This document shows, piece by piece, positions 1-64,000 of a stretch of DNA of 64,000 bases. The stretch covers positions 1 to 64,000 of the IMG/VR virus record IMGVR_UViG_3300032285_004054. The stretch is one strand, 5' to 3'. The notes under the pieces were generated by a model. The model did not search any database. It saw only the letters and a program-made list of their open reading frames with translations, and was not told the DNA's origin. Each line of letters opens with the position of its first letter. Positions within the stretch are counted from its first letter, which is position 1. A program made the position numbers and the translations under genes.

Positions 1-301
1 TCCAAAGACTAGAATTGTAATCACTTATTGCCTTATCAGCATAATGCCCAAGATTTTTTATAGAGTATGCAAAATTATCTGATATATTTCTAGCTTCATT
101 TAACTCTGCTTGTTTAAATCTTATTTGACTTTCTAGCTTTTCAATATCTTCCTTAAGCTTCTGATTGCTTTCTTCTGCATCATTTAATCTATCAATTAAA
201 CTCTGCACAACATTAATATGTGCTACAGGTTCATTAGCTTCCCAAGAACTTGCTTTCATACATTGTTCTTCAGCAATGAGTCCACTATAATTTATTTTCA
301 T
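1..301 (-). CDS. hypothetical coiled-coil protein (partial, runs off window)
   Basis: Read manually: ATG at 301, MKINYSGLIAEEQ...KLKEDIEKLESQ; own sigma70 promoter. Confidence 0.7.
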   Translation of the reverse strand, partial: MKINYSGLIAEEQCMKASSWEANEPVAHINVVQSLIDRLNDAEESNQKLKEDIEKLESQIRFKQAELNEARNISDNFAYSIKNLGHYADKAISDYNSSLW

Positions 302-307
302 AATCTT

Positions 308-336
308 ATTCTATATGCTCTAGGAGGAGGTGTCAA
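308..336 (-). promoter_or_regulatory. sigma70-type early promoter
   Basis: TTGACA-17nt-TAGAAT, 6 nt before ATG at 301. Confidence 0.85.
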
Positions 337-337
337 G

Positions 338-673
338 CTACTTCTTAATCTTCAAATTTTTTACATCAACACCAAACTTCTTAGCAATGTCCTCAAAAGT
401 GACTTCTGTTACTAGGTTCGGATTAGGAATTTTATATCCTTCTGAATCATACCAATCTTCAAATCCTTCAGAGTCCTTGCGATAAATTATATTATGATTC
501 TCATCATATTCACACCAAATTTCAAACCCATTTGAGTCCTTGCAATGAATTCTATTATTATTCTTATCATACTCTTGCCAAGTTTCATATCCATCAGATT
601 CCTTACGATAGACTACATTTCCCTTTGAATCTTCGGTGATAAGTGGGTAGTTGATTACAGCTTTAATTTTCAT
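338..673 (-). CDS. short-repeat protein (YD-like beta-hairpin repeats)
   Basis: Repeats of D(S)xG(Y/F)ExWxEYDxNxNxI. Confidence 0.75.
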   Translation of the reverse strand: MKIKAVINYPLITEDSKGNVVYRKESDGYETWQEYDKNNNRIHCKDSNGFEIWCEYDENHNIIYRKDSEGFEDWYDSEGYKIPNPNLVTEVTFEDIAKKFGVDVKNLKIKK

Positions 674-679
674 ACTATC

Positions 680-708
680 AGTATATTAGAAATTTTAGGA
701 CAATGCAA
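680..708 (-). promoter_or_regulatory. sigma70-type early promoter
   Basis: TTGCAT-17nt-TATACT, 6 nt before ATG at 673. Confidence 0.8.
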
Positions 709-713
709 GAAAA

Positions 714-848
714 TTATTTTGAATTATATGTAAAAATTAACCCAATGCCTTTAAAGACTTCAAATATTCCATTTAAAAGAAATTTCATAATTTTGAGTGG
801 TTTACTTTCAGAAAATTTAATTGTCACATAGACTGATTTTTTAGTCAT
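714..848 (-). CDS. small hypothetical protein (44 aa)
   Basis: Manual translation MTKKSVYV...FTYNSK; fills gap in minus-strand gene run. Confidence 0.5.
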   Translation of the reverse strand: MTKKSVYVTIKFSESKPLKIMKFLLNGIFEVFKGIGLIFTYNSK

Positions 849-865
849 ATTATTTTAATAGAGTT

Positions 866-1036
866 CTATTGATGTTTTTCAATCTCTTCATTCAACCATT
901 CTACTTGTAAAGTTAAAAAATCTACATATTCTTTACTTGTAATTTTTTCATTTGCAAAAAGCTCATAAACAGGAGCTATAGCATCTTCAATCTGAAACCT
1001 AACATTATCAAACACTTTTGTAAATTTTTCATTCAT
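866..1036 (-). CDS. small hypothetical protein (56 aa)
   Basis: Manual translation MNEKFTKVFD...EEIEKHQ. Confidence 0.6.
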   Translation of the reverse strand: MNEKFTKVFDNVRFQIEDAIAPVYELFANEKITSKEYVDFLTLQVEWLNEEIEKHQ

Positions 1037-1056
1037 GGTTTTTATATTCTATATGC

Positions 1057-1269
1057 CTAACTCATTTTTTTTACATATGTATGATAATACTCTAACAAAT
1101 TAAGATATTGCTCTGAGCTATAATTATATTTGTTATTGATTGGTACAATTATAAAATTGAAGTCTTTAAACTTAACAGCTTTTTTAAAGTATTCTTCAAA
1201 TTCAGTTAAAGCAATGTCAGTTAATTTTAATATTGATTGTTTTTTTATGTTTGTTAGAATTTCATTCAT
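1057..1269 (-). CDS. hypothetical protein
   Basis: ORF in gene run. Confidence 0.6.
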   Translation of the reverse strand: MNEILTNIKKQSILKLTDIALTEFEEYFKKAVKFKDFNFIIVPINNKYNYSSEQYLNLLEYYHTYVKKMS

Positions 1270-1273
1270 ACTC

Positions 1274-1546
1274 TTAATAAGTGTCGAGTGTAGTGCCCAA
1301 ATCTTGTTCTTGGTTAAGAATATTAAATTTTTCTACTGCTTCTTTACCTACACCAGCAACTTGATAAAGGTAACTTTTAGTAATAAAAGAAAGTTCATGT
1401 TTATTTTTAGCAAAAGATTCAATTTCTTTTACCATATGATTAATAGCTTTGATTAGAATTTCGTTGTTTTCATTTTTCATACCTTCAGTATATAGATCTT
1501 TGTTGGACTCTGCAAGAATATTTTCTACAAGTTTATTGAATTTCAT
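1274..1546 (-). CDS. hypothetical protein with capsid-targeting-like leader
   Basis: N-term MKFNKLVENILAES; TAAATA just upstream. Confidence 0.65.
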   Translation of the reverse strand: MKFNKLVENILAESNKDLYTEGMKNENNEILIKAINHMVKEIESFAKNKHELSFITKSYLYQVAGVGKEAVEKFNILNQEQDLGTTLDTY

Positions 1547-1565
1547 ATAGATATATTTATCTTAT

Positions 1566-1594
1566 AGTCTATATGCTTTAAGAGGACTTGTCAA
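1566..1594 (-). promoter_or_regulatory. sigma70-type early promoter
   Basis: TTGACA-17nt-TAGACT. Confidence 0.8.
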
Positions 1595-1806
1595 GAAGAT
1601 TTTGGAGGACAAGGATGATTTGTTTGTTTGTCATAAGTTGTGGTTCTCCCACAAACAGCACATTCACATTCAACTAGAGAATAAGCACTCCATTGTGGAA
1701 TGTGTTCTTCATAAGGATCCCACACAGTTGTTTTACCACAGTGTTCACAAGGAGTAGTTTTAGTGTCTTTAAAACACCAAGTACATTTTAGAAGTTTGTT
1801 TTTCAT
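1591..1806 (-). CDS. small Cys-rich zinc-ribbon protein
   Basis: CTWC, CEHC, CECAVC motifs. Confidence 0.7.
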   Translation of the reverse strand: MKNKLLKCTWCFKDTKTTPCEHCGKTTVWDPYEEHIPQWSAYSLVECECAVCGRTTTYDKQTNHPCPPKSS

Positions 1807-1815
1807 GATTCTTAC

Positions 1816-1844
1816 AGTCTATATGCTTTAGGAGGAGGTGTCAA
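1816..1844 (-). promoter_or_regulatory. sigma70-type early promoter
   Basis: TTGACA-17nt-TAGACT; spacer nearly identical to promoter at 308-336. Confidence 0.85.
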
Positions 1845-2279
1845 TTAATTTCTCAGAATTGTTGTAAAGCCTTCCTGCATTCCATATCCTCCTGTTGATG
1901 GAGCAGTTGGAGGCCACCACACCCTTACTGATGCTGCTGTAGAGGCTGTTGATGAATTGATAAGCATAATTGATACTCCAAACTTTGCATCCCTTAAAGG
2001 AACAACAACACCTAGTTCATTGACATAGATTGTTGACATAGATGGATTGGTTCCACTAGGAAAAGCAATACCATAAATTGGACTAGATGTTGCATCAGAT
2101 GCTGTACACTTTAGATCAACATTAACCTCTCCTAGAATACCTACAGCTTCAGTTCTCTTTACTGTATCCCTAACCATATTCAAGCTCACTGGTATCAATC
2201 CAATCATAGGAATGATACAAAAGCCTAGAATGCCAATAGCTATGATGACCTCAATTAAAGAGAAACCTTTCTTGTTCAT
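1845..2279 (-). CDS. prepilin-type N-methylation domain protein, resembling Verru_Chthon cassette protein B
   Basis: MNKKG|FSLIEVIIAIGIL class III signal (G-1, F+1, E+5), then GLIPVSL..R and VRVWWP. Confidence 0.8.
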   Translation of the reverse strand: MNKKGFSLIEVIIAIGILGFCIIPMIGLIPVSLNMVRDTVKRTEAVGILGEVNVDLKCTASDATSSPIYGIAFPSGTNPSMSTIYVNELGVVVPLRDAKFGVSIMLINSSTASTAASVRVWWPPTAPSTGGYGMQEGFTTILRN

Positions 2280-2283
2280 ATTC

Positions 2284-2838
2284 TTATAGTGTAGTTGTAA
2301 TAATCTTATCCATCAAGCTATTATTATCTCTTTTATAAATGATCTCCATAAGCTTTCTATAATTTGGTTCTGTCTTTACTTCATGTAACAGATTATAGAT
2401 CTCTTCTTCCTCTTCAGTCAAATTAAGAACATCATAATTGAATACATCCCTCTTATGCATCTTCTTTAAGGCTACCTTATGAATCACTCTTATAAAAGGA
2501 TTCAATGGCTTCATATCAGCATAGACTGCTACAATGTCTTCAGGTTTTACTTTCTCCTTGATTTCAAATGCACCTGGATAATTGTTACAAAACCTATCCT
2601 CATTTAGTTTCTTTTTAGATATGTCTACAACAACTATAGCTCTCTTCAAAGATGGTGCAACAACTGCTGCTGATACAGCCTGATTTGTTGCCTTCTCCAT
2701 AGCATAGTCAAACCCTGAATCAAAGACATGCATATTACCAGTTGATACAGACCAGAACATAGTTGTTCCACTCCTGTATCCTTCTTTGAGAATACCTTGA
2801 GCACCCTCTAAAGATGTTCCATGGTAACCAAGTCTCAT
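2284..2838 (-). CDS. putative ADP-ribosyltransferase-fold protein
   Basis: N-term YHGTS..A..IL..G(Y/F) typical of ART/PARP-like folds. Confidence 0.55.
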   Translation of the reverse strand: MRLGYHGTSLEGAQGILKEGYRSGTTMFWSVSTGNMHVFDSGFDYAMEKATNQAVSAAVVAPSLKRAIVVVDISKKKLNEDRFCNNYPGAFEIKEKVKPEDIVAVYADMKPLNPFIRVIHKVALKKMHKRDVFNYDVLNLTEEEEEIYNLLHEVKTEPNYRKLMEIIYKRDNNSLMDKIITTTL

Positions 2839-3227
2839 TAAAAAGGAGGCTGAATCCTTCCAATCTTATAAATCCAATATGGGAATGGTGTGCTGTACCA
2901 AATATCTCGAATCTTGTCCCAAAGCCTTCTATGCCATCGATCTCTCTTATACAGATCAACAGCTACTTCAGAATGCAATACAATTAAATCATGTACAGCC
3001 TTCTTAGGATTGTTTTCATGCTCCTTTCTATAAATGTACCAGCACATCAGTTCATCAATAACTGCATCCTTCCATTTAGTCTCTCTTTGACCTTCATTAT
3101 AAGCTCCTTCCATCTGATATCGAATAAGATGATACAGAGCCTCCTTTGGATCTTTATACTCCATAGCATCGAGACCAGTAATCTCTAACTGCTCTTCAAT
3201 AGCTTCTTTCCAAATGTTCTTAGTCAT
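2838..3227 (-). CDS. hypothetical protein with internal domain duplication
   Basis: WKEAIEEQL..DPKEALYHLI and WKDAVIDEL..NPKKAVHDLI. Confidence 0.7.
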   Translation of the reverse strand: MTKNIWKEAIEEQLEITGLDAMEYKDPKEALYHLIRYQMEGAYNEGQRETKWKDAVIDELMCWYIYRKEHENNPKKAVHDLIVLHSEVAVDLYKRDRWHRRLWDKIRDIWYSTPFPYWIYKIGRIQPPF

Positions 3228-3228
3228 A

Positions 3229-3486
3229 TTATTGGGGCATAGGTGTAGATATTACATAGATCTGATCATTGTCTGTCTCATAGGCCATTGCACTATAGGA
3301 CTCTTCTGGATCTGCTTTGAAGTCACAGAACTGATAAATGCATTGATCAATAGCTTCATTGTGCCTTACAGCATGTTTGTATGATGCATCATCCCAGTTC
3401 TTAGCATCATCCATCTTAATAGAGATCTTTCGACTCTCTAGGATGTTGATGACCTCATCGTTTGTCCAATTGTCTCTCTTGAGCAT
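3229..3486 (-). CDS. hypothetical protein
   Basis: ORF with upstream promoter-like element. Confidence 0.7.
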   Translation of the reverse strand: MLKRDNWTNDEVINILESRKISIKMDDAKNWDDASYKHAVRHNEAIDQCIYQFCDFKADPEESYSAMAYETDNDQIYVISTPMPQ

Positions 3487-3517
3487 GATTTAATATTATA
3501 GGGTTCTTTAGGACAGC

Positions 3518-3739
3518 TCAAGCATCATCTTGCCAGCTCTCTCGCTCTTCAAAGTCTTCTCGATCAGCCCAACCTTCTTCAAAGATATAATCAGTCAATG
3601 CTTGTATCTCATTTGCTTTAGGGTTCCTACCGTCTTGCCGTCGAATACCTACACCTTTCGGATCGAGTATAAAGAAGTAATCAACTCCCTTAAAGGTAAT
3701 CTCTTTGATTTCGTTATTGCTGGATGAAAATTTATGCAT
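3518..3739 (-). CDS. hypothetical protein
   Basis: Probable start MHKFSS at 3739. Confidence 0.65.
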   Translation of the reverse strand: MHKFSSSNNEIKEITFKGVDYFFILDPKGVGIRRQDGRNPKANEIQALTDYIFEEGWADREDFEERESWQDDA

Positions 3740-3740
3740 A

Positions 3741-4190
3741 TTAGCTTCCCCATACAAGCTCAAGTACACGTGTACCGTCGTCCTTAGGATCAAGCTCGTA
3801 AAATCCTTCTAGGAATAGGCACGCACAGCTTCCATCCTCTGGATCAATTAGCTGTCGACCGGCTTCGGAGATAATCTCTTCCCATCGAGGATTAGACATC
3901 GTTTCACTATATACCGGATTTTCAGCAATCCTCCAATAGTCTGAAAAGAAAATACAATTACCCTCAAAGACTGGTTCATCAGACCAAATATCAGGATGAT
4001 CAACAATCCAATCTCCGTCGATATCTCCTTTATCCTTCTTACTAGTTTCAAATATTGAGAAGGTAATACCAACATTACCCTTTGCACTCCTATGCTTACA
4101 CATTGCTTCAGTAGCCTTTTGTAGGGTAGAGTAGCTAGAGGTAGCTGTATTCTTGAGAAGAGGTTCGGTTAGATCTTTCATATTTTTCAT
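3741..4190 (-). CDS. hypothetical protein
   Basis: ORF; promoter TTGTGT-17-TATATT-6nt-ATG (4197-4225). Confidence 0.75.
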   Translation of the reverse strand: MKNMKDLTEPLLKNTATSSYSTLQKATEAMCKHRSAKGNVGITFSIFETSKKDKGDIDGDWIVDHPDIWSDEPVFEGNCIFFSDYWRIAENPVYSETMSNPRWEEIISEAGRQLIDPEDGSCACLFLEGFYELDPKDDGTRVLELVWGS

Positions 4191-4227
4191 ACAATCAATA
4201 TAGAGGTTTTAAGAAGGCAACACAAGC

Positions 4228-4413
4228 TTAATACCAGTGTCTATTCATTTGTTTTGAGATTTTATAGTTATACTCTTCATTTGTAATATCCTCCAGAATA
4301 GTAGTATAACGATAATAATCGAATGCGTTACTACCTACAAAGAGGCGACGAAGCCAAATGATAAGGTATGCTAATTTAAAACTCATTTTAAACGGTAGTA
4401 GTTTGTTCTTCAT
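4228..4413 (-). CDS. small hypothetical protein
   Basis: Probable start MKNKLLPF at 4413. Confidence 0.5.
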   Translation of the reverse strand: MKNKLLPFKMSFKLAYLIIWLRRLFVGSNAFDYYRYTTILEDITNEEYNYKISKQMNRHWY

Positions 4414-4591
4414 GTTGATTGATATATTGTTGACGTTCTCTCCAAGCTCCCTCCCAAGAGTCACAAGCTGTGGAGTATTGAGCATTAAGATCTTTAATCA
4501 TTTGCTCTAGTACTTTCTTCTTAGCATCCCAATGAAGGAGCTGATTGTTGTAACCGTTTATGATTTGATTGTAGGTGTCTTCATTTTTCAT
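4388..4591 (-). CDS. hypothetical coiled-coil protein
   Basis: Promoter TTGCCG-17-CATAAT-6nt-ATG (4598-4626). Confidence 0.7.
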   Translation of the reverse strand: MKNEDTYNQIINGYNNQLLHWDAKKKVLEQMIKDLNAQYSTACDSWEGAWRERQQYINQHEEQTTTV

Positions 4592-4633
4592 ACAAGTATT
4601 ATGAATGCTTTTGCAAGGCTCGGCAAGAAGATT

Positions 4634-5191
4634 CTAATTATGAATCTCCAAGCCGAGCTGTGCGTAGAACTTCTTTCTCAGATCATTCCACTCAATAGGT
4701 GTATAATCAATCTGCTCAGCTGAGATGCAATAATACCTTGGATCTGGTATTCTAAACTCATCTCCATCAAGCATCATAACTGTTCTCTGATGAATATGTC
4801 CGTGAATGTTACCCTTGAACCTACCCAAACAATCCGGGTGAATAGGTATATGGGTAATACAGAAGCCATCTAGTACATGAAAAGCTCTAATGTCATAGAA
4901 GTATGGAAGATAGACTTTAAGTTCTCCAATATCATGGTTACCCTTAATGAGTACTTTTCTTCCATTTAGTCTCTCCATGATATGAATCTGCTTCTTTGCC
5001 TTCATTACAAGGTCTCCACAGACATAGACTTTGTCTACTGGTCGTACGACCTTGTTCCAGTTCTCGATCATAGCCTCATCCATCTCAGCAGCATTGTCCC
5101 AGGGGCGAAGCTTGGTTCCATCATCGCGAAGGAACTTACAAACTCCCTCATGACTAAAATGAGGATCGGCAATTAGAAAGGCGTTATGCAT
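4634..5191 (-). CDS. calcineurin-like metallophosphoesterase
   Basis: ADPHFSH, GD, GNHD, THIP, HGHIH motifs. Confidence 0.9.
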   Translation of the reverse strand: MHNAFLIADPHFSHEGVCKFLRDDGTKLRPWDNAAEMDEAMIENWNKVVRPVDKVYVCGDLVMKAKKQIHIMERLNGRKVLIKGNHDIGELKVYLPYFYDIRAFHVLDGFCITHIPIHPDCLGRFKGNIHGHIHQRTVMMLDGDEFRIPDPRYYCISAEQIDYTPIEWNDLRKKFYAQLGLEIHN

Positions 5192-5236
5192 GATTTTTCT
5201 ATTCTAAAGAAGAATAGATGAATAAGCAAGCTTCAA

Positions 5237-5359
5237 TCAATGAGAAGCTTGAAAGAGTTCTTCTTCTAGCTCCATGATGCGTTGATCGCGATCTCTAAGG
5301 GAAGCTTGAAGCTCCCTAATCTTCTCTTGTGCTAGTTTCAGCTCTGTCTCAGTGTCCAT
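5237..5359 (-). CDS. small coiled-coil peptide (40 aa)
   Basis: Manual translation MDTETELKLAQEKIRELQASL. Confidence 0.5.
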   Translation of the reverse strand: MDTETELKLAQEKIRELQASLRDRDQRIMELEEELFQASH

Positions 5360-5362
5360 ATG

Positions 5363-5656
5363 TTACTGTGGTTGTTCTGTTGTTGTATTTTCTGTTTCTC
5401 CCTCTTGCAGCATTCCAAACGTTAGAGCATTATGGTGTATGATACCAGTGTCTCGTTCGTTTAGATGGAAGAACTTTACCCCATCAAGGGTTACCTCCCA
5501 GTCATTATTACTAATGAGGTGTGATACAAATTCTTGATCTTCTGTTAGAAGATAGAAGTAAAAGTCTTTTGCAAGAACAGTAGAGTCGAACTTTGAATAT
5601 GCTACAGTAGTAGGTTTAAGATCAGTCATGGGAGCAGGTACAAGGACGGTCGTCAC
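5363..5656 (-). CDS. hypothetical protein (start uncertain)
   Basis: ORF in operon. Confidence 0.6.
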   Translation of the reverse strand: MTTVLVPAPMTDLKPTTVAYSKFDSTVLAKDFYFYLLTEDQEFVSHLISNNDWEVTLDGVKFFHLNERDTGIIHHNALTFGMLQEGETENTTTEQPQ

Positions 5657-5810
5657 TACCGCATTGGTTTTGAACTGGCTTTAGTACAGCATTGTTCAAA
5701 GTAAATGTAAGAATCTCTTTGAGTGTTTCGATCTCAAGCTTAAGATCTTTAATATCTTGGCCTTGAGCTTGAAGCTCGGCAATAAGGTCATTTGTATTCA
5801 TATTATTCAT
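5622..5810 (-). CDS. small coiled-coil protein
   Basis: ORF in operon. Confidence 0.6.
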   Translation of the reverse strand: MNNMNTNDLIAELQAQGQDIKDLKLEIETLKEILTFTLNNAVLKPVQNQCGSDDRPCTCSHD

Positions 5811-6039
5811 CGATAGAGGTATAGGTTACTTGATAGTTAGGTTGAAGTTCTTCGCGGAAGTCATCAATACATCCACCAATCATTTGAACGGCTTCCTTCT
5901 CGTTCATATGCTCCCACCAGACATCATCCAGACAGATAATATCAGGTAGATCGTTTAGACCCATTCCGAACTCTTTATTGAGACGAATGTTCAGAGCTTT
6001 TCGAAACTCTGACCGGGATACGTATCGTTCATTTATCAT
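5803..6039 (-). CDS. hypothetical protein
   Basis: ORF in operon. Confidence 0.65.
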   Translation of the reverse strand: MINERYVSRSEFRKALNIRLNKEFGMGLNDLPDIICLDDVWWEHMNEKEAVQMIGGCIDDFREELQPNYQVTYTSIDE

Positions 6040-6051
6040 AATAGAATTCTA

Positions 6052-6519
6052 TTAGCTATTGGCAGGCACTTCAAGCTCTTTTACGATTTTTTTCAAACGA
6101 TTAATCCGTTCGTTGCTTTCATACAGCCAGGCTTTTGTTACTTGAGTCTTCTTACCTACATCACAAATCATATCAAGAACAACTCCATTTGAGACTGTAA
6201 AGACATGACTACGTTTACGAACGTAGAAGTGCCCTCGAGGGTAATTGTACAGAAACTTGTTCAAAGACATCCTACTCCGTCCGTTAAGATCGATCTCTTT
6301 AAACTTACCTTTATCGGAATGATTCCTATTAAAGTAGGCAATAAGTTCGTGAGAGTACATTCCCTTACCGTCCTTCCTACCAGCCTTCTTACAGATCTCG
6401 TAGGCTTCTGGATAAGGAATACCCGTTACAGCGGCTAGAGTAACAACGGTACAATTGTTCTTATCTCCTTTCGGGTTATAACCTTCAAGGGTAGGACGAA
6501 TGATGGATAGTTGTTTCAT
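6052..6519 (-). CDS. putative papain/C39-like fold phage protein
   Basis: Start MKQLSII; NNCTVVTLAAVTGIPY..., HVFTV..G.V.D give a Cys-His-Asp pattern. Confidence 0.65.
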   Translation of the reverse strand: MKQLSIIRPTLEGYNPKGDKNNCTVVTLAAVTGIPYPEAYEICKKAGRKDGKGMYSHELIAYFNRNHSDKGKFKEIDLNGRSRMSLNKFLYNYPRGHFYVRKRSHVFTVSNGVVLDMICDVGKKTQVTKAWLYESNERINRLKKIVKELEVPANS

Positions 6520-6520
6520 A

Positions 6521-6955
6521 TTATGCGACCTCCTTCTTGAGATGGCAGAGGCAGTTACTAAAGAACGAACAGCCATAGCAGTTTCGTCCGTTATCAAGAT
6601 AGAGGCTAGGAGCCGCACAGCTAAAAGCTGTAATCGACTGAATGATATCAGGAGCATCCTTAAGATAAACATCACGAGGGATGCTCATCTTCATCTTAGG
6701 AATCTCGTAGATAACCTCTTCCTTCTCTTTCTTAATGCGAGGGGTAGAAGCTTTCTTTGCTGGCTTGGAAGCTCCCTTGCAGTTTCTGCAGACAAAAGTC
6801 TCCAGAAGATTGGAAAGACCTCCGAACTTCTTAATACGATTCTCGAGGTTTGTCCCGAACATCGTGACACCCTCGTTGCATTTAGAACAAGCAACCTTCG
6901 GGGAAGGAAGTTTGCCGTTCTTGTTGAAGTACTCTAGCATTTCTTTATTCTTCAT
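6521..6955 (-). CDS. zinc-binding basic protein
   Basis: CSKC, CRNC and C-terminal Cys cluster; promoter TTGTGG-17-CATAAT-6nt-ATG. Confidence 0.75.
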   Translation of the reverse strand: MKNKEMLEYFNKNGKLPSPKVACSKCNEGVTMFGTNLENRIKKFGGLSNLLETFVCRNCKGASKPAKKASTPRIKKEKEEVIYEIPKMKMSIPRDVYLKDAPDIIQSITAFSCAAPSLYLDNGRNCYGCSFFSNCLCHLKKEVA

Positions 6956-7165
6956 ACGTCTATTATGGATTCTGGGCAAAGGAACCACAAGCAAAATTTT
7001 CTGCTTGATTCATTTTTTGATATTTCTATCATCAAGGAACAATGAAAAAGTACATATCTTTGATTTCCTACACAACTGCAATTATACTAAGTTTACTACT
7101 TTGGTACTTTGCAATTAAAGGTTTGATTTACTTGTTTGTTTACATTACAGAATAAGTAATATGTA

Positions 7166-7393
7166 ATGGCTACAATTAAGCATTTTGGCGGACAAGATTA
7201 CAAAGTCCTTCACAAAGGGAAGGAATACGGACCTATGTCTATAGAAGACGCTAGAGAGAAAGTAGCTGAAATTGAAGAAGGCGAACGTAACCTTACACCA
7301 GATGAGGTAGCAGCAGGATTTGCTGAAATGAGAAGAAAGTTAAATGGCGAAAGCTTCAGCCAATTTTTTAAATCACGTCAAGTAGACCTTTAA
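7166..7393 (+). CDS. hypothetical protein
   Basis: ORF preceded by ATAAGTA; convergent overlap with next gene. Confidence 0.7.
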   Translation: MATIKHFGGQDYKVLHKGKEYGPMSIEDAREKVAEIEEGERNLTPDEVAAGFAEMRRKLNGESFSQFFKSRQVDL

Positions 7394-7757
7394 AGCTGTC
7401 TCTTGTTTCAGGAGAAAGCATCTTCTCAAGAAAAGATTGCGCAGTTATATTCTGAACAGGTGATAGAGCTTCATTTGTAGCTTTAAATCTATTAAAGATA
7501 GCCCAGAGTATATCATCATATGAACCGTATGTACCATCTTTAAATACCATTTGTAGAACATTGTCTTCTTTCTTTAAAGAATCTTCGTAATCCGAATGTA
7601 CAGCATCTTTAAAGTTACACTTAGGTTGATTACTATAATGTAACGCTAAAACAATCTTATGATAGAATAGAGCTTTAACTTTAACATCGCCATACTTGTC
7701 TTTGTCAAGTGATACATCATCATCAAATGTAATAGTTAATAGGATAGGGTCTTTCAT
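7368..7757 (-). CDS. C-terminal-tag family protein 5
   Basis: Ends LSPETRDSFKGLLDVI. Confidence 0.8.
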   Translation of the reverse strand: MKDPILLTITFDDDVSLDKDKYGDVKVKALFYHKIVLALHYSNQPKCNFKDAVHSDYEDSLKKEDNVLQMVFKDGTYGSYDDILWAIFNRFKATNEALSPVQNITAQSFLEKMLSPETRDSFKGLLDVI

Positions 7758-8392
7758 TAGTCAAGTACGTCTAGTAAACCTCCAAATGCTTTAGCAGTAG
7801 GATCACTTAATTCATCTTTATAACTTTTATCAGTCATAGGGTAGATGTATCTAAAATTATCTGTTTTACCATTAGGGAACAATGTATGGTTCCAGCTTGT
7901 CTTCTTTTGTATGTCAACTGGGAAGCTATTTATGTTAAAATGCCTTGTATGAATAGGTTCAAAGAAGTATAGAGCATCATGATAGTTTATAAAGTTACCA
8001 CCTGTAAAGTATTCAATGTTCGTTTCAAGATCTTTTACTACAGCTAGGAAAGCTACTGTTGGTACTTTTGTTTTTTCAATACCTCTGACCTTAACAATAG
8101 GCCATAATTTTAATTGTAAGAACTTCCAATCATGTCTATAGATAGGAGTATTCTTATCGTAATCTTCGTAATCCTTATGTTTTGGATCTCTCATACGTAC
8201 CTGCTCAAATTGCAGCTGTGTAACTAATCTATAGATTAGTACTGCTTTTAATGCATCTAAAGATTTATGTTCAGTAAACGGCTTAAACGCTTGTTCGGTA
8301 TCTGATGACCAAACAGCAATACTCATAATACTATCAATTGTGCCTTGATAGTAATGACTCTTAATATCGTAATTTATATTGTTAGAGGACAT
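7757..8392 (-). CDS. C-terminal-tag family protein 4
   Basis: Ends LSDPTAKAFGGLLDVLD. Confidence 0.8.
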   Translation of the reverse strand: MSSNNINYDIKSHYYQGTIDSIMSIAVWSSDTEQAFKPFTEHKSLDALKAVLIYRLVTQLQFEQVRMRDPKHKDYEDYDKNTPIYRHDWKFLQLKLWPIVKVRGIEKTKVPTVAFLAVVKDLETNIEYFTGGNFINYHDALYFFEPIHTRHFNINSFPVDIQKKTSWNHTLFPNGKTDNFRYIYPMTDKSYKDELSDPTAKAFGGLLDVLD

Positions 8393-8780
8393 CTAATAAA
8401 CCTCCAAATGTTTCTTCAGTATCTTTTGAAAGAGACTTCTTTAGTATATAATTCTCTCTTTTTGCTAACGGCCACTCTTTATCGAGATATTCTTCAATTA
8501 TCTCTCTTTCTTCATAGTCTATAGGTTTACCTAGAACTCTATTACCGAACTCATCTTTTTCTAAATTGTAACAGCCTCCGTCATATCTGCGACCTCTGTC
8601 ATCTTCATCTTTCCATATGACTATATCTCGTTTACCGTCTAAGATTAGATACCAAGCCCAGTGCATGTTCTCAGGACCATCGCGATGCTTTTTAAGATCA
8701 ACAAATTCTATAGTAATACCAACAACATGATTGCCGCCATAACGATCTGTTGGGTATGTTGTTTTGTAAATATTACTCAT
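8382..8780 (-). CDS. C-terminal-tag family protein 3
   Basis: Ends LSKDTEETFGGLLDVL. Confidence 0.8.
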   Translation of the reverse strand: MSNIYKTTYPTDRYGGNHVVGITIEFVDLKKHRDGPENMHWAWYLILDGKRDIVIWKDEDDRGRRYDGGCYNLEKDEFGNRVLGKPIDYEEREIIEEYLDKEWPLAKRENYILKKSLSKDTEETFGGLLDVL

Positions 8781-9142
8781 ATAACGTCAAGTAGTCCTCC
8801 AAATGAATCTTTAGTTTTCTTAGACAGATGTTTCTCTATTTTATATTTTTCAATAGCTTTGTCAATTTGAGAGGATAATTCATCCAATGCACCAATATAA
8901 CCATCACCCTCATCTTTCATTCCTAAAACGTTTCTCCATTCTCCGTTTTGATATTTTGAATCAGTAGTCCAAGGCCATTCTCTAGTTTTGTTCCAAGTCA
9001 TCTTCAATCCATCAACTACAATATCGACAAGCATATCATCGGAGTAAGCCTGATTAGGTGAGTCTTCGTTGTAGTAGACATCACTCTTAATTTGTATATC
9101 GTACACTCTTTCTTTTGATTCAAAGAATTTCTTAAATGACAT
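8777..9142 (-). CDS. C-terminal-tag family protein 2 with capsid-targeting-like leader
   Basis: Starts MSFKKFFESK; ends LSKKTKDSFGGLLDVI. Confidence 0.8.
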   Translation of the reverse strand: MSFKKFFESKERVYDIQIKSDVYYNEDSPNQAYSDDMLVDIVVDGLKMTWNKTREWPWTTDSKYQNGEWRNVLGMKDEGDGYIGALDELSSQIDKAIEKYKIEKHLSKKTKDSFGGLLDVI

Positions 9143-9572
9143 CGATTAAACCTCCAAATGAATTTCTTGTATCTTTTGAGAGTGTTCTCTTTAGGTATTC
9201 ACTCTCTGGTTCTATTTTATAATCTTCATCTACTAACCCGTTCATTAAGTCTCTGTACTCTTCAGGAGCTACAAAGCGGGTAATCATATTCATAAATGTA
9301 GTGCTATCGCTTTTGCTGTCAAGCTTTATTTTTATAATCATTTTTCCATTGCCTATCTCATCCATGTCTATATTATTCACAACATCAATTCCTTTGATAT
9401 TATTACCGTAACCCTCCGGACCAGATCTAACAATATACTCAAAACGCTCAAATATATCTAGATTTGTTTTCTTTTGCCTCTCAGCTTCTTCTTCATTGAT
9501 ATACAATGTAACATAAACAACAGAGTCTAAAGACTCCGTCAGTAGAAGTTTCAATGCATGATCAAGATTCAT
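9132..9572 (-). CDS. C-terminal-tag family protein 1
   Basis: Starts MNLDHALKLLLTES; ends LSKDTRNSFGGLIDVI. Confidence 0.8.
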   Translation of the reverse strand: MNLDHALKLLLTESLDSVVYVTLYINEEEAERQKKTNLDIFERFEYIVRSGPEGYGNNIKGIDVVNNIDMDEIGNGKMIIKIKLDSKSDSTTFMNMITRFVAPEEYRDLMNGLVDEDYKIEPESEYLKRTLSKDTRNSFGGLIDVI

Positions 9573-9576
9573 ACAT

Positions 9577-9582
9577 TATTTA
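9577..9582 (-). promoter_or_regulatory. T4-type late promoter core (TAAATA) for the tag operon
   Basis: TAAATAATGTATG, identical 13-mer to the one at 39931-39943. Confidence 0.7.
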
Positions 9583-9583
9583 A

Positions 9584-9612
9584 TTGCTTTTGCAGACGTT
9601 CCAATATACTAT
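9584..9612 (+). promoter_or_regulatory. sigma70-type early promoter
   Basis: TTGCTT-17nt-TACTAT-6nt-ATG. Confidence 0.75.
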
Positions 9613-9618
9613 AGTGTC

Positions 9619-10473
9619 ATGTCAAAACTTTTAATCATAGGAGATGTCCATAATCATTGGGTACATGCTCAATCGATTATTGATAAGTACAAGGATACCC
9701 ATAAGATTATCCTGATCGGAGACTACTTCGATAACTTTGGTGATACAGCTTTAGATGCTAAGCAAACAGCTACCTGGCTTAAGGAAACTATTCATACTGA
9801 TAACGTTATTGCTCTTATGGGTAACCACGATATCCATTATTCTCCCTACAGTACAGTAAAGAGTAGAACAAATACTCATCAGCTTTATAGTTGTTCAGGA
9901 TATTCTCCTGCGAAGGATGATATCATTTCGACTGTACTTACTGATGAGGATTGGAGGAGGATTAAGATCTATCATTACGAGAATGGATGGCTTTTTAGTC
10001 ACGGGGGGTTTCATCCATTCTGGATTGAGCATCCTATACTTGGTACAAAGATTGAACATATCCAATCTCTGATGGAGAAGGCCCAGCACGAGCTTGAAGA
10101 TAAAACGTTTTCTGCTATTCTAGGTACTGCCGGACGCTGTCGTGGTGGGTCGGCTCGTGCAGGAGGTATCTTGTGGATGGATCATCAACAAGAAGCTATC
10201 CCTATGAGAGATATTAAGCAGGTATATGGACATACACCTGTACGTAAAGGTATTGATATCTACGAAGATAACGGAGGTATTAACATCGACGTTGACTGTG
10301 GCCTTGAAGAAGTGCTTGAAATCAACGAAGATGGTTCCTATAACATAATCAAAACCAGCTTTGATAATTTTTATAATGAATCAGAAAGGAAGCTTCGAGA
10401 GGAGCAACAGAAAATTTTAAAACAGAAGTATTCTTCTCTCGGAGCTTACGATGACATTTATAAGAACATATAA
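9619..10473 (+). CDS. calcineurin-like metallophosphoesterase
   Basis: GDVHN, GDYFD, GNHD, SHGG, GHTP motifs. Confidence 0.9.
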   Translation: MSKLLIIGDVHNHWVHAQSIIDKYKDTHKIILIGDYFDNFGDTALDAKQTATWLKETIHTDNVIALMGNHDIHYSPYSTVKSRTNTHQLYSCSGYSPAKDDIISTVLTDEDWRRIKIYHYENGWLFSHGGFHPFWIEHPILGTKIEHIQSLMEKAQHELEDKTFSAILGTAGRCRGGSARAGGILWMDHQQEAIPMRDIKQVYGHTPVRKGIDIYEDNGGINIDVDCGLEEVLEINEDGSYNIIKTSFDNFYNESERKLREEQQKILKQKYSSLGAYDDIYKNI

Positions 10474-10844
10474 TGACTAACCACGAAAAGATAATTGAAC
10501 TGAATAAGATCTGGTACAGGCTTATTGCAGGAGACCATCACAAAGATAGAGACTGTCATTTCAGGATTAACACTCATTACTTTTATGGTGATCATGTTGA
10601 ATATGAAGTAGAACATCATGGTTACATTCTAAGGGATATTGATGTTGTAGAGTTCGGTACCCTAGAAGACGCTCAGAACTATCTTATTGAACAAGTTCTT
10701 AAGAAGGGAATCATAGAAGAAGCAACTTGGTACATAAATCTACCTAAGCCGGAAACTATGGGATGCCATGATGAACATCCAACCTATAGTAGAGATGAAC
10801 TGGAAGAGATTGTAACAAAAGTATTATCAATAACTAATCATTAA
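10473..10844 (+). CDS. hypothetical protein
   Basis: TAATG coupling to upstream gene. Confidence 0.7.
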   Translation: MTNHEKIIELNKIWYRLIAGDHHKDRDCHFRINTHYFYGDHVEYEVEHHGYILRDIDVVEFGTLEDAQNYLIEQVLKKGIIEEATWYINLPKPETMGCHDEHPTYSRDELEEIVTKVLSITNH

Positions 10845-10946
10845 ACGATATATTAGTACTAGAAGCTTCTTAAAGGAACTGCAAGCTGGAATTTATTTTA
10901 TTTTCCAATTGCGGTTCCATGCTATTGCCTTTATTATAATAGCATA

Positions 10947-11852
10947 ATGAACGTTGTAACTACATCTCAAACAGGATTCTGCAAAGTATCCGATATCAAG
11001 ATCCCGTCGATCTACAATCGACGCTTCAAGACTGGCAAGGAAGATCTCGACGCCGTCTTCGGTGGTCAGGGATTTCTCCCTGGTATGTCTTTTACAATGG
11101 CAGCCGGTCCAGGTACCGGTAAGACAACGATGCTGATTCAGATGCTCGAGCAGCTTGAGCGTACCGGTAAAAAAACCGCGTATGTTTCCGGTGAAGAGTC
11201 TATCCATCAGCTTGCTTTTACTTGTAAGCGTCTTGGAGTGACGAATGTATCAGTTGCGAATATGTCTGTTATCGAAGATGTATTCGATGCGATTAAGGAA
11301 GCAAAATGTGATATCGTTATTCTCGATTCACTTCCTGCTTTTACTACGCGAGAAAAACTGCGTGGTCGCCTGCTTGAGGAATACCTCAGTAACTATATTG
11401 TTACTAAGGCTAAAGAACTTGAAGTGGTTGTCGGTGTTATTCTCCACTTTACAAAAACCGGTACGTATAAAGGCTCTACTCTGCTTCCGCATTCGGTTGA
11501 TTGTAATATCATTATGTCGAAGTCGGAAGAAAACCCGAGTGTTCGAGAGATCGAGGTTACAAAAAACCGGTTCGGTGTTAGCGGGTTTAGTGCCTTTATG
11601 ATGACTGAGACCGGCTTTGACTTTCAGAAAGTAGAAGTCGAAGACGATGATAATGCACCGAAGAAAAAAGGTAAGATGGATCAGGCTCGAGATCAAGTAA
11701 TGGGTGTTATCAAAGCTGATGGATCTATTAATCTTCAGAAAGCATCTAACCTACTTGGATGCTCAGTTAAAGCTCAAACCATTCTTCGAGATCTGACACT
11801 GCAAGGTATCATCAAGAAGAACGGTCGTGGAACCGACGCAACTTGGAACTAA
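10947..11852 (+). CDS. RadA/Sms-like RecA-family ATPase
   Basis: TG..DLDAVFGG.G..PG, Walker A GPGTGKTT, YVSGEES, ILDS, HFTK.G, KNRFG; lacks RadA Zn finger and Lon-like domain. Confidence 0.85.
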   Translation: MNVVTTSQTGFCKVSDIKIPSIYNRRFKTGKEDLDAVFGGQGFLPGMSFTMAAGPGTGKTTMLIQMLEQLERTGKKTAYVSGEESIHQLAFTCKRLGVTNVSVANMSVIEDVFDAIKEAKCDIVILDSLPAFTTREKLRGRLLEEYLSNYIVTKAKELEVVVGVILHFTKTGTYKGSTLLPHSVDCNIIMSKSEENPSVREIEVTKNRFGVSGFSAFMMTETGFDFQKVEVEDDDNAPKKKGKMDQARDQVMGVIKADGSINLQKASNLLGCSVKAQTILRDLTLQGIIKKNGRGTDATWN

Positions 11853-11866
11853 AACAAATAAATACT

Positions 11867-12094
11867 ATGGACACAGTCATGACAGACCCAAAGAACAAAA
11901 AGGACACAACTAAGAAGCCTATCAAGCCTTATATCATTAAAAAGATAGAGGCTGTAGAGATACTAGATGAGTCAGGTGAAGTAAACGAGAGCACTATTGT
12001 AAAGCTAAAAGCTGATGATGGTATTATCTGGAACCTTTCTATTGGAGCTTCTTATAGACTTGTAAGAGATTTAAGAGATATACTTGACCTTTAA
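11867..12094 (+). CDS. hypothetical protein
   Basis: ATAAATAC before ATG 11867. Confidence 0.6.
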   Translation: MDTVMTDPKNKKDTTKKPIKPYIIKKIEAVEILDESGEVNESTIVKLKADDGIIWNLSIGASYRLVRDLRDILDL

Positions 12095-12118
12095 AAAAAA
12101 GCATCTATATTCTGAATT

Positions 12119-12526
12119 ATGTCAACGTTCAAAACAAACATCGATAGTATCATTAACAAAGTTCGTGCATGGGTCGCAGTAAATAACTGCCCTGAGCAAT
12201 TCATCTACGCCGATTACTACAACGGTAGTACAAACGACGCTGAGAATATCTTCATTGAGCTTAAGAAGCTTATCGAAGGAGATCATTTCCATCATCATGG
12301 ATACTTCCACGGACGTTTGAACTATCTTATCAGCGAAGGTATTGATGTATCTTCTATTCAAACAAAGGCTATTGAGAAGCTTGATAAGACCGAATCCAAG
12401 AAGTCAAAGACAAAGGTAGAGGTTGTAAAGAAGGATATCAAGAAGCCTAAGAAGGTTAAGAAGAAGGCTAAGGCTTATAAGCCTAAAAGGGACAAGCTAG
12501 GACGATTTGTTAAAGCTAGTCGCTGA
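12119..12526 (+). CDS. hypothetical protein with Lys-rich tail
   Basis: C-term KKPKKVKKKAK...KRDKLGRFVK; TTGACC promoter upstream. Confidence 0.75.
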   Translation: MSTFKTNIDSIINKVRAWVAVNNCPEQFIYADYYNGSTNDAENIFIELKKLIEGDHFHHHGYFHGRLNYLISEGIDVSSIQTKAIEKLDKTESKKSKTKVEVVKKDIKKPKKVKKKAKAYKPKRDKLGRFVKASR

Positions 12527-12909
12527 TGCAGAAGCTTTCTGATAGCAGAGCGAATCTTATCTTTCGGGATATACTTCGCTTAGTTAAAAGAAAGCCTCCA
12601 TCTTTCTTCCAGATTAGGAAGATGAGAGGTTACTCTGGTTGGTGCATCTGGGATGATACCCCTGGGGAAGACTTTATTGAACTCGATTACCGTGACAAGC
12701 TTATGTCTACAGCTATTCATGAATGTGTTCATTATCTCTTCCCTGAGTGGTGCGAGACACAGGTTGAGTACGCTGAACGTAGAATAATCAATACAGTTGA
12801 TACGTTTGTATTATCTAAGTTCATGAAAGAAGTTACTCTTAAGATATATCAAAGAGAGTTCGGAATTAAAAAAGCATTTGCTGCTAAGAGGAGAAAGAGA
12901 AAACTGTGA
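12526..12909 (+). CDS. putative zincin (HExxH) protein
   Basis: TAIHECVHY..P...E..V. Confidence 0.7.
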   Translation: MQKLSDSRANLIFRDILRLVKRKPPSFFQIRKMRGYSGWCIWDDTPGEDFIELDYRDKLMSTAIHECVHYLFPEWCETQVEYAERRIINTVDTFVLSKFMKEVTLKIYQREFGIKKAFAAKRRKRKL

Positions 12910-13067
12910 ATCATTTAGATCTTTTTAAACTCATAAACGAGCTTCCAGACGATATGTGTTTAAAAGATATACAAGAAATAGTTCAACAAAATCAAAAGAA
13001 GTTTCCAGACAAATTAACTTACAAAGAAGTTAAAGAACAAATAGAAAAATTTAAACAACCCAAATAA
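12906..13067 (+). CDS. small hypothetical protein (53 aa, GTG start)
   Basis: GTGA overlap; manual translation fills gap to 13069. Confidence 0.5.
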   Translation: MNHLDLFKLINELPDDMCLKDIQEIVQQNQKKFPDKLTYKEVKEQIEKFKQPK

Positions 13068-13068
13068 T

Positions 13069-13323
13069 ATGCCATATATTCATCAAGAAGATCGACCAAA
13101 GTTCACAGATATGTTCTGCGCTATACCTGAAATTAAGACAGCAGGTGAGCTAAACTATGCTATTACAATGATTTGTAAAGATTATATTGAAGATAACGGT
13201 ACTTGTTATCAGACATATAATGATATTATCGGTGCCTTAGAGGGCTGTAAACTTGAATTCTATCGTAGATTAGTAGGTCCCTACGAAGATAAAAAGGCTC
13301 TTATTAACGGAGACGTTTATTAA
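13069..13323 (+). CDS. conserved phage protein (DUF6899-like)
   Basis: MPYI...GELNY.IT......Y..YNDIIGALE..KLEFYRR...PYED.K...NGDVY. Confidence 0.75.
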   Translation: MPYIHQEDRPKFTDMFCAIPEIKTAGELNYAITMICKDYIEDNGTCYQTYNDIIGALEGCKLEFYRRLVGPYEDKKALINGDVY

Positions 13324-13325
13324 TC

Positions 13326-13358
13326 GATTTAGGTACCATAAATAATTGGTACCTAATC
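13326..13358 (+). promoter_or_regulatory. late promoter TAAATA in the loop of a hairpin abutting the start codon
   Basis: TTAGGTACCA-TAAATAAT-TGGTACCTAA-TC-ATG. Confidence 0.7.
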
Positions 13359-14855
13359 ATGTCTACAATATACGATTTAGCTAGTGTAGGATTCGCTCTT
13401 GATACAAGCTATCAATATAGTCTTAGCGGTTTTAATGTAACTCAGAACGATTTTTTAGTTATAAAGTTACGCAATGATCTCGGAATTTATAATAATTCCG
13501 TTATTTGGCCAGTAGCATCTAATGCGTCTTTGAGTAGCGCTTTTGGAGGCATCGCTCCTTTACAATCACTACCCACTTTACCTTTTTCAAGATCAACAAG
13601 TGCAACAAGAGTAAATTCAAACGGGTTAATTGAATATGTAAACCCAAATGTACCTAGAATTGATTACGACCCTGTAACTCTTCAAAGTAGAGGTCTTTTA
13701 ATAGAGAATACACGTACAAATTTATTTACACAATCTACAAACCCTATTACAGTATATAACGCTGGTGGTAGTTTAGGATCCGGAGGTACGTTATGTAACT
13801 GGGGGTATCTATTATCTGCAACAGGTGTTGCTAATTCAGGAATTGCGCCTGATGGTACCAACACAGCGTACTATATAGTACCTCTTTACGGGTACGGTAT
13901 TAAACGTTTTACAAAATCGTTTTCTTCAGGTATTCCGCAATTTCAAAATATTACATTCTCGGTTTTTGCAAAAGCAAGTGGTTATTCTTCCTTTGGTATA
14001 GGTTTTTCAGATACTGCTAACGGTAATTTCGTAGGTAGTGCTCGATTTAATGTCAATCCTTTAGCGTTATCGTGTTACCCGCCAACAGGCAGAATAACAA
14101 ATACAACAATACAACCTTATGCAAGTGGCTGGTACCGCGCATCGATAACACTATCAGGAACTAATCTTGCATTTACTCAAGTATATGTCAGCCTTCTTTC
14201 GTCTATGGGGGCTCTTTACGGTAGTGGTGGTACAGGAGGTACCGGTACAAATGGTGTTGACGGTATGTACTTCTGGGGACCTCAATTAGAAGTAATTCCT
14301 ACATCATATAGCAGTGATAATAGTTTATACCCTACATCATATATACCCACAGGTAGTACAACAGCAACACGTACATATGATATTGTAACACTTACAACAC
14401 AAAATAGTTTATCCTCGTTTTTAAATCAAGGAGCAGGTACCTGGGTTGCTGAGTTTACTACCCCTGGTACACCGCCTAGTGCATGTACAGTTATTGATTA
14501 TAATAGCGTAAACGGCACCATGATAAACCTTACTGGAGGGTTTGTTACAACTTATAATACCGATACAAGTATTAATTCAACTTTTAAACCTCTACCAGGT
14601 ATTGATAATATCAATAGAACTGCTTTTAGTTATACAACTGGTGGAAGCCTTAGTGGGAGAGCAATAGCAATTAACGGAAATGTATTATTCGATACTGCTG
14701 CTCCGTTTAATAATGTTGCAGTTACAGCAGTTAATATAGGTGGTAATAACGACGGGACAGGTAATATAAATGGCTGGTTAGGACAACTTGAATATTATAA
14801 TGTTTCTCTTCCTAACAGTATATTACAAACATTAACTCTACCTTCGGAGCTTTAA
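13359..14855 (+). CDS. virion spike/fibre protein with lectin-like (LamG-type) C-terminus
   Basis: FSRSTSATRVNSNGLIE..PRIDYDP...GLLIE.TRTNL, WGPQLE..PTSYIPT...ATR motifs. Confidence 0.8.
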   Translation: MSTIYDLASVGFALDTSYQYSLSGFNVTQNDFLVIKLRNDLGIYNNSVIWPVASNASLSSAFGGIAPLQSLPTLPFSRSTSATRVNSNGLIEYVNPNVPRIDYDPVTLQSRGLLIENTRTNLFTQSTNPITVYNAGGSLGSGGTLCNWGYLLSATGVANSGIAPDGTNTAYYIVPLYGYGIKRFTKSFSSGIPQFQNITFSVFAKASGYSSFGIGFSDTANGNFVGSARFNVNPLALSCYPPTGRITNTTIQPYASGWYRASITLSGTNLAFTQVYVSLLSSMGALYGSGGTGGTGTNGVDGMYFWGPQLEVIPTSYSSDNSLYPTSYIPTGSTTATRTYDIVTLTTQNSLSSFLNQGAGTWVAEFTTPGTPPSACTVIDYNSVNGTMINLTGGFVTTYNTDTSINSTFKPLPGIDNINRTAFSYTTGGSLSGRAIAINGNVLFDTAAPFNNVAVTAVNIGGNNDGTGNINGWLGQLEYYNVSLPNSILQTLTLPSEL

Positions 14856-14856
14856 T

Positions 14857-16203
14857 ATGGCAACACAAGCAGATCTTAATAATATTAGTAATGCTATTGA
14901 TTCTGCTTTTTCTACTGCTCTAGCAGGAGGTATACCTTACCCTATACAGCCCGTAACAGTAACAGTTACAGTTACACCTACAATGAATATTAATAGCCTT
15001 ATTATTGCAGGTGGTGGCGGAGGAGGTAAACAAGACGGTGGCGGAGGCGGTGCAGGCGGCGTATTAACAACATCGTTCTCTATATCGGCAGGTACTGTTA
15101 TTAATGTTAATGTTGGATTGGGAGGATCAGGCGCTACACCATCAACATCTGCAGTGAACGGTGGAGATAGTTTTATATATTATACATATAATACCTCTGT
15201 TACCAGCATAGCTTATGGCGGCGGCGGAGAGGGACTTACAGGAGGTTCAGGTGGAGGTCAAGCAGCTCTCGTTATTAACCCGACTATAGGGCTAGGTACT
15301 TTAACACAGGGATTTTCTGGCGGTCATAATTCTTTTAATACCGGTGGTGGTGGAGGAGGCGCAGGAGGTCCTGGATCAAGCTATTCAGGTTTCGGTCCTG
15401 GAGGTATAGGTATAATTAACCCTGTACCAGGATCTACTATCGGGCAACTATCAGCAGGTAATTATTGGATAGCTGGTGGAGGAGCTGGAGGAAATGGGTA
15501 TGCTACCGGTCCTGGAGGACTAGGAGGCGGTGGAGGGCTAAACGGCGGAGGAGCCTCTTCAGGTTTATCGTATACAGGTGGTGGCGGTGGTGGCGCAGGT
15601 GTATCGTCTTATGGCGGCCAAGGCGGCTCAGGAGCTGTTGTTATATCATATGTTTCCCCGAAACCGTTAAGCAGAGACGGTATTATTAAAAATAGCGGTA
15701 GTACATGGTCTCATGCCTTTACTTCTACAAACACATTTACACTTACATCTGTATATACTGAGACGCCTACTGATATTTTAAACTCCCATATTCAACATTG
15801 CGGTAACAATATTACTGATAATAAGAACCTTTTTAATTTTATTAAAGGCTGTTACGATTTAGGTATATGGTATAATATAGTTTGTTGGCCAATGAAGTTT
15901 GGCCAAAATAGTATTAACAGTAATACTATTTACAGTTTAGGAGGAATAAACGCATTAAGTTCAGTAAAAACACCTAATACGTTTTCAACACTGAGTGGTT
16001 TACTCTTTAATAATAGTCGATTATTATCAGTATCTTCTACATACCTAACAAATATAGTATTTGGTACAGGTAATACAACAACTGTACCGGTTGGAAGCAC
16101 CTGGAACGGATTAGTAACAGGTATACTTCAATACAATTCAGCAGTTAGTGTAACAAATGTCAGTGCGTTAACTAGTTTGTATGTAACAACTATAGGTAGA
16201 TAA
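14857..16203 (+). CDS. glycine-rich virion protein
   Basis: IIAGGGGGG..GGGGGAGG..GGSGAVVISY Gly-rich domain. Confidence 0.8.
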   Translation: MATQADLNNISNAIDSAFSTALAGGIPYPIQPVTVTVTVTPTMNINSLIIAGGGGGGKQDGGGGGAGGVLTTSFSISAGTVINVNVGLGGSGATPSTSAVNGGDSFIYYTYNTSVTSIAYGGGGEGLTGGSGGGQAALVINPTIGLGTLTQGFSGGHNSFNTGGGGGGAGGPGSSYSGFGPGGIGIINPVPGSTIGQLSAGNYWIAGGGAGGNGYATGPGGLGGGGGLNGGGASSGLSYTGGGGGGAGVSSYGGQGGSGAVVISYVSPKPLSRDGIIKNSGSTWSHAFTSTNTFTLTSVYTETPTDILNSHIQHCGNNITDNKNLFNFIKGCYDLGIWYNIVCWPMKFGQNSINSNTIYSLGGINALSSVKTPNTFSTLSGLLFNNSRLLSVSSTYLTNIVFGTGNTTTVPVGSTWNGLVTGILQYNSAVSVTNVSALTSLYVTTIGR

Positions 16204-16205
16204 AC

Positions 16206-16460
16206 TTAGTCGCAAACATTCTTACTAAAGTTCTTCATCACCGATCTTGCTCCGTTCGGTACATAGTACTTACGAGTCTCTTCAAAGAGATCAGCATTCA
16301 TAATCTGAATCTCACCAGCTGTCTTATGACCGTAAACCATGACCCCTTTACGAGGCTTAACTACATTATGCTTATGAGCACACGATGAGCAAAAGACTGT
16401 ACTAGGAAGTACTTCAAGTCTCTCTTGTTCAATATTATTACAGCAGATTTTACAGATCAT
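16206..16460 (-). CDS. TraR/DksA C4 zinc-finger protein
   Basis: CKIC...I..ERLEVLP.T.FCSSCA. Confidence 0.85.
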   Translation of the reverse strand: MICKICCNNIEQERLEVLPSTVFCSSCAHKHNVVKPRKGVMVYGHKTAGEIQIMNADLFEETRKYYVPNGARSVMKNFSKNVCD

Positions 16461-16737
16461 GGTTTTTAAGTGATTCTTTAAGCAGGTTGTTAATAACTTC
16501 GTTGATAGTAATATCTTTTTCTAGCGACTCAAGCACAAACATCTCAAGAACTTCTCGAGGATATTCAGAAACATCACCAAGATCTACAGAGACGTAAGGT
16601 TTAATAGAAATAGAACCATCTTCAAGAAGCTGACAGGAGAGCTTTTGATTAGGTTGCCACCCACATTCTGCTACCTCTTCATCGGTGAATTGAATATAGT
16701 GTTCAATTCGTTGCTGTATTGTTTTTTGCTTTTCCAT
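16450..16737 (-). CDS. hypothetical protein (possibly AbrB-like)
   Basis: YIQF.DE.....GW.P...L...L.EDGSI.IKP; promoter TTGAAT-17-TATAAT-6nt-ATG. Confidence 0.65.
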   Translation of the reverse strand: MEKQKTIQQRIEHYIQFTDEEVAECGWQPNQKLSCQLLEDGSISIKPYVSVDLGDVSEYPREVLEMFVLESLEKDITINEVINNLLKESLKNHDL

Positions 16738-16779
16738 GCCAGTATTATAAATACATAATACTCCCTATTCAATAAAAAA

Positions 16780-16965
16780 ATGAAAACATTGCTCGCTATT
16801 ATATTTGCTCTGTTATTGACAGGGTGTGTTGTTGACGGTTGTTATACGCCAGTATATACATATCCGTATTATTCTTCTTATTATTACCCTTACTATTCTT
16901 ATCCGTCATATTACTACTACCCTTATAGTTATTATTACGGAGGGTATACTAGATACTGGTACTAA
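16780..16965 (+). CDS. Tyr-rich lipoprotein
   Basis: Signal peptide with lipobox LTGC; 22 Tyr; TATAAATA at 16746-16753. Confidence 0.75.
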   Translation: MKTLLAIIFALLLTGCVVDGCYTPVYTYPYYSSYYYPYYSYPSYYYYPYSYYYGGYTRYWY

Positions 16966-16966
16966 T

Positions 16967-17167
16967 ATGGCTATAGCGTTATCTGGTAATCGAAGCGAGT
17001 TTGATCTTTTTTGTCAATCTCTCTCTATACTTGCTGATGATTTGTTCGAAGAGTATGAAAACTCTAATACCGAACGAGAAGAGGAAATAGCTTTAGCACG
17101 TATCGATGTCTTAGAGACAATAATTGACGAGATGGAATACTATCTTCAGCCTAAGAAGAGAAAATAG
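16967..17167 (+). CDS. small acidic hypothetical protein
   Basis: Start MAIALSG immediately after the lipoprotein. Confidence 0.65.
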   Translation: MAIALSGNRSEFDLFCQSLSILADDLFEEYENSNTEREEEIALARIDVLETIIDEMEYYLQPKKRK

Positions 17168-17168
17168 T

Positions 17169-19601
17169 TTATATGTAAACTGGTGTTGCAGCTATTTGTA
17201 TAGCACTATACCATTCAGGTGTTAAGACAACCCAATTAATATTTTGTAGTGTATTACTAAATTTAATAATACCGTCTGATTCTACACCTGAAACACCATA
17301 ATAAGTAGTACCGTTATAAGTTGTTACATATGGCGATAGAGGAACTGCGGTATCTGAATTCCAGTATGCATCCTTAGTGCCGGTTATAGTACTAACAATC
17401 GTAAAAGGTTGATCAAAAAGATATTGAGTATTTACAGGTGAACCACCCATTGAAGCAATAGCTATATGTACATTTGTAACCGGTTTACTAAAAATTATTT
17501 TATTAATACTATCGTATTTAGAGTTAGGGCAAATCTGTGCTTGCTGTGTTGTCTGTATAGGGTAGATTGACGAGTTACCGTTTGTATAGGCACCGTATGG
17601 GGTTACACCATTAGTCCAATAAACACCATCGCCGGTATTTCCAGCTATAACAGTACCTGACATATTTGTAATTGAATCAAATGAATTATTTGATGAAATC
17701 TGCACATACAACGGAGTTGTATATGGTATAATACTATTTGTTTGTAATGAATAAACACCTGAAATAGATGCATATGCAGTATTGTTAACAGGGTTAGAAC
17801 TAACCCAATTAGTCCAAGTACTACCAGGTATACCGCTTGTTACAAACTGACCAGGTATTACTGAAAAAGGTTGAGTATAATAATAACCCGTACCGTCTCT
17901 ATTATTTGCTGTTATATTCGGTCCCCAAAACTGAAGATCTAAACTATATCCACCACCACCGCTACTTTGATTATCAGATATAACACAAAATGGATGACAG
18001 CCCGCTGATAATGTAACCGTAACAGGACCAGTATAAGTTATAGGGCTATATCGGTTATAAGAAAGAATTACGTTACTTAGCGTACGGTTAATAGGTAGTG
18101 TGTCTATCCAAACATATATTGAATCGTCTGCTCCGCCGTAAAAAGTGTACGTGCCTGAAACAGGAGCATAAAAATACCCCTCAAATTTAGTTGTAAAAAA
18201 GTTTTGTAGTACCGATAAAGCGGGATAATAAGTACCACCTGTATTAATTGCAGGTGTAAAGAAAGTTGAGTTATTTGCAATAGAAGCTGGTGTACCGTCA
18301 TCGGCTTGGGTATAAAGTAGACGGGTAGTTGTTATAGGAGTAAACCCAGGATATGGAATAGCTGTAAGTGTATGTGCTAGAGGATTTGTGCTACTTCGTC
18401 CACCGTTTACACCGCTAAAAGCAAGAACATTTAACCCTTGTAAGGAAGTAGCAGCGGCAGCAGGTAACGGTATATACTGGATAAGATTACCATCCATATA
18501 ATAAAAAGTATTATTCGTTACAGTGGTATTATTCATATTAAGAATACCGCTATTACTGTCTATAATAGGAGGAGTCGTATCATTATAGGTAATAAAATCG
18601 CTTGTTACAGTCATGGTTTTCTTAGCATTAAAAACACCTGTATTTGAAACAAGCAAAAATTGATTATTAACAGTAGCAAAATAACAACCGTTATATTGCG
18701 TTTTTGTAATCGGGTACCACGTTGAAAGATCCGTGCTATAATATGTAGCACCGGTACCACCGGTATGAGAACTACTTATTATGTATATTCCGTTTGCGTA
18801 GCCAAAACTAAACTTGTAAAAAGTAGGATTCGGGAAAGTAAAAGGAGCAGAGACTGTTGCCCAGGTAGTTCCGTCTTGAGAGTAAAGCATATTACTGGTA
18901 CTGTATTGCAGTAAAAAGAACCTACCGTTAACAAAACCTAAAGAATCATATTCCCCAGTACCGGTATTAACACTTAATGTTGCGACGGTTGTATAAGAAA
19001 TACCATCCATACTTCTTGAAACCTTACAGGTAGTTGCAAACGGGGATGCTGTTTGCTTGTAATTATTAATACATAGTAGTGTATCTGTACCGGTTATAAG
19101 TGTGTTGATGTGGGAATCATCTGTTGTATAACCGGTAGGTGCTGTAGCTGGTAAAGAACGTGTTGTCCATACATTACCATCGATAGATGTTAGATAGAAA
19201 TCAGGCTGATAGTAAGGTAGCGTATTACCGTAATGAGTTTTACTATTATAAAATACAAATAAACCTTTAAAAAACGTTAAGCTACAAGTATTATAACCAA
19301 ATATATAAACACCAGCCTTATTAGAAGCTGATAACCAATTTACACCATTTGTTGAATAGATAGGGTATTCGTATACTTTGTACCCGGAACCGTTTGTATC
19401 AGGTCCAGGTGCGACCGGCAGTACTTGTGCTAGTGATACAAAAGTTCCATTACCTGCTGCAAAAGGACCGGCATAGGTGCTAGCGTAATACGTATATGCA
19501 CTAGGGTTAAAAGTACTTAGTGGTATAAACAAACTTGGTAATAAAGATACTGAAGAAATCTGTATACAAGCGGTCGTACCTATATCAACAATCCAAAGCA
19601 T
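17169..19601 (-). CDS. virion adhesin with beta-propeller-like and PA14-like domains
   Basis: S.DG..W repeats; FEGYFYAPVSGTYTF...DD PA14 signature; TAAATA upstream. Confidence 0.75.
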   Translation of the reverse strand: MLWIVDIGTTACIQISSVSLLPSLFIPLSTFNPSAYTYYASTYAGPFAAGNGTFVSLAQVLPVAPGPDTNGSGYKVYEYPIYSTNGVNWLSASNKAGVYIFGYNTCSLTFFKGLFVFYNSKTHYGNTLPYYQPDFYLTSIDGNVWTTRSLPATAPTGYTTDDSHINTLITGTDTLLCINNYKQTASPFATTCKVSRSMDGISYTTVATLSVNTGTGEYDSLGFVNGRFFLLQYSTSNMLYSQDGTTWATVSAPFTFPNPTFYKFSFGYANGIYIISSSHTGGTGATYYSTDLSTWYPITKTQYNGCYFATVNNQFLLVSNTGVFNAKKTMTVTSDFITYNDTTPPIIDSNSGILNMNNTTVTNNTFYYMDGNLIQYIPLPAAAATSLQGLNVLAFSGVNGGRSSTNPLAHTLTAIPYPGFTPITTTRLLYTQADDGTPASIANNSTFFTPAINTGGTYYPALSVLQNFFTTKFEGYFYAPVSGTYTFYGGADDSIYVWIDTLPINRTLSNVILSYNRYSPITYTGPVTVTLSAGCHPFCVISDNQSSGGGGYSLDLQFWGPNITANNRDGTGYYYTQPFSVIPGQFVTSGIPGSTWTNWVSSNPVNNTAYASISGVYSLQTNSIIPYTTPLYVQISSNNSFDSITNMSGTVIAGNTGDGVYWTNGVTPYGAYTNGNSSIYPIQTTQQAQICPNSKYDSINKIIFSKPVTNVHIAIASMGGSPVNTQYLFDQPFTIVSTITGTKDAYWNSDTAVPLSPYVTTYNGTTYYGVSGVESDGIIKFSNTLQNINWVVLTPEWYSAIQIAATPVYI

Positions 19602-19680
19602 ATTTAATATTTATGTCGATTTTATATAGAAATACAACTCCTTCTAGACCTACTGTTTATGTAGACTTTTTAAATAAATA

Positions 19681-19884
19681 TTGTTAGTGGAATTTCCATT
19701 CGACATAACGTTTCAGGGGTTTACATTCAAAATACTTGAAGATAACGACGACAATACATTAGAAGTTGCTCTAATGTCAAAGCCTTATGGTTTTAAAGGA
19801 GAGGTATCTGACGGGCTAATATATAAATTATATTACTACCTAAGAGCAGAAGGCTTTATTGATTCTGATGCAGAGATAGATTAA
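19681..19884 (+). CDS. hypothetical protein
   Basis: TAAATAAATA directly upstream; weak similarity to 3518-3739. Confidence 0.6.
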   Translation: MLVEFPFDITFQGFTFKILEDNDDNTLEVALMSKPYGFKGEVSDGLIYKLYYYLRAEGFIDSDAEID

Positions 19885-19896
19885 ATTAAACAAAAT

Positions 19897-20037
19897 ATGA
19901 GTGCTGGCAAAGGCGATAAACCAAGACCTGGTGTCTATGGTAAAAAATACAACGAAAACTTCGATTTAATCAAGAAATCAAAAGAAGATATTACTTGGGA
20001 TAAAGTAAAAAAGGGTAAAAAGACCAAGATATACTAG
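19897..20037 (+). CDS. small basic phage peptide (GKGDKPRP type)
   Basis: Manual translation MSAGKGDKPRPGVYGKKYNENFDLI. Confidence 0.7.
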   Translation: MSAGKGDKPRPGVYGKKYNENFDLIKKSKEDITWDKVKKGKKTKIY

Positions 20038-20044
20038 TTATTAC

Positions 20045-20077
20045 GGAGGCTTAAATAAATAATACAGACAAGCCTCC
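20045..20077 (+). promoter_or_regulatory. late promoter inside a hairpin abutting the start codon
   Basis: GGAGGCTT-AAATAAATAATACAGAC-AAGCCTCC-T-ATG. Confidence 0.65.
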
Positions 20078-20078
20078 T

Positions 20079-23000
20079 ATGGGATTACAAACAAATACCC
20101 AACCTAGTTATTGGATAACACAAGCATGTACATGCATTATTAACCTAACAGCTGATAATTTATGCACAAGCTACGCTTATTTAAATAATAAATTATCATT
20201 ACAGCCTAATAGCTGTATTAGCGGTGATCATACTACATGTGTTATAGCAGGTAATATTGCTCATACTTTAGTAGATGCAACATCTTCAATACAACCAGTA
20301 AGAGGTGGGAGTACAGCTTCAGGCAATTATTCCTTAGTAGCAGGAGGTATAGGTAATACAGCTTCTGGTAATCGTGCTTTTGTTGGAAGCGGTTGCAGTA
20401 ATACAGCTTCAAATACCGGTGCTGCTGTTATTGCAGGTAGAACAAATACAGCATCTGGTTCTAGTGCTTTTATAGGTACTGGTACAGGTAATAATGCCCA
20501 AGCAACAGATTCAATAGTTCTTGGAGGTGTTAATAATACTGCAAGTGCAACTAGATCGGTAGTTGTTGATGGCTGTTATAATACAGCATCTGGTCTTTAT
20601 TCATTTGTTGCTAACGGTTCCGGTAATATAGTTTCCGGTAATTATGCGTTCATTGGTAACGGCTATAATAATAAAAATAGCGGTAATTGCTCAGGTATTT
20701 TAGGAGGCAGTAATAATACAATTACTGCAAACGCTAGTGGTTCCTTTATTGTCGGTAGTGGGTTAACAGCTTTAAGTGCTAATACATTATATGCTAATAA
20801 TATTTGCTTACCTGTAATAGGTAATGGTGCATTAGGTCAGAACTCACAAGGCTACATATTCGGTAATGCATATTATCTAACAAACGTAAATCCTCCTTCT
20901 TCGTGCAATCCTTATTGCTGGAGTGTAGGTACAAATTCTATTCAGCCTGTTGCAGCGTACGCTCTTAATAATACCTCACCAGGTGCTTATTCAGTTATTT
21001 TAGGCGGCTGTAACAATTATAATGCTGCTAACTACGCTATAATTGGTGGAGGATGTAATAACAACATCGCTGTCTTTAACTCCGGTAACGTAATACTTGG
21101 AGGTACAAATAATGCACTTTCCTCATATAGTGCTAATGCAACTATAGTCGGTGGTTGTAATAATGCTATTGGTACAAATAGCGCTTATGCTTCTATAGCG
21201 GGTGGCGCCTGTAATACAGCTTCTGGAACTTATACATCTATTGCAGGTGGTTCGTATAATACCGCCTCACAGTCCTGGGCTGCTGTTAATGGTGGTGCTA
21301 GTAATACAGCTTCTGGTTATTCAGCTACAGTTGCAGGTGGCGACTTCAATACAACATGCGGTGTTAACTCTACTGTTGCTGGTGGTCATAGAAATAGTGT
21401 AACAGGTGGCGTTTCATATATTGGAGGTGGTTACTGCAATAACGTATCAGGTTGGTTCTCCGGTATTAACGGCGGCGCTTGTAATATAGTAGCTAACAAC
21501 TTCGCTAATATTGTTGGTGGTAACGCTAACGTAACTAATCAACCTAACACATTTATATTAGGTTCTAATTTAAGTGCAAATGTACCGAATTACACTTACA
21601 CAAATAATTTAGCAATCGGTACAAATAATCCAAATAAAGAATTAACCGTTGTAGGAGATATTAGTGCTACAGGTTGGTATTACGGTAAAGTAGCTCAATT
21701 AACGATACCTACAGCAACTCTTTCTACATGTAACGGTACATTGAGTACGTTTGATACGGGGGCTACCTCACCTAATACTCAAGCGGCTAATTATATTGTT
21801 ACATTAAACGGCGCTTCTCAAGTACCTAATAATGACTACACTATTCTGTATACACAGAATACACCCGGTCTTAGTACAAATAAAGTAGCGTTAACGTTCG
21901 TACCTCGTAATGGTAGTGTAGTATCGATAATATCTTTAAATACGCTCGTTTATGGCAATTTAACACAAACAGTTACTAATAATGCCAGCGCTTCATATAG
22001 TAATTTAACAAATACAGGCACAATTAATAATTACGGACCGATTACAAATACAACAGCGTATAATGTTTCTGGACAGTATATAGCTCCCGTATCAAAAGTA
22101 TTTACAGGTGACGGTAGTAATAGTACATTTGATACGAGTATAACAGGTATTAGTGTAACATCAGCTGCTAACTATATCGTCACATTAAACGGTGCTTCAC
22201 AGGTACCAGGAGTTGATTATACAGCAGCTTATACTCAGGTAACGACCGGTGTTAGTTCAAATAAAATTGTTACAACATCGCCTCCACCACTTGGCAGTAC
22301 ATTATCAGTTATTGTAAACGTACCTACAACATGGGCTACCAGTAATATTAATAATACCAATGTATACAACAGCTATTCAACAGGTGTACCGCAATCATTA
22401 AGCAGTAACTGGCAGAGTGTATATTCAACAGTATGGAGCACAAGTAGTACATGGGCGCTTAATACGTATGTTCAAGGCGCTACAGCAGGCTTAGCTACAA
22501 GTACATATGTACAGAATGCTACTGCTAATTTAGCAACAACAACATATGTTCAAGGCGCTACAGCAGGCTTAGCTACAACAACATATGTCCAACAGGCTAC
22601 ATCTAACTTAGCTACTGGAGCAGGCTTAGCAACAACAACATATGTTCAAGGCGCTACAGCAGGTCTAGCAACAAGTACATATGTACAGAATGCTACTGGC
22701 AGCCTACTACCGTTAACGACATATCAATACGCTACAGGTACTGCATTAACAGTACAAGACTTAACTGTTAATGGTACTTTATATACAAATGGTGGTTCGA
22801 CGCAGTTAAGCTCAACTAACTTAACAGTATCGGATCCGTTAATATATTTCGGTACAGGTAATACAACAAACGCGTACGATTTAGGTATTGTTGCACATCT
22901 TTCAGGTAATCTTAACAACGGGGTAAAAGCTTATCAACATACCGGTTTAGTAAGACAAAACGGTCAAAGTTCACCAGCTTTTTGGACTCTCTTTAGTGGT

Positions 23001-23840
23001 CTTACAACCGAACCGACCGGTACAACAATAAGTTGGACTGATCCGTATTTTCAATACGATAATCTAAACGTCGGTTATATCAATAGTGATACATCTTCTT
23101 TTACATCTAATGGTAACATAAAAGCTGTTTCGTTTAAGAGTAAGAGTACAATGTCCGGTTACATATACGGGCAAAATACATATAGTGGTGCATCTGCTTC
23201 AACAGATCTTGCACTTTATAACGATGACGCTACTGCGTTTATTGATATAGGTGTCAATAGTAACGGTTGGGTCGGTGCTAATTACGGTCCTCCTTTCACT
23301 ATTGCTAATGCTAAAGATACATACATCTACAGTAATACAGGTGCTAATAACCTAGCTATTGGTACACAGAATTCATCTGGTGACTTATTACTATTTACAG
23401 GTGGTACAGCTTCTACTAACGAAAGATTAAGAATAAAATCAACAGGTAATGTCGGTATCGGTACTTCAAATCCCGGTAAAGCTTTAACGGTTGTAGGAGA
23501 TATATCCGCTACAGGTAGTATTTACGGTAACACATACTTTAATTTAATAACAAGTACGACTTATACTATTGCATTAAGCGATAGCGGTACAGTAATTGCT
23601 TCTAATAACAATACAACCGGTTTATCGGCAACACCCTCAAGTAGTATAACATATCCTGCAGGATTCCAGGTAGCGTTATTACAGCTAGGAAGCAGCAGAT
23701 TATCATTATCAGCTTCAGGTTCACCAACAATTAATCAGGCTAACGGTTACTATAAAACATCTAAGTTATACTCTGCTGCTACTCTCCTCTATACAGGTGC
23801 AACAACAGGCTGGGTTCTCTTCGGAGATGTTAGTGCATAA
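20079..23840 (+). CDS. long tail-fibre/adhesin-like protein
   Basis: YadA-head-like GG..NTASG repeats, IGT.NP.K.LTVVGDISATG, HTGL domain. Confidence 0.85.
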   Translation: MGLQTNTQPSYWITQACTCIINLTADNLCTSYAYLNNKLSLQPNSCISGDHTTCVIAGNIAHTLVDATSSIQPVRGGSTASGNYSLVAGGIGNTASGNRAFVGSGCSNTASNTGAAVIAGRTNTASGSSAFIGTGTGNNAQATDSIVLGGVNNTASATRSVVVDGCYNTASGLYSFVANGSGNIVSGNYAFIGNGYNNKNSGNCSGILGGSNNTITANASGSFIVGSGLTALSANTLYANNICLPVIGNGALGQNSQGYIFGNAYYLTNVNPPSSCNPYCWSVGTNSIQPVAAYALNNTSPGAYSVILGGCNNYNAANYAIIGGGCNNNIAVFNSGNVILGGTNNALSSYSANATIVGGCNNAIGTNSAYASIAGGACNTASGTYTSIAGGSYNTASQSWAAVNGGASNTASGYSATVAGGDFNTTCGVNSTVAGGHRNSVTGGVSYIGGGYCNNVSGWFSGINGGACNIVANNFANIVGGNANVTNQPNTFILGSNLSANVPNYTYTNNLAIGTNNPNKELTVVGDISATGWYYGKVAQLTIPTATLSTCNGTLSTFDTGATSPNTQAANYIVTLNGASQVPNNDYTILYTQNTPGLSTNKVALTFVPRNGSVVSIISLNTLVYGNLTQTVTNNASASYSNLTNTGTINNYGPITNTTAYNVSGQYIAPVSKVFTGDGSNSTFDTSITGISVTSAANYIVTLNGASQVPGVDYTAAYTQVTTGVSSNKIVTTSPPPLGSTLSVIVNVPTTWATSNINNTNVYNSYSTGVPQSLSSNWQSVYSTVWSTSSTWALNTYVQGATAGLATSTYVQNATANLATTTYVQGATAGLATTTYVQQATSNLATGAGLATTTYVQGATAGLATSTYVQNATGSLLPLTTYQYATGTALTVQDLTVNGTLYTNGGSTQLSSTNLTVSDPLIYFGTGNTTNAYDLGIVAHLSGNLNNGVKAYQHTGLVRQNGQSSPAFWTLFSGLTTEPTGTTISWTDPYFQYDNLNVGYINSDTSSFTSNGNIKAVSFKSKSTMSGYIYGQNTYSGASASTDLALYNDDATAFIDIGVNSNGWVGANYGPPFTIANAKDTYIYSNTGANNLAIGTQNSSGDLLLFTGGTASTNERLRIKSTGNVGIGTSNPGKALTVVGDISATGSIYGNTYFNLITSTTYTIALSDSGTVIASNNNTTGLSATPSSSITYPAGFQVALLQLGSSRLSLSASGSPTINQANGYYKTSKLYSAATLLYTGATTGWVLFGDVSA
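22466..22700 (+). repeat. coding tandem repeat, ~39 bp (13 aa TTTYVQGATAGLA)
   Basis: About six imperfect copies in protein and DNA. Confidence 0.85.
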
Positions 23841-23857
23841 ATACCTATACAAATAAT

Positions 23858-24730
23858 ATGACTACTCTCATTAATAGTTATTCAATAGCTTCTCCGATTG
23901 GTATCGGTACTTATAACCCTAATAAAGCATTAACGGTTGTAGGTGATATATCTGCTACAGGTAATATATATAGTGCTGGTGGTAATGTAGGTGGAGGAAG
24001 CTTAACAGGTGCCATCACAGCTGTTAAGAGTAACAATGATGATCGCATAACAGCTACTACAACTAATGGAGCAGTTACTATTGATTTACCTACTACTGTT
24101 AAATTACAAAATCTTAATGTTGCAGGCACTTTTAATGTACCGGGTACTGCTAATTTTTATAACACTACTAATTTAAATGTTAGCAGTAATATTATTTACT
24201 TCGGTGAAGGTAACACCGGTAATGTTTTAGATTTAGCTCTTGTTGCCCATCTTACAGGAAATCTTAATAACGGTACACCTCGCTACCAGCATACAGGTTT
24301 AGCAAGACAAGCAGGTCAAAACTCGCCTGGTATTTGGACATTATTTTCAGGTCTTACATCTGAACCCGGTTCTAATAGCTCTGGTATTACTTGGACAGAT
24401 CCTTATCTTCAAGTTGATACATTAAGTGCAAACGTACTAGGTAATCTATCAGGTAATTATGTTACAGTTGGTACAGGTAATTCCGATCAATGGAATAGCG
24501 TTTATTCATCTGTTGCTAATACTTCAGGTAATTGGAATACTGTTTATTCATCTGTTGCTAATACTTCAGGTAATTGGAATACTGTTTATTCAACTTATCA
24601 AAATGCATCTGGTGCAAACGGTTTCGTAAAAAACGGTGGAGGTATAGCAAATGTTACTTCTATTACACAAGCTAATTACAACCAACTATCTCCACCAGAC
24701 CCTAATACTCTTTACATTATTTCGTCGTAA
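23858..24730 (+). CDS. tail-fibre proximal/adapter protein
   Basis: HTGL domain, WN.VY repeats (42-bp duplication at ~24500-24590), C-term PDPNTLYII. Confidence 0.8.
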   Translation: MTTLINSYSIASPIGIGTYNPNKALTVVGDISATGNIYSAGGNVGGGSLTGAITAVKSNNDDRITATTTNGAVTIDLPTTVKLQNLNVAGTFNVPGTANFYNTTNLNVSSNIIYFGEGNTGNVLDLALVAHLTGNLNNGTPRYQHTGLARQAGQNSPGIWTLFSGLTSEPGSNSSGITWTDPYLQVDTLSANVLGNLSGNYVTVGTGNSDQWNSVYSSVANTSGNWNTVYSSVANTSGNWNTVYSTYQNASGANGFVKNGGGIANVTSITQANYNQLSPPDPNTLYIISS

Positions 24731-27700
24731 TGAAATTAGATGATGCAATTGGTTTATATGTAGGTGGTACTCCGTCTACAGCATGTTTTGAGACTGCTTC
24801 TGAGTCTCATTTTTGGACTTATAGACCGTTAACTCTTGCTCGTGCTTTAACAGGTACAGGTCGTAATGTGTATAAGTTTGGTACTGATGTATTGATTTTA
24901 ACAAGCGCCAATACATATACAGGTACAACAAATATTAGTGCTGGATCTTTACAGCTTGGTACCGGAGGTACAACAGGCTCACTTAACCCTGCAAGCGTTA
25001 TAAACAATGCTGGTACACTTATTTTTAATCGCTCGGATACAGTTATAGAAGGTGTTGATTTTTATAATACACTTTCAGGGTCTGGTAGCGTTATAAAGAC
25101 AGGAATAGGTACTTTAATTTTAAGCGGTACTAATACCCATACAGGTTCAACTACTATTAGTTCAGGTAATATTACATATCAAGGAGCTGCATCTATGAGT
25201 AATGGTTCAAAAGTTGCAATGCTACCGGCTACAACTCTTAACCTTCGAGCAGATAGCGATACAATATTTACCCCTGGTGTAGGTAGTTTTGCATTTACTG
25301 CTTCTCCTGCTGCCTATAATATAAATGTTAATAGTTTAAATTCTCCTGCAGGAGATAACCGAATACTCACTATTGGTAGACAAAACGGGACCTCATCAAC
25401 AACAGCGTTTACTACTATAAACGTAAATAGTACAACCGGGGATACCTTACAATTTCAGCAACCGTTTCAACTAGGTAGCACCGGTACCGGCGGTGTTGGT
25501 GGAGATGCTACAGGTGTTACAACTCCGTTTACTACTTTTGTTTTAACAAACGCTAACGTTATATTAAGCGGGGGTATTTCAGAAACAGATACAAATTTAG
25601 ATGCTGGTATCGCTGTTGTAAGCCCTACCAATAATACGCTCACTCTTAGCGGTAAAGTTATAACTAACACCAATAGAACGATATTTATAAGAGCAGGTCT
25701 AGGTAGTACTGTAAATCTTAATAATACACTTAGTCTTGCTGGTGGTACAAATACTGCATTCTTTGCTTACCTAAGCGGAGGTAATTTAAATATTAATAAG
25801 CCAGGAGTTATTTCAAGTAACTTTAACAATAATATATACGCATTACGTCTTATTTCAGGTACCTTAAACAATAATAGTGGAGCAGCTATTACAATGACTA
25901 CAAACCCACAGACTCGTATTGAGGGTGATTTTTCTTTTGGTGATAATACAAGTACAAGCGCAAATAGCTTAAATCTTGGTACAAGCTTTACACACTTAAG
26001 TGGCGGACCGAGTAGTTTATACCGTACAATTACTGTTAACGGTGCTGCAACTCTAACATTCGGAGGACTAGTATCAAGTGCAGGTGTTCGTGGTATAACG
26101 AAAGACGGAACCGGTACACTTACATTAAGCGGTCCGTGTTATTATACAGGTAATACAGCCATATCAAGTGGTTTATTAAGAATTGGTAAAGCTTATTCAG
26201 CTCCAGGTAATACAATAGGTTCTATCGAATTTACAAATAATAACCTCTCTGCTACGTTTATAGGTGCACCAGGTCCAGGAGATATATATCAAGTATTTGC
26301 AGGTGCAACAAGTAATACATACCCAGTTTCGAGTATAACACTCGTTAATAGTTCATTATCGGCTACATATAATTCTAGTAATTCAACAATAACAATGCAA
26401 ACCCAAGCGGGAGGAGGTGCTACTACCCCTATACAGGTTGGAGGTAATACGTATATTTCAGGTACAAATGCTGAAACTTGGACTAATTGGTATTCTGTAT
26501 CAACTGTTAACGGTAATATGACGGCGTTCGGGGCTATTTCTTCTACTCGAACCGCTCAGGGTGTTTTATCTTCTTTCCAAAATACGTTATATATCTCGTT
26601 ATCAACGAGTGCACCATTCTACTTTGTAACAAGTAATCAAGATACTACTAGTACGTTATACGGTGGTATGCCTTCCACCGGCGACCGTTTTACAAATTAC
26701 TGGGTAGATACTAATAATAAGCCTTGCAAAGCGTATACAAATCAAAACAACACTATATACCCAATCACATCAGGGCAAAGAAGTGCAGTCTCGTTAAACG
26801 TAGGTTTATCAACAGCAAACAAACTTTCATTTAGTACGCCTGTTTCTAACGTCTGTGTGGCGTTTATGTCGTTAGGTGCTACTTATAGTACAACTAACTA
26901 TTACTTTGATCAAGACTTTACTGTTGTTAGTACTGCTACAGCTGCATCTGATGCACGTTGGAATTTCGGTACGCAGTTAAACCGGGTTACAGCAACACTA
27001 AACGGTAATACCTACTATCTACTATCAGGAGCAGAATCAGACGGTATAATAAAATTTAACAGTAATTCCTTATCTGCTGTTAACTGGATTGTAACAAATC
27101 CTGAAAGCTGGTGTAGTATACAAGTAGCTGCAACACCTATTATTGTTAATACAGGTACAGCAACGATGGCAATAACCATTGCATCTCAAGCAGGTGGTGG
27201 AGGCGGGGCAGGTTACTACGGCCCATCGCAACAATATGATGGCGCAGGCGGTGGCGGAGGTGGTTTTTCTATACAAAATAGCTCTGTGCAAACAGGAGAG
27301 ATACTTACTGTTACAGTAGGTACAGGAGGGGCACCAGGAACCGGCGCCAATGGAAATATTGGTCAAACAGGTGGTTTAACATATGTAACAAGCTCACTTA
27401 CCCCGATCGTTAATATTGTAGTTGCAAATGGTGGGCAAGGAGCTTCAAACAACACACCCGGTCAAGGAGGAATAGGTACAACCCAATACGGTGGTAACGG
27501 TACAAGTTCAAATGTTACCACATATGTAACGGGTTCAGGAGGCCTCGGTGGATGTGTTTACTCAGGTATAGTTACACCGCTATCAGGATCAGGCGGCGGT
27601 GGAGGTTACTATGGTAGTGCAGGTATTGACGGGTTTGTAAATATATCATACGCTGGACCTCAGAGAGCTACAGGAGGAACTTACGTTTATGACGGAACAA

Positions 27701-27756
27701 CAAGTACGCATAAATTTGTCGCTGGTGGCGGCACAACCTTTACGTTTACAGGTTAA
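24730..27756 (+). CDS. fibre/adhesin with autotransporter-associated beta-strand repeats and Gly-rich C-terminus
   Basis: K.G.GTL.LSG.NT(Y/H)TG.T.IS.G repeats x3. Confidence 0.85.
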   Translation: MKLDDAIGLYVGGTPSTACFETASESHFWTYRPLTLARALTGTGRNVYKFGTDVLILTSANTYTGTTNISAGSLQLGTGGTTGSLNPASVINNAGTLIFNRSDTVIEGVDFYNTLSGSGSVIKTGIGTLILSGTNTHTGSTTISSGNITYQGAASMSNGSKVAMLPATTLNLRADSDTIFTPGVGSFAFTASPAAYNINVNSLNSPAGDNRILTIGRQNGTSSTTAFTTINVNSTTGDTLQFQQPFQLGSTGTGGVGGDATGVTTPFTTFVLTNANVILSGGISETDTNLDAGIAVVSPTNNTLTLSGKVITNTNRTIFIRAGLGSTVNLNNTLSLAGGTNTAFFAYLSGGNLNINKPGVISSNFNNNIYALRLISGTLNNNSGAAITMTTNPQTRIEGDFSFGDNTSTSANSLNLGTSFTHLSGGPSSLYRTITVNGAATLTFGGLVSSAGVRGITKDGTGTLTLSGPCYYTGNTAISSGLLRIGKAYSAPGNTIGSIEFTNNNLSATFIGAPGPGDIYQVFAGATSNTYPVSSITLVNSSLSATYNSSNSTITMQTQAGGGATTPIQVGGNTYISGTNAETWTNWYSVSTVNGNMTAFGAISSTRTAQGVLSSFQNTLYISLSTSAPFYFVTSNQDTTSTLYGGMPSTGDRFTNYWVDTNNKPCKAYTNQNNTIYPITSGQRSAVSLNVGLSTANKLSFSTPVSNVCVAFMSLGATYSTTNYYFDQDFTVVSTATAASDARWNFGTQLNRVTATLNGNTYYLLSGAESDGIIKFNSNSLSAVNWIVTNPESWCSIQVAATPIIVNTGTATMAITIASQAGGGGGAGYYGPSQQYDGAGGGGGGFSIQNSSVQTGEILTVTVGTGGAPGTGANGNIGQTGGLTYVTSSLTPIVNIVVANGGQGASNNTPGQGGIGTTQYGGNGTSSNVTTYVTGSGGLGGCVYSGIVTPLSGSGGGGGYYGSAGIDGFVNISYAGPQRATGGTYVYDGTTSTHKFVAGGGTTFTFTG

Positions 27757-27774
27757 AAAGAATAAATACAATAT

Positions 27775-29838
27775 ATGCCTACTTACATTAACAGTTTCTC
27801 TTTAGCATCAGCAATCGGTATTAATACCGATAACTTGCTAGTTGATCCAGGTTTAACAGTTGTAGGTGGTATTTCTGCTTCCGGTAAAATTACAACTCAA
27901 GGTGACTTAGCTGTTTACGGTAACTTATATACATACGGTGGTTCAACACAAATAAGTTCTACTAATTTAACTGTTGGTGATCCTATTATATATTTTGCTA
28001 ACAATAATACAGATCCAAATGATCCTTGGGATATCGGTATTGTGGGTCATTTTTATGATTCTAGTAATACTCCTCGATACCAACACACTGGTTTAATAAG
28101 AAACCATTCTGATAATACTTGGTCCCTATTTAGCGGGCTTACAACTGAACCAGGTATTACAGTTAATTTTAACGATCCTTATTTTAAATTAGACGATTTA
28201 AACGTACATAGTATTAAAGCAGGTACTGGCGGAAATAGTATACCTGCGAATATACAGATTAATGGTAATTTTCCTAATACCTCTATACTTAAAAGTGCTA
28301 GTTTTTCGTTGTTTGCAGTTGCATCGTCAGGTAAATCTCCTATAGCTGTTTGGGCATCGAATGAAACCGGTGGAGATCCTACGTTTAGATCATACTCCTC
28401 AAGAGGTACATACGACACACCTCTAGCTCTATCTGCAAACGATACAATAGCAGCTTTTAGAGGTTTTGGTTATAATGGTAGTGACTTCAACCACTACGGA
28501 AACGGAGGAGGAGCCTCCATGAATTATATAGCTACTACCGATCAAACACCTACCGCAGGAGGTACACGTATAGATTTCTTGACATGCCCGGCGAGTTCTG
28601 CACGGTCAGATAGCCCGATAACAAGAATGACCATTAATGACGATGGTAATGTAGGCATTAATACAATTACTCCAAAAGCACAACTTGATGTTAACGGTTC
28701 CATAATTACCAGGGCCGATAACTACAATGGTACAGGTTTATTTGGTATACCTACAGCTAATCTTTCAGCAATAGCTTCTGTTTCAGCAATTTTATTATCC
28801 GGTGTATATATAGAATTTCCAGCAGAGGGAATTTCAGGTCAAACAGATACATGTCTATTACGTCAAATAGGAGGTAGTGATTCATATATCCTATCGTTTG
28901 ATATGTACGATAATATGAATAGTAGTGCAGGTCAAGGTTTTGCTATTCGTACTATACCAACTGCAAACTATACAACAAATTTTGCACTCTCAAATATACA
29001 AACTAATTTTTGGGTTGATCCGACAGGGGCAGTTGGTATTGGTACTAAAGATATCAACCCGTCTAGTGCCTTAACTGTAAACGGAGATGTATCTTTTATA
29101 GACGGTTTAATATTCAATAACGGTATAATAAATGATGCAGGACACGTTATAGGTGTTAATATTACATATAGTTCTTATGACAGATACATTACATCAGCTA
29201 GTGTACAGTTTGTCGGTGGTGGAGGAACAGGGGCTACCGGTACAGTACAATTTACTCAAAACTACGTAACAGGGGTTACAATAACCAATCCTGGTACAGG
29301 ATACATAACACCACCTGCTGCTGTATTTAATGTTGTGTATACTGGCACAGTTATGCCTCAAGGGCCTTATGTTAACAATACAGTCTCCACGGTTATAATT
29401 TCACCCAAAACAGCAACATTATGTTTAAGCGGGCAAAGAGTAGGTATAGGTACTACTACACCTAATAATGCTTTAACAGTTGTTGGTAATATTAGCGCCT
29501 CAGGTAGTGTTTATGGAGATCTAGGCTTTACAAATTCATTTAGCACAAACGGGTATCAAAAATTACCTAGCGGTTTAATCCTACAATGGGGGTATGTCGG
29601 AGGAGGAGCCGTAAAACAAAATCAGACAAATTTCCCTATAGCTTTCCCGACTGCTTGTGTCGGTGTTCACTTCTCACCGATTCAGGTAGGTGCAACTAAC
29701 GTACAACTATATAACGCTGCTTTAACAGCACCGAACGATACAACTACAAACTGTTTAACTAATAGCTGGTTTAAATGGCAAATAACAGGAACAGGTGCTG
29801 CTGCGATGTACTGGTATTGGTACGCTATCGGTTATTAA
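27775..29838 (+). CDS. tail fibre protein
   Basis: HTGL domain; C-term NGYQKLPSGLILQWG..FPIAFP..W.AIGY fibre-tip domain. Confidence 0.85.
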   Translation: MPTYINSFSLASAIGINTDNLLVDPGLTVVGGISASGKITTQGDLAVYGNLYTYGGSTQISSTNLTVGDPIIYFANNNTDPNDPWDIGIVGHFYDSSNTPRYQHTGLIRNHSDNTWSLFSGLTTEPGITVNFNDPYFKLDDLNVHSIKAGTGGNSIPANIQINGNFPNTSILKSASFSLFAVASSGKSPIAVWASNETGGDPTFRSYSSRGTYDTPLALSANDTIAAFRGFGYNGSDFNHYGNGGGASMNYIATTDQTPTAGGTRIDFLTCPASSARSDSPITRMTINDDGNVGINTITPKAQLDVNGSIITRADNYNGTGLFGIPTANLSAIASVSAILLSGVYIEFPAEGISGQTDTCLLRQIGGSDSYILSFDMYDNMNSSAGQGFAIRTIPTANYTTNFALSNIQTNFWVDPTGAVGIGTKDINPSSALTVNGDVSFIDGLIFNNGIINDAGHVIGVNITYSSYDRYITSASVQFVGGGGTGATGTVQFTQNYVTGVTITNPGTGYITPPAAVFNVVYTGTVMPQGPYVNNTVSTVIISPKTATLCLSGQRVGIGTTTPNNALTVVGNISASGSVYGDLGFTNSFSTNGYQKLPSGLILQWGYVGGGAVKQNQTNFPIAFPTACVGVHFSPIQVGATNVQLYNAALTAPNDTTTNCLTNSWFKWQITGTGAAAMYWYWYAIGY

Positions 29839-29849
29839 TTATATATTAT

Positions 29850-30215
29850 ATGAGTATAAAATATTCACCTTCTGCTAATGCGTTTTACGATACAGATATC
29901 AATACAGTAATACCTGTAGATGCTATTGATATTAGTAAAGAACAACATAGTGCGCTACTTAGTGCACAAAGTGCAGGTCAGCAAATATACCCTCAACAAG
30001 ACGGTACACCAAGCACAAGAGATGTTATTAACGATGTTACTTGGGATATAGTTAGAGGGGAAAGAGATGCTCTACTTGCTGCTAGTGACTGGACAGATCT
30101 TCCTAATACACCTCTTACAAATAAACAAGCTTGGTTAGATTACAGACAAGCATTGAGAAATATACCTCAGCATTATCTAGAACCTTCGTTAGTTGTTTGG
30201 CCGGTAAAACCGTAA
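29850..30215 (+). CDS. tail fibre assembly chaperone
   Basis: YSPS.NAFY..IP.DAI.IS; R.ERD.LL..SDW..W..YRQALR.IP..WP.KP. Confidence 0.9.
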   Translation: MSIKYSPSANAFYDTDINTVIPVDAIDISKEQHSALLSAQSAGQQIYPQQDGTPSTRDVINDVTWDIVRGERDALLAASDWTDLPNTPLTNKQAWLDYRQALRNIPQHYLEPSLVVWPVKP

Positions 30216-30258
30216 TTTAAGAGTAGAATAAAAAGAAGTAGAGTATATACTTCTGTAT

Positions 30259-30954
30259 ATGTCTAAAGCTGTAGTTGTTTATTCCGGTGGGATGGATAGT
30301 ACTGTTCTACTTGAACATTGTATTAAGAACCATGATGAAGTTTATGTATTAACGTTTGATTATAATCAGCGTCATAAGAAAGAAGTTCATGTAGCTGAAG
30401 GTTATATGTATCAGCACCACAGCTATCAGGGATCTAAAGTTAAAGAGCATAAGATTGTCGATTTGTCTTTCTTTGCTGCAATTGCTAAGTCTGCTATTAC
30501 CGATCAAACTATTGAAGTACCGAAGATGAAAGACATCATCGGTGAAGCTCAAAGTGTTACATATGTACCGAATAGGAATATGATGATGCTTTCTATTGCT
30601 TGTTCATATGCTGAAACAGTAGGTGCATCTGATGTTTATTACGGAGCTGTAGCTGTAGATAATCTAAGCGGGTACTGGGACTGCACTAGCGAGTTCGTAG
30701 ATAGTATTAATAATCTATTAGCTCTTAATCGAATGAATCGTATCACAGTTCAGGCTCCTCTTCTGTTTAAGTCTAAGAAAGAGATTATTGAGATGGGAGC
30801 CGAACTCGGTGTTGACTTCACTAGAACCTGGACTTGCTATAAAGGCGAAGAAGTAAGCTGTGGTACGTGTCCGTCGTGTGCTGCGAGAGTAGCAGGATTT
30901 AAAAAGGCAGGAATAGTTGATCCTTTAGAATACGCTATTAATATTAATTGGTAA
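30259..30954 (+). CDS. queC: 7-cyano-7-deazaguanine synthase
   Basis: SGGMDST, DYNQRH, YVPNRN, Y.DC, TWTCY..CGTCPSC..R. Confidence 0.95.
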   Translation: MSKAVVVYSGGMDSTVLLEHCIKNHDEVYVLTFDYNQRHKKEVHVAEGYMYQHHSYQGSKVKEHKIVDLSFFAAIAKSAITDQTIEVPKMKDIIGEAQSVTYVPNRNMMMLSIACSYAETVGASDVYYGAVAVDNLSGYWDCTSEFVDSINNLLALNRMNRITVQAPLLFKSKKEIIEMGAELGVDFTRTWTCYKGEEVSCGTCPSCAARVAGFKKAGIVDPLEYAININW

Positions 30955-31589
30955 TGTGTGGCATTTCAGGATCTGTCAATCTATCTAAGGCTTATTATCT
31001 CTATAAGGAGAATCTTAAGCGAGGTTATTTCTCATCAGGCTTTTTAGCCTTTGCTAAAGGTAATTACCTTTCTGTTAAACAGAAGGACGTCTTTAGTGAA
31101 GATACGTTAAAGTATCTCGTTGATAAGCTTTACGGGGAACCTCTTTATTGTTTATTTCATTCTAGAGCTCCTACTAATAGTAAAGCTCCTTACTCCGAGG
31201 AAACAACACATCCGTTTTACTTTGGTAAGTATTATGTAGCGCATAACGGCATTATAACTAACTTTAAATCGTTTCCAGAGTCAGCTGAGTTTGATGTTGA
31301 TAGCTCTATTATACCTTTTCATCTAACAAAGAACAATGATAGTATACCCAAGACATACGAGCAATATGAAGGGTTACTTACTAGTTGGATATACAATTTA
31401 GTAGATGACAGTCTACATGTCGTAAAGGCTGGCTCATCACTTCATGTGGATGAAGATAGTTTCTCATCAGTTGAATTTGAGGGTAGTAAACCTGTAGATG
31501 AAGATGGTGTTGTCTTTACTCTCTATAAAGATAAACTAGTTGAATTGAAAGGTCAGAGATTTAAATATGACAATCCTTACGAATTATGA
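30954..31589 (+). CDS. class II (Ntn) glutamine amidotransferase
   Basis: MCGI start, HSRAPT, HPF, AHNGII.N, VDS; TAATG-coupled to queC. Confidence 0.9.
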   Translation: MCGISGSVNLSKAYYLYKENLKRGYFSSGFLAFAKGNYLSVKQKDVFSEDTLKYLVDKLYGEPLYCLFHSRAPTNSKAPYSEETTHPFYFGKYYVAHNGIITNFKSFPESAEFDVDSSIIPFHLTKNNDSIPKTYEQYEGLLTSWIYNLVDDSLHVVKAGSSLHVDEDSFSSVEFEGSKPVDEDGVVFTLYKDKLVELKGQRFKYDNPYEL

Positions 31590-32284
31590 AACCGAAGAGA
31601 GTATACCTTGTAACAGCTTCAAAAGCTAAAACAGAAGAAGAGTTTCAAAAGAGACCAATATATAAGTCTCTTAAGAAGCTATACAATATGTATGATCGCT
31701 GGGAGTTTGAATTTGAGGTAGTAAAAGACAACAAGGAAGGACTCTCAACTGTATATAATCGTTATCTAACTGAAGAGCATAAAAACGATATTGTACTCTT
31801 TGTACATGATGACGTAATTATTAATGATTTGTTTCTAGTAGAACATCTTCGTAAGTCACCGTACGTTGTTACAGGTCTGGCAGGTACAAAAAAATATAAC
31901 AAGAGTGTTGAAAAGACAGCTTGGCACTTAATGTCAACAAGCAGAGAGGATTTTCTCGGTGAAGTAGCACATACTAAAGAAGGTGCGATTTGGACTACAG
32001 TGTTTGGTCCTACTCAAGGACGCTGTAAGCTTATTGATGGAGTCTTTATTGCAGTTAATGTTGAAGAGGTACTAAAGACAAATGCACGGTTTAACGAAGC
32101 GTTTAATTGGCATCATTATGATATCGCTTTCTGCCTGGAATGCGAAACACATAATGTAAGTGTTGGTGTACTACCTATTAGTATCATTCACTACGGACTA
32201 GGTGATTCAATGCTTACACAAGATTGGGAAGAATCTAATAAAAGATTCAAAGGCTACTATTGCAAACAAATAGAAACAATTTAA
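31586..32284 (+). CDS. GT-A fold glycosyltransferase-like protein
   Basis: GLS.VYN, FVHDD, G.AG, IDG.F.AV, F.E.F.WHHYD. Confidence 0.85.
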   Translation: MKPKRVYLVTASKAKTEEEFQKRPIYKSLKKLYNMYDRWEFEFEVVKDNKEGLSTVYNRYLTEEHKNDIVLFVHDDVIINDLFLVEHLRKSPYVVTGLAGTKKYNKSVEKTAWHLMSTSREDFLGEVAHTKEGAIWTTVFGPTQGRCKLIDGVFIAVNVEEVLKTNARFNEAFNWHHYDIAFCLECETHNVSVGVLPISIIHYGLGDSMLTQDWEESNKRFKGYYCKQIETI

Positions 32285-32295
32285 TATATAAACAT

Positions 32296-32886
32296 ATGCT
32301 CATTACACGCGAACAACTAAACGAAGTAACTGGATGTGACTACTACGATGGTGCCGTCCTTAAATCAAGATTTGCTTATAAGTTTCTTAGAAAGGAAGTT
32401 AGTAAGCTCGGTAACATTATTGCTTTTGTAGCTCCTATGGTAGTTACAGACAATCTTGTAGATCTTGAAGATGCTTTAGCAAAGGACTTTATCTATTCAG
32501 ATAATGCTATTAGCTTTATTATGGAACTACCCGGCTATTCGATTGAAGCAGGTATTTGTTTCCAGCGTTTGTATAATACAGCTCTTGGCTCTCTACTTAC
32601 AGACAAGTATATCCATAACCCTATTCACGTAGACGGTGATGATATTATGGTACTGGTTGAGGATGGTTCTGAAAAGAAAGCTTCAGTTAGTATCGCTAAG
32701 GCTGATAACGGTGCTGTTCTTATTCATACCGGTATTAATATTGAAGCCGGTGATCGAGCTCCTTCTTTCGCATTCTCTACTAAGCTCGGCCTTGAGGAGA
32801 CGAATTCATTTATTGAAGAAGCTATTGGTATCTTCAATCATATGACAAAGGATATCTTTATCGCTTCTACTAAGCTCATTAGCTAA
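32296..32886 (+). CDS. DUF366 family protein
   Basis: YDG..L...FAY, VDLED, I.SD.A..FI.E, FQRL, GDDI, K.SVSIA, HTGINI. Confidence 0.8.
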   Translation: MLITREQLNEVTGCDYYDGAVLKSRFAYKFLRKEVSKLGNIIAFVAPMVVTDNLVDLEDALAKDFIYSDNAISFIMELPGYSIEAGICFQRLYNTALGSLLTDKYIHNPIHVDGDDIMVLVEDGSEKKASVSIAKADNGAVLIHTGINIEAGDRAPSFAFSTKLGLEETNSFIEEAIGIFNHMTKDIFIASTKLIS

Positions 32887-33236
32887 TGCTATTTGATTAC
32901 CTAAAGGATATCTTCGTTAGTAAGAAAGGTAATTTACCTTTACAGGATTATATACCCTTTCTTATAACACGGTGGATATCCTTTGGGGTCCCTAAGGCTA
33001 CCATAGCTTTAAACGAGACTATTAATAGTATAGGTAATATAGAGAAAGAACAACACTATAAGCTTCTTTTAACCTGCTTACCTAAGTTCGATTACCAACC
33101 ACGCATTAACTATATTAAAAAAGTTAAGCAAGAAAAGACAGAAGAAGATAATAAGATTAATCTTCTATGTAAAGGTTTAGAACTATCTAAAAGAGAGATA
33201 AATCAATTACTTGAATTAAAAGAACAATTAACATAA
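32886..33236 (+). CDS. clamp loader small subunit (T4 gp62-like)
   Basis: LFDYL..I...K, Y.PF.I.RW.S, N...N, Y..L, S.RE pattern. Confidence 0.6.
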   Translation: MLFDYLKDIFVSKKGNLPLQDYIPFLITRWISFGVPKATIALNETINSIGNIEKEQHYKLLLTCLPKFDYQPRINYIKKVKQEKTEEDNKINLLCKGLELSKREINQLLELKEQLT

Positions 33237-33248
33237 ATTAAACAACAC

Positions 33249-33647
33249 ATGCAACATCCACCTCCACTACCAGCTGAAAACCAAGGCATCTCACCAGAAG
33301 ATTATAAAGATCTTCCACTACCAGAGGACTACGAGATCGTAGAACTCTTATCAAACGTCATTATGTGTCGATACCTTGATGTCGCTGAAGATGGTAAGTC
33401 ATTAGTACGTAACGGTATTATTCTACCTAATCAGGTTGTTGATCAACGAGCATGGCGTGTAGGTGAAGTTGTCTTAGCTGGTCCTGATTGTCGACAAGTT
33501 AAGAAAGGATCAAAGGTTATCTTCCCTGGAGATAAAGGGCTTCAAGGTCTCCGTCAAGGTAATGAAATAGTTATCTTCCTATCCGAAGATCGTATCTTTG
33601 GTATCTGTGAACCTCAAGGTAAGTTAACACGTAAGGCTAAGAAATGA
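33249..33647 (+). CDS. GroES-like co-chaperonin
   Basis: GIILP..., GEVVLAGP.C..VK.G..VIF, L.E.RIFG. Confidence 0.85.
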   Translation: MQHPPPLPAENQGISPEDYKDLPLPEDYEIVELLSNVIMCRYLDVAEDGKSLVRNGIILPNQVVDQRAWRVGEVVLAGPDCRQVKKGSKVIFPGDKGLQGLRQGNEIVIFLSEDRIFGICEPQGKLTRKAKK

Positions 33648-34033
33648 GATTAGGTCGGTCAGCTTTAATGATGCTTCTTGCTAGAAGTGTTGTTGAATTA
33701 AAGTTCAGAAGACGTATTGAAAAGCCAGGCTTTAGCGGCTATCGACGAATGCTCTGTACTAACGACCGGATACTTCTCTCATCACCAGGAGGCAGGAACA
33801 TTTTAAATTACGATCCGCCAAAAGGAGGTCATATGCCTTATGATCCTGCTTCTAAGAATTTAGTTCCTGCTTGGGATATTTTTATGCAAGCTTATAGAAT
33901 GGTTAACTGTAATGATGTGGATGTTATTGCAGTTATAGAAACATCTCCAAACGCTGATAAGTGGTGGGATTACTTTAATCAAAGCATAGCGCCTATGGCA
34001 GCAGGTGATAAGGCAGCATTCATGGACAAATAA
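33644..34033 (+). CDS. WYL_2/SH3-like phage protein
   Basis: V.LKF.R.....R.MLCT..., V.AWD.....YR. Confidence 0.65.
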   Translation: MRLGRSALMMLLARSVVELKFRRRIEKPGFSGYRRMLCTNDRILLSSPGGRNILNYDPPKGGHMPYDPASKNLVPAWDIFMQAYRMVNCNDVDVIAVIETSPNADKWWDYFNQSIAPMAAGDKAAFMDK

Positions 34034-34034
34034 A

Positions 34035-34403
34035 ATGAAAGAAAAATATACTATAGATTATATACCAAGTGAGAAATTTTTTGTACAATCGTTACAATCA
34101 CATTTAACTTTTCAATTAGGTAAAAAGATAGTCAAGCAGGGAAGACTTTTACTATTTAAACGAGCACATTTCCATCTCGTATTAACAATGCTTAATAGTA
34201 GAAACAATAAAGAGAGTTTTGAGATTCCTTTACCTTTTAAAATAGAATATTATCCAGAAGATAAAACTGTTTACTTTGATTATAGAGTTACCTCGCTTGC
34301 AGGTAACAATAAAGAGTTTGAAGATAGATTCAATAACGTTAAAGTAAAAGATGCATCACCGAGTCAATATCTCAATAAAATTTTAGAAATAGTAGTAAAA
34401 TGA
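34035..34403 (+). CDS. hypothetical protein
   Basis: Start MKEKYT at 34035. Confidence 0.7.
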   Translation: MKEKYTIDYIPSEKFFVQSLQSHLTFQLGKKIVKQGRLLLFKRAHFHLVLTMLNSRNNKESFEIPLPFKIEYYPEDKTVYFDYRVTSLAGNNKEFEDRFNNVKVKDASPSQYLNKILEIVVK

Positions 34404-34672
34404 AAACATTAATATACAACGCATATACTGGTGAGGTTTATTACCTACCTAACTACCAGCTCAAGAATATACTTGAAGGTGAGATTCCTTTACAGAGAAA
34501 GCCAAATACAAGCTGTAAGGCATGCTTTGGTAGAGGGTACGTAGGTTACGATAGTTCTAAAAAAATCTATGAACTTTGCCCGAAATGTGTTGTAAAAAAT
34601 GTACATCCAGATTATACTAGATCTATAGTTTTCAACTACATTAATTTAACAAACAACGGCATTAAACAATAA
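34400..34672 (+). CDS. zinc-finger protein
   Basis: CKACFGRGYVG...CPKC. Confidence 0.7.
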   Translation: MKTLIYNAYTGEVYYLPNYQLKNILEGEIPLQRKPNTSCKACFGRGYVGYDSSKKIYELCPKCVVKNVHPDYTRSIVFNYINLTNNGIKQ

Positions 34673-34683
34673 ATATAATACAT

Positions 34684-35643
34684 ATGGCAACACAACGTTT
34701 TGACGATCTTTATAAGAAGCTTCTTCAAGAAGCAACACCTGTAGTAGGAGACCTAGAAGGTTTTTCTGGCGGTCTTAAGTCCGGTATTGAAAGCTCACCA
34801 GGTAATGCATATCTAATCGGTGACCTAGCAAACGCTCTCGGTAAGTCTAAGGTCGAAATTATTGATCTAATCGCAGATGATCTCTATAAGAAAGTATTCG
34901 GTGACGAAGGTGTTAACCCTGCTAATTCTGAAGAAGAGTATAGAGACGCTATTGCCAATGCTATTTCTGATATCGTAAAAGAGCTTAAGTCAAAGAACCC
35001 TGATCTCAAGGTACCTGGTGCTAAGGCTATTGCAGGCTATACAGCACGTATTGTTGCTAAGCTCGGTCAGGTAACTCGTGACTTCTCCGGTCAAGCATCT
35101 GAAGATGACATACATCAAGCCGTTACAGACGCTTCTGGTGAAGAAGATGAAGAGCGCGGTGAACAAGGTGATGATGCTGATGGTACTGAAAACGAAGAGC
35201 TTCCCATCACATCTGATGATGAAGAGATTGTAGCAGGGCAAGCACCTGATGTTGCTGAAGAACCTACACGTCCTTTTAGTTCAGAGGGAACATATGAGCT
35301 TCAAGATGTTAAAGCTGGTCTTCTAAAGGGAGAAGCTAATGACGCATATCAAGCCCTTTCACGTGCTGGTGCCTCTGATGGCGCTGAAGGATCTGAAATC
35401 TCTGACGTTCTTAAGAGAGCAGGTATTACAGTAAGCAAGATTGGTAGTGTTATTAACACACTTATTCGCAACCGTGCACTAGTACGTACAGATAGTCCAG
35501 CTGGTGGAGGTGCTGAAGCTCCTGAAGGACCAGTTAAGAGTGACGATAAGGAATGGATTAAGAACTACCTCAAAGGTACCGGTGCTCTAGATGATTATCA
35601 AAAGTCCGGTGGTGGTTATGACCACGGAGTAGACTTCGGTTAA
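34684..35643 (+). CDS. acidic late protein, probable internal head protein
   Basis: TAAATA upstream; leader RFDDLYKKLLQEA; D/E-rich linker. Confidence 0.7.
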   Translation: MATQRFDDLYKKLLQEATPVVGDLEGFSGGLKSGIESSPGNAYLIGDLANALGKSKVEIIDLIADDLYKKVFGDEGVNPANSEEEYRDAIANAISDIVKELKSKNPDLKVPGAKAIAGYTARIVAKLGQVTRDFSGQASEDDIHQAVTDASGEEDEERGEQGDDADGTENEELPITSDDEEIVAGQAPDVAEEPTRPFSSEGTYELQDVKAGLLKGEANDAYQALSRAGASDGAEGSEISDVLKRAGITVSKIGSVINTLIRNRALVRTDSPAGGGAEAPEGPVKSDDKEWIKNYLKGTGALDDYQKSGGGYDHGVDFG

Positions 35644-35645
35644 GA

Positions 35646-36080
35646 TTACCAAGTCAGGGTATCAGGATCTAATACCTGTACCAATTCAATACCGAAGTCT
35701 TTAGCTATAGCATAAGGATCATAGTCCTCAGTAGCTTTGTATAGTTTTCTATAAACTATCTTCTTAACTCCGTAACTTGCTATTGTCTTTAGACAATCAT
35801 TACAAGGGGTATGAGTAACAGCAGCTAGGTAACATTCACCAGGCTTAACCATTCGGAAGCAATTAATTTCAGCATGAATAACTCTTTTATGCTTCTCTTC
35901 TCTATTGCTCCATTCAATCTCAACGCCCGGAGGAGCTCCGTTATAACCTAGGCTTGCTACGGTATGATCATGACGAAGAAGACAACAACCTACTTTAGTT
36001 CGAGGATCTTCTGAACGTAGAGCAGCAACTTCAGCTAAACGAAGAGCATACTCTTCCCAGCTAAGTCTTTCAGTTCTCAT
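35646..36080 (-). CDS. dCMP deaminase
   Basis: W.EY....A...A.RS.DP..KVG, GYNG.P.G, HAE.N, PCNDC. Confidence 0.9.
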   Translation of the reverse strand: MRTERLSWEEYALRLAEVAALRSEDPRTKVGCCLLRHDHTVASLGYNGAPPGVEIEWSNREEKHKRVIHAEINCFRMVKPGECYLAAVTHTPCNDCLKTIASYGVKKIVYRKLYKATEDYDPYAIAKDFGIELVQVLDPDTLTW

Positions 36081-36084
36081 ACGT

Positions 36085-36492
36085 TTATTTATCATAATAC
36101 GTGCCGTCACCTCCAGACCAAATAACCTTCTTAAACTCAAAATATCGAAGAAGATTCTCGCAAGACATACAAGGTTTAGCCATCGCTATGTTACCATTAC
36201 GATCATAACGAATATTAACTAAAGTACATTTCTTTGTATCTATATTTGTCTTACGTTTAAGCTTTAAGATAGCATTAAACTCTGAACATCTAAACTTCTG
36301 ATCTGAATAATCCTCACCTGTAATCTTAGATATCTTTCTGTTAACTAGATTAACAGGGTGGGTCTTTCTAGAGTTCGTACCAATAGAAATTAAACGATTC
36401 TTATTAAGAATAAAAGAGATATGCTGACAACGATTACCGTTATCTTCAACAAGAGACAAAGCAATTTCTTCTAATCGTTTATAATCAAGCAT
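36085..36492 (-). CDS. divergent deaminase-fold protein
   Basis: H...I....IS.G.N, CSE (in place of HAE), AKPCMSC. Confidence 0.75.
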   Translation of the reverse strand: MLDYKRLEEIALSLVEDNGNRCQHISFILNKNRLISIGTNSRKTHPVNLVNRKISKITGEDYSDQKFRCSEFNAILKLKRKTNIDTKKCTLVNIRYDRNGNIAMAKPCMSCENLLRYFEFKKVIWSGGDGTYYDK

Positions 36493-37099
36493 TACCGGTA
36501 AGTGTAACTGCTTCAGTATTATGTTGCAAGAAAATATTCCACTCCTCTATTTTATATCTGTTCTTAATATAGCTTGTCAGCGGTAAGTACTTTGGCTCGG
36601 TAGGTTCCTTTAGGAGTTTAAGATTAGCTTCCTCCGGTGTTCTATTAGCTTTCATAGCATTAATGTCTCTATGAGTTAGTACACAATTCTTCCAATCAGT
36701 CTTACCACCTCTTGAACGAGGTATAATATGATCAACGTTACCTGTTTTTGAATTAACCTTAACACCCGTATAAGCACATTTACCACCATCTCTGGCCCAA
36801 ATACCTTTCATAGAGAACTTCGGTCTCTTCTTCGGTACTTGATTATATTTACAGAGTACAATTATTTTAGGTACTTTAATATTACCTCGAACAGTCTTTA
36901 TGCATTCTTCGTCTTCATTTATATCGAGGTTAATCCATTCATTCCATTTACAAGGATACATATCGTCCTTGCCAAGAATATGCAGCCCTGTTGCAGAGCC
37001 AGAGTACATCATAGATAAAGCATCTGCTACTGACTTGACATGAATAGCCTGCCAATTACGGTTTAGTACTAAAACCGTTTCCCTGTCCAGTAAACTCAT
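36485..37099 (-). CDS. HNH endonuclease (McrA-like)
   Basis: VLVLN..W, RD...CAYTG, VDHIIPRSRGG...W.N.V, N..KANRTPEEA. Confidence 0.9.
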   Translation of the reverse strand: MSLLDRETVLVLNRNWQAIHVKSVADALSMMYSGSATGLHILGKDDMYPCKWNEWINLDINEDEECIKTVRGNIKVPKIIVLCKYNQVPKKRPKFSMKGIWARDGGKCAYTGVKVNSKTGNVDHIIPRSRGGKTDWKNCVLTHRDINAMKANRTPEEANLKLLKEPTEPKYLPLTSYIKNRYKIEEWNIFLQHNTEAVTLTGNA

Positions 37100-37602
37100 T
37101 TTAGTATCCCAATATATGGTAGATTGCGATAGTAGCCCTGGTAATCAAGTCCATAACCAATGACAAATTGATCTTGGATTTTAAAACAGTAATAGTCTGG
37201 TTCAATAGAGCTTTCACGTGGTACTTCTTTATTTAGTAGCACGCACGTTTTTATTTCGTTTGCTCCTAAATCTTTTAGCTTTTTTATTATAGTTTGAAAT
37301 GTTAACCCGGTGTCGTATATATCATCAACGAGTAATACGTTCTTATCCTTTACATTCAATGTACCTTCTACATCTACTTTACCTGTTGAAGTTGTTCCGC
37401 CTTTATAGCTCGACGCTCTAGTAGATTGTACAGTAATAGGTATTGTTAGCTCTCTAATAAGATCCATGGCGAACATTGCGCCGCCCTCTAATACAGGTAC
37501 AACAATAACTCCCTTTTCGTCGTAATCTTTACTAATTTGCTTTCCTAGCTTCTTAACCCTTGAACGAATACTCCATGCACTGAATAATTTCTTACATTTC
37601 AT
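37096..37602 (-). CDS. hpt: hypoxanthine phosphoribosyltransferase
   Basis: VL.GG.MF..DL.R, SSY, VLLVDDIYDTGLT, F.IGYGLDY...YRNLPYI. Confidence 0.92.
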   Translation of the reverse strand: MKCKKLFSAWSIRSRVKKLGKQISKDYDEKGVIVVPVLEGGAMFAMDLIRELTIPITVQSTRASSYKGGTTSTGKVDVEGTLNVKDKNVLLVDDIYDTGLTFQTIIKKLKDLGANEIKTCVLLNKEVPRESSIEPDYYCFKIQDQFVIGYGLDYQGYYRNLPYIGILK

Positions 37603-37610
37603 CTAAACTA

Positions 37611-37919
37611 TTATAGTGTCGTCTTATAGTAATCAATTGGTAAATTCTCTACTTGTTGTATTATTTTTTGATGTTCTAGCTTCTTAATAAGAAGAGAAAC
37701 AATACGTTTTGAGTTTCTTTTATTAACACCTCTTACATACCATCGTAATCTCTTTTCGTAACTCTTAGGCATAAACTCCATCTTGCCTGGTTTATACATT
37801 TTCTTTTCTTCCATAAAGTACTGATAACTGTTTTCGACAAGCTCATCAGTAGTAGGACAGTAATAACGAAACGCACCGTATGCAACAATTAATAATATTA
37901 TTGCTAATACATACAGCAT
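37611..37919 (-). CDS. membrane-anchored hypothetical protein
   Basis: N-terminal hydrophobic helix. Confidence 0.65.
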   Translation of the reverse strand: MLYVLAIILLIVAYGAFRYYCPTTDELVENSYQYFMEEKKMYKPGKMEFMPKSYEKRLRWYVRGVNKRNSKRIVSLLIKKLEHQKIIQQVENLPIDYYKTTL

Positions 37920-37944
37920 ATAAATGTAATTATGCTATATTGTT

Positions 37945-39933
37945 TTATAAAATACCTAAAAGGTCTTCAAAAGATCCTTTTGTTTCGTCAGACATATTAT
38001 CTAGTATGTCTAAGTCTTCTAACTCTTTCTTTATCTTTTCGTCTGAATCAAACTTAGTACTATCCCCGTCATATTTTAATCCTTCTTGACGTGCAATGCC
38101 TCTCAGTGTTGTAAGAGGGTTATTACTAAAATCATAATAAACACGATATGATTTATCATTATTGAGAAGTTTTTTAGGAGAACCTACAAGACTGGAGAGT
38201 TGATTGTTAGCTATATCTATCATCGAACCGCCTATCTCTTCTGGTAACCCTTCTAAAGATCTTAAATGGTTATTTGTTAAAGCTATATTACCGCCAATTG
38301 TACTTGGTGCACCTTTTACGCTTGTTAATGATTTACACTTTCTTACTACTAGATCACCTGTAATTGTTGATGGACAACCTTCTAGGCTTTGTAAACTAAT
38401 ACAATCATCAATATATATACCAGGTATAGTAGCAGGTAGACCTTTTAAACTTGCAAGGTTTTTACAGTTACCAATAATATATTTTGTATCATTCCTGCCA
38501 CGTACTCTAATTTCTTGAGTTATACCTGTTAAGTCAAATATACCTAAATTGTCTAGTCGTACGCTACCTAAACAAGACTGAGGTAAACCTTCTAAACTTT
38601 TTAATCTCATGCAATCAGCTATAAAAATACTACCTTTAACAGGAACAGAAGCTCCTTTTAAATCTGTTATCTTTAAATTTCTTAATTCAAGTCTATGAGT
38701 ACTATAAGCACTATCAGGTTCTGCTTCAGCACAAGTTGCAGGCATTCCTTTTAAGCTAGTTATATTTGTTTCTTTACCGTCTATATCTATAGTACCGGTA
38801 ACAGCCATAGGTAAGAACGATAAATCATTTAATTGTTGAAAAGGTGTTTGTGTAACAATTTTAGAATTTTCTCTATAGCCATCTTTAGCATCATTAACAT
38901 CAAAAATAAAACTACCATCAACAATATAATTTTTAAACGAATACGGATTACTAAGTCCTACTTCAAAGTATCTTACATCACCTTTAATAACTTTATTACC
39001 TCTTTCTTCAACTACACGGAAGACATTTTCAATTAGATACTCATCTGTAACTTTTGTTCTATTTATTTTTGTATGTTGATTATACGAAGCGTATACTTTT
39101 AACATCGTATCTTTTACTTTAGCGATACTTTGTTTTGTTACACCTAAATCTTCTGGAGCAAATAGTTCATCAGTTCTATTAACAACCGGAAAACGTATTA
39201 CATATTTTATAGGTACTAAAGATTCTAAAAGATAAGGTGTATTTGTATCTCCGTAATCTCCAATATATCTAGTAATTTTTAAAGTACCTTTTGGTTTAAG
39301 AGTCTTTTCAGGTAACCTATTTCTTCTCATGAAGACTAGCTTACCTGGCAGTATAGGTTCAAACCCAGTTTTATTCTTAATGCTATCGTCTATTGTGTAA
39401 TCTTTTGTAGCTAGAATTATATTAACCCATTGACCGTTTTTAGCTTTTACTTCTAAAGGTTGATCAAGCCATTTAAAACCTATAATAGGGTTTGTTATAA
39501 CCTGTTTAACAGCTTCTTCTATATCAGGTTTAGATTCATAGTCAGTAGGTACGTTAGCATTATTAGCTGCTTGTTTGAATCCATAATCATGTGGATCAAT
39601 ATCTACTGTAGGATCGGTATACTTCTTAGCTACTTGTAAGTCTTTAAAAGGACCGAAGATGAATTGACTATGAATAGGTACAACAGCTCCATCTCCGAAC
39701 TTAATTGCAAACTTGGAATAAGCTCCTGGTACATTTTTATAACCTACAACTTCACCTACTTGGTTAAGATAGGGAAGAGCTTTCTTAGAGTGATAAGATA
39801 GATACCCCATTCCAGGAGCATCTCTAACGACAACTATATTACCGTTATTAAACTTAGCACGAGGAGGAGGCGCGATGTAATCATCGACCTTAAAAACCGG
39901 TACTGCTTCTTCGATGTACTCCTTAAAGGACAT
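37945..39933 (-). CDS. LRR-like repeat protein with capsid-targeting-like leader and C-terminal tag
   Basis: MSFKEYIEEA; L.SL.G.P..I.G repeats; ends MSDETKGSFEDLLGIL. Confidence 0.85.
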   Translation of the reverse strand: MSFKEYIEEAVPVFKVDDYIAPPPRAKFNNGNIVVVRDAPGMGYLSYHSKKALPYLNQVGEVVGYKNVPGAYSKFAIKFGDGAVVPIHSQFIFGPFKDLQVAKKYTDPTVDIDPHDYGFKQAANNANVPTDYESKPDIEEAVKQVITNPIIGFKWLDQPLEVKAKNGQWVNIILATKDYTIDDSIKNKTGFEPILPGKLVFMRRNRLPEKTLKPKGTLKITRYIGDYGDTNTPYLLESLVPIKYVIRFPVVNRTDELFAPEDLGVTKQSIAKVKDTMLKVYASYNQHTKINRTKVTDEYLIENVFRVVEERGNKVIKGDVRYFEVGLSNPYSFKNYIVDGSFIFDVNDAKDGYRENSKIVTQTPFQQLNDLSFLPMAVTGTIDIDGKETNITSLKGMPATCAEAEPDSAYSTHRLELRNLKITDLKGASVPVKGSIFIADCMRLKSLEGLPQSCLGSVRLDNLGIFDLTGITQEIRVRGRNDTKYIIGNCKNLASLKGLPATIPGIYIDDCISLQSLEGCPSTITGDLVVRKCKSLTSVKGAPSTIGGNIALTNNHLRSLEGLPEEIGGSMIDIANNQLSSLVGSPKKLLNNDKSYRVYYDFSNNPLTTLRGIARQEGLKYDGDSTKFDSDEKIKKELEDLDILDNMSDETKGSFEDLLGIL

Positions 39934-39945
39934 ACATTATTTAGC

Positions 39946-40434
39946 TTACTTTACAGAATAAATCCGATAAAGAATTCTAACAGGATCCTCTGACTTATCT
40001 TCAGCAATTTCGTGTAGATGTTGCTTTGTAAACTTGTCAAAGGCATGCTTGTCGGCGTAGTCCTTAATAAATTGCTTTAAAGAGTTGACATCTATTTCAC
40101 GGAACTTAGAAGGTGAGAAGTTTGTGATATCAAGATTGAATGCATCATCAATCTCGTCTCCTAAATCACGAATAATGTTACGTTGAAGACCTGTATTAAA
40201 ATGAGAATATAACTTCTTTTCAGACTTAAAAGGTCTGTAAGGAGCTTCATCTTCGTAGTCTTCAACTGTAGCTGTAGGAAGTGCTGTTTCAAGTACAGCG
40301 TTAAAGCTAGGTGTATTTTCCTTTAGGATCTTGGCGTACTTAGATTCCTTAAGAATATTACGCTCTTCATCAGTAAGCTTCTTTCCTTTTAGGAAATAGT
40401 CTTCAGCAAGTCTTTTGAGTTCTTTTTTATTCAT
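39946..40434 (-). CDS. hypothetical protein (probable internal head protein)
   Basis: Repeated ILKE/VLE motifs; in late block. Confidence 0.65.
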   Translation of the reverse strand: MNKKELKRLAEDYFLKGKKLTDEERNILKESKYAKILKENTPSFNAVLETALPTATVEDYEDEAPYRPFKSEKKLYSHFNTGLQRNIIRDLGDEIDDAFNLDITNFSPSKFREIDVNSLKQFIKDYADKHAFDKFTKQHLHEIAEDKSEDPVRILYRIYSVK

Positions 40435-40438
40435 ATGA

Positions 40439-41929
40439 TTATTCTCCTCCCTTCATGATCTTAACGACCTTAGGTAGTGTAGTCTTTAAGAACTTCTCCT
40501 TAATAGCAGGATCGTAATTCCAGTGTTGGAGGAATTCCATAGTACCTGCAAATTGCTTTGTAGGTAGATCTGTTCTAAGGTTAGTCCAAAGAATGGTTAC
40601 CCATTCAGGGTGTAGATGATTACTAAGTGTAGCTAATCCTGCGAGTATATCCAGGTCATCCTGTGTAGGTTCTTTACCTCCTGCTACATCATTTGTAACA
40701 ACTCTAACCTTATTAATGAAGAAAGATACGAGAGCATTAAGCTTGTTAATGTTAGACTTATCAACATATGAATCAGGATTAGCTAACATATGCTTAATAT
40801 CAAATGAACGAAGATGCTGAATGAATTCAACGAACTTAGCACCCCACTTCCAACCACACTTAGCAGAAGCATATGTATTGATAAGCTTGTAGAGACCTAC
40901 TTCATTAGCTCTACCGTTTTGCTCATCTTCGTAATACTTCTCGTAAATCTTCTTTAAGATCTTTGTTAAAGCTTTAAAGCTACGAGGTGAAGGAGCGCCA
41001 CTATTAGCTTTTGGCTTATAGATGAAATTCTCTTCAGGAGCTGATTTAACGAAAGCAACAATACGAGGATCAATCTTAGCGTGTTCGGCCCACTTAAGCC
41101 ATTCATGTGGATCAGCTACTAGTACACCGGCTGTAAAACGAGATGTTAAAGCTTCTTCAAGTTCATCATCTCTATCTGTTAGGTTACCAGCACCCATTAC
41201 AGCGATTTCACTACCTAATTGTTCGTCACCGATTTGACGTTCTTCAGAGTTAACAACGGAATAAAGAGACTGACGTACGTCTTGACGACCTTGATTAATT
41301 TCGTCAAAGAAAAGAATACCATCAGCTTCAGGACGAGTTACAAAAGCAATCCAGTCCATCTTTTTATACTGTAAGAAGTCTTCAGGTGATGTTAGATTAG
41401 GAATACCTGAGAAGTCAGAAGGTTCCAGACGCTTTGTTCTTACGTCAACAAGTACGAAATATTGTGTAGGGTTCTTGATATACTCAGCCTTTTGAGCTGC
41501 ACTTGATCTATTCCATTCAGCGAACTTTTTACCTTTTTGCTTAGATATAGCATCACCGATATTCTTAATAATAGCACTCTTACCGATACCAGGTTCACCG
41601 TATATAAGTAATGGTTCTTTTGTATCGTAGGATAAATTGACCATCATGTAGAAGGTCTTATAATCCATCTCAGGGAGATCTGTCTCCATATAAGGACGGA
41701 TAGCAGGGTCATCCATCGCACGAATATTGTCGAGATCAGGATTATCAACAGGTAGCTTAGGAGGATTTTGATTTAAGCTCTGTACTAAACCGGCTCCTTG
41801 TTGAGCAGTTTGTGCTGCTTGTGGATTTGAAGGAGCAGGAGCTGCAGCAGCTGCTTTTGGTTTAGGAGCTTCATTTAGTATGTTACTATAAGCTTCCTGT
41901 AAAGACATAATATCCTTAAAAAGTTTCAT
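40439..41929 (-). CDS. MoxR-type AAA+ ATPase
   Basis: GEPGIGKS, EP.DF.G.P, ILFFDEIN, AGN, AL.SRF, SPRS; TATAAATA upstream. Confidence 0.9.
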   Translation of the reverse strand: MKLFKDIMSLQEAYSNILNEAPKPKAAAAAPAPSNPQAAQTAQQGAGLVQSLNQNPPKLPVDNPDLDNIRAMDDPAIRPYMETDLPEMDYKTFYMMVNLSYDTKEPLLIYGEPGIGKSAIIKNIGDAISKQKGKKFAEWNRSSAAQKAEYIKNPTQYFVLVDVRTKRLEPSDFSGIPNLTSPEDFLQYKKMDWIAFVTRPEADGILFFDEINQGRQDVRQSLYSVVNSEERQIGDEQLGSEIAVMGAGNLTDRDDELEEALTSRFTAGVLVADPHEWLKWAEHAKIDPRIVAFVKSAPEENFIYKPKANSGAPSPRSFKALTKILKKIYEKYYEDEQNGRANEVGLYKLINTYASAKCGWKWGAKFVEFIQHLRSFDIKHMLANPDSYVDKSNINKLNALVSFFINKVRVVTNDVAGGKEPTQDDLDILAGLATLSNHLHPEWVTILWTNLRTDLPTKQFAGTMEFLQHWNYDPAIKEKFLKTTLPKVVKIMKGGE

Positions 41930-41945
41930 ATTAATCGTATATTAT

Positions 41946-43796
41946 TTATACGTCGACAGGGAATACTTTGCCCTTTTTCTCTAAAATGTCGTATCTACCA
42001 TCACCATTAACCATGAAAATTAGATTCTTTTGAGGGTTCTTAACTTCAGGTAATTGAGGATTATCTTCAACGTAACCGTCAGTGAAGTAAATGATATTAT
42101 CGACCTTTGTTATTTTTAAATGATCTAGTAATTTCTTAACACTTGACATTAAAGTGCCGCCTTCCTTAACAGGGAGCTGTTTAACCTTGGCCATAATAGC
42201 AGGTACAGATGATTTTTTACTATTTACAATCTCGTGATAATAAGCATTAACATTCCAAAGAATGAGCATTAATTCTACTTCCTTAAACTGTTTTAATAAC
42301 TGGAAAATATAACCAATATAGATGCTAAGCACTTCATCGTTAATAGAACCACTTGTATCGATAGCAATAATGGTTTTAACCTTCTCTTGCTCTTTTATAG
42401 TGCGTCCTTGATAAACAAGATTAGATGCTCCTCTACTACCTGTAGCAGCAGCCATTCTAATATTAGGCTTGGACATATCAGATCTTAGCTGATTAGAAGG
42501 TTTAATAACATCCTTTAAGATTTGTCTCCAATCTACTTTAACCTTTTCTTCACCGAACTTATTACGAAAACCGCCTTCAGCATTACCTCTGTTAGAGGCC
42601 TGTTGCTTAGCTCGATCAACCTTATTCCTCATATCGGCTTTCTTTTGAGCTTCAGTTGTCCCTGGTGCAGGCTGGTTCTTATTGTAGATAGGGTTATCTG
42701 AAGGCATATTAACTTGTCCCGGAGATCCCTTACCTGCTGTAATATGCTTATCGAGTTGTTCTTGTTTACCTGCTAGTGATTCTTTGAATGTAGTATCGTC
42801 TTTTAAGCCTTGGTCTTCTTTTTGTTGACCGCCTTGTCCCTGACCTTTACCTTGTTGTTGCTGTTGATCGTCTTGTCCTTGGCCCTGACCTTCTTGTTCG
42901 TTGCCTTGTTGACCTTGAGCTTGTTGATCACCTTGCCCAGGCTGTGGTTGCCCGCTTTGACCTTGACCAGGCTGTGGTTGCCCGCTTTGACCTTGACCTT
43001 GTTGAGAGTTGCCTTGTTGATTCTGATTCTGGTTACCTTTCTTCTTCTCTTGTTCGTTGTCGAGCTTCTCAAATACCTTGTAAAGCTCTTCAGCTGTCAT
43101 GTCGGTAATGTCTGTACCTGCTACCTCCATAGCATGTTCCATAGGAGGTAGTACCCAACGACCACCTTCCTGTAGCGGTAGACAGCCAATAGAAGGAAGT
43201 TTATAACCAGACTCAAGAATATCTCTATTCATGACGAAGTCAGTAGCAACGTTCCAGAGTGTATGATCTTTGCGACCTTTTCTAAAGAATGTATTATTAG
43301 CAATGTGAAGAGTCTCGTGTAATAGAACACCAATAACTTCTTCGTAAGAAAGCTGCTTTAAAGCAAAATTGGGATTAATATAGATATTCCCGTAATCATC
43401 TACACCCATTGTAGGTACATCGTATGTAACTACTGTTTTAAGATTCTGTAATAGAATACCATAGTAAGGAGCGCGCTTATAAAGTTCGTAACGTGCTCTT
43501 GTTAGAAGGTTATCGAGTCTTGTAAGCTCATCTGTAGAAAGTTCTTGATACTGATTCTCTTGAGAGTTAAGCGCGACATCGAGCTGTCTTTCAATTTCAT
43601 CAATCTGCTCATCAGACATCCCTTGTTTCTTTAATTCCTTTCTCTGCTTATCAGACATCTTATAAGGCTCACCAGGCTTTCTAGGGTTAGGATTTTCGTT
43701 AACCTCGGTTAATAGCCTACTTTGAGGTAATCTAGCTTCAAAAATCAATCTAGAATAGACACTCGAAAGCTGTTTGTCTTCTTTTCTATAGTACAT
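41946..43796 (-). CDS. metallopeptidase + VWA domain protein (DUF2201-type)
   Basis: T.GVD..G.IY.NP.F, HETLH, WN.A.D; Q/G linker; IDTSGSI, GGT, FTDG MIDAS. Confidence 0.9.
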   Translation of the reverse strand: MYYRKEDKQLSSVYSRLIFEARLPQSRLLTEVNENPNPRKPGEPYKMSDKQRKELKKQGMSDEQIDEIERQLDVALNSQENQYQELSTDELTRLDNLLTRARYELYKRAPYYGILLQNLKTVVTYDVPTMGVDDYGNIYINPNFALKQLSYEEVIGVLLHETLHIANNTFFRKGRKDHTLWNVATDFVMNRDILESGYKLPSIGCLPLQEGGRWVLPPMEHAMEVAGTDITDMTAEELYKVFEKLDNEQEKKKGNQNQNQQGNSQQGQGQSGQPQPGQGQSGQPQPGQGDQQAQGQQGNEQEGQGQGQDDQQQQQGKGQGQGGQQKEDQGLKDDTTFKESLAGKQEQLDKHITAGKGSPGQVNMPSDNPIYNKNQPAPGTTEAQKKADMRNKVDRAKQQASNRGNAEGGFRNKFGEEKVKVDWRQILKDVIKPSNQLRSDMSKPNIRMAAATGSRGASNLVYQGRTIKEQEKVKTIIAIDTSGSINDEVLSIYIGYIFQLLKQFKEVELMLILWNVNAYYHEIVNSKKSSVPAIMAKVKQLPVKEGGTLMSSVKKLLDHLKITKVDNIIYFTDGYVEDNPQLPEVKNPQKNLIFMVNGDGRYDILEKKGKVFPVDV

Positions 43797-43820
43797 GAAT
43801 ATATTATTTATTAAAAAAGC

Positions 43821-43895
43821 TGGAGCATCGGGTGAGAATCGAACTCACTATAAAGGGTTTTGCAGACCCTTGCCTGGCCAGTTAGCTTCCGATGC
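43821..43895 (-). tRNA. tRNA-Cys(GCA)
   Basis: Cloverleaf: GCATCGG/CCGATGC-U-CCA, anticodon arm AGGGT-CTGCAAA-ACCCT, TTCGA loop. Confidence 0.92.
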
Positions 43896-43896
43896 A

Positions 43897-44028
43897 TTAT
43901 TTTATAATTTTATGAAGAATTTTAGAAATAATCAATGCTAAAATTTTAACAGTATATACAAATAGCCCTAATGCAAGAAAAGGTAAGATCATTAGGCCGA
44001 AACCTACACCCTCATCAGCGGTGAGCAT
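43897..44028 (-). CDS. small membrane peptide (43 aa) between tRNAs
   Basis: ATAAATACTTAC-ATG; hydrophobic core. Confidence 0.55.
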   Translation of the reverse strand: MLTADEGVGFGLMILPFLALGLFVYTVKILALIISKILHKIIK

Positions 44029-44039
44029 GTAAGTATTTA

Positions 44040-44130
44040 TGGAGGAAGCGGAGGGATTCGAACCCTCGGAGGCGATAAAACCTCTGCAGTTTAGTAAACT
44101 GCTGCAATAGGCCAGCTCTGCCACACTTCC
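44040..44130 (-). tRNA. tRNA-Ser(ACT), long variable arm
   Basis: GGAAGTG/CGCTTCC-U-CCA; anticodon arm GCAGT-TTACTAA-ACTGC; variable stem GAGG/CCTC. Confidence 0.85.
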
Positions 44131-44137
44131 AAATACT

Positions 44138-44665
44138 TTATACTAAATCTTTAAAATAATGTCCTTGCTTATCCTTTTCAGATAATACAGGATATGGTAC
44201 ATCCCAGCTTATATTCAAATCCGGATCATTCCACATTAAAGTTTTTTCATATTCAGGATATCTAAAATCAGATACAAGATACTGAAACACTGCTTTTTCA
44301 GATTTTACATGAAAGCCATGAGCACAACCTTCAGGGACATAAATCAAAGTATCTCCTCTGAGTAACTGCGAGTCCCATTGACCAAATGTTGGAGAGTCTT
44401 TTCTTAGATCAACAAAAACATCTAATACAGTACCAGAACTAACCCAAACTAATTTTGCTTGAGGATGTTCAGATTGGTAATGTAGACCTCTTAAAACATT
44501 TTGTTTTGAAACACTACGATTCATCTGAACAAACTTTGTATCAATACCTAATACTGTACTAAAGTCTTGCAAATTCCAAGTTTCAGAAAATGAACCTCTA
44601 TCATCTTCATACACTTTTGGCTCAATAACCCAAGCCCCTTTTACTTTTGTTTCTTTGACTATCAT
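44138..44665 (-). CDS. rmlC: dTDP-4-dehydrorhamnose 3,5-epimerase
   Basis: DDRG.F.E, Q.N.S.S...VLRGLHYQ, QAKLV, DV.VDLR..SPTFGQW, G.AHGF. Confidence 0.95.
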   Translation of the reverse strand: MIVKETKVKGAWVIEPKVYEDDRGSFSETWNLQDFSTVLGIDTKFVQMNRSVSKQNVLRGLHYQSEHPQAKLVWVSSGTVLDVFVDLRKDSPTFGQWDSQLLRGDTLIYVPEGCAHGFHVKSEKAVFQYLVSDFRYPEYEKTLMWNDPDLNISWDVPYPVLSEKDKQGHYFKDLV

Positions 44666-45648
44666 TGCATCCAGGCCCTGTTTTTGAGTGTCCAGGCAAT
44701 TACATCTCTTAAAGAATCTTCAAAGTCTAATTCAGGTTTCCAACCAAGAGATTTTAGCTTTGAATCATCCAGAGCGTATTTCTTATCATAACCTGGTCGA
44801 ATTGCTGTCTCTTCTACGAGTTCAATCTTAGCAGGTATGTTCATAATGTGAGAGATCTTATCTACTAGATCAACGTTACTAATTTCATCATGACCTCCAA
44901 CATGATAACGATCAGGGAGCTCTTCAAAGTCTGCACTTGTATAAGGAGCTACCCATCTCTGCATTACAAAATTAATTGCCGAGCAAAGATTACGAACGTG
45001 AATATATTTTCTCGCACCAGACTTACCATTACTAGAATAGATAGGAATCGTCTTACCTTCGTAGATGTATTTGATTGTCTTCGGAATCATCTTCTCTACA
45101 TTTTGCATCTTACCAAACATATTTTGACAATTAATAATCGCTAAAGGTGTTCCATAGGTTCTCCAATAAGAGATAGCAATAGCTTCCTGACATGCCTTGG
45201 AAGCTGAATAAGGATTAGATGGGACAATCTTAGCCCATTCCTTATGAGGTACATCATAGTACTGACCATAGACTTCATCCGTAGAAAGATGAATAAACTT
45301 CTCTACATTCTTTCTCTTTGCGAAGTCTAATATATTAAGAATAAGATTTACATTGTTAAGAACAACTGAATCAGGATTTGAAATTGAACGATCAATAGCT
45401 GACTCACTTGCTATATTAACGATAATATCAACATCACCTATCTTAGTAGAAAGAACCGGTGAAATAGGTGTATTGAGATCGTGAGTGAAATGACTGAATC
45501 TTTCGTTCTTTGTAATTCTCTGAGAGTCGCCCATATGTCTGAGTGAGTCTAAACCAATTACTTCTACTGTCGGATCTTTTTCTAAAAGGTATTCTACAAA
45601 GTTTGCTCCAACAAAACCTGCACTACCTGTTACTAGTATTCGTTTCAT
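44662..45648 (-). CDS. rmlB: dTDP-glucose 4,6-dehydratase
   Basis: VTGSAGFVG, ASES.IDRSI, STDEVYG, P.NPYSASKA, RPG.D..YA.D. Confidence 0.9.
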   Translation of the reverse strand: MKRILVTGSAGFVGANFVEYLLEKDPTVEVIGLDSLRHMGDSQRITKNERFSHFTHDLNTPISPVLSTKIGDVDIIVNIASESAIDRSISNPDSVVLNNVNLILNILDFAKRKNVEKFIHLSTDEVYGQYYDVPHKEWAKIVPSNPYSASKACQEAIAISYWRTYGTPLAIINCQNMFGKMQNVEKMIPKTIKYIYEGKTIPIYSSNGKSGARKYIHVRNLCSAINFVMQRWVAPYTSADFEELPDRYHVGGHDEISNVDLVDKISHIMNIPAKIELVEETAIRPGYDKKYALDDSKLKSLGWKPELDFEDSLRDVIAWTLKNRAWMQ

Positions 45649-45651
45649 AAA

Positions 45652-46258
45652 ATCTAATTATATTGCACCAGGTGCTCAATCTAGGCGCTAAATTAAACTT
45701 TATTTAACCTCAATACTAATATTGTGTACCTCCGGTTTCACAACAGGTACCTTAACTCGTAGTAACCCGTCTGTGTATGTTGATGAGATGTTCTTAACGT
45801 CCGTATTGTCATTAAGCGTGAAGGACAATTGTCCCTTCCTACGGCTAATGCCTTTACGATGGAAGTGTATAGTCTCATCATGTTCGACCTCTTCCTTATT
45901 AACTGCAATCAAGAGTTTACCTTCCTTGACTGTTACGTTAATATTTTCCTTTCCTACGCCAGCCAATGCTACTTCGATGTAGTAGGTGACCGGATTACCG
46001 TCTGGATCGGTTTCTGATACGATGTTATAAGGATAGACTGCATTTGGAATATCAAATGCTTTATCGAAGTCCTTAAAGACATCACTTAGCCAGCTTTCAT
46101 TAAACAGAGCTGGGAGGTGGCTGTACCCCGCGCCCTGGGCAGGAACGAGCCTGCCGACTGTGTATGGTGTTATTGTTGTTGTCATATTTTTTCTCCTTTA
46201 TTAAGCGAGTTAATATGTTTGCTTTAGGTCTGATTGAGCACCTGAGCAAATATAATTA
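45652..46258. repeat. imperfect inverted repeat pair flanking hsp20
   Basis: Perfect core CAGGTGCTCAATC (45669-45681) / GATTGAGCACCTG (46232-46244), extending imperfectly to ~30 bp. Confidence 0.8.
45700..46185 (-). CDS. small heat shock protein Hsp20
   Basis: YPYNI, Y.IE.ALAG..K..I.V....L.I, GIS.R....F.L, DGLL.V.VP; AAGGAG SD. Confidence 0.93.
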   Translation of the reverse strand: MTTTITPYTVGRLVPAQGAGYSHLPALFNESWLSDVFKDFDKAFDIPNAVYPYNIVSETDPDGNPVTYYIEVALAGVGKENINVTVKEGKLLIAVNKEEVEHDETIHFHRKGISRRKGQLSFTLNDNTDVKNISSTYTDGLLRVKVPVVKPEVHNISIEVK

Positions 46259-46289
46259 TTCTATCTTTATAGAATAAATCAACAAAAAA

Positions 46290-46373
46290 TGGAGCCTGAG
46301 GTGAGATTCGAACTCACGGAGCTTGCGCGTCGGTTTACAAAACCGATCCTATTGGCCACTAAGGGACTCAGGC
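46290..46373 (-). tRNA. tRNA-Thr(TGT) with extended variable arm
   Basis: GCCTGAG/CTCAGGC-U-CCA; TCGGT-TTTGTAA-ACCGA; 12-nt variable region; TTGACT-17-TAATAT promoter upstream. Confidence 0.88.
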
Positions 46374-46417
46374 GTTATTGGTCTAATATATTATCTAATT
46401 AATAACCTTAAGTCAAG

Positions 46418-46780
46418 TTATTTTTCAAAATGTTCTTCTTTTAATTTAGCATTCCAAATCTTAGCATCCTCTACAGAGTTTGGATTTATATTTTTATAAT
46501 CACCTAAATGCCCTACAAGTAAATGGCAGATAATTCCGTAACTAGCACATTCACATAATGTAATAAGATTATCAGGGTCTAATTCTAAATCAGGATGTAA
46601 GTGAAATGGTTTGATATGATGTACGTTTAATTGTTTTGTACCTTCACATATAGCACATTTTGGGTTATTCTTAAGATGTTCTTTACGTGTAGCGGTCCAT
46701 TTAGGAGAACGCTTAGGTCCTCCTGCAGGTATTTTTCCTTTAGCTACATCTAGTGTATGATTTAAACGTGTCGAAGCCAT
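46418..46780 (-). CDS. HNH endonuclease
   Basis: RS.KW...R..HL..NP.CAIC, VHHI.P, NLITLC, CH. Confidence 0.9.
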   Translation of the reverse strand: MASTRLNHTLDVAKGKIPAGGPKRSPKWTATRKEHLKNNPKCAICEGTKQLNVHHIKPFHLHPDLELDPDNLITLCECASYGIICHLLVGHLGDYKNINPNSVEDAKIWNAKLKEEHFEK

Positions 46781-46810
46781 GTAAGTACTTATGTTCAAAG
46801 TACTTTAAAT

Positions 46811-47255
46811 TGGTGGAGGCGAGGGGAGTCGAACCCCTGTGTTTATAATGTTAAGTCTGTACTTCTACACGCTTAGGTAATTTTGACATTTGGTTGAAAT
46901 AGGTTGTCGTGGCTTACCGGCCTTATGTTTGTTTCCTTACCTACTGAGTTGTACTTAGGACTCAGTTCCAGACACCGTTTATTTTATTGGCTCAGATGAC
47001 CCACCAAACCTATTGTTTAAGCTCCTAAGATTTTTAATAGGATCCAATCTTAGTTTTTAGGCTGCGAGGAGGTATTCGTCCTCAACACCGGCGAGGATCT
47101 CGTCGGCGTGATTAATACAATACTCAGCTTCAGCTAAGAGCGCATCAGTGTTGTCTTCTGCGTTTAGTTTTTTTAATCTGATTTTATAGTGGCCATCAGA
47201 TCAACCACTGCGTGCAATACAAAGTTCGATTATAAGTCGAATCCAGTACGCCCCC
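46811..47255 (-). ncRNA. ssrA: tmRNA (445 nt)
   Basis: 5' GGGGGCGTACTGGATTCGAC; 3' GGGGTTCGACTCCCCTCGCCTCCACCA with G3-U70; internal tag ORF 47161-47057 ending YLLAA*. Confidence 0.93.
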
Positions 47256-47297
47256 ATAATTTCAAAGAACTATGTATAGTTTATATTCTAACTATAT

Positions 47298-47840
47298 TTA
47301 TTCAACTGAATAGTTAATGTTCATTATAACTCTTCTAGGCACTGTTGTAGGTGTAGTACCTGCATGATACTGTTGACCGTCAAAGCATAACAGTCTATTC
47401 CTTTTAGGTAGTACTTCTGCCTGTACAGTGAAATCTGTAGGCGTTATAGCACTTTCTCTTTCATTGTAGATTATAGTTGGACCGTCAGAATCATTTATGT
47501 ATAAAAGAGCAGTACGATGGTTACCGTCCCTATCAACATGAGCTCCTGCATTGTATGGTTTATCTGTTGCAGTGTTTAAAATCATACGCACCCTAAAAAC
47601 ATCTTTAACGTTTTCTCCAGCAAGCTGTAAAATCCTATAAACTGTTCTAGCAAATATACCTTGTTCACCTTCTACCCAGGTAAGACCTCCGGTTATAATA
47701 TGAAACCAGCTATACAGAAACAAATTGTCTTCTTCTGAGCCGTTACCCTTTCTTCCGAAGTACCAAGGAAACTTACCCATTACTTTGTGTTCAAGTATTG
47801 CGAATTCCTCTTCGGGTAAAATATTATCAATTATTTTCAT
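47298..47840 (-). CDS. 2OG-Fe(II) oxygenase
   Basis: IIDN.L, H.D, LLYIN.SDG.T, PK.NR...FDG..YH, R...N.N. Confidence 0.88.
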   Translation of the reverse strand: MKIIDNILPEEEFAILEHKVMGKFPWYFGRKGNGSEEDNLFLYSWFHIITGGLTWVEGEQGIFARTVYRILQLAGENVKDVFRVRMILNTATDKPYNAGAHVDRDGNHRTALLYINDSDGPTIIYNERESAITPTDFTVQAEVLPKRNRLLCFDGQQYHAGTTPTTVPRRVIMNINYSVE

Positions 47841-48510
47841 TAAAATACGATAGAAAAATCTCTTTAAGAGCTTTCGAAGTTTGTTTTATAGATTTTACTT
47901 CAGATTTATTAAATTTTAAGTTCAAAATATCTTTTGAATCAATTGTCATATAAGCATTGAGTTCATCTAAAAGAACTTTTTTACAATACCCCATTTCAAT
48001 AAGATGTTTATAAATTGTATCTTTAACATTCTTATCTAGCTTTTTGAGTATATTATTAACTTTCTTCTTATAATTTTTATCTAGATAATAAAAAGCGTGA
48101 CATAACTCATGATCTAGAGTGCTTTCGCTTAATCCATTTGAACCAATAAAATAGAAGTTATCACTACCTACTTTTTCTTTTGCACGGAAGTATATATCGT
48201 TCAATACCTTATCGTAAGTATTCGGATCATCAATACCTAAACGAAAGTGTTCGGTAAGTACTTTACCCGGAATATTAAACCCTGCCCAGTCATCTGGATA
48301 CGTAAACGTTGTATAACCATTATGTCTGGCGTACATACGCATGAACTCAATCATGGTGAATTTCTTACCACGAATTGCTTTTAAAGGTGATTCGTAAAAC
48401 TCCTGCGCTCTACAAAACGTCATTGTAAGATCATATTGATCTTTAATAATAATATGAAAAATATTATCAGTTATCTCCTGAACAATTATATCAATAGGTG
48501 GCTGCTTCAT
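47827..48510 (-). CDS. putative HExxH metalloprotein
   Basis: F.R.QEFYESP, W.GFN.P, DHELCHA, DE..AY. Confidence 0.7.
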   Translation of the reverse strand: MKQPPIDIIVQEITDNIFHIIIKDQYDLTMTFCRAQEFYESPLKAIRGKKFTMIEFMRMYARHNGYTTFTYPDDWAGFNIPGKVLTEHFRLGIDDPNTYDKVLNDIYFRAKEKVGSDNFYFIGSNGLSESTLDHELCHAFYYLDKNYKKKVNNILKKLDKNVKDTIYKHLIEMGYCKKVLLDELNAYMTIDSKDILNLKFNKSEVKSIKQTSKALKEIFLSYFNENN

Positions 48511-49142
48511 TAAGCAACGTTACGGTTAACCCAAATTTGAAGCTTAGAGAGCTTTTGCTGAGCCCAATAAATTCCTCTAGAAACCTTGAACCAAAACTTA
48601 GACCAACGATTAAAAGTAATCTTATTCAGAAACTTCTTAGTTTTAGTCCAGGGATGATTTTCATAAGCAAGCCATTCATTCTGCCATTTTACCTCTCGAG
48701 CTTGGTTTTCTTCTGCTGTAATAGAAATCTCTCCTTTTACGAGTTCAAGAGAAACAAGCTTACCTTTAATAAACTCAGCATCAAACTCGATATCCCAGGT
48801 ATTACCTTCTTCATCTTCTCTATAATCATAGAAGTTGATTGTGTCGGTGATTAGTTTCTTTACTGAGGTTCTGCTAGTTTCTACAAACTTATAAGGCCAG
48901 CACCACTTACCTTGCTTTTTAAGTTTTGCTTCTTCCTCTTCTGTTACTGTACGGATATGCTCTCCTTCTACCTTTTCAGTGTAGAGGTAACCATTCTTCT
49001 TAATATGGTAAGCAGTCATTGTATTATCCAAATCTTTAGTTTGGAAGTCTACTTTAGTCCAATCCTTATTAGGAAAGGCTTTTTTAATTTCTTTAGTTAA
49101 AGGGAGCTTGCGCTCCACATAGACTGTATCGAACATACCCAT
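48510..49142 (-). CDS. conserved phage protein (MGMFD family)
   Basis: MGMFD.V, FQTKDL.N, I.FY, W.IEF.A.F..G; own sigma70 promoter. Confidence 0.75.
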   Translation of the reverse strand: MGMFDTVYVERKLPLTKEIKKAFPNKDWTKVDFQTKDLDNTMTAYHIKKNGYLYTEKVEGEHIRTVTEEEEAKLKKQGKWCWPYKFVETSRTSVKKLITDTINFYDYREDEEGNTWDIEFDAEFIKGKLVSLELVKGEISITAEENQAREVKWQNEWLAYENHPWTKTKKFLNKITFNRWSKFWFKVSRGIYWAQQKLSKLQIWVNRNVA

Positions 49143-49177
49143 AATTTTTATATTAGAGGCTTTTAAATGAACGGCAA

Positions 49178-50137
49178 CTAGATTATATCTATTAACCCCT
49201 TAAAAGTATTTTTTGTCTTCGGTGTTAATTTGTTAATAATGGACTTCTTTAGAACATATCTCTTCATAGGTTCTTTATAAGTGTAATGTTTAGCAAAGTA
49301 TTTACAGAAGTCATCCTCTGAATAATCTCTTATTTGTCCTTTTTCTTTTTCTATTTTTAAAACGTTTAACGAGTTATTATATACATCATCTAAAAGCTTC
49401 TTATCTGTCTGCATATTATCTAGTATTCGATCCCAGACATCAAAATTGTCTTCGTCATCGTCTTCTTTGTAATCGTCAATCATACATACTATAGCATCTT
49501 CTATAGCTAGCTTAAACACTGCATCGCTTACAGAATTTTCTACAAGAATTGAACCGACTATACTGTTAAAGCTTTCTTTCATAGGTATCTTGCTAAACTC
49601 TTGATCTAGATAATTACTTATTTCTTCATCTGATTTAAAAAGACTAGATTGTAATCTAATAGCTATACCACCTTTATTGTTCCAAGCATCTACATAAGGA
49701 GGGAAATCATCGATAAGAACATTCGGTGTACCATCTTCGTTTATAGCGTAAATTGATTTGTTTTGAGGATACTCAACACCTTTAAAATACTTTCCGTACT
49801 TCGGTATAATATGCTTCTTAATCCATTCACTTTTTCCCTTCTTGCATTCTTCTATATCAATACTCGCAGGATGAGAACAAATCTTAAAAGAACCAAACTT
49901 CTCTATAACTTTTCTTATTAAAGCGTCATTAGTAGGGTATGGTTCAAGGTTTGCAAATACCTCGTAAACATCACCTAGATGATTGTGAAACTCTTGTTTA
50001 TCTTTCCAGATCTTTCTAGCTTCTTGCTTCTCTTCTGGTGTAATATCTTTATAATCTTTATGATATAACTTATGCGCTATTGTATCGAACAAGTTTGCAA
50101 GCAAACCGTCCATATCAAGATAGCAAATAGGGTTCAT
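49178..50137 (-). CDS. HAD 5'(3')-nucleotidase-like domain fused to tagged C-terminal domain
   Basis: YLDMDGLLA, K..W, K..YA, LIDD, W...GG; ends LTPKTKNTFKGLIDII. Confidence 0.85.
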   Translation of the reverse strand: MNPICYLDMDGLLANLFDTIAHKLYHKDYKDITPEEKQEARKIWKDKQEFHNHLGDVYEVFANLEPYPTNDALIRKVIEKFGSFKICSHPASIDIEECKKGKSEWIKKHIIPKYGKYFKGVEYPQNKSIYAINEDGTPNVLIDDFPPYVDAWNNKGGIAIRLQSSLFKSDEEISNYLDQEFSKIPMKESFNSIVGSILVENSVSDAVFKLAIEDAIVCMIDDYKEDDDEDNFDVWDRILDNMQTDKKLLDDVYNNSLNVLKIEKEKGQIRDYSEDDFCKYFAKHYTYKEPMKRYVLKKSIINKLTPKTKNTFKGLIDII

Positions 50138-50138
50138 A

Positions 50139-50378
50139 TTAAGCACTAAGAGGTGCTACTATAACATGATAACGATAAAGGAAATAACCTTTAAAGTGTC
50201 TGTTAACGAACTGGCTCTTAGCACTTATTATTATGTGTTCGTTTGAGAGTTTATCAAGCTGATGTTGTAGATGCTTTTCTGCTTCCTCAGACGTACTATG
50301 AAAACCTGACCAGGTAATTTTGTTTAAATCGTATGTCGGGGCAACGTTAGTACCTGTGCAGGGAACAATGAGTGTCAT
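50139..50378 (-). CDS. hypothetical protein
   Basis: TAAATA upstream. Confidence 0.6.
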   Translation of the reverse strand: MTLIVPCTGTNVAPTYDLNKITWSGFHSTSEEAEKHLQHQLDKLSNEHIIISAKSQFVNRHFKGYFLYRYHVIVAPLSA

Positions 50379-50416
50379 AGTTTAATATTTATTCTTTTAC
50401 TCATAAATATAAGTAG

Positions 50417-52795
50417 ATGGCGATATTAACCCCGATATTAACTGGTGGCAACGGTACACCTACTTATAACCCAGGTTTAGCAGAGACTTATTCATGGGTA
50501 CCGATTGATAATAATCAGGGTAGACCGATGTTTGCAAAGCTAGGCTATATTACTAACTTAGGTGATATTGCTGTTAGTCTTACTGCTAACAATCTTAATA
50601 TCGGTAATATACATATTAGTGATCCTCTAGATACAGGTTTAAGTGTCGGGGTTATACCTATTACAACAGTTGGTAATACAACAGTCGGCGCAATGTATGT
50701 GCACACACAAGATTTTGAATCAACTATTGATAATATTACAATAGGAGATTCAAGAGGTAATTTAACTTCAGTAACAAATAGCGCGTTAAATGTTTTTAAT
50801 ACAAACCCGGTTAGTGCTATATCTGTTACGAATTCTGTAACAGCCGTAACTGTTTTAAACCCTGTAAGTTCATTTAGCTTAACAAATCCAATTACAGCTG
50901 TTTCTGTAACAAACTTTCCAACTCAGTTAACAGCCGTTAGTGTTACTAATCAATTGACCGGTATTACTATTCTCAATACAGTATCTTCTGTTAGTGTAGT
51001 TAATCAACTTTCTTCTTTTACAGTTAATAATCCTATTACTGCTGTACAGGTTCTAAACCCAGTAAGTGCTGTGTCGATTGTTAATCAGTTAACAAGTACG
51101 AGTGTAACAGTTTTAAACCCTGTAAGTTCGTTTAGTTTAACAAATCAAATTACAGCAGTCTCTGTTACAAATCCAGTAAGTGCTTTTGATATAGTTGCTT
51201 GTAATGTAACTCTTCCTGTTTCCGGAACAGTTACTATTACTAATTCAATTTCTACAACACCAGTTGGTACACAGCTGGTAACATTTGATCGTGGCCCTCA
51301 GCTTGATACAAATAACAGACTTAAAGTTGCAACACCTTCTCAATCTTGGTGGTATATATCATCTGTCGATAAGGATGGTGATTTAAGAATAATTGAATCA
51401 TTTACAACTGGTGCATCGAGCATCTTTGTTCAGAATATAGCTTCTGTTACTATGACATCTGGACCAAGTTTAACAGGTTCAGCAATAAGGGCATCAAGAA
51501 GAAGATTTAAGGTAAGACCTGGTGTTTCTCACGAATGGCTTGGTACAGTTAATTTTGATGGACAGGATGCCGGGGCAATAAAGAGAGTTGGTACATTTAC
51601 AAATTACAATGGTATGTTCTTTGAGTTATCTGGAACAGACTTCAATGTTGTTGTTCGCAGAAGATTAGCTGATGGAACATTAGTTGAAGAAAGAGTCAAT
51701 CAAACTAATTTCAATGTTGATAAGTTAGATGGAAATGGTCCATCTAAACAAAATTGGTATACATCCCTCTCTGGTTCTATAACTGGTGGAACAAATAGAT
51801 GGCCTGTTGCAATTACTGGTGATGGAAATGTCTACAATGCTTCATTTACCTATTCAAATGGTTCGCTCTCTGCATTAAAGCCTGGAACAAGAGGAACAAT
51901 ATCGGGTGTATCTCCTTCTGGTTATAATGGTGCTGTCTTTATCGCAGCTAATAATACAGCAACTAGTACATTAACTGCTACATATGTTATCGACCCAGGT
52001 GTTTATAGTAGTGTTAGCAATGCTAGATTTATTACAACTCCTTACCACAATGCTCATACCCTTTGGTTTGAGTTTAATGGTGGTAGAACAGCTAAAGTTA
52101 ATTTCGGCATCAATGGATCAAATGGTCCAGCCTATCTACATCAATTTGATTTCTCCAATCAAATAGGATTACAATATGAAAGTGCACCAGCGTTGATGGA
52201 TAGAAAAGAAATCCTCAATTATAGTGCAATGTCATATAACCCAACAATGACATTGGATGGTACATCAATTAACATTGAAGCAGAATCATCATTAAACCCT
52301 GCGTTTGTTGCTGCTTATAATACTACACCAATTACTCTAACAGCTGGAAAAGAACAACCCATTCTTGGTGTTGGTTTAAGAGTAGGTGAACCTTATCAAA
52401 GATCTGATTTACAAGTTCAGCAGATGAATATTATTGATACTGCTAACCTCAATACCGGAGGTAATGCTAAGATTACTTCATCTCTTGTTCAATGGAAGTT
52501 ATTATTAAATCCAGGTCTCTCTGGTGTACCAGCTTCAACTGACATAGGTAAGTCCTCGAGACAATGGGCTTATACAGCTACAACATCTATTACATCACAG
52601 GGTATTGAACTTATGTCTGGATTTGCCACATCTAATTCCCCAATTGATGTTAAGACATCTTTGAACTTCTTAAACATGGGTTCAAATATCAATTATACAG
52701 ATGCCGATAAAGTTGTTCTTACAGCCAAACTCGTAGCTGCTGGAACAGATCCTTCAACAATCGTTGGATCGATAAACGCTATCGAAGCGCTGTAA
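50417..52795 (+). CDS. virion structural protein with V/T/S-rich repeats
   Basis: TAVSVTN/LNPVS repeats; N-term shared with 56176-56604 and 60165-60518; TAAATA upstream. Confidence 0.8.
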   Translation: MAILTPILTGGNGTPTYNPGLAETYSWVPIDNNQGRPMFAKLGYITNLGDIAVSLTANNLNIGNIHISDPLDTGLSVGVIPITTVGNTTVGAMYVHTQDFESTIDNITIGDSRGNLTSVTNSALNVFNTNPVSAISVTNSVTAVTVLNPVSSFSLTNPITAVSVTNFPTQLTAVSVTNQLTGITILNTVSSVSVVNQLSSFTVNNPITAVQVLNPVSAVSIVNQLTSTSVTVLNPVSSFSLTNQITAVSVTNPVSAFDIVACNVTLPVSGTVTITNSISTTPVGTQLVTFDRGPQLDTNNRLKVATPSQSWWYISSVDKDGDLRIIESFTTGASSIFVQNIASVTMTSGPSLTGSAIRASRRRFKVRPGVSHEWLGTVNFDGQDAGAIKRVGTFTNYNGMFFELSGTDFNVVVRRRLADGTLVEERVNQTNFNVDKLDGNGPSKQNWYTSLSGSITGGTNRWPVAITGDGNVYNASFTYSNGSLSALKPGTRGTISGVSPSGYNGAVFIAANNTATSTLTATYVIDPGVYSSVSNARFITTPYHNAHTLWFEFNGGRTAKVNFGINGSNGPAYLHQFDFSNQIGLQYESAPALMDRKEILNYSAMSYNPTMTLDGTSINIEAESSLNPAFVAAYNTTPITLTAGKEQPILGVGLRVGEPYQRSDLQVQQMNIIDTANLNTGGNAKITSSLVQWKLLLNPGLSGVPASTDIGKSSRQWAYTATTSITSQGIELMSGFATSNSPIDVKTSLNFLNMGSNINYTDADKVVLTAKLVAAGTDPSTIVGSINAIEAL

Positions 52796-52797
52796 TA

Positions 52798-53403
52798 TCA
52801 AGTCCAAAAGAACTGTCTGTATTGAATAAACTCAGTAAGTAGCTTCGTATCAGTATCTTCGATAAGCTTCTCAAGTCGATTTACCTCAGAGTAATCTGCA
52901 TTTGAAGGAATCCACTCGTAATACTTACGTCCGTAGTTATCTTCTTTAAGATCTGAAAAACAGTCACTAATAGAGCGAGTTGGTGGATAAGAATCCCACA
53001 TCTGCTTTTCAAGCGTTGGACGTATATCAGTAATATATTTGTACGATGCTTCAAGCCAGCGAGCAAACTCGGCATGCTTTTCACTAGAAGCTTCCCAGTC
53101 TACTGTATCTGCTTTATATTCTTCTTCGTAGAACGACTTAATAAACTCAAAATTAACATTTTCAATAAGTGTTGAAACATCCATCCATGAACGAGGAATT
53201 GCTTTACGGATACGTGAATGAGATGGTGACCAAATAGGACGGATCTTTTCAGTATAGAGCATCCAGTAACGAAAAGGTATAAGATCCTTATAGTGATAGA
53301 TATCGAATTTATCTCTAAGAAACTTATTAATAGCTCTCTTAAGAGAATACTTGTCATTTTCTTCTGCTAGCTTAAGGGCGTGATCTCTAGGATTAAATGT
53401 CAT
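52798..53403 (-). CDS. hypothetical phage protein
   Basis: Promoter TTGCAT-17-TAATAT-6nt-ATG. Confidence 0.75.
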   Translation of the reverse strand: MTFNPRDHALKLAEENDKYSLKRAINKFLRDKFDIYHYKDLIPFRYWMLYTEKIRPIWSPSHSRIRKAIPRSWMDVSTLIENVNFEFIKSFYEEEYKADTVDWEASSEKHAEFARWLEASYKYITDIRPTLEKQMWDSYPPTRSISDCFSDLKEDNYGRKYYEWIPSNADYSEVNRLEKLIEDTDTKLLTEFIQYRQFFWT

Positions 53404-53462
53404 GCCACGATATTACAGTCTTGAATGAATAAATGCAATGGAATTCTTCTTAAATAATATAA

Positions 53463-54467
53463 ATGGAAAATTATACCTTTGATTTTGAACTTGAAACAAT
53501 GTTTACCATGTTCATGTCTGCCATGGATAATATTATTGTTAAGAGGTTTAACAATCAAAAAGATGTACAAGATCAAATTAAGGTACGTTTTCTATATGCA
53601 CCTAAACAGCGTGTATTACTAGATCTTCTCGATAAAGCACAAAACATTCAGCTACCTGTTGTATCTGTTTCTAACGGAGGTATAACAAGAGATCAGAGCA
53701 GAGTCTTTAATAAGATTAAAGGTTCCTATATTGCAGGACAAGATCGTAGATTCTCCAATCGTTTATTACAGCCTGTACCTATTGATTTGACTATTAATAT
53801 GTCAATTCTTACTCGCTATCAAAAAGATTTCGATCAAATTATTACAAACTTTGCTCCTTATTTTGATCCTTATATCGAGATATCTTGGCGTGTACCGAAT
53901 GTACCTGATTATGAAATTAGAAGTTCTGTCTATTGGTCTGGTACAATTAATTCCCAATACCCTACCGATGGTCCTTCTAGTCAAATAGCTCGTGTTCAGG
54001 GAGATACTTCTTTTACATTTAAAGGATGGCTATTTAAGGCAATGCCTGAATCTGACGGTAACATCTTTAAGATACATACAGACTACAATCTCACTAAGAA
54101 GCTTGCTACTCTATATACAGCTGATCCAAATATAACTGATGAGTTTATGATATCGGCTATACCTCAGCCTAAGAGAGTTATATACAATTACTTCAATAAC
54201 TCATTTGATGTTTTAGGTAAATCATTCTTTAATGTCGACGCTGTATATCTATCAGGTGATAGTGTTGCAGATATATCAACTCTTTATAATCCCTTCTCAG
54301 CGTCTCATTCACTATCTGCAGGTAACCCTGCTTTTAATGCTACTTTGTTACCGACTTCAGCTTATAACGTAACAAGTGAAACTAACATCTTAATAGATTT
54401 ACCGTATAATGTTTCATCAGATACAAAGGTTATTGTATCAAACCCTGCTGGGTACGGTTTTATATAA
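53463..54467 (+). CDS. tail sheath stabiliser/terminator (T4 gp15-like)
   Basis: F......I.V.R, IKV...YAPKQR, LP..S, D..R, PVP.D....MSI..RYQ.D.DQI..NF.PYF.P, FT.KGWLF. Confidence 0.85.
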   Translation: MENYTFDFELETMFTMFMSAMDNIIVKRFNNQKDVQDQIKVRFLYAPKQRVLLDLLDKAQNIQLPVVSVSNGGITRDQSRVFNKIKGSYIAGQDRRFSNRLLQPVPIDLTINMSILTRYQKDFDQIITNFAPYFDPYIEISWRVPNVPDYEIRSSVYWSGTINSQYPTDGPSSQIARVQGDTSFTFKGWLFKAMPESDGNIFKIHTDYNLTKKLATLYTADPNITDEFMISAIPQPKRVIYNYFNNSFDVLGKSFFNVDAVYLSGDSVADISTLYNPFSASHSLSAGNPAFNATLLPTSAYNVTSETNILIDLPYNVSSDTKVIVSNPAGYGFI

Positions 54468-55536
54468 TTAAAGCTCCGTTTACTATAGCTCCGGGTGCTG
54501 CACTTACTGTGTTTGTAGTGCTTCCCTGGAAAAGATAAGCACCAGCACTTACAAATATCGTACCTGTACCGAAAGCGGTTGAATATCCTGAAGCAGCTGA
54601 TAAAGTACCTGAAGCAACCGTTGTGCCACCGATGTAGTTATTATTACTAGATATTGTCATAGTACTAGTTCCTACTTTTAGTAGGCTTAATCTAGCACCT
54701 TTATTGGATAAAAGACCTTTAAAAATAAAGTTAGTATTGTACTCACCAACAGCAAGCGTAATATTACCGTTAGTTGTATCACCTCTTAAACTACCTGTTC
54801 CTTCTAAAGTTCCTAACCGTATAGTACCAGTAGTACCTGTATTAAAGGCAAACCCGACTGAATCTTCATTGGTATTATTAGTACGGTCAGAGTTATTAAA
54901 AACCCAACGTGCGGCTGAACTACCTGCATTCAAACTAGTAAATTTTAATCTTGAGTAAGATATATTTGAGCTACTAAATACTCCAGTAAAAGAAGAATTA
55001 TTACCTGAAAGATATAGATTAGGGTAACTACTAGCGGGTAAACCGTTCGGTACTATATGGTTTATAGTTCCTCCGCCATATAGATTACCTGCTACAATAA
55101 ATACTGAGTTAGTATTTCCACCGGTGTAAAAATTAACCGTATTACCAGTAGGTATGTTTATTTTATTATAGAGAGTAGTAGTTATACCATGAGTACCTGA
55201 TAACCCGCTACTATTACTCATTGTTAATGTACCGATACCTAAAGGACCAGCTGTTAATGTCCCAGTAGATGTAAATGACGTACTACTTCCTGATACTGTT
55301 AGTGTAACACCACTGAGTATATTAGTACCACATCTATATGTATTAGAGGTATTAGTTACTACGTAACTACCTGTACCTCCTATATTCAACCCATACTTAC
55401 CAGTGTATAGAGTAGAAACAGTAGCAGGAGCTGTAACATTAATAAAATTACAAGGCCATACAAGTGTATTACCTGCGTATATTGCAGATATAGGAGACGT
55501 ACCAACAAAAGCGTTAACAATATTATCGGTAATCAT
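54460..55536 (-). CDS. fibre-distal protein with autotransporter-associated beta-strand repeat
   Basis: N-term FVG...I..IYAG.TLVWP; LLKVGTSTMTIS..NNYIGGTTVASGTL. Confidence 0.8.
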   Translation of the reverse strand: MITDNIVNAFVGTSPISAIYAGNTLVWPCNFINVTAPATVSTLYTGKYGLNIGGTGSYVVTNTSNTYRCGTNILSGVTLTVSGSSTSFTSTGTLTAGPLGIGTLTMSNSSGLSGTHGITTTLYNKINIPTGNTVNFYTGGNTNSVFIVAGNLYGGGTINHIVPNGLPASSYPNLYLSGNNSSFTGVFSSSNISYSRLKFTSLNAGSSAARWVFNNSDRTNNTNEDSVGFAFNTGTTGTIRLGTLEGTGSLRGDTTNGNITLAVGEYNTNFIFKGLLSNKGARLSLLKVGTSTMTISSNNNYIGGTTVASGTLSAASGYSTAFGTGTIFVSAGAYLFQGSTTNTVSAAPGAIVNGALII

Positions 55537-55537
55537 A

Positions 55538-56173
55538 TTATATTAATATATAAACCGTATTAGGGTCAATTGCAAAACCTCCTGCATTATAAGTTACATA
55601 CGGTATTGTTACTATGTTTTTAACAGTACCGACACCGGTAGTATTAACAAGTTCAGGTTTACTAACTACTGTATTATTATATGTACTATTCCAGTAATTA
55701 GCTGATAGACCTGTTAGCTTTGTTGAGTCTAAATTAAAGAGTTTTGACCCATCACCGGAAACATTAGCAACAAGTGTATCAATAACCTTATTATTAGAAG
55801 CTACTGAATTAGCGCTCGGTTCAGTAGCCATACTACTAAACAGATACCATACCCCTGGGTTACCAATGTTATGAGTTCTCAGGAGACCTGTATGACCGTA
55901 GACGCTGTTAACTACATTGTGACCGACAAAGCCTATATCAAAGTTGTCTCCGGGATTACTCTGTGAAAGATATATAACAGGATTGGCAACACTCAAATAG
56001 CTTGTTGTAACAGTATATGATGATCCTTGCAAATAAAGAGAACCACCTACTGTTAAGTCACTGCTAACTGATAAACTACCAGTTAATATACCCCCTGTTA
56101 AAGGCAATGACAGTGTACCGCTACCAGTAGTATAATCAAAGTTACCTGTAAATGGATTGAACTTATACGGCAT
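55538..56173 (-). CDS. short tail-fibre adapter protein
   Basis: MPYKFNPFTGNFD; HTGL domain; DPNTVYILI. Confidence 0.8.
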   Translation of the reverse strand: MPYKFNPFTGNFDYTTGSGTLSLPLTGGILTGSLSVSSDLTVGGSLYLQGSSYTVTTSYLSVANPVIYLSQSNPGDNFDIGFVGHNVVNSVYGHTGLLRTHNIGNPGVWYLFSSMATEPSANSVASNNKVIDTLVANVSGDGSKLFNLDSTKLTGLSANYWNSTYNNTVVSKPELVNTTGVGTVKNIVTIPYVTYNAGGFAIDPNTVYILI

Positions 56174-56175
56174 AA

Positions 56176-56604
56176 TTAAACTATTCTTGTAGCGCTTTCA
56201 ATAAGAGCGTCGTTTGTATTAGGCACACCCCCGACATATGTAAAACTCAGAGTAGCTACTAATGTACCGTTATTAAAATACTGAACAGTTTGAAAATTGT
56301 TCGTAGAACCGTAATATGTAGGTGTAAATTTTGTAAATGTAGGTAACGCAAACCCTGGTATTTGAGTTGATATACCGTTGAGTGTATTAATTTCAGATAC
56401 CACACTGTTTAAATCAACATTAATATTATCAGCAGAAAGGGATACTTTAATATCTTGAGGATTTACTAGATAAGTTGCTCGCGCAAAAATAGCTCTATTA
56501 GCATCCGGGCTACTCTGTGGTATCCAAGAATTTGTTTCTGCTTGTCCTACATTATAAGAAGGATAATTAGGATTACACGTTAAAGTAGGAGTAAATGTAG
56601 GCAT
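56176..56604 (-). CDS. small virion/assembly protein (paralogue of 60165-60518)
   Basis: YN.G.AET.S..P...R..FARA.YLVNP.DI..IPGFA.PT..Y..T.N...GTLVA.LSF.Y. Confidence 0.75.
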   Translation of the reverse strand: MPTFTPTLTCNPNYPSYNVGQAETNSWIPQSSPDANRAIFARATYLVNPQDIKVSLSADNINVDLNSVVSEINTLNGISTQIPGFALPTFTKFTPTYYGSTNNFQTVQYFNNGTLVATLSFTYVGGVPNTNDALIESATRIV

Positions 56605-56617
56605 ATTTTTATCTTAT

Positions 56618-59600
56618 TTATACTAATATATAAACCGTATTAGGGTCTGCAGTAAAGCCTGGAGCTGTATAAACAGTATAAGGTAATATAACCATATTTT
56701 TAACAGCGCTTGACGATGTTGTGGTTGTTGTATCACTCTTTACAAACACACCTGAAGTATTTTGATATGTACTAGTTGGCAATAAACTACCTGTTAAAGT
56801 GTTAAGTGTTGTATTGTTTGTGTAAGCGGTTAAGAAGTTAGTATTAGTTAAGAAATTACCAGAAGTATTCTGGTAAGCGGTAGTAATACTATTCCAATTA
56901 TTAGCTGATAGACCTGTTAGCTTTGTTGAGTCTAAATTAAAGAGTTTCGAGCCATCACCTGAAACATTAGCAACGAGCGTATCGATAACTTTATTATTAC
57001 CTGCTACGTTGTTACTGCTTGGTTCAGTAACCATACTACTAAACAGATACCACGTACCTGGGTTACCTGCTCCGTGAGTTCTTAACAGACCTGTATGACT
57101 GTAGGTGTTATTAACAACGTTATGCCCTACAAAACCAATATCGTAACTGTCTCCTGGGTTATCTTGTGATAGATATATGATAGGGTTACCTACAACTAAC
57201 TGACTTGTTGATACAGCATACGCTGACCCTTGCAGATATATTGAACCACCGATAGATAAATTATTAAGTGTTAGTGTATTTGCTGTAGCACTGTTCAAGT
57301 ACGTGTAAGCGCTGTTCCAGTTACCACTGCTTTCTCTAACAACAGTATTAACAGCTGATTGACCCGGTAATGATGCACCGATAAGGTTGCTTCCGTCACC
57401 GTAGAAATACGCTGCAGATACAACACCTTGACTCGATAAGTTATTTACATACGTATAATCATTTGCAGTAGCGGTAATATTTGAACCAACAATAAAGGTA
57501 TTTGCTTGACCGTTAGTGCAGTTATTACTACCACCTATAATTGAAGAGTAGTCACCTGAAGCTGTATTGTTGAAACCGCCTCCGACAAAAGCATGGTTAC
57601 ATGCTGTATTTTGAATACCACCAACAATAATACCACCGTCACCGAGAACAGAATTACCTACACCACCGACAATTACCGAATATGTACCACCGGCATAGTT
57701 ACCATCCCCTCGAGGGTTGTTATTAGCAGGATTAACACCACCACCACCGACGATAACAGAACGAGCACCGTCAATGCAGTTGTTTTGACCGCCGCCGATA
57801 AATGCGCAATCTGCTTCAATGTAGTTACCTACACCTCCAAGTATGTTACTATAACCACCAGAAGCAGTATTGCTACCGCTAACAGGTAATATCGAAGTTG
57901 TAGAAGTTGTATACGGAATAGTTGATAATCTATTATAAGCAGCATCCCAATTACCTGAAACACTATTAATGTCTGTATACTGTACGTAATTGCTAGATGC
58001 ACTTTGATAGTCTGTAGCTACGCTATAAGCGGCATCCCAATTACCTGAAACACTATTAATGTCTGTGTATTGAACGTAATTACTAGATGTGTTTTGATAT
58101 GTTGTTATAGGTAATAGTAGCGACGAGGCACTATTGATAATAGATGTGAGATTACCTGAAACACTATTAACTGTTGAAAGTATAGAGCTTGAAATAGATC
58201 TTACATTACTATTTGTTGCAAACGAACCGGAAGCGTTTTGATATATTGTTGTTAATAGTAATTGCGAGGACGCACTATTAATAGCTGTATTAAGGCTACC
58301 TGAAACACTATTAATAGTTGAGATAAGCGACCCTGTAGTATTTACGAATGTGGTAGTTAATACAAGCTGAGAAGATGTATTACTAATTGTTGTATTAAGA
58401 TTACTTGAAACATTATTAATTGCTGTAACAAGAGAGCTTGATACGTTACGAAGAGTTGTTGTTAATACAAGCTGAGAAGATGTATTACTAATTGTTGTAT
58501 TAAGGTTACCTGAAACATTATTAACTATTGTAAACAGTGAACCAGAAACACTGTTTATTGTTGTTGTTAAATTACTAGAAGCAGAATTTACTAAACTATT
58601 TGTAGCAAAAGAACCAGATGTATTTTGATAGCTTGTTGCAAGAACGTAAGCATTATTCCAGTTTGAAGCACTTGTATTGACTTGATTAGTTGTATTGTTC
58701 CAAGTACCTGAACTTAAGGTAGCTGAATAAGCGCTATTCCAATTGTTACTATTACCGCCATTTGCAGCTACTATCCCCTGAGAGGATATGTTATTAACAT
58801 ATGTGTAATTTGCAGCTGGTGTAGCTATGTTCGAACCTATAATAAATGTGTTATTATAACTTGTAATGTTATTTTGCCCGCCTACAATATAAGAATTATC
58901 AGCTCCTGCTACGTTACTACATCCACCACCAATTGAAGTATAACGACCAGATGCTGTATTGCTTTGACCACCAAGAACAGATGAAGAAGGCCCTGTAGCA
59001 CAATTACTACCACCACCTGCTACTACAGCATAATCATTTAAGGCTTTATTAGTGGTACCACCACCAACTACTGAAAAGTTATTTGATGCAGCGTTTTGTA
59101 TACCACCATTAATAGTTGTAAAATAACCTGAAGAATTATTTGTACCGTTAGTAGGTTGTATTGAACTTGTACCAGAACCGTACACTATAGGTGAATTGAT
59201 AATTTTTGTATATGTATTATCAAGATTAGATACAGCATTATTCCAAAGACCTGTACTAAGGTTAATAGCTACTGTTGAATTGTAAGCAGCGTTCCATTTT
59301 GAGGAACTTGCATTAACTTGATTAGTTGTATTATTCCAGTTGCCTGTACTGAGATTAATAGCAGTTGTAGAAGTATAAGCACTATTCCAGCTACCACTTG
59401 TATTAGTAACGAGTGAGTTTACGCTTAACTGATTAGCAGGATATGTTCCTGTTAAATTAGAACCATCACCGTAGTGTGTACCTGTAACTGTATTAAACAG
59501 AGCGTTAGTACCTGATATCTTTCTAAAGATAGTAACTAAAGCGTTTGGAGCGTCAGCGCGTAATAATTCCTGCTCATTACCAAATATAGAAACAACACCG

Positions 59601-60160
59601 TTACCACTATTGTTATTAATAGTTGGGTTAATAATAGGACTAAAGATACCTGTATCTCCATCTGTACCGAAAGAATAACCGTTGGTTGAACTATCGTAGT
59701 TATTTGGAGCACCTTGTGCTGCTCTACTACCACTAACACTTATCGTGCTAGCATTGATACTACCTGTAGCACTAATATCACCAACAACTGTTAAAGCTTT
59801 ATTCGGTATATTTGTGTTAATACCAACAATACCAGTATTAGACGAAGTAGCGTTATTATCGATATAAAGTAAATTACTACCTGTAGAAGAATTAAAAACT
59901 GCTACAGGTCCTCCTATAGGACCTTTATATACATAAACAGCAGTACCGGGACCTGTTGAGTTAACAGATAGAGATGTTGTTGTTGTATAGGTTGTAGAAA
60001 AGAATGTTGTTACACCTGAAGCAGATAGATTGCCTGCAATTGATAAGTTACCTCTTACAATACCACCGCTGAGAGGTAAATAACTGCTTAACGGTACAGA
60101 AGGTGTATCAGATGTTGTTACATCAAAATTACCTGTAAATGGATTAAAGGTATAAGGCAT
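56618..60160 (-). CDS. long tail-fibre protein
   Basis: MPYTFNPFTGNFD; YadA-like GG..N repeats; WN.AY and NSVSGNL repeats; HTGL domain; DPNTVYILV. Confidence 0.85.
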   Translation of the reverse strand: MPYTFNPFTGNFDVTTSDTPSVPLSSYLPLSGGIVRGNLSIAGNLSASGVTTFFSTTYTTTTSLSVNSTGPGTAVYVYKGPIGGPVAVFNSSTGSNLLYIDNNATSSNTGIVGINTNIPNKALTVVGDISATGSINASTISVSGSRAAQGAPNNYDSSTNGYSFGTDGDTGIFSPIINPTINNNSGNGVVSIFGNEQELLRADAPNALVTIFRKISGTNALFNTVTGTHYGDGSNLTGTYPANQLSVNSLVTNTSGSWNSAYTSTTAINLSTGNWNNTTNQVNASSSKWNAAYNSTVAINLSTGLWNNAVSNLDNTYTKIINSPIVYGSGTSSIQPTNGTNNSSGYFTTINGGIQNAASNNFSVVGGGTTNKALNDYAVVAGGGSNCATGPSSSVLGGQSNTASGRYTSIGGGCSNVAGADNSYIVGGQNNITSYNNTFIIGSNIATPAANYTYVNNISSQGIVAANGGNSNNWNSAYSATLSSGTWNNTTNQVNTSASNWNNAYVLATSYQNTSGSFATNSLVNSASSNLTTTINSVSGSLFTIVNNVSGNLNTTISNTSSQLVLTTTLRNVSSSLVTAINNVSSNLNTTISNTSSQLVLTTTFVNTTGSLISTINSVSGSLNTAINSASSQLLLTTIYQNASGSFATNSNVRSISSSILSTVNSVSGNLTSIINSASSLLLPITTYQNTSSNYVQYTDINSVSGNWDAAYSVATDYQSASSNYVQYTDINSVSGNWDAAYNRLSTIPYTTSTTSILPVSGSNTASGGYSNILGGVGNYIEADCAFIGGGQNNCIDGARSVIVGGGGVNPANNNPRGDGNYAGGTYSVIVGGVGNSVLGDGGIIVGGIQNTACNHAFVGGGFNNTASGDYSSIIGGSNNCTNGQANTFIVGSNITATANDYTYVNNLSSQGVVSAAYFYGDGSNLIGASLPGQSAVNTVVRESSGNWNSAYTYLNSATANTLTLNNLSIGGSIYLQGSAYAVSTSQLVVGNPIIYLSQDNPGDSYDIGFVGHNVVNNTYSHTGLLRTHGAGNPGTWYLFSSMVTEPSSNNVAGNNKVIDTLVANVSGDGSKLFNLDSTKLTGLSANNWNSITTAYQNTSGNFLTNTNFLTAYTNNTTLNTLTGSLLPTSTYQNTSGVFVKSDTTTTTSSSAVKNMVILPYTVYTAPGFTADPNTVYILV

Positions 60161-60164
60161 GATA

Positions 60165-60518
60165 TTAAACGAGTCTTACAGCTCCAGAGAAAGGTGAACC
60201 ATTAGTGGAAGCATCCAAATAACTAAAACTTAAAGACGCTACAAGAGTTCCATGATATGAATAATTTATTTGACGGTAGTTAGTAGTACCAGGGTAATAT
60301 GTAGGTACTATAGTATCGTATGTAGGAATAGCAAAACCCGGGATAGGAGGGTTAGAATTTATATCTCCTGGGTTAACTAAATAAGAGGCCCGAGCGTAAA
60401 GTGGTCTGTTTAAGCTTTCACCATGTACAGGTACATATGAATACGTCTCAGCTATACCGAAATTATATGTAGGGTTATTCGGATCGCTAGTTAATAATGT
60501 ATTAAAAGAGGCAGACAT
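60165..60518 (-). CDS. small virion/assembly protein (paralogue of 56176-56604)
   Basis: Shared motifs as above; TAAATA upstream. Confidence 0.75.
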   Translation of the reverse strand: MSASFNTLLTSDPNNPTYNFGIAETYSYVPVHGESLNRPLYARASYLVNPGDINSNPPIPGFAIPTYDTIVPTYYPGTTNYRQINYSYHGTLVASLSFSYLDASTNGSPFSGAVRLV

Positions 60519-60596
60519 TCTAAATATATTTAAGATATTTTTATAACTAATTAAAGAGAACCTAATATATTTAGGCCTTAAGTAAATATAGCACTA

Positions 60597-62120
60597 ATGA
60601 ATACAGCTTTTTCAGTGGTTTCGGGTCAAACTGTACCTTTAAATTATTCCTGGGATAAGGGAGTACCTTTTGGAGGTAAAGCAGGAACATCTACCTATGT
60701 AACAAGCTTCACAAATGTTATAACAGGTTACGCACCAGGGTTAAAAGTTATATTTAGTAACAATTCAAGTTATGATGCAGGATCCGATACAACTTATCAG
60801 GATAGTTATTCGTGGAATTTTGGAGATTATTATAATATACGGTCTAACTCTCTCACTATAAACTGCCCTATGAATGTAGAGCATACATATATTATGCCTG
60901 GTATATATGTTGTTAATTTAAACCATACCCGAACACAAACTTTACAGGTTATCGATCCTACTCTAACATACTGTCAAGGTATCTACGGTTTTCAATGGTA
61001 TTGGGATAATCTTAAAAAGGGATTTGCAACTGCTCTAACGTGGGATCAACTTGGTTGTAATACGACTCTACCTGCTGGTCAACAACGCTACATTAAACAC
61101 TGGGCAAGTGAAACAGGATGCTTTGATCGTTATTGTAGTCTTTGGGATTGGTATGATCTACAATCAGTATCAAACGGTGGTGGCAATCCTTATACATGGG
61201 AAGATACGAGCGGTACCGGTAAATATCCTAAAAAATGGTACGGTCAGGAAGGACAAGTTAAAGCAGCTACATGTACAACAGATACAGATGCAAAAGTTAA
61301 TACAGTTATAAACACCGATCACGGTACAGCAGTAAGTAATGTTATAATACAAGTATTTGAATTACCTCCTAAAGCAGGCCTCGTCTGTATAAACAATAAT
61401 AACATTTATAATACTGTTTCAGGTACATCACCGTTTAACGTGCATTTATCGCCACGGTCGTGTATACCTGGTAGTTTTCCAATAGATAGAATTGATTGGG
61501 ATTTCGGAGACGGTACAGGCGTTGTTACTGTTGAACGGTACACACCTCCTAATTCAACTATATTTACAAATAATAACATTTTTAGTGACGATCCTTTAGA
61601 CCCTCGTAATTTTGATGCGTTACACGCATATGTTCATAATATTAATAATGCTAATGTGTTTTACCCGTCTATAACAGCGTATGCAAGTTCTACAGGTACA
61701 ACTGATTCTGTCTCTGTTAAAATAGGCCCGGTGCTGTTTAGATCTACAGGTTCGGCAGATATTAAATTATTAAAAGCTAGAAACACACCTAACGGTGTAT
61801 TATATGCTTTTGAAGTAGATGGTGGTATTGCATTTAACAGATTTAAGTCTGATGCAACTACTAATGCTACACATACAAATACACCTAGTAATCCTTTAAA
61901 AGATACGACAGCATTAGCGATGCCTATCTATCGGGGTAATAACGGGGTAGGGTATCCGCCTGCTTACAGTCCTAATTGTGTTTATATACCTCCAGCACCA
62001 CCGCCGGATATTGCTGAAAGATATCTTGTAGAAGAGTATACAGGTGTTCAGCCTTTAACAGCTGTTCTCGCAGAAGACTTTGGTGGTCAATACGAAGGTG
62101 ATCTAATTTTTGTACCTTAG
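60597..62120 (+). CDS. PKD-domain virion protein
   Basis: WNFGD and WDFGDGT motifs, H.Y..PG.Y.V.L. Confidence 0.8.
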   Translation: MNTAFSVVSGQTVPLNYSWDKGVPFGGKAGTSTYVTSFTNVITGYAPGLKVIFSNNSSYDAGSDTTYQDSYSWNFGDYYNIRSNSLTINCPMNVEHTYIMPGIYVVNLNHTRTQTLQVIDPTLTYCQGIYGFQWYWDNLKKGFATALTWDQLGCNTTLPAGQQRYIKHWASETGCFDRYCSLWDWYDLQSVSNGGGNPYTWEDTSGTGKYPKKWYGQEGQVKAATCTTDTDAKVNTVINTDHGTAVSNVIIQVFELPPKAGLVCINNNNIYNTVSGTSPFNVHLSPRSCIPGSFPIDRIDWDFGDGTGVVTVERYTPPNSTIFTNNNIFSDDPLDPRNFDALHAYVHNINNANVFYPSITAYASSTGTTDSVSVKIGPVLFRSTGSADIKLLKARNTPNGVLYAFEVDGGIAFNRFKSDATTNATHTNTPSNPLKDTTALAMPIYRGNNGVGYPPAYSPNCVYIPPAPPPDIAERYLVEEYTGVQPLTAVLAEDFGGQYEGDLIFVP

Positions 62121-62137
62121 TATAAATAATATATAAT

Positions 62138-64000
62138 ATGCCTGGCGTAAAAATTTCTGATCTTACACCTTCTCCTGATAATAAAATAGACATAGGTGAT
62201 GCTATCCCTATGGCAAGATCAGGTACGACATATCAAGTACCTGGTGGTGCGTTTATAAATACTGTAACAAACGCTACTTCACAAGGAACCTCTCTTGTTA
62301 AATCTCAAACATACGCTTCAAATACAGGGTATAATACACAAGTTAAAACCTTATCTGCTAACTCACCTATCGTATTAACGGATTCAGGTAATACAATTTC
62401 ATATGACTTACCTTACGATAGTTCGTTAACTGTAACAAACGGACAATTAGGTATAAATTTTTCTACAGGTGGTGGTCTAGAGCTAGGAGCAGGAGGTGTT
62501 AAGCTTGCAACTCAATCAGCTCCAGCGGCTGTTATAGCTGTCCGTCCTAGTGATACTAGCTCCCCTGCAGGCGCTGCAACAGATGATCAATGGGTAACAA
62601 GAGTTAAGGTAACAACCGGTAATGATCAAGACACATTACAGCCGTATTTTAAAACATTTACAGGAGCTGCTAATTACGCGAATAATAATTTTTCAAGTAA
62701 TTGTACAATTTATATTGACGAAAATACTATAGAAGGTACCCCGTCTCCTAACGGGCAGTCTCAGCTTGCAGGTAATTTTGGTAATCAATTAACAGGTCAG
62801 TTTTTTACCCAAGCCCAAGTTGATGCAGCCTTTGGTGCCGGTAGCGGTCTTTTAGCGGGTATTTACTGTTTTAATAATCAATACAATGTTGCTAATTCAC
62901 CTTATAGTGGGTTTCCTTGGGGAACATCTCTCTATACGCAAGGTGCAACAAACGTTTTTGCACGATATTATAGGTCTAGTATTAATCAGTGGAAAACAGA
63001 ACGCTATTATAACGAAGCTCCAAGAAGGATTTCAAGAAGACATTACCATGATACATCTGCTGTATTAACACCTCCAACATATAACGGTACTACCGGGGTT
63101 TGGTCAGGTGGAAATTTAGGTACAAACGCAAATAACTGGTTAAAATTTTTACCTGATAATTATCCTACAGGTAGAGGTGCCTATCAAGGTGTAAGAAGTT
63201 TTAACTTTAACACACCTAACGCTAGTGTATACAATATATGTTTTGAGGTAATAACAAATGGCGCTGATTGTACAGCTATAGAGTTTAACTCACAGGCTGG
63301 TATATCATTCCGTAACTGTACAGTTGCAGTAGGTGGAAGCGGATGCTTTAATTGGGGATTTTTAAATATTGATCAAAAAGCTAGAGTTTACGCGAGTGGT
63401 TCACCTTTAAGAGATCCAGGAAGTACTAACGATAGTTCTCCTGTTATGTCATTTCCTGGATACGGCTTTGTGTTATATGGTATTAATACAGTAACACCTT
63501 CTAATGTTGGTCACGGTGTAAAGCTTGACAACGACGGAGGTAGTGCTTTTTTCTCTAACTGGTCATATGACGCTTTCGTCTACACAACGGGTGGAGGTTC
63601 CGGTCTTCAAGGTAATCTTATATTAGCTGGTAAAATTAACTTACCGTATGGTGTGTTTTCTGTTAGTCGTAGTAACCAATTAACAACCGGCGGTATCGTA
63701 TTACAAGATAACTTAACAATTTCAACAAGCGCACTTGATCAAAGCTCTGCGCTTGGTTACAGTAATAATAAACAAAACATACCTGCTATTATTCTTGATC
63801 AAACTGCCCAGGTTGCGCAAATAAGTGATTACATTTCTAACTGGACATACCACATTAATAAAGGACCGAGTGTTACAAGTTATACCCAGCCTTCGATATT
63901 TTATCCGTGTACACTCTGGTGTTCAACAACTGCTAATAATACTGCACTAAATTCTGCTGTTGTAAATGGAGGAATAGTAACATATAATTCAAACGTAGTA
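62138..64000 (+). CDS. virion structural/fibre protein (partial, runs off window)
   Basis: TATAAATA at 62121; ATG 62138, MPGVKISDLT..D.IP..RSG.T; absent from ORF track, presumably because no stop falls inside the window. Confidence 0.75.
   Translation, partial: MPGVKISDLTPSPDNKIDIGDAIPMARSGTTYQVPGGAFINTVTNATSQGTSLVKSQTYASNTGYNTQVKTLSANSPIVLTDSGNTISYDLPYDSSLTVTNGQLGINFSTGGGLELGAGGVKLATQSAPAAVIAVRPSDTSSPAGAATDDQWVTRVKVTTGNDQDTLQPYFKTFTGAANYANNNFSSNCTIYIDENTIEGTPSPNGQSQLAGNFGNQLTGQFFTQAQVDAAFGAGSGLLAGIYCFNNQYNVANSPYSGFPWGTSLYTQGATNVFARYYRSSINQWKTERYYNEAPRRISRRHYHDTSAVLTPPTYNGTTGVWSGGNLGTNANNWLKFLPDNYPTGRGAYQGVRSFNFNTPNASVYNICFEVITNGADCTAIEFNSQAGISFRNCTVAVGGSGCFNWGFLNIDQKARVYASGSPLRDPGSTNDSSPVMSFPGYGFVLYGINTVTPSNVGHGVKLDNDGGSAFFSNWSYDAFVYTTGGGSGLQGNLILAGKINLPYGVFSVSRSNQLTTGGIVLQDNLTISTSALDQSSALGYSNNKQNIPAIILDQTAQVAQISDYISNWTYHINKGPSVTSYTQPSIFYPCTLWCSTTANNTALNSAVVNGGIVTYNSNVV

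What the first reader, a model, noticed from the sequence alone, without database searches (positions are those of the whole stretch)
7757..9160. The tag's FGG codons double as a Shine-Dalgarno and a shared DNA junction
The four tag copies with a coupled downstream gene all contain the same 10-mer CATTTGGAGG (+ strand CCTCCAAATG at 7779, 8401, 8796, 9151). The three copies without a coupled neighbour read FKG or FED. In two cases GGAGGT lies 7 nt before the next ATG, which is embedded in the tag's own GAT-GTC (Asp-Val) codons; spacing is 14 and 20 nt in the other two. In a genome that mostly lacks SD sites, the tag seems to supply initiation for the next cassette, making the array self-extending. 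The 10-mer could also be recombination microhomology for cassette exchange.
Basis: partly seen in the sequence, partly recalled or inferred. Interest (0 to 1): 0.68.

Follow-up and report, generated by a model that had tools for sequence, protein, structure and literature searches.

The report
Shine-Dalgarno-like codons inside cassette tags
In a 218-kb T4-like phage that otherwise has no ribosome-binding sites, the conserved tail of each small tandem "cassette" protein is written in codons that spell a ribosome-binding-like GGAGG 8 nt before the next cassette's start codon, and this start lies inside the tail; the pattern recurs in related phages and could be tested with ribosomes that normally ignore such sites.

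Summary
The genome holds at least 25 copies of a ~34-aa C-terminal module (…L-S-x-x-T-x-x-[ST]-F-x-x-L-[LI]-D-x-[LI]*). These sit in two tandem arrays, one in-frame triple fusion, and dispersed genes. All 10 junctions where the next gene starts at an ATG embedded in the tag's Asp-Val codons (11-nt overlap) carry GGAGG 8 nt upstream.

The first Gly codon is GGA in 12/12 overlapped F-G-G tags (background 22-34%). Uncoupled tags use GGT or other residues.

In 99 unique tags from three phage lineages, an SD-like 4-mer is present at:
- 39/52 embedded-start junctions
- 6/15 ATGA-type overlaps
- 6/30 uncoupled tags (p≈1e-6)

The motif arises through different amino acids: GGA-G, GAG-G and AAG-GAG. 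So the selection acts on nucleotides. The amino-acid rule "FGG = coupled" holds only in this phage, and about a quarter of embedded starts lack the motif.

Outside the arrays the genome is SD-free (0/53 leading genes, 4/60 overlapped pairs). This matches the Bacteroidetes pattern, where ribosomes are SD-blind. How the motif would be read is therefore open. The phage's own bS21 lacks the anti-SD-masking tyrosine, which suggests one route.

For the recombination idea there is only indirect support.

The parts
9132..9572 (-). Cassette 1 of the window array (146 aa). First gene of the operon. Tag ...SFGGLIDVI*.
   Evidence: tag HMM E=4e-15
8777..9142 (-). Cassette 2 (121 aa). Starts at an ATG embedded in cassette 1's GAT-GTC codons (11-nt overlap). 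N-terminus MSFKKFFESK. Tag ...SFGGLLDVI*.
   Evidence: orthologue P0033 in another phage
8382..8780 (-). Cassette 3 (132 aa), with an ATGA-type 4-nt overlap with cassette 2. Body subfamily F is shared with relatives. Tag ...TFGGLLDVL*.
7757..8392 (-). Cassette 4 (211 aa). Starts at an ATG embedded in cassette 3's GAT-GTC (11-nt overlap). Tag ...AFGGLLDVLD*.
7368..7757 (-). Cassette 5 (129 aa), the last in the array, with a 1-nt overlap (TAATG). Its tag reads F-K-G (TTT AAA GGT), its Asp codon is GAC (no embedded ATG), and no gene follows on this strand.
9151..9155 (-). GGAGG (Gly-Gly codons GGA GGT), 8 nt upstream of the ATG at 9142-9140.
8401..8405 (-). GGAGG (GGA GGT), 8 nt upstream of the ATG at 8392-8390.
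8796..8800 (-). GGAGG (GGA GGA), 15 nt upstream of the ATG at 8780-8778. Too far for a canonical SD.
7779..7783 (-). GGAGG (GGA GGT), 21 nt upstream of the ATG at 7757-7755. Too far for a canonical SD.
37945..39936 (-). Dispersed 662/663-aa repeat-rich protein with the same N-terminal motif (MSFKEYIEEA) and C-terminal module. Its tag reads F-E-D (TTT GAA GAC). The next gene is 25 nt away and has no SD-like motif.
   Evidence: no Pfam/PHROG family
49178..50155 (-). Dispersed 5'-deoxyribonucleotidase-like protein (NT5C, residues 8-120) with the C-terminal module. Its tag reads F-K-G (TTT AAG GGG). The next gene is 35 nt away.

Best explanation
**What it is.** The window array is one of several operons of small, hypervariable 'cassette' proteins. 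All end in a conserved ~34-aa module: a helix, then L-S-x-x-T-x-x-[ST]-F-x-x-L-[LI]-D-x-[LI]. The module is first of all a protein feature. It is kept on dispersed, uncoupled and even internal (fused) copies.

**The overlaid signal.** Where a further cassette follows, the last 16 codons of the module also serve as the translation initiation region of the next gene.
- The next ATG sits in the Asp-Val (or Asp-Glu) codons, 8 nt before the stop.
- The next gene's frame is closed by a stop immediately before that ATG.
- The two codons after Phe are chosen so that positions -13 to -8 read GGAGG, GGAG, GAGG or AGGAG.

**Most likely mechanism (inferred, not shown).** A ribosome finishing cassette n is held at, or recruited to, the embedded ATG of cassette n+1 by pairing between this purine motif and the CCUCC of 16S rRNA. 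This would be termination-reinitiation helped by an intragenic SD.

**Why the pairing step is uncertain.** The rest of the genome behaves as if the host ribosome ignores SDs. The pairing probably needs ribosomes whose anti-SD is exposed. This step is speculative.
For: **Shown**
1. Geometry: 10/10 embedded-start junctions in this genome have GGAGG with an 8-nt spacer.
2. Codon choice in this genome: the first Gly is GGA in 12/12 overlapped F-G-G tags. Genome-wide GGA is 22%, or 34% before another Gly codon (binomial 2e-6). Neighbouring synonymous sites vary: TTT/TTC, GGT/GGA/GGG, TTA/CTA.
3. Internal controls: the uncoupled F-G-G of the triple fusion uses GGT GGA. The uncoupled F-G-S uses GGT. 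Both arrays' last genes read F-K-G or F-G-D.
4. Replication in relatives: over 99 unique tags, an SD-like 4-mer occurs in 39/52 embedded-start junctions, 6/15 4/1-nt overlaps, 6/30 uncoupled tags and 0/2 internal tags (Fisher 1e-6). GGA is used in 29/30 embedded-start junctions against 4/10 uncoupled tags.
5. Expectation given the amino acids: 12.1 SD-like tags expected and 30 seen in the relatives' overlapped tags; 2.3 expected and 4 seen in their non-overlapped tags.
6. Convergence: the motif is made through Gly (GGA-G, A at -11), Glu (GAG-G, G at -11; 6/7 against 25% background) and Lys-Glu (AAG GAG). What is conserved is therefore complementarity to CCUCC, not a fixed base or residue.
7. 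The embedded ATG is avoided when unused: Asp is GAC in 13/20 such tags against 21-23% background (p=7e-5).
8. There is no stable RNA fold at the junctions (mean z +0.3).

**From the literature**
- Intragenic SDs in the upstream gene's 3' end commonly assist termination-reinitiation at overlapping pairs, even in lineages that do not use SDs de novo (PMC6728339).
Against: 1. The phage otherwise has no SDs: 0/53 leading genes, 4/60 non-array overlapped pairs and 5/77 short-gap pairs. The relatives show 2/48 outside their arrays. This is the Bacteroidetes pattern, where SDs are used neither de novo nor for reinitiation (PMC6728339). There the anti-SD is sequestered (PMC7797042), also during elongation (PMC10798248).
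2. 13/52 embedded starts have no motif (F-N-D and similar). The sister phage couples most cassettes through ATGA overlaps without one. The motif is therefore dispensable.
3. Two of the four window junctions keep GGAGG at useless spacing (15 and 21 nt).
4. Tags within an array are related by duplication, and junctions share exact stretches of up to 31 nt. The counts are therefore not independent, and gene conversion could inflate them.
5. There are no expression or translation data: no RNA run holds the locus.
6. The host, and hence its 16S 3' end, is not identified.
Confidence: 0.5

Rival explanations
1. No RNA-level function. The GGAGG is a by-product of a conserved F-G-G/F-G-D peptide plus shared ancestry or concerted evolution (gene conversion) of tandem junctions. 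Terminal and dispersed copies are simply older and more diverged.
For: Cassettes are tandem paralogues. Junction pairs share exact matches of median 11 nt and up to 31 nt, including 30 nt between the two arrays. GGAGG is also retained at two junctions where the spacing is useless. The host-type translation signals elsewhere in the genome lack SDs.
Against: Other synonymous sites in the same tags are scrambled while GGA is fixed. The bias recurs in three diverged lineages and through different amino acids: GGA-G, GAG-G and AAG-GAG. Uncoupled Gly-bearing tags use GGT/GGC at background rates, 4/10 GGA. Observed counts far exceed the amino-acid-conditioned expectation only in overlapped tags.
Confidence: 0.2
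2. The conserved junction is chiefly a DNA substrate. The shared 10-30-nt stretch lets cassettes recombine, duplicate and move, so arrays grow and reshuffle. The SD-likeness is incidental.
For: At least twelve body subfamilies (A-L) are shared among phages, but their order and copy number differ completely between arrays. All boundaries fall at the tag/start junction. Exact junction matches reach 31 nt. In-frame fusions of three cassettes exist, and two of their units are paralogues. T4-type phages are known to shuffle ORFs through short conserved flanking elements, the PeSLs (PMC2839356, PMC4122927).
Against: No recombinant was observed: every close relative found is 100% identical over the arrays. 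The median exact match is only 11 nt. Recombination does not explain why SD-like codons track the embedded ATG, or why GAC replaces GAT when the ATG is unused. This rival is not exclusive with the best explanation.
Confidence: 0.25
3. The selected feature is a position-specific upstream adenine (A at -11), of the kind SD-independent Bacteroidia-type initiation uses, and not complementarity to the anti-SD.
For: A is most frequent at -11 among all upstream positions in this genome (0.54). GGA puts an A exactly at -11.
Against: In F-E-D and F-K-E tags the preferred synonymous codon puts G, not A, at -11: GAG 6/7 against 25% background, and AAG 4/6. F-N-D tags have C or T there. The common denominator is a 4-5-nt match to GGAGG.
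Confidence: 0.05
4. GGAG is a cleavage site for a RegB-like endoribonuclease that processes or inactivates the polycistronic cassette mRNA, as in T4 (knowledge of T4 RegB is from memory).
For: The phage is T4-like. GGAG is the commonest form of the motif in the relatives.
Against: No RegB homologue was detected (PF10715, E<=1). GAGG- and AGGA-type variants lack GGAG. The motif's fixed distance to the embedded ATG is not required by a nuclease site.
Confidence: 0.03

Closest known systems
Intragenic Shine-Dalgarno motifs at overlapping gene pairs (translational coupling by termination-reinitiation; Huber et al. 2019, PMC6728339)
   Same: Co-directional genes overlap. An SD-like motif lies in the 3' coding end of the upstream gene at SD-typical distance from the downstream start. 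Its contribution varies from gene to gene. Some lineages use it only for reinitiation and not de novo.
   Different: The overlap here is 11 nt (ATG inside Asp-Val/Asp-Glu codons) rather than ATGA/TGATG. The motif is written into a conserved protein module repeated 10-15 times per array. It is confined to these arrays, while 60 other overlapped pairs of the same genome lack it. The genome type resembles the one group (Bacteroidetes) reported not to use SDs even for reinitiation.
rpsU (bS21) autoregulation in Flavobacteriia: a lone strong SD read only by ribosomes whose anti-SD is unmasked (PMC9976891, PMC13000453, PMC7797042)
   Same: The background is SD-free, with a small set of genes carrying a strong SD. 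bS21 status of the ribosome decides whether an SD is seen. This phage encodes its own bS21.
   Different: No link between the phage bS21 and the arrays is shown. The host is unidentified. The phage bS21 lacks the Tyr54 equivalent, unlike the 61 phage bS21s described in PMC9723584. The SDs here precede internal overlapped starts, not a leader.
PeSL mobile regulatory cassettes of T4-type phages (PMC2839356, PMC4122927)
   Same: Short conserved sequences flank variable small ORFs in plastic regions of T4-like genomes. They combine an expression signal with a possible recombination substrate.
   Different: PeSLs are intergenic promoter plus stem-loop elements. This junction is coding in two frames, has no stem-loop and no promoter-like excess, and supplies a translational signal rather than a transcriptional one.
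T4 internal proteins with an N-terminal capsid targeting sequence (PMC9026906)
   Same: These are variable small proteins of a T4-like phage. Many share a ~10-residue N-terminal motif with hydrophobic residues followed by Glu (MNFKQLVLEE, MSFKKFFES). A gp21-type prohead protease is present. Similar motifs occur at the N-termini of the protease, the scaffold-position protein and the capsid protein. The N-terminal 10 residues are predicted disordered.
   Different: The comparison rests on pattern only. Neither cleavage nor packaging was tested. Only a subset of cassettes has the motif (one of five in the window). T4 internal proteins have no conserved C-terminal module.

Membership tests
Shine-Dalgarno element | At least 4 contiguous nt complementary to the CCUCC core of the 16S rRNA 3' tail | tested here: met
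   GGAGG in 12/13 overlapped junctions of this genome. GGAG, GAGG, AGGA or GGAGG in 39/52 embedded-start junctions overall. The host 16S sequence itself is unknown, so the canonical core was assumed.
Shine-Dalgarno element | Spacer of about 5-10 nt to the start codon | tested here: inconclusive
   8 nt (GGAGG) or 7-9 nt (4-mers) at all embedded-start junctions. At the 4-nt and 1-nt overlaps, including two of the four window sites, the spacer is 15-21 nt.
Shine-Dalgarno element | Enriched upstream of starts beyond what composition or coding gives | tested here: met
   12 observed against 2.7 expected (own genome) and 30 against 12.1 (relatives), given amino acids and codon usage. No excess at non-overlapped tags.
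Shine-Dalgarno element | The organism's ribosomes use SD-anti-SD pairing for initiation | tested here: not met
   No SD signal at the other genes: 0/53 leading genes, 4/60 overlapped pairs. The relatives show 2/48. Host ribosomes were not examined directly.
Shine-Dalgarno element | Mutation of the motif lowers translation of the downstream gene | not testable with these tools
   Needs a reporter or in-vitro translation. No RNA or ribosome-profiling data exist for this phage.
Translationally coupled overlapping gene pair | Co-directional genes whose stop and start overlap or abut | tested here: met
   Overlaps of 11, 4, 11 and 1 nt in the window. There are 10 further 11-nt overlaps in array 2.
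Translationally coupled overlapping gene pair | Downstream translation depends on upstream translation | not testable with these tools
   Would need premature-stop constructs.
PeSL-type mobile regulatory cassette | Intergenic early promoter plus stem-loop | tested here: not met
   The junction is coding in two frames. Mean folding z is +0.3 for 12 junctions. Promoter-like sites are not above shuffles.
PeSL-type mobile regulatory cassette | Copies flank variable ORFs and coincide with indel/replacement breakpoints between related phages | tested here: inconclusive
   Cassette order and number differ between phages, with boundaries at junctions. The only close relatives are 100% identical, so no breakpoint could be mapped.
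T4-type internal protein (CTS-bearing) | N-terminal ~10-residue targeting peptide ending in hydrophobic-x-Glu | tested here: inconclusive
   The pattern is present in a subset of cassettes and in head proteins. This is pattern resemblance only.
T4-type internal protein (CTS-bearing) | gp21-family prohead protease in the genome | tested here: met
   PF03420, 101 bits, at genome 109779-110228.
T4-type internal protein (CTS-bearing) | Protein is found processed in the virion | not testable with these tools
   Needs virion proteomics.
Bacteroidia-type (anti-SD-sequestering) bS21 | Signature aromatic residue at the Tyr54 position and a weakly basic C-terminal part | tested here: not met
   The phage bS21 aligns Lys57 to Tyr54 (KVRKSKQ against KAIYVKQ / KAIYIQQ). 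There is no aromatic residue between F40 and Y67, and the C-terminus is Lys-rich. The alignment of this low-complexity stretch is uncertain.

The most novel reading that the evidence does not exclude
The cassette junctions would form a private, SD-dependent regulon in an SD-blind host (probably Bacteroidota). The phage's own bS21 lacks the Tyr54 that masks the anti-SD and has a basic, non-Bacteroidia-like C-terminus. It would replace host bS21 and expose the anti-SD, so that only the GGAGG-bearing embedded starts of the cassette arrays gain efficient (re)initiation. The cassettes may be capsid-targeted ejection proteins. If so, the phage would use ribosome remodelling to switch on one class of its genes.
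Probability: 0.12. Interest if true: 0.85.

Novelty: new variant of a known kind. Interest (0 to 1): 0.6.

Why it matters
If the motif works, it is a compact case of dual coding. A conserved protein tail also carries the start codon, the frame-closing stop and the ribosome-binding signal of the next gene. Any cassette ending in the tail can then drive whatever is placed behind it.

It is also the only class of SD-like sites in a phage whose genome, and by inference whose host, does not use SDs. The phage encodes a ribosomal protein bS21 that lacks the residue known to hide the anti-SD in Bacteroidia.

This gives a direct, cheap test of an open question: what phage-encoded bS21 does. Published Flavobacterium johnsoniae reporters and wild-type, Y54A and ΔC ribosomes could be used (PMC9976891).

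If it does not work, the arrays remain a clear example of nucleotide-level constraint that needs another explanation.

Tried and rejected
- **Family scans.** Pfam and PHROGs on the five window cassettes and the 663-aa protein found no family.
- **Sequence searches.** The word-index protein search with the 121-aa cassette found only itself. blastn of the array against the phage collection gave no match.
- **Related loci.** The search for related loci in viral contigs found only an identical copy or nothing. One alignment was too diverse to search. The records behind the metagenome loci are not held, so they could not be scanned for bS21. Their 5-kb flanks hold none.
- **Fold and atlas.** Foldseek of the AF2 model against PDB gave no match with E<=0.001. 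The ESM Atlas gave no usable look-alike.
- **RNA structure at junctions.** Rejected.
- **RegB-type nuclease.** No homologue.
- **RMF homologue** (seen weakly in the sister phage). Absent here.
- **Host identification.**
  - The Bacteroidetes promoter motif TAnnTTTG is not enriched.
  - The 80/80 Bacteroidetes hits to the phage bS21 are biased by the exact-peptide seeding. PDB bS21 scores do not discriminate phyla. The host stays unproven.
- **The phage bS21's own leader.** No strong SD.
- **Frameshift fusion at the junction.** Unlikely, because the downstream frame carries a stop immediately before the embedded ATG (sequences).
- **Expression.** No RNA run holds the locus.
Full report
**1. Observation**

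The window is the first 64 kb of a 218,400-bp viral record with 36% G+C. The 10-mer CCTCCAAATG stands at 7779, 8401, 8796 and 9151 and nowhere else in the window: 4 found, 0.14 expected, and no shuffle reaches 4.

On the minus strand it is the codon string (TC)A TTT GGA GG of four out of five tandem ORFs: 9572-9132, 9142-8777, 8780-8382, 8392-7757 and 7757-7368. All five end in L-S-x-x-T-x-x-[ST]-F-x-G-L-[LI]-D-V-[IL].

So is the statement that the three uncoupled window copies read F-K-G or F-E-D.

**2. Extent of the family**

A profile of the last 34 residues finds at least 25 modules in this genome:
- the window array of 5 cassettes;
- a second array of about 10 cassettes at 195.3-199.0 kb;
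- a 321-aa protein just downstream of that array, which is three cassettes fused in frame, with two internal modules;
- copies at 207-211 kb on both strands;
- dispersed copies on a 663-aa repeat-rich protein and on a 5'-nucleotidase-like protein.

The module is therefore a protein feature in its own right. An AlphaFold model of one subfamily (pLDDT 81) shows a disordered N-terminal decapeptide, an α/β body, a confident helix, and then the tag as a low-confidence terminal helix. It has no fold or family match.

Cassette bodies fall into at least 12 subfamilies that recur in other phages.

**3. The junction codes in two frames**

In 10 junctions of this genome the next gene starts at an ATG formed by G-AT-G of Asp-Val, 8 nt before the stop. 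D-V-I-stop therefore also reads M-S-F-K. In relatives D-E-L-stop also reads M-N-F-K. The downstream frame has a stop directly before that ATG (sequences).

**4. Test of the SD reading in this genome**

- All 12 F-G-G tags with an overlapped neighbour use GGA for the first Gly. Genome-wide GGA is 22%, or 34% before a Gly codon.
- Adjacent synonymous sites vary.
- The uncoupled F-G-G at the end of the triple fusion is GGT GGA, and the uncoupled F-G-S is GGT.
- Both arrays' last genes have lost G-G.
- One ATGA-overlapped tag on the + strand (F-G-D, GGT GAC) has no motif.
- Given the amino acids and codon usage, 2.7 SD-like tags were expected among the 13 overlapped junctions and 12 were seen. Among the 12 non-overlapped tags, 2.5 were expected and 2 seen.

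**5. Test in a larger set**

A profile search of 1.84 billion proteins gave 36 hits. Encoding contigs and a metagenome scan gave arrays of up to 15 cassettes from a 'DEL' clade (L019, L022-L030) and from a 214-kb sister phage (L112-L117).

Three other contigs were 100% identical to this genome and were not counted.

F-G-G is rare, and F-G-D, F-G-E, F-N-D, F-E-D, F-K-E and F-D-D tags all have overlapped neighbours.

At the nucleotide level the association holds over 99 unique tags (Fisher 1e-6):

| Junction class | Tags with an SD-like 4-mer at -13..-8 |
|---|---|
| Embedded start (11-nt overlap) | 39/52 |
| 4/1-nt overlap | 6/15 |
| Uncoupled | 6/30 |
| Internal | 0/2 |

Codon evidence:
- GGA is used in 29/30 embedded-start Gly tags against 4/10 uncoupled ones.
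- GAG is used in 6/7 coupled F-E-D tags against 25% background.
- F-K-E is written AAG GAG.

GGA puts A at -11 while GAG and AAG put G there. The shared property is therefore a match to GGAGG, not a fixed base.

Where the embedded start is not used, Asp is GAC in 13/20 tags against 21-23% background (p=7e-5). This removes the ATG.

**6. What argues against a working SD**

- Outside the arrays the phage has no SD signal: 0/53 leading genes, 4/60 overlapped pairs, 5/77 short-gap pairs and 3/104 others. The relatives show 2/48.
- In a 720-genome survey only Bacteroidetes show under 10% SD at both leading and overlapped genes (PMC6728339).
- Bacteroidia ribosomes are SD-blind because bS21, bS18 and bS6 sequester the anti-SD (PMC7797042), also during elongation (PMC10798248).
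- The motif is dispensable: 13/52 embedded starts lack it, and the sister phage mostly uses ATGA overlaps without it.
- Tags are paralogues, and junctions share up to 31 identical nt. The counts are not independent.
- The host is not identified.
- No RNA data exist.

**7. A possible way out (speculative)**

The phage encodes a bS21 (71 aa; PF01165, 41.7 bits; genome 190.8 kb, about 4.5 kb from array 2). Aligned to Bacteroidales and solved bS21s, Lys57 stands where the signature Tyr54 should be. No aromatic residue lies within nine positions, and the C-terminal part is Lys-rich.

In F. johnsoniae, bS21 Y54A or ΔC ribosomes make 3-5 times more protein from a strong-SD mRNA (PMC9976891). All 61 phage bS21s described earlier keep an aromatic residue there (PMC9723584).

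The sister phage has few SD-like junctions, and its bS21 has Trp/Phe near that position. This is n=2, so it is only a hint.

**8. Recombination and the 'self-extending' idea**

Cassette subfamilies are shared but ordered differently in every array, and fusions and duplications occur at junctions. Junction exact matches have a median of 11 nt and a maximum of 31 nt, with 30 nt shared between the two arrays.

This is compatible with junction-mediated shuffling, as proposed for the PeSLs of T4-type phages (PMC2839356, PMC4122927). No recombinant was seen, and the junction is not PeSL-like.

**9. Rejected rivals**

- RNA structure.
- A RegB-type cleavage site: no homologue, and GAGG variants exist.
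- An upstream adenine at -11 (section 5).
- Frameshift fusion: there is a stop before the ATG.

**10. Verdict**

Whether and how it is read is unproven. It is a new variant of the known intragenic-SD/translational-coupling theme, in an unusual SD-free setting.

Noticed in passing
genome 190766-190903 (-), = L009:1456-1671:- (outside the window): The phage encodes a ribosomal protein bS21 whose aligned Tyr54 position is Lys and whose C-terminus is very basic. This differs from Bacteroidia bS21 and from previously described phage bS21s. Its own leader has no strong SD.
   Followed up: partly
genome ~194213-195178 (-), = P0002, just downstream of array 2: A 321-aa protein made of three cassettes fused in frame. 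The two internal tags read F-S-D, and the terminal F-G-G uses GGT GGA and has no overlapped gene. This shows the 'tag' can be internal.
   Followed up: partly
window 8777-9142, 37945-39936; genome 195589-199008; head genes 106935-110297: Many cassettes share an N-terminal motif (MSFKxFxES / MNFKQLVLEE). It resembles the T4 capsid targeting sequence and gp21 cleavage pattern. Similar motifs open the scaffold-position protein (MNFKEILKDQ), the prohead protease (FLVEE) and the capsid protein (SLVEK). A gp21-family protease is present.
   Followed up: partly
window 43821-43895, 44040-44130, 46290-46373 (-): Three tRNA genes: Cys-GCA, a 91-nt Ser with anticodon ACT, and Thr-TGT.
   Followed up: no
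whole genome, upstream regions: ATAAATA occurs in 34 of 119 intergenic upstream regions, and TATAAATA 8 times against 2.4 expected. This fits a T4-late-type promoter. Bacteroidetes TAnnTTTG is not enriched.
   Followed up: partly
window 7166-7393 (+) against 7368-7757 (-): A 75-aa plus-strand ORF converges on the last cassette and overlaps its tag-coding end by 26 nt.
   Followed up: no
L112:1864-3090 and L116:6892-7170 (sister phage, 213,773-bp ENA scaffold): The sister phage carries an IS605 OrfB/Cas12f-like TnpB gene near its array and a weak ribosome-modulation-factor (RMF) hit near its bS21. Neither was found in this genome; RMF was searched for, TnpB was not.
   Followed up: partly
genome 197404-197940 (-): A 178-aa array member ends in a variant tag (SFKDFLDAL). 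The next cassette follows after an 8-nt gap instead of an overlap. This is the only break in the run of 11-nt overlaps in array 2.
   Followed up: no

What the first reader, a model, noticed from the sequence alone, without database searches (positions are those of the whole stretch)
37945..43796. Late MoxR AAA+/VWA-peptidase pair with head-protein leaders beside a doubly tagged LRR protein
The VWA-metallopeptidase, the MoxR ATPase and the LRR-like gene each have their own TAAATA box and an N-terminal extension with (I/L)xE sites not expected in cellular homologues. The LRR protein also bears the C-terminal tag. MoxR/VWA pairs are chaperone-adaptor systems, and VWA MIDAS sites bind acidic residues; the tag has a near-invariant Asp and a free C-terminus. 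Hypothesis: this pair is the reader or unfoldase for tagged cargo, packaged in the virion or acting at assembly.
Basis: inference. Interest (0 to 1): 0.72.

Follow-up and report, generated by a model that had tools for sequence, protein, structure and literature searches.

The report
Late phage MoxR–VWA module beside tagged cargo
An uncultured 218-kb T4-like phage makes, late in infection, a three-protein chaperone set (zinc peptidase-VWA adaptor, MoxR ATPase, small helper) that carries head-targeting-like leaders and sits, in many related phages, next to genes for proteins sharing a short acidic C-terminal tail, so it may handle that tagged cargo, though binding is unproven.

Summary
On the minus strand, 37945-43796 encodes a DUF2201_N zincin peptidase fused to a VWA domain (HExxH and a full MIDAS), an AAA_5/MoxR ATPase, an overlooked 162-aa helical protein, and a 662-aa protein. 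That last protein has a T4-CTS-like N-terminus, a 22-residue LRR-like solenoid and the genome's C-terminal tag.

The phage is a far-T4 jumbo phage with gp21-type protease, gp23, gp20 and a gp55 homologue. TAAATA lies 2-21 nt (mostly 4-14) before the ATG of 84/314 genes, these three included.

A bare (I/L)xE is not above chance (p=0.27). However, the ATPase's N-terminal extension defines one well-supported clade and ends in a conserved (L/I)xE|A(A)P.

New findings:
- The small protein is fused to MoxR in three other cluster representatives.
- The module lies beside C-terminally tagged genes in at least ten loci (four tag types), including three found from the tag side.
- Tags differ between lineages but are uniform within a genome. 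They share a hydrophobic-Asp-x-hydrophobic-COOH core.

The peptidase-vWA/MoxR pair was already described in jumbo phages (Iyer 2021). The leader-bearing, tag-linked form is a new variant. Tag reading by the VWA is plausible but untested: the one complex prediction gave no answer, and two relatives have the module without clear tags.

The parts
41946..43796 (-). P0004, 616 aa: N-terminal leader, DUF2201_N zincin metallopeptidase, Q/G-rich linker (residues 246-330), VWA domain
   Evidence: Pfam DUF2201_N 98 bits and weak VWA_3/VWA_2/DUF2201 hits. phrog_1314. Alignment with relatives is A6.
43805..43810 (-). TAAATA late box, 8 nt before the P0004 ATG
43737..43796 (-). P0004 leader, residues 1-20, ending IFE|A. 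A leader of this type is conserved in the orthologues.
43305..43319 (-). HETLH zinc-binding motif of the peptidase, conserved in all 7 relatives aligned
42075..42359 (-). MIDAS residues of the VWA domain: DTSGS (42345-42359), GGT (42153-42164), TDG (42075-42086)
40439..41929 (-). P0003, 496 aa: N-extended MoxR/AAA_5 ATPase
   Evidence: Pfam AAA_5 and bpMoxR over cut-off. phrog_1297. Closest solved relative by profile is midasin. Forms a clade of N-extended MoxRs.
41943..41950 (-). TATAAATA late box, 13 nt before the P0003 ATG, overlapping the end of P0004
41630..41929 (-). N-terminal extension of the ATPase (residues 1-100): leader with LQE12|A and LNE20|AP, a Pro/Ala-rich stretch, then a conserved QQ..V..LNQ block
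41300..41599 (-). Walker A GEPGIGKS (41576-41599) and Walker B LFFDE (41300-41314)
39946..40434 (-). P0002, 162 aa: all-helical accessory protein of the module. It has no box of its own and has a GGAGGAG Shine-Dalgarno.
   Evidence: Conserved directly after MoxR in 12 loci (A7). Fused to the MoxR C-terminus in P0193, P0200 and P0204. AF2 pLDDT 72.
37945..39933 (-). P0001, 662 aa: CTS-like leader, SH3/KOW-like domain, conserved middle region, LRR-like solenoid, C-terminal tag
39938..39943 (-). TAAATA box, 4 nt before the P0001 ATG. The spacing is at the short end of the genome's range.
39907..39933 (-). P0001 leader MSFKEYIEE|A. It resembles the T4 capsid targeting sequence and the N-terminus of this phage's own scaffold protein.
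38098..38751 (-). LRR-like repeat region (residues ~395-612, ~22-residue period). It is absent from three orthologues.
37948..37995 (-). C-terminal tag of P0001 (...MSDETKGSFEDLLGIL*)
49178..50137 (-). Tagged 319-aa protein with an NT5C-type 5'-nucleotidase domain, 5.4 kb upstream of the module
7368..9572 (-). Tandem array of five small tagged proteins in the window. Nineteen further tagged genes lie outside the array: 17 beyond the window at genome 194210-210714, plus P0001 and the 49178-50137 gene within it.

Best explanation
The locus is a late-expressed chaperone module of a far-T4 jumbo phage. It has three proteins: a zincin-peptidase/VWA adaptor, an N-extended MoxR (AAA_5) ATPase, and a small helical protein that acts as a detachable C-terminal domain of the ATPase.

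Proposed mechanism:
1. The adaptor and the ATPase carry N-terminal propeptides of the T4 type, ending in (L/I)xE|A.
2. These propeptides most likely bring both proteins into the prohead core, where the gp21-type protease trims them.
3. There, or just before, the module handles a class of internal-protein-like cargo that shares an acidic C-terminal tail with the core hydrophobic-Asp-x-hydrophobic-COOH. This cargo comprises the neighbouring LRR-like protein and about 23 mostly small proteins.
4. The most likely contact is the tag's Asp or terminal carboxylate on the Mg2+ of the VWA MIDAS, as in integrin-LDV or Rea1-MIDAS recognition.
5. The ATPase ring supplies the force to load, arrange or release the cargo. 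The peptidase may trim it.

Shown: gene identities and intact catalytic motifs; the late boxes; the clade-specific extension; the MoxR/P0002 fusions; the conserved linkage with tagged genes.

Inferred: cleavage of the leaders; location in the head; MIDAS-tag binding; the direction of the work.
For: Identity and intact motifs.

Late expression: the position-specific TAAATA box and a gp55 homologue.

Head context: the genome encodes Peptidase_S77, a gp22-like scaffold, gp23 and gp20. T4 gp21 cuts after L/I-x-E, and the first 10 residues of IPIII (MKTYQEFIAE) suffice for head targeting (PMC9026906; PMC8442874). P0001 (MSFKEYIEE|A), the scaffold (MNFKEILKD...), the protease (MGLKFLVE|D) and the ATPase (MKLFKDIMSLQE|A) all share that pattern.

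ATPase extension: it is restricted to one clade with 100/99 support. Its (L/I)xE|A(A)P site is kept in most members.

Synteny: peptidase-VWA / MoxR / P0002-like / tagged gene(s) in that order in L086, L087, L089, L091, L092, L093, L008 and L010; L009 has the pair inside its tag array but no detected P0002-like gene.

Tags: uniform within a genome and different between genomes. Examples are FGGLLDVL, F.ELIDEL, TWEDILG, DDELG.LDV, EAGIDIDI and VMDAI.

Enrichment: C-terminal families within 10 kb occur in 9/18 N-extended loci against 6/44 short-type loci (p=0.007).

Fusions: P0002-like domains are fused to MoxR in three cluster representatives.

Precedents: a virion MoxR plus VWA partner in ATV (PMC4124505). 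Iyer 2021 proposed a virion-assembly role for this pair. The Rea1-MIDAS/ligand complexes resemble integrin-ligand complexes (PMC6624252 abstract).
Against: - No binding evidence: the complex job gave no answer.
- A bare (I/L)xE is not enriched in late genes.
- There are no proteomic data, because no cultured relative exists. The best phage-isolate hits are about 25% identical and lack the extension.
- All tag-linked modules lie in one clade, so linkage could be inherited synteny within a late gene block.
- G002 (complete genome) and L014 have the four-gene module without a clear tag family.
- Most tagged proteins have their own leader and so would not need a loader.
- When the VWA half is a separate ORF, it has no leader.
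- The box of P0001 is only 4 nt from its ATG.
Confidence: 0.35

Rival explanations
1. The module is a general virion-assembly chaperone and processing peptidase, as proposed for the same pair in group 2.2 jumbo phages. It acts on structural proteins and has no special relation to the tags. The tagged genes are simply neighbours in a late block of head-internal protein genes.
For: Iyer et al. 2021 describe the pair and propose this role. In an Asteriusvirus-like coliphage the pair sits at the end of a structural gene block, with no tagged neighbours noted in the record's annotation. G002 and L014 have the module without clear tags. All tag-linked cases fall in one clade.
Against: The linkage survives inversion of the tagged gene, fusion and splitting of the adaptor, relocation beside the MCP and scaffold genes (L009), and complete turnover of the tag sequence. 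Loci found from the tag side always had the pair adjacent. The tags keep an Asp-centred core suited to a MIDAS.
Confidence: 0.3
2. The module and the tagged proteins are co-packaged ejection proteins. The ATPase-adaptor set works after injection into the next host. There it refolds or assembles the tagged effectors, which must pass unfolded through the tail, or it attacks host targets.
For: Leaders of the T4 internal-protein type occur on both the module and the cargo. T4 internal proteins and Alt are ejected and act in host take-over (PMC9026906; PMC3012670). The tagged set includes an LRR-like protein and a nucleotidase-like enzyme, which look more like effectors than building blocks.
Against: A hexameric ATPase would itself have to be ejected and reassembled. 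There are no data on virion content. The VWA half lacks a leader where it is a separate ORF.
Confidence: 0.15
3. The N-terminal extensions are not protease-cleaved head-targeting leaders. The module is a cytoplasmic MoxR-VWA maturation system, for example for metal or cofactor insertion or complex remodelling, as with NorQD, CbbQO or RavA-ViaA. It serves one or more phage enzymes.
For: (I/L)xE alone is no better than chance. MoxR pairs in other phages lie among non-structural genes (0305phi8-36). In N4-like genomes the ATPase homologue (annotated 'N4 gp24-like') has no N-terminal extension in the match, which starts at query residue 108. One tagged protein is a nucleotidase-like enzyme.
Against: The leaders match those of the phage's own scaffold and protease and the T4 CTS. 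The site is conserved as (L/I)xE|A(A)P across 32-81% identity. The genes carry late boxes like structural genes.
Confidence: 0.12
4. The C-terminal tags are sliding-clamp-binding tails, like those of T4 gp43, gp33 and gp55. On this reading the tagged proteins are recruited to the clamp, not to the MoxR-VWA module.
For: The DNA polymerase of this phage ends ...TDLFDLLS*, which loosely resembles ...SFEDLLGIL*.
Against: The polymerase tail is conserved in G000, G001 and G002 (TDLFDLLS, TDLFNLFS, TDLIQLFS). The tags of the same genomes are unrelated to each other: FGGLLDVL, EAGIDIDI, and none clear.
Confidence: 0.03

Closest known systems
MoxR AAA+ / metallopeptidase-vWA pair of group 2.2 (T4-related) jumbo phages (Iyer, Anantharaman, Krishnan, Burroughs, Aravind 2021, PMC7824862)
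   Same: The same two families in the same architecture: an N-terminal zincin peptidase fused to vWA, next to a MoxR ATPase. The setting is a large T4-related phage, and the proposed role is in virion assembly or processing.
   Different: The ATPase here belongs to a separate clade with an N-terminal extension of 60-137 residues before Walker A (about 110 here). Both proteins carry CTS-like leaders behind late boxes. A third conserved protein (P0002-like), sometimes fused to MoxR, is part of the module. The module is linked to families of C-terminally tagged proteins. None of these points is in the passages of that paper that I retrieved by searching for MoxR and vWA.
ATV p618 (MoxR) and p892 (VWA), Acidianus two-tailed virus
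   Same: A viral MoxR ATPase that is a virion component and binds a VWA partner and several virion proteins. It is assigned a chaperone role in virion morphogenesis (PMC4124505).
   Different: That is an archaeal spindle virus with extracellular tail growth. It has no peptidase domain, no gp21-type propeptides and no reported client tag. Virion location here is only inferred.
Rea1/midasin MIDAS domain with the UBL domains of Rsa4/Ytm1, and integrin I-domain recognition of LDV-type motifs
   Same: An AAA_5-type motor works through a MIDAS. According to the PMC6624252 abstract, the MIDAS-ligand complexes resemble integrin-ligand complexes. From my own knowledge of these systems, not a passage read here, a ligand acidic side chain completes the metal coordination. 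The profile of this ATPase clade finds midasin as its best solved relative. The phage tags have a Leu/Ile-Asp-x-hydrophobic core like LDV.
   Different: Those are eukaryotic systems. The acidic residue there sits in a folded domain or an internal loop, not at a free C-terminus. Binding here is untested.
T4 internal proteins (IPI-III, Alt) with the capsid targeting sequence and gp21 processing
   Same: Diverse, fast-evolving small proteins in arrays share only a short N-terminal signal ending in (L/I)xE. They occur in a phage with a gp21-type protease and gp22-type scaffold.
   Different: T4 has no shared C-terminal tag on these proteins. From my knowledge of T4, not checked here, it also has no MoxR-VWA module. 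Here the cargo is doubly marked and an ATPase-adaptor set carries the same kind of leader.
Encapsulin cargo-loading peptides (recalled from the literature, not looked up here)
   Same: A short C-terminal peptide on unrelated cargo proteins directs them to one partner inside an HK97-fold shell.
   Different: Encapsulin peptides bind the shell protein directly, without an ATPase. No evidence here points to the capsid protein as the receptor.

Membership tests
MoxR-type AAA+ ATPase (Pfam AAA_5 / bpMoxR) | Sequence match to the family models above the curated cut-offs | tested here: met
   AAA_5 32.4 bits (cut-off 22). bpMoxR 29.9 bits (cut-off 27). The clade profile finds midasin AAA_5 modules at E=4e-18.
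MoxR-type AAA+ ATPase (Pfam AAA_5 / bpMoxR) | Intact Walker A, Walker B, sensor 1, Arg finger and sensor 2 | tested here: met
   Invariant across 25 sequences: G111, G114, G116, K117, D209, E210, N249, R264, R316.
MoxR-type AAA+ ATPase (Pfam AAA_5 / bpMoxR) | Cognate VWA-domain gene adjacent | tested here: met
   P0004 lies immediately upstream. The pair is adjacent in every relative examined.
MoxR-type AAA+ ATPase (Pfam AAA_5 / bpMoxR) | Hexameric ring with ATPase and chaperone activity | not testable with these tools
   Needs purified protein.
DUF2201_N metallopeptidase + VWA (DUF2201) adaptor | DUF2201_N match and HExxH | tested here: met
   98 bits against a cut-off of 23.2. HETLH is conserved in 7 of 7 relatives.
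DUF2201_N metallopeptidase + VWA (DUF2201) adaptor | VWA fold with a complete MIDAS (DxSxS...T...D) | tested here: met
   The Pfam VWA hits in P0004 are below cut-off (19.6, 19.0 and 16.8 bits). However, DTSGS, GGT and TDG are present and conserved in all seven VWA-containing sequences aligned (three fused proteins and four separate VWA halves). Relatives carry precomputed PF09967 hits.
T4-type head propeptide (CTS / gp21 substrate) | Genome encodes a gp21-type (Peptidase_S77) prohead protease and a gp22-type scaffold | tested here: met
   Peptidase_S77 101 bits. T4_CASP weak, 21.7 bits. gp23 and gp20 strong.
T4-type head propeptide (CTS / gp21 substrate) | N-terminal (L/I)xE site, above chance | tested here: inconclusive
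   The sites are present. The bare motif is not enriched in late-box genes (p=0.27). Supporting points: conservation of (L/I)xE|A(A)P in the ATPase clade, enrichment of Ala at P1' (9 of about 32 sites against 6% elsewhere), and likeness to the T4 CTS and to this phage's own scaffold and protease N-termini.
T4-type head propeptide (CTS / gp21 substrate) | Actual cleavage and presence in proheads | not testable with these tools
   The phage is uncultured and no proteome exists.
T4-type late promoter | TATAAATA-like box positioned upstream of late genes, plus a gp55-type sigma factor | tested here: met
   84/314 ORFs have TAAATA 2-21 nt (mostly 4-14) before the ATG, including the structural genes. 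A gp55 homologue is found at E=2.4e-7. Transcription starts were not mapped.
Leucine-rich repeat proteins | Match to an LRR family model | tested here: not met
   No Pfam or PHROG hit for P0001.
Leucine-rich repeat proteins | Curved solenoid of 20-30-residue repeats, each with one beta strand | tested here: inconclusive
   The AF2 model has strands every ~22 residues, with pLDDT 78-90 over residues 490-600 but an overall mean of 56. The top Foldseek PDB hits are LRR proteins (LRRC8A, TLRs, SlrP, SspH1) at E of 0.01 or worse.

The most novel reading that the evidence does not exclude
A clade of T4-related phages has a dedicated, ATP-driven sorting or handling system for capsid-internal cargo. 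A short C-terminal address of the form hydrophobic-Asp-x-hydrophobic-COOH sits on dozens of unrelated proteins. The MIDAS of a peptidase-VWA adaptor reads it, and the adaptor is coupled to a MoxR ring that is itself targeted to the prohead core. Tag and reader co-evolve within each genome.
Probability: 0.25. Interest if true: 0.8.

Novelty: new variant of a known kind. Interest (0 to 1): 0.62.

Why it matters
How large phages choose, load and later deploy the many non-structural proteins they carry in their heads is largely unknown beyond the 10-residue T4 targeting sequence.

If this module reads a C-terminal tag, it would be the first receptor-and-address system for phage head cargo. It would also be the first client motif known for any phage MoxR-VWA pair, a chaperone class whose substrates are mostly unknown.

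It would offer a second, C-terminal handle for packaging foreign proteins into T4-type capsids. It would also give a simple sequence rule for predicting ejected effectors in uncultured jumbo phages.

Even if the tag link fails, three results stand as annotation gains:
- a third module component, shown by gene fusion;
- a leader-bearing MoxR clade;
- a 24-member tagged family.

Tried and rejected
- blastn of the region against phage isolates found nothing. tblastn gave only about 25% identical, extension-less homologues.
- Pfam and PHROGs gave nothing for P0001 or P0002.
- The protein-atlas look-ups gave no usable lead for P0002. For P0001 they gave only an SH3/YorP-like hint for residues 25-98.
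- The AF2 model of P0002 (pLDDT 72, all-helical) had no Foldseek PDB match below E=3.
- The complex prediction used the VWA domain, the peptidase domain and P0002 against a 117-aa tagged protein. The result was no answer (score 0.01, mark 0.32). It counts neither for nor against binding.
- Enrichment of a bare [LI]xE at residues 7-24 in late-box genes was not significant.
- A narrow leader profile was circular and added little beyond linking P0001 with the scaffold N-terminus.
- A profile scan of IMG/VR with all 27 tagged proteins failed because no stretch was conserved enough. A closer subset found only a second fragment of the same phage.
- The sliding-clamp-tail idea for the tags was rejected. 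Polymerase tails are conserved where tags are not.
- A gp21 site just before the tag, which would imply C-terminal propeptide removal as in T4 Alt, is not consistently present in alignment A2.
- P0002's own 'LAE' is probably not a leader. It lies in a confident helix and aligns with internal sequence in the MoxR fusions.
- Pfam on ten tagged proteins found only an NT5C domain in one.
- The contexts of the three MoxR/P0002 fusions lie on short contigs and showed no clear tags.

Full report
**What is there**

The window is the first 64 kb of a 218,400-bp IMG/VR virus record rated complete. The finding's span, 37945-43796, holds four co-directional minus-strand ORFs.

- P0004 (41946-43796, 616 aa) has a DUF2201_N putative metallopeptidase domain (98 bits), a Q/G-rich linker and a VWA domain.
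- P0003 (40439-41929, 496 aa) matches AAA_5 and bpMoxR above their cut-offs.
- P0002 (39946-40434, 162 aa) and P0001 (37945-39933, 662 aa) match no Pfam or PHROG family.
- HETLH, the MIDAS set DTSGS...GGT...TDG, Walker A and Walker B are all intact. They are conserved in relatives.

**What phage this is**

The genome encodes:
- a gp23-type capsid protein, a gp20-type portal, a gp21-type prohead protease (Peptidase_S77) and a weak gp22-type scaffold, plus gp32 and gp44;
- a gp55 homologue.

Its capsid protein is only about 34% identical to those of cyanophages. No cultured phage shares DNA with the region. It is therefore a distant, uncultured member of the T4 superfamily. Its relatives come from what appear, by the contig names, to be lake metagenomes; I did not check the sample records.

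**Late boxes**

TAAATA is under-represented in the genome as a whole: 279 copies against about 434 expected. Yet 84 of 314 ORFs have it within 28 nt of the ATG (spacer 2-21 nt, mode 6 nt). Sheath, baseplate, fibre, scaffold and protease genes are among them.

- P0004 has the box 8 nt before its ATG.
- P0003 has a full TATAAATA 13 nt before its ATG.
- P0001 has the box 4 nt before its ATG.
- P0002 has none, but has a GGAGGAG ribosome-binding site.

The 4-nt spacing of P0001 is at the short edge of the range and may not work as a separate promoter.

**Leaders**

T4 gp21 cuts after L/I-x-E. The first ten residues of IPIII, MKTYQEFIAE, are enough to send a protein into the prohead core (PMC9026906; PMC8442874).

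P0001 starts MSFKEYIEE|A and the ATPase starts MKLFKDIMSLQE|A...LNE|AP. The peptidase-VWA has ...SRLIFE|A at residue 20. The phage's own scaffold (MNFKEILKD...LITE|E) and protease (MGLKFLVE|D) start the same way.

The motif by itself is weak evidence. A bare [LI]xE ending at residues 7-24 occurs in 29/84 late-box ORFs and 64/230 others (p=0.27).

The comparative evidence is stronger:
- About 20 ATPase homologues at 32-81% identity share the roughly 85-100-residue extension. In most it ends its first segment with (L/I)xE|A(A)P. Homologues of 370-390 aa and cellular MoxRs start directly at the AAA+ core.
- Walker A begins at residue 60-137 in this group against 23-45 in ordinary phage MoxRs.
- In a maximum-likelihood tree, the N-extended proteins form one clade with 100/99 support.
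- The leader of the peptidase-VWA is likewise kept in its orthologues.

**The third component**

A P0002-like gene of 145-167 aa follows the ATPase in twelve loci (A7). A profile search of 1.84 billion representative proteins finds about 100 clusters. Nearly all are stand-alone proteins of 110-190 aa (most 140-170). Three are MoxR ATPases with this domain fused to their C-terminus: P0193, P0200 and P0204. Such a fusion is the classical sign that the two proteins work as one unit. The AF2 model is all-helical (pLDDT 72) and has no PDB fold match.

**The tag**

Twenty-four ORFs of this genome end in a shared module of about 25 residues, ...LS.dT+dsFGGLLDV[LI]*. Four groups carry it:
- P0001 (variant ...SFEDLLGIL*);
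- a 319-aa protein with an NT5C nucleotidase domain at 49178-50137;
- five tandem genes at 7368-9572;
- seventeen genes near 194-211 kb.

The bodies of these proteins are mostly unrelated to each other. The shared piece is therefore a tag, not a family signature.

**Linkage of module and tags**

Starting from the ATPase, relatives L086 (213.8 kb contig, 81% identity), L087/L088 and L089 all show the same order. It runs peptidase-VWA (fused or as two ORFs), MoxR, P0002-like, a P0001-like tagged gene on either strand, then (in L087/L088 and L089) an array of small tagged genes; L086 instead has one more tagged gene upstream.

Starting from the tag family instead, three further contigs were examined: L091 (201.7 kb), L092 (197.7 kb) and L093. 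In each, the pair lay directly beside the tagged genes.

Within each genome the tags are nearly uniform. Between genomes they differ: FGGLLDV[LI], TFG.L[IV]D[ED]L, FEEL[IL][DN]EL and TWEDIL[GSD].

A de novo search for shared C-termini then found unrelated-looking tags next to the module in more distant lineages:
- seven proteins of 159-1188 aa ending ...KGSKEAG[IV][DE]IDI* in G001/L010;
- seven ending ...KDDELG.LD[VI]* in L009, where the ATPase sits inside the array next to the scaffold and capsid genes;
- two ending ...PSL..VMDAI* in L008.

All keep a hydrophobic-Asp-x-hydrophobic end at or within one to two residues of the free C-terminus.

By a crude count, C-terminal families within 10 kb occur in 9 of 18 N-extended loci against 6 of 44 ordinary ones (p=0.007). 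For families of three or more the figures are 7/18 against 3/44 (p=0.004).

**Limits of that evidence**

- All tag-linked loci lie in one MoxR clade. The cases are not independent, and phage late-gene blocks are often syntenic.
- G002, a complete 225.8-kb relative with a Peptidase_S77 gene, and L014 carry the four-gene module but no clear tag family. They have only single flanking proteins with acidic-hydrophobic ends.
- Where the VWA half is a separate ORF it has no leader.
- The single complex prediction gave no answer.

**Mechanism**

The best-supported reading is a late MoxR/VWA-peptidase/P0002 chaperone module that is targeted to the prohead core and handles the tagged, internal-protein-like cargo.

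MIDAS sites bind a ligand carboxylate that completes the metal's coordination. This is established knowledge of integrin I-domains, recalled rather than read here. LDV is a listed integrin recognition motif, and the Rea1-MIDAS/UBL complexes are described as integrin-ligand-like (PMC6624252 abstract). The profile of this ATPase clade finds midasin as its nearest solved relative. The tag core resembles an LDV motif.

I put the full statement at 0.35. The rivals are:
- a general assembly and processing role without tag specificity (0.30);
- action after ejection into the next host (0.15);
- a purely cytoplasmic maturation system (0.12);
- the tags as clamp-binding tails, which is disfavoured. The polymerase tail is conserved across three genomes whose tags differ.

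**Relation to what is known**

The pair itself is not new. Iyer et al. 2021 reported a MoxR ATPase with a metallopeptidase-vWA co-chaperone in group 2.2 jumbo phages and proposed virion assembly with peptidolytic processing. ATV has a virion MoxR with a VWA partner.

Four things are new here:
- the N-extended, leader-bearing clade under late promoters;
- the third component and its fusions to MoxR;
- the recurrent linkage with C-terminally tagged proteins;
- the within-genome uniformity and between-genome turnover of the tag.

I therefore class it as a new variant of a known kind, of moderate to high interest, with the key step (tag binding) still open.

Noticed in passing
whole genome; e.g. 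window 43797-43810, 50379-50416: The late TAAATA box sits so close to the ATG (mode 6 nt, range 2-21) and is so rarely followed by a Shine-Dalgarno that promoter-proximal late mRNAs must be leaderless or nearly so. Internal operon genes such as P0002 do have GGAGG-type sites.
   Followed up: partly
window 7368-9572; genome 194210-199008 and 207383-210714: There are 24 ORFs with the shared C-terminal tag, mostly small orphans in tandem arrays with overlapping stop and start codons. Many also begin M[SYN]F[KN].[FL]..E like the T4 capsid targeting sequence.
   Followed up: partly
L087 8184-9978; L089 7604-9983; L091 4546-6223; L092 4478-6578; also L006, L011, L014: In many relatives the peptidase and VWA halves are two ORFs that abut (stop and ATG 1-2 nt apart). 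In L087 they are in different frames (my arithmetic; the others were not checked). They are fused in G000, L086, L093, L010 and L008. This could be a genuine split or a programmed frameshift. It was not examined.
   Followed up: no
window 43821-43895, 44040-44130, 46290-46373 (all minus strand): tRNA-Cys(GCA), a tRNA-Ser with anticodon ACT as called by ARAGORN, and tRNA-Thr(TGT) lie just upstream of the module. The tRNA-Cys ends 25 nt before the P0004 ATG.
   Followed up: no
genome 159642-161441 (minus strand); G001 121909-123720; G002 101736-103556: The C-terminal tail of the DNA polymerase is conserved as TDLFDLLS, TDLFNLFS and TDLIQLFS across three divergent lineages. It is a likely sliding-clamp-binding tail.
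   Followed up: partly
window 23858-24730, 55538-56173, 56618-60160: Three fibre-like proteins share a second C-terminal motif (...DPNT[LV]YI[IL][SIV]*). Two of them, 55538-56173 and 56618-60160, also share the N-terminal MPY.FNPFTGNFD. This is probably a fibre assembly or attachment module.
   Followed up: no
window 49178-50137 (minus strand): One tagged protein has an NT5C-type 5'-deoxynucleotidase domain. An enzyme of this kind would be an unusual head cargo.
   Followed up: partly
window 35646-37099; L014 7410-8406; L121 5221-6217: A dCMP-deaminase-like gene and a roughly 200-aa HNH-like gene lie beside the module in G000, L014 and L121. This shows a wider conserved neighbourhood.
   Followed up: no
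L086 5807-6289; window 45700-46185: An Hsp20-family small heat-shock protein gene lies a few kb from the module in the 81%-identical relative. By N-terminal likeness, not an alignment, the window ORF at 45700-46185 looks like its counterpart. It is another chaperone in the same region.
   Followed up: no

What the first reader, a model, noticed from the sequence alone, without database searches (positions are those of the whole stretch)
44040..44130. tRNA-Ser with a normally avoided ACU anticodon
The anticodon loop is UU-ACU-AA in a well-paired class II body with CCA. Bacteria read AGY with GCU. A34 tRNAs are essentially limited to Arg(ACG), and I34 here would risk misreading AGA (Arg). AGT codons are visibly abundant in the Ser-rich fibre genes. 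The discriminator is U73 rather than the usual G73. It may match late codon bias or evade anticodon nucleases.
Basis: partly seen in the sequence, partly recalled or inferred. Interest (0 to 1): 0.6.

Follow-up and report, generated by a model that had tools for sequence, protein, structure and literature searches.

The report
Phage serine tRNA with ACU anticodon
A 218-kb phage carries a well-formed serine tRNA whose anticodon starts with A, which textbooks say cells avoid. The same kind of tRNA turns out to be common and conserved in uncultured phages, so it is a natural test case for why A-starting anticodons are normally avoided.

Summary
Window 44040-44130 (minus strand) encodes a 91-nt class II tRNA with anticodon loop UUACUAA (anticodon ACU), U73 and an encoded CCA. 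ARAGORN and Rfam both call it, and a second assembly of the reads reproduces it.

It is not an error or a one-off. A pattern scan found Ser(ACU) tRNAs in at least 121 viral contigs (114 distinct sequences, about 55 clusters). Compensatory changes occur in 21 of 25 stem pairs. In one sample of viral class II Ser-type tRNAs, ACU made up 13 of 47 AGY readers. In Patescibacteria it was about 1 in 200 genomes, against 38% for GCU.

The phage uses the standard code and is AT-rich. It has 1228 AGT, 488 AGC and 1059 AGA codons, and no TadA gene.

Best reading: a host-charged tRNA-Ser that reads AGU by a Watson-Crick A34:U pair, standing in for tRNA-Ser(GCU) in AGU-rich phages. This is tolerated because seryl-tRNA synthetase ignores the anticodon.

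The A34/I34 state, charging and expression were not tested. The loop differs from the TadA motif YUACGAA only at position 36.

I found no paper describing natural Ser(ACU) tRNAs.

The parts
44040..44130 (-). tRNA-Ser(ACU): a 91-nt class II tRNA with anticodon loop UUACUAA (window 44097-44091), A34 at 44095, U36 at 44093, U73 at 44043 and encoded CCA at 44042-44040
   Evidence: ARAGORN; Rfam tRNA 49.8 bits, E = 1.8e-8; sequence; fold -34.3 kcal/mol, z = -2.4; same cloverleaf with 21 of 25 covarying pairs in 55 related sequences; Logan contig with 0 differences
43821..43895 (-). tRNA-Cys(GCA), 144 nt downstream of the Ser tRNA on the same strand
   Evidence: ARAGORN; Rfam 49.4 bits
44138..44665 (-). 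rmlC (dTDP-4-dehydrorhamnose 3,5-epimerase). Its stop codon lies 7 nt upstream of the tRNA 5' end, so the tRNA is probably made from the same transcript (inferred).
   Evidence: NCBIfam TIGR01221, 201.9 bits, above the cut-off; PHROG 8784; ORF list; no promoter-like site above shuffle expectation
44662..45648 (-). rmlB-like dTDP-glucose 4,6-dehydratase / NAD-dependent sugar epimerase, upstream and co-oriented
   Evidence: TIGR01181, 239.8 bits, below the curated cut-off of 365; PHROG 540
46290..46373 (-). tRNA-Thr(UGU) of the same tRNA/tmRNA island, with an unusual 14-nt unpaired variable loop
   Evidence: ARAGORN; Rfam 52.5 bits
46811..47255 (-). phage-encoded tmRNA of the same island
   Evidence: Rfam RF00023, 111.7 bits, E = 1.2e-43; candidate tag read

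Best explanation
This is a functional phage-encoded tRNA-Ser that decodes AGU by a Watson-Crick A34:U3 pair. It takes the place that tRNA-Ser(GCU) has in other phage tRNA sets.

Steps, each marked shown or inferred:
1. The gene lies 7 nt after rmlC on the minus strand and already encodes CCA (shown). It is probably cut out of the rmlB-rmlC-tRNA transcript by host RNase P and 3' processing enzymes (inferred).
2. Host seryl-tRNA synthetase charges it through the long variable arm, G2:C71, A3:U70 and C11:G24 (these features are shown in the sequence). SerRS does not read the anticodon (established identity rules, from memory). A G34-to-A34 change therefore costs nothing in charging, unlike in the other split-box tRNAs, whose synthetases read position 34 (inferred).
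3. U36-A37 fits the rule for t6A37 on tRNAs that read ANN codons (inferred).
4. A34 probably stays mostly unmodified. The phage has no TadA, and the loop UUACUAA lacks the G36 of the TadA motif YUACGAA (inferred from PMC12255301).
5. The tRNA supplies the phage's most-used AGY codon. Demand is highest in the Ser-rich tail and structural genes. AGC is left to the host's GCU tRNA, and AGA to the phage's own tRNA-Arg(UCU).
For: Gene reality.

The class is conserved and under structural selection. ARAGORN calls Ser(act) in 121 viral loci, giving 114 distinct sequences in about 55 clusters. In 55 cluster representatives, 21 of 25 pairs show compensatory changes. No ACU tRNA is more than 89% identical to any non-ACU Ser tRNA sampled, so these are not fresh point mutants. 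ACT labels are clustered on the tree: 45 changes against 156 in shuffles.

ACU replaces GCU. The two co-occur in only 2 of 121 loci.

Codon match. The phage has 1228 AGT and 488 AGC. ACU-bearing viral contigs are all AT-rich (GC 27-46%) and use AGT at 19.8 per 1000 codons, against 14.3 in GCU-bearing contigs, p = 3e-4. Structural genes in the window have 27-34 AGT per 1000, against 12.9 in non-structural genes.

Other points. The rest of the phage tRNA set also matches A/U-ending codons that it uses heavily. The code is standard, with 90% coding density under table 11. No TadA family match in the phage, with the control ringing in 12 of 14 genomes. Engineered Ser-tRNA(ACU) in E. coli improved growth parameters in at least two media when overexpressed, and its mistranslation likelihood was estimated as low from codon usage (bioRxiv 10.64898/2026.05.15.725136).
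Against: Nothing shows expression, charging or the A34/I34 state. No RNA run holds this stretch.

The host is unknown, so the supposed shortfall of host tRNA for AGU is assumed.

The anticodon loop matches the TadA motif at 6 of 7 positions. One-mismatch sites make up 26% of natural TadA mRNA edits, so partial I34 cannot be excluded. AGA is abundant here (1059 codons), so the 'low mistranslation likelihood' argued for E. coli does not carry over.

The excess in AGT/(AGT+AGC) share of ACU-bearing over GCU-bearing contigs is weak (0.68 against 0.59, p = 0.045) and vanishes after controlling for GC (p = 0.39).

U73 replaces the usual G73, which is kept by 90% of the class.

Unmodified A34 has been reported to read more than one codon in family boxes (cited).
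Confidence: 0.62

Rival explanations
1. The host's TadA (or another deaminase) converts A34 to inosine. The tRNA would then read AGU and AGC like a GCU tRNA, and would also misread AGA (Arg) as Ser at some rate.
For: The loop UUACUAA matches the TadA motif YUACGAA at 6 of 7 positions and sits in a 7-nt loop on a 5-bp stem. 26% of natural TadA mRNA sites carry one mismatch to that motif. In E. coli, Phe-tRNA(AAA) and an orthogonal His(AUG) tRNA appear to be deaminated. ACU replaces GCU rather than joining it in phage tRNA sets, which would make sense if one tRNA covered both AGY codons.
Against: Mutating single positions of the motif abolished or nearly abolished editing in two transcripts, and the four-base core UACG is described as required. 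I34 would pair with A, and AGA is the phage's main Arg codon at 1059 uses, 49% of Arg, so heavy Arg-to-Ser error would follow. The phage has no TadA. Two Patescibacteria genomes that carry Ser(ACU) have no TadA-family match.
Confidence: 0.17
2. The ACU anticodon is kept mainly as a counter-defence. It would be a spare AGY decoder that a host anticodon nuclease, or a system depleting tRNA-Ser(GCU), does not recognise.
For: Only circumstantial. ACU is far more frequent relative to GCU in viral contigs (13:34) than in the cells sampled (about 0.5% against 38% of Patescibacteria genomes). That phage tRNAs can escape tRNA-cleaving defences through loop changes comes from my own memory of published work and was not checked here.
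Against: I know of no nuclease aimed at tRNA-Ser(GCU), and none was found here. No T4-type RNA ligase was detected in the phage that would point to a tRNA-repair contest, though the control genomes were silent, so this is weak. The link with AT-rich, AGT-rich contigs is explained more simply by codon supply.
Confidence: 0.1
3. The gene is a neutral or decaying copy with no role in translation: a G34A or anticodon-swap accident that is tolerated because the tRNA is weakly expressed.
For: U73 instead of G73. No promoter-like site above chance. No expression data. Raval et al. find that single-copy ANN tRNAs carry no severe cost in E. coli, so drift is possible.
Against: The cloverleaf is intact and CCA is encoded. 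The class persists across about 55 sequence clusters with compensatory changes in 21 of 25 pairs and an unchanged ACU. No member is a recent mutant of a sampled GCU or UGA tRNA. The nearest relatives of the window's tRNA in other phages keep ACU.
Confidence: 0.06
4. Assembly or sequencing error: the true anticodon is GCT.
For: None found.
Against: An independent assembly of the source run at word depth about 23 has no differing letter over 43821-46500. The same anticodon occurs in 121 other viral contigs and 120 genome contigs.
Confidence: 0.01

Closest known systems
Bacterial and phage tRNA-Ser(GCU), the standard AGY reader (for example in Synechococcus phage S-PM2 and Aeromonas phage TSW001)
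   Same: Class II body, long variable arm, U36-A37-A38, same codon box. 75-80% identity to annotated phage tRNA-Ser genes.
   Different: A34 instead of G34, so Watson-Crick pairing is with AGU rather than AGC. ACU and GCU are almost never found together in a phage locus. This copy has U73.
tRNA-Arg(ACG) with TadA: the one near-universal bacterial A34 tRNA, deaminated to I34
   Same: A34, with U33, C35, A37 and A38 identical. The loop matches the TadA motif YUACGAA at 6 of 7 positions.
   Different: U36 instead of G36. It reads a split box, where I34 would misread AGA. It is class II with Ser identity. The phage has no TadA.
Natural unmodified or lineage-specific A34 tRNAs of family boxes: Thr(AGU) in Mycoplasma and Leu(AAG) in Lactobacillales
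   Same: A-starting anticodon kept over evolutionary time in AT-rich genomes rich in U-ending codons.
   Different: Those read four-fold boxes, where loose pairing by A34 is harmless. ACU reads a two-fold box shared with Arg. In GtRNAdb, such split-box ANN tRNAs occur only sporadically and always beside the GNN tRNA.
Engineered Ser-tRNA(ACU) in E. coli (Raval, Lim, Gallie, Agashe 2026, bioRxiv 10.64898/2026.05.15.725136)
   Same: Same anticodon on a native Ser backbone. Overexpression improved growth parameters in at least two media, and mistranslation likelihood was judged low from codon usage.
   Different: That tRNA is a laboratory G34A construct in a host where AGA/AGG are rare. Here the tRNA is natural and phage-borne, and AGA is the main Arg codon.
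Chromosomal tRNA-Ser(ACU) of some Patescibacteria (for example Parcubacteria RAAC4_OD1_1, locus L222)
   Same: Same loop and class II body. No TadA-family match in that genome either.
   Different: Cellular, and sits beside a GCU tRNA rather than replacing it. Rare: 1 of 200 sampled genomes of the phylum. About 85% identity at best to viral copies.

Membership tests
tRNA (Rfam RF00005) | Cloverleaf scoring above the family's gathering score | tested here: met
   49.8 bits against a gathering score of 29, E = 1.8e-8, full model 1-71; ARAGORN call
Bacterial class II tRNA-Ser | Long variable arm with a paired stem | tested here: met
   16-nt arm GAGGU-UUUAUC-GCCUC with 5 pairs. The arm covaries in 55 relatives.
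Bacterial class II tRNA-Ser | Acceptor and D-arm identity pairs G2:C71, A3:U70 and C11:G24 (E. coli rules, from memory) | tested here: met
   Read directly from the sequence. The rule itself was not re-checked in a source.
Bacterial class II tRNA-Ser | Discriminator G73 | tested here: not met
   U73 at window 44043. U73 also occurs in 9 of 121 viral Ser(ACU), 5 of 60 viral Ser(UGA), and the Mvi-JY20 and Ursula Ser(UGA) tRNAs, so it is a minority variant of phage tRNA-Ser and not disqualifying.
Bacterial class II tRNA-Ser | Charged with serine by SerRS | not testable with these tools
   Needs an aminoacylation assay or charged-tRNA sequencing.
Phage/CPR tRNA-Ser(ACU) class (defined here) | Class II Ser body with loop YUACUAA, recurring in independent genomes with compensatory stem changes | tested here: met
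   121 viral and 120 genome loci; 21 of 25 pairs with double changes; nearest relatives L011/L017/L109 carry ACT
TadA substrate (tRNA-Arg2-like anticodon arm) | Seven-base loop YUACGAA with core UACG on a stem | tested here: not met
   The loop is UUACUAA, so G36 is replaced by U. Motif taken from PMC12255301. A one-mismatch substrate is not excluded.
Suppressor or recoding tRNA of phages with an alternative code | Anticodon complementary to a stop codon or to a reassigned codon, and genes readable only under another code | tested here: not met
   ACU pairs with AGU, which is Ser in the standard code. Coding density is 90% under table 11, with TAA 188, TGA 41 and TAG 23 as stops.

The most novel reading that the evidence does not exclude
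Phage tRNA-Ser(ACU) is a naturally selected decoder with unmodified A34 in a split codon box. It would be the first widespread natural exception to the rule that A-starting anticodons are either absent or deaminated. Two accidents of recognition would allow it: SerRS ignores the anticodon, and TadA needs G36. Phages would favour it because it reads only AGU, the codon that AT-rich phages prefer, giving phage messages their own decoding capacity independent of the host's GCU tRNA.
Probability: 0.35. Interest if true: 0.75.

Novelty: new variant of a known kind. Interest (0 to 1): 0.62.

Why it matters
Why nearly all life avoids unmodified A at the wobble position is an open question (reviewed in PMC8007984; tested by engineering in bioRxiv 10.64898/2026.05.15.725136). 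Those surveys rest on GtRNAdb genomes and treat split-box ANN tRNAs as sporadic.

This window points to a large natural population of such tRNAs. There are at least 121 phage contigs, and ACU made up roughly a quarter of phage AGY readers in one sample, with rare chromosomal copies in Patescibacteria.

If A34 is unmodified, these tRNAs show that the 'forbidden' anticodon is workable where charging and deamination do not depend on it. They would also provide ready material for measuring A34 decoding accuracy against a neighbouring amino acid (AGA, Arg). If A34 is deaminated, phages would be tolerating or exploiting Arg-to-Ser misreading. Either outcome is informative.

It also bears on annotation. 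Ser(ACT) calls in phage genomes should not be dismissed as errors.

Tried and rejected
**Relatives of this phage**
- Megablast of 43000-47500 against GenBank phages: no match.
- The distant search gave only 74-77% tRNA-Ser hits.
- The search for related loci with the neighbouring 496-aa ATPase: none.
- blastn and tblastn of all fetched loci against the genome: only 27-54% protein identity.
- The metagenome scan for this tRNA's anticodon arm with a free anticodon re-found only the contig of L017.
- Synteny of the ACU tRNA in close relatives therefore could not be tested.

**Other searches that gave nothing**
- blastn of the tRNA against E. coli genomes: no match at E <= 1e-3.
- Cultured phages: two representative ACU tRNAs hit only a GCU tRNA of Aeromonas phage TSW001 and unannotated faecal contigs. 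I could not run a census of isolates.
- Sequencing runs: only the probable source sample holds the stretch, and there is no RNA run.
- Promoter and terminator scan: not above shuffles.
- T4-type RNA ligase families in the phage: none, but the controls were silent, so this is uninformative.

**Hypotheses tested and not supported**
- Co-selection with tRNA-Arg(UCU): 31% against 29% of loci, no enrichment.
- AGT share after GC correction: not significant.
- A single origin of ACU: the tree of 473 Ser tRNAs is poorly resolved (87 columns). It implies 24-45 label changes, so neither one origin nor many origins can be claimed.
- Recoding or suppressor reading: rejected.

**Literature**
- Six literature searches found no report of a natural tRNA-Ser(ACU). 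One of them was swamped by 'laser-activated' hits.

Full report
**What is there.** The window is the first 64 kb of a 218.4-kb IMG/VR virus record rated 100% complete. The genome is 36% GC and reads well under the standard code: 252 non-overlapping ORFs cover 90% of it, with TAA, TGA and TAG all used as stops.

On the minus strand at 44040-44130, ARAGORN calls a 91-nt tRNA-Ser with anticodon ACT. Rfam's tRNA model scores it 49.8 bits against a gathering score of 29, E = 1.8e-8. The sequence gives these parts:
- a 7-bp acceptor stem, GGAAGUG/CGCUUCC;
- a D arm with C11:G24;
- a 5-bp anticodon stem, GCAGU/ACUGC;
- the loop U-U-A-C-U-A-A;
- a 16-nt variable arm with a 5-pair stem;
- a canonical T arm;
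- U73 and an encoded CCA.

A34 is window base 44095 and U36 is 44093. The Logan assembly of the only run that holds this DNA, probably the source sample, spans 43821-46500 at word depth about 23 without a single differing letter.

**Surroundings.** The tRNA starts 7 nt after the stop of rmlC (44138-44665). An rmlB-like dehydratase precedes rmlC, and tRNA-Cys(GCA) follows 144 nt downstream. The same minus-strand stretch holds Hsp20, tRNA-Thr(UGU), an HNH endonuclease, a tmRNA (111.7 bits) and a 2OG-Fe(II) oxygenase-like gene. No promoter-like or terminator-like site stands out from shuffles, so co-transcription with rmlBC is the simplest guess.

The whole genome carries 14 tRNAs. Most have anticodons that pair exactly with A- or U-ending codons the phage uses heavily, such as ACA, AAA, AGA, TTA, CAA and GAA. 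There is no tRNA-Ser(GCU).

**Not a one-off.** A scan for the tRNA's anticodon arm with a free anticodon found two other viral contigs (L011, 118 kb; L017) whose Ser tRNA has the same arm and ACT but a different acceptor stem and G73. A 201-kb contig (L015) has the same arm with CGA.

Together with L011 and L017, ARAGORN calls Ser(act) in 121 loci. These give 114 distinct sequences in about 55 clusters at roughly 88% identity, on contigs from 4.5 to 323 kb.

An RNAalifold consensus of the 55 cluster representatives, one of which is the window's tRNA, returns the class II cloverleaf. In 21 of 25 pairs at least one sequence keeps the pair through changes on both sides. The columns fixed by the search pattern cannot vary, but the acceptor, anticodon, variable and T stems do.

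No ACU tRNA is more than 89% identical, with the anticodon masked, to any of 232 non-ACU Ser tRNAs in the set. On a poorly resolved tree the ACT label is strongly clustered: 45 changes against 156 in shuffles. The class has therefore persisted and diversified. These are not fresh G34A slips. The window's tRNA is closest to other ACU tRNAs: L011/L017 at 89% over 70 nt, and L109 at 84% with the same acceptor stem and U73.

**How common.** The same pattern with a free anticodon returned 120 stretches in what appears to be the same fixed scan order. Of these, 13 were loci already fetched by the ACT scan. I take these to be L019-L031; nine (L019-L027) were visible in the listing, and all are ACT. 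The other 107 loci held 60 TGA, 34 GCT and a few other anticodons. In that sample ACU was thus about one in nine matches and 13 of 47 AGY readers.

By record title, 56 of the 120 loci are Patescibacteria lineages, 21 are Planctomycetota and 5 are Verrucomicrobiota. The rest are mixed, including short contigs with phage-like tRNA arrays.

In Parcubacteria RAAC4_OD1_1, Ser(GCU) and Ser(ACU) lie side by side on a 693-kb contig among a histidine kinase, recG, ftsH and a dksA-like gene, which is a chromosomal setting. In a Polynucleobacter isolate the tRNA abuts an integrase. The trait is nevertheless rare in cells. In an even sample of Patescibacteria, the ACT pattern matched 1 of 200 further genomes, while the GCT version matched 23 of 61.

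Relative to GCU, ACU is therefore tens of times more frequent in viral contigs than in the bacterial phylum that gave most hits. The literature survey agrees that split-box ANN tRNAs are sporadic in GtRNAdb genomes.

**Codon demand.** The phage has 1228 AGT, 488 AGC, 1059 AGA (49% of Arg) and 159 AGG. AGT reaches 30-44 per 1000 codons in the large Ser-rich genes of the window, some of which PHROGs names as tail or tail-fibre proteins.

Annotated structural genes have 27 AGT per 1000, or 34 with their large Ser-rich neighbours. Annotated non-structural genes have 13. The AGT share of Ser codons is nearly the same in both groups (0.26-0.29 against 0.23), so the extra demand comes from serine content and not from a late-gene codon dialect.

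Across viral loci, ACU-bearing contigs are all AT-rich (GC 27-46%, median 37%). They use AGT more than GCU-bearing contigs do: 19.8 against 14.3 per 1000, p = 3e-4. The AGT/(AGT+AGC) share is 0.68 against 0.59 (p = 0.045), and this difference is not significant after GC correction. ACU and GCU genes share a locus in only 2 of 121 cases. ACU stands in for GCU.

**Mechanism.** The best-supported reading is a serine tRNA that pairs A34 with the U of AGU.

Why this split box and not the others follows from established identity rules, which I cite from memory and did not test. SerRS recognises the long variable arm and the acceptor and D-arm pairs, not the anticodon. The synthetases for Phe, Tyr, His, Asn, Asp, Cys and Ile read position 34 or its neighbours. 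The sequence has the Ser features except G73. U73 is a minority variant of phage Ser tRNAs whatever their anticodon. U36-A37 fits the t6A37 rule.

The state of A34 is the main unknown. The phage has no TadA-family gene, with the control ringing in 12 of 14 genomes. TadA editing needs the loop motif YUACGAA with core UACG, and single changes abolish or nearly abolish editing (PMC12255301). The loop here, UUACUAA, differs only at position 36. One-mismatch sites make up 26% of natural mRNA edits, so partial deamination by a host enzyme cannot be ruled out.

Inosine would read AGA, the phage's main Arg codon, which argues that selection keeps A34 unmodified. Two Patescibacteria genomes with Ser(ACU) gave no TadA-family match, while a Kuenenia genome did. 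Engineered Ser-tRNA(ACU) in E. coli improved growth when overexpressed, which shows that the anticodon is workable.

**Rivals.**
- An I34 broad reader.
- A counter-defence spare tRNA. There is no direct evidence. No T4-type RNA ligase was detected, but the controls were silent.
- A neutral relic. The conservation of the class argues against this.
- Sequencing error. This is excluded.
- tRNA-Arg(UCU) is not enriched beside ACU, so I found no sign of a paired safeguard for AGA.

**Novelty.** Six literature searches, and reading of the two most relevant papers and one survey of viral tRNAs, turned up no description of natural Ser(ACU) tRNAs in phages or Patescibacteria. The library lacks most subscription journals, so this is no proof of absence.

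The item is a tRNA gene, which is a known kind, carrying an anticodon of a type thought to be excluded. It belongs to a large class that appears to have gone unremarked. I rate it a new variant of a known kind, with interest 0.62. The decisive data are all experimental: the A34/I34 state, charging, expression and decoding accuracy.

Noticed in passing
window 46811-47255 (-): Phage-encoded tmRNA (Rfam 111.7 bits, E = 1.2e-43) that ARAGORN does not report. Read from the usual GCA resume codon, it gives an unusually long 34-residue tag, AEDNTDALLAEAEYCINHADEILAGVEDEYLLAA, ending in the typical LAA. An HNH endonuclease gene (46418-46798) sits directly beside it.
   Followed up: partly
window 46290-46373 (-): tRNA-Thr(UGU) of 84 nt with a 14-nt variable loop that ARAGORN draws unpaired. 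That is unusual for a class I tRNA.
   Followed up: partly
own genome G000:C1:190620-190714 (-) and 190399-190474 (-), outside the window: The tRNA with anticodon UAU ('Ile') is 95 nt with a long paired variable arm and A73, which is class II shape. The tRNA with anticodon UAA ('Leu') is only 76 nt with a 5-nt variable loop, which is class I shape. This is the reverse of normal bacterial Ile and Leu tRNAs. Long tRNA(UAU) genes of 90-94 nt occur in 11 other viral loci. If LeuRS charged them, AUA would be read as Leu. Not tested.
   Followed up: partly
L222:2061-2310 (Parcubacteria RAAC4_OD1_1, 693-kb contig) and other Patescibacteria loci L138-L257: Chromosomal tRNA-Ser(ACU) next to tRNA-Ser(GCU), often with Ser(UGA) and Ile(UAU) nearby. 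The RAAC4 genome and a Paceibacteria genome gave no TadA-family match. Several loci carry tRNA-Arg(GCG).
   Followed up: partly
L147:3195-4658 (Polynucleobacter sp. 31A-FELB, cultured isolate): tRNA-Ser(ACU) directly followed by a tyrosine integrase gene, with a type III restriction enzyme and an IS30 transposase nearby. This looks like an integrated element at or carrying the tRNA, and offers a possible cultivable system for testing this tRNA.
   Followed up: partly
L015:2627-2713 (IMG/VR contig of 201 kb): A Ser tRNA with exactly the window's anticodon stem (GCAGU/ACUGC plus flanking U and A) but anticodon CGA. This is an example of anticodon replacement on one body.
   Followed up: no
viral loci L019-L364 (flanks): ARAGORN calls other A-starting anticodons of split or family boxes: Asp(ATC) x2, Phe(AAA) x2, Tyr(ATA), His(ATG), Gly(ACC), Ser(AGA), Thr(AGT) x3, Leu(AAG) x3. 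None was checked for structure or conservation.
   Followed up: no
L039, L100 (IMG/VR giant-virus MAG contigs); also L024, L044: Shorter 'Ser(ACT)' tRNAs of 83-84 nt with short variable arms, two of them on contigs labelled GVMAG. They may be a different, eukaryote-virus type caught by the same pattern.
   Followed up: no
window 44138-46185 and 47298-47840 (-): Auxiliary genes are interleaved with the tRNAs: rmlC, an rmlB-like dehydratase, an Hsp20-family chaperone and a 2OG-Fe(II) oxygenase-like protein. One structural protein (50417-52795) has its only database relatives in cyanomyoviruses and Puniceispirillum phage HMO-2011, at about 35% identity over 19% of its length.
   Followed up: no
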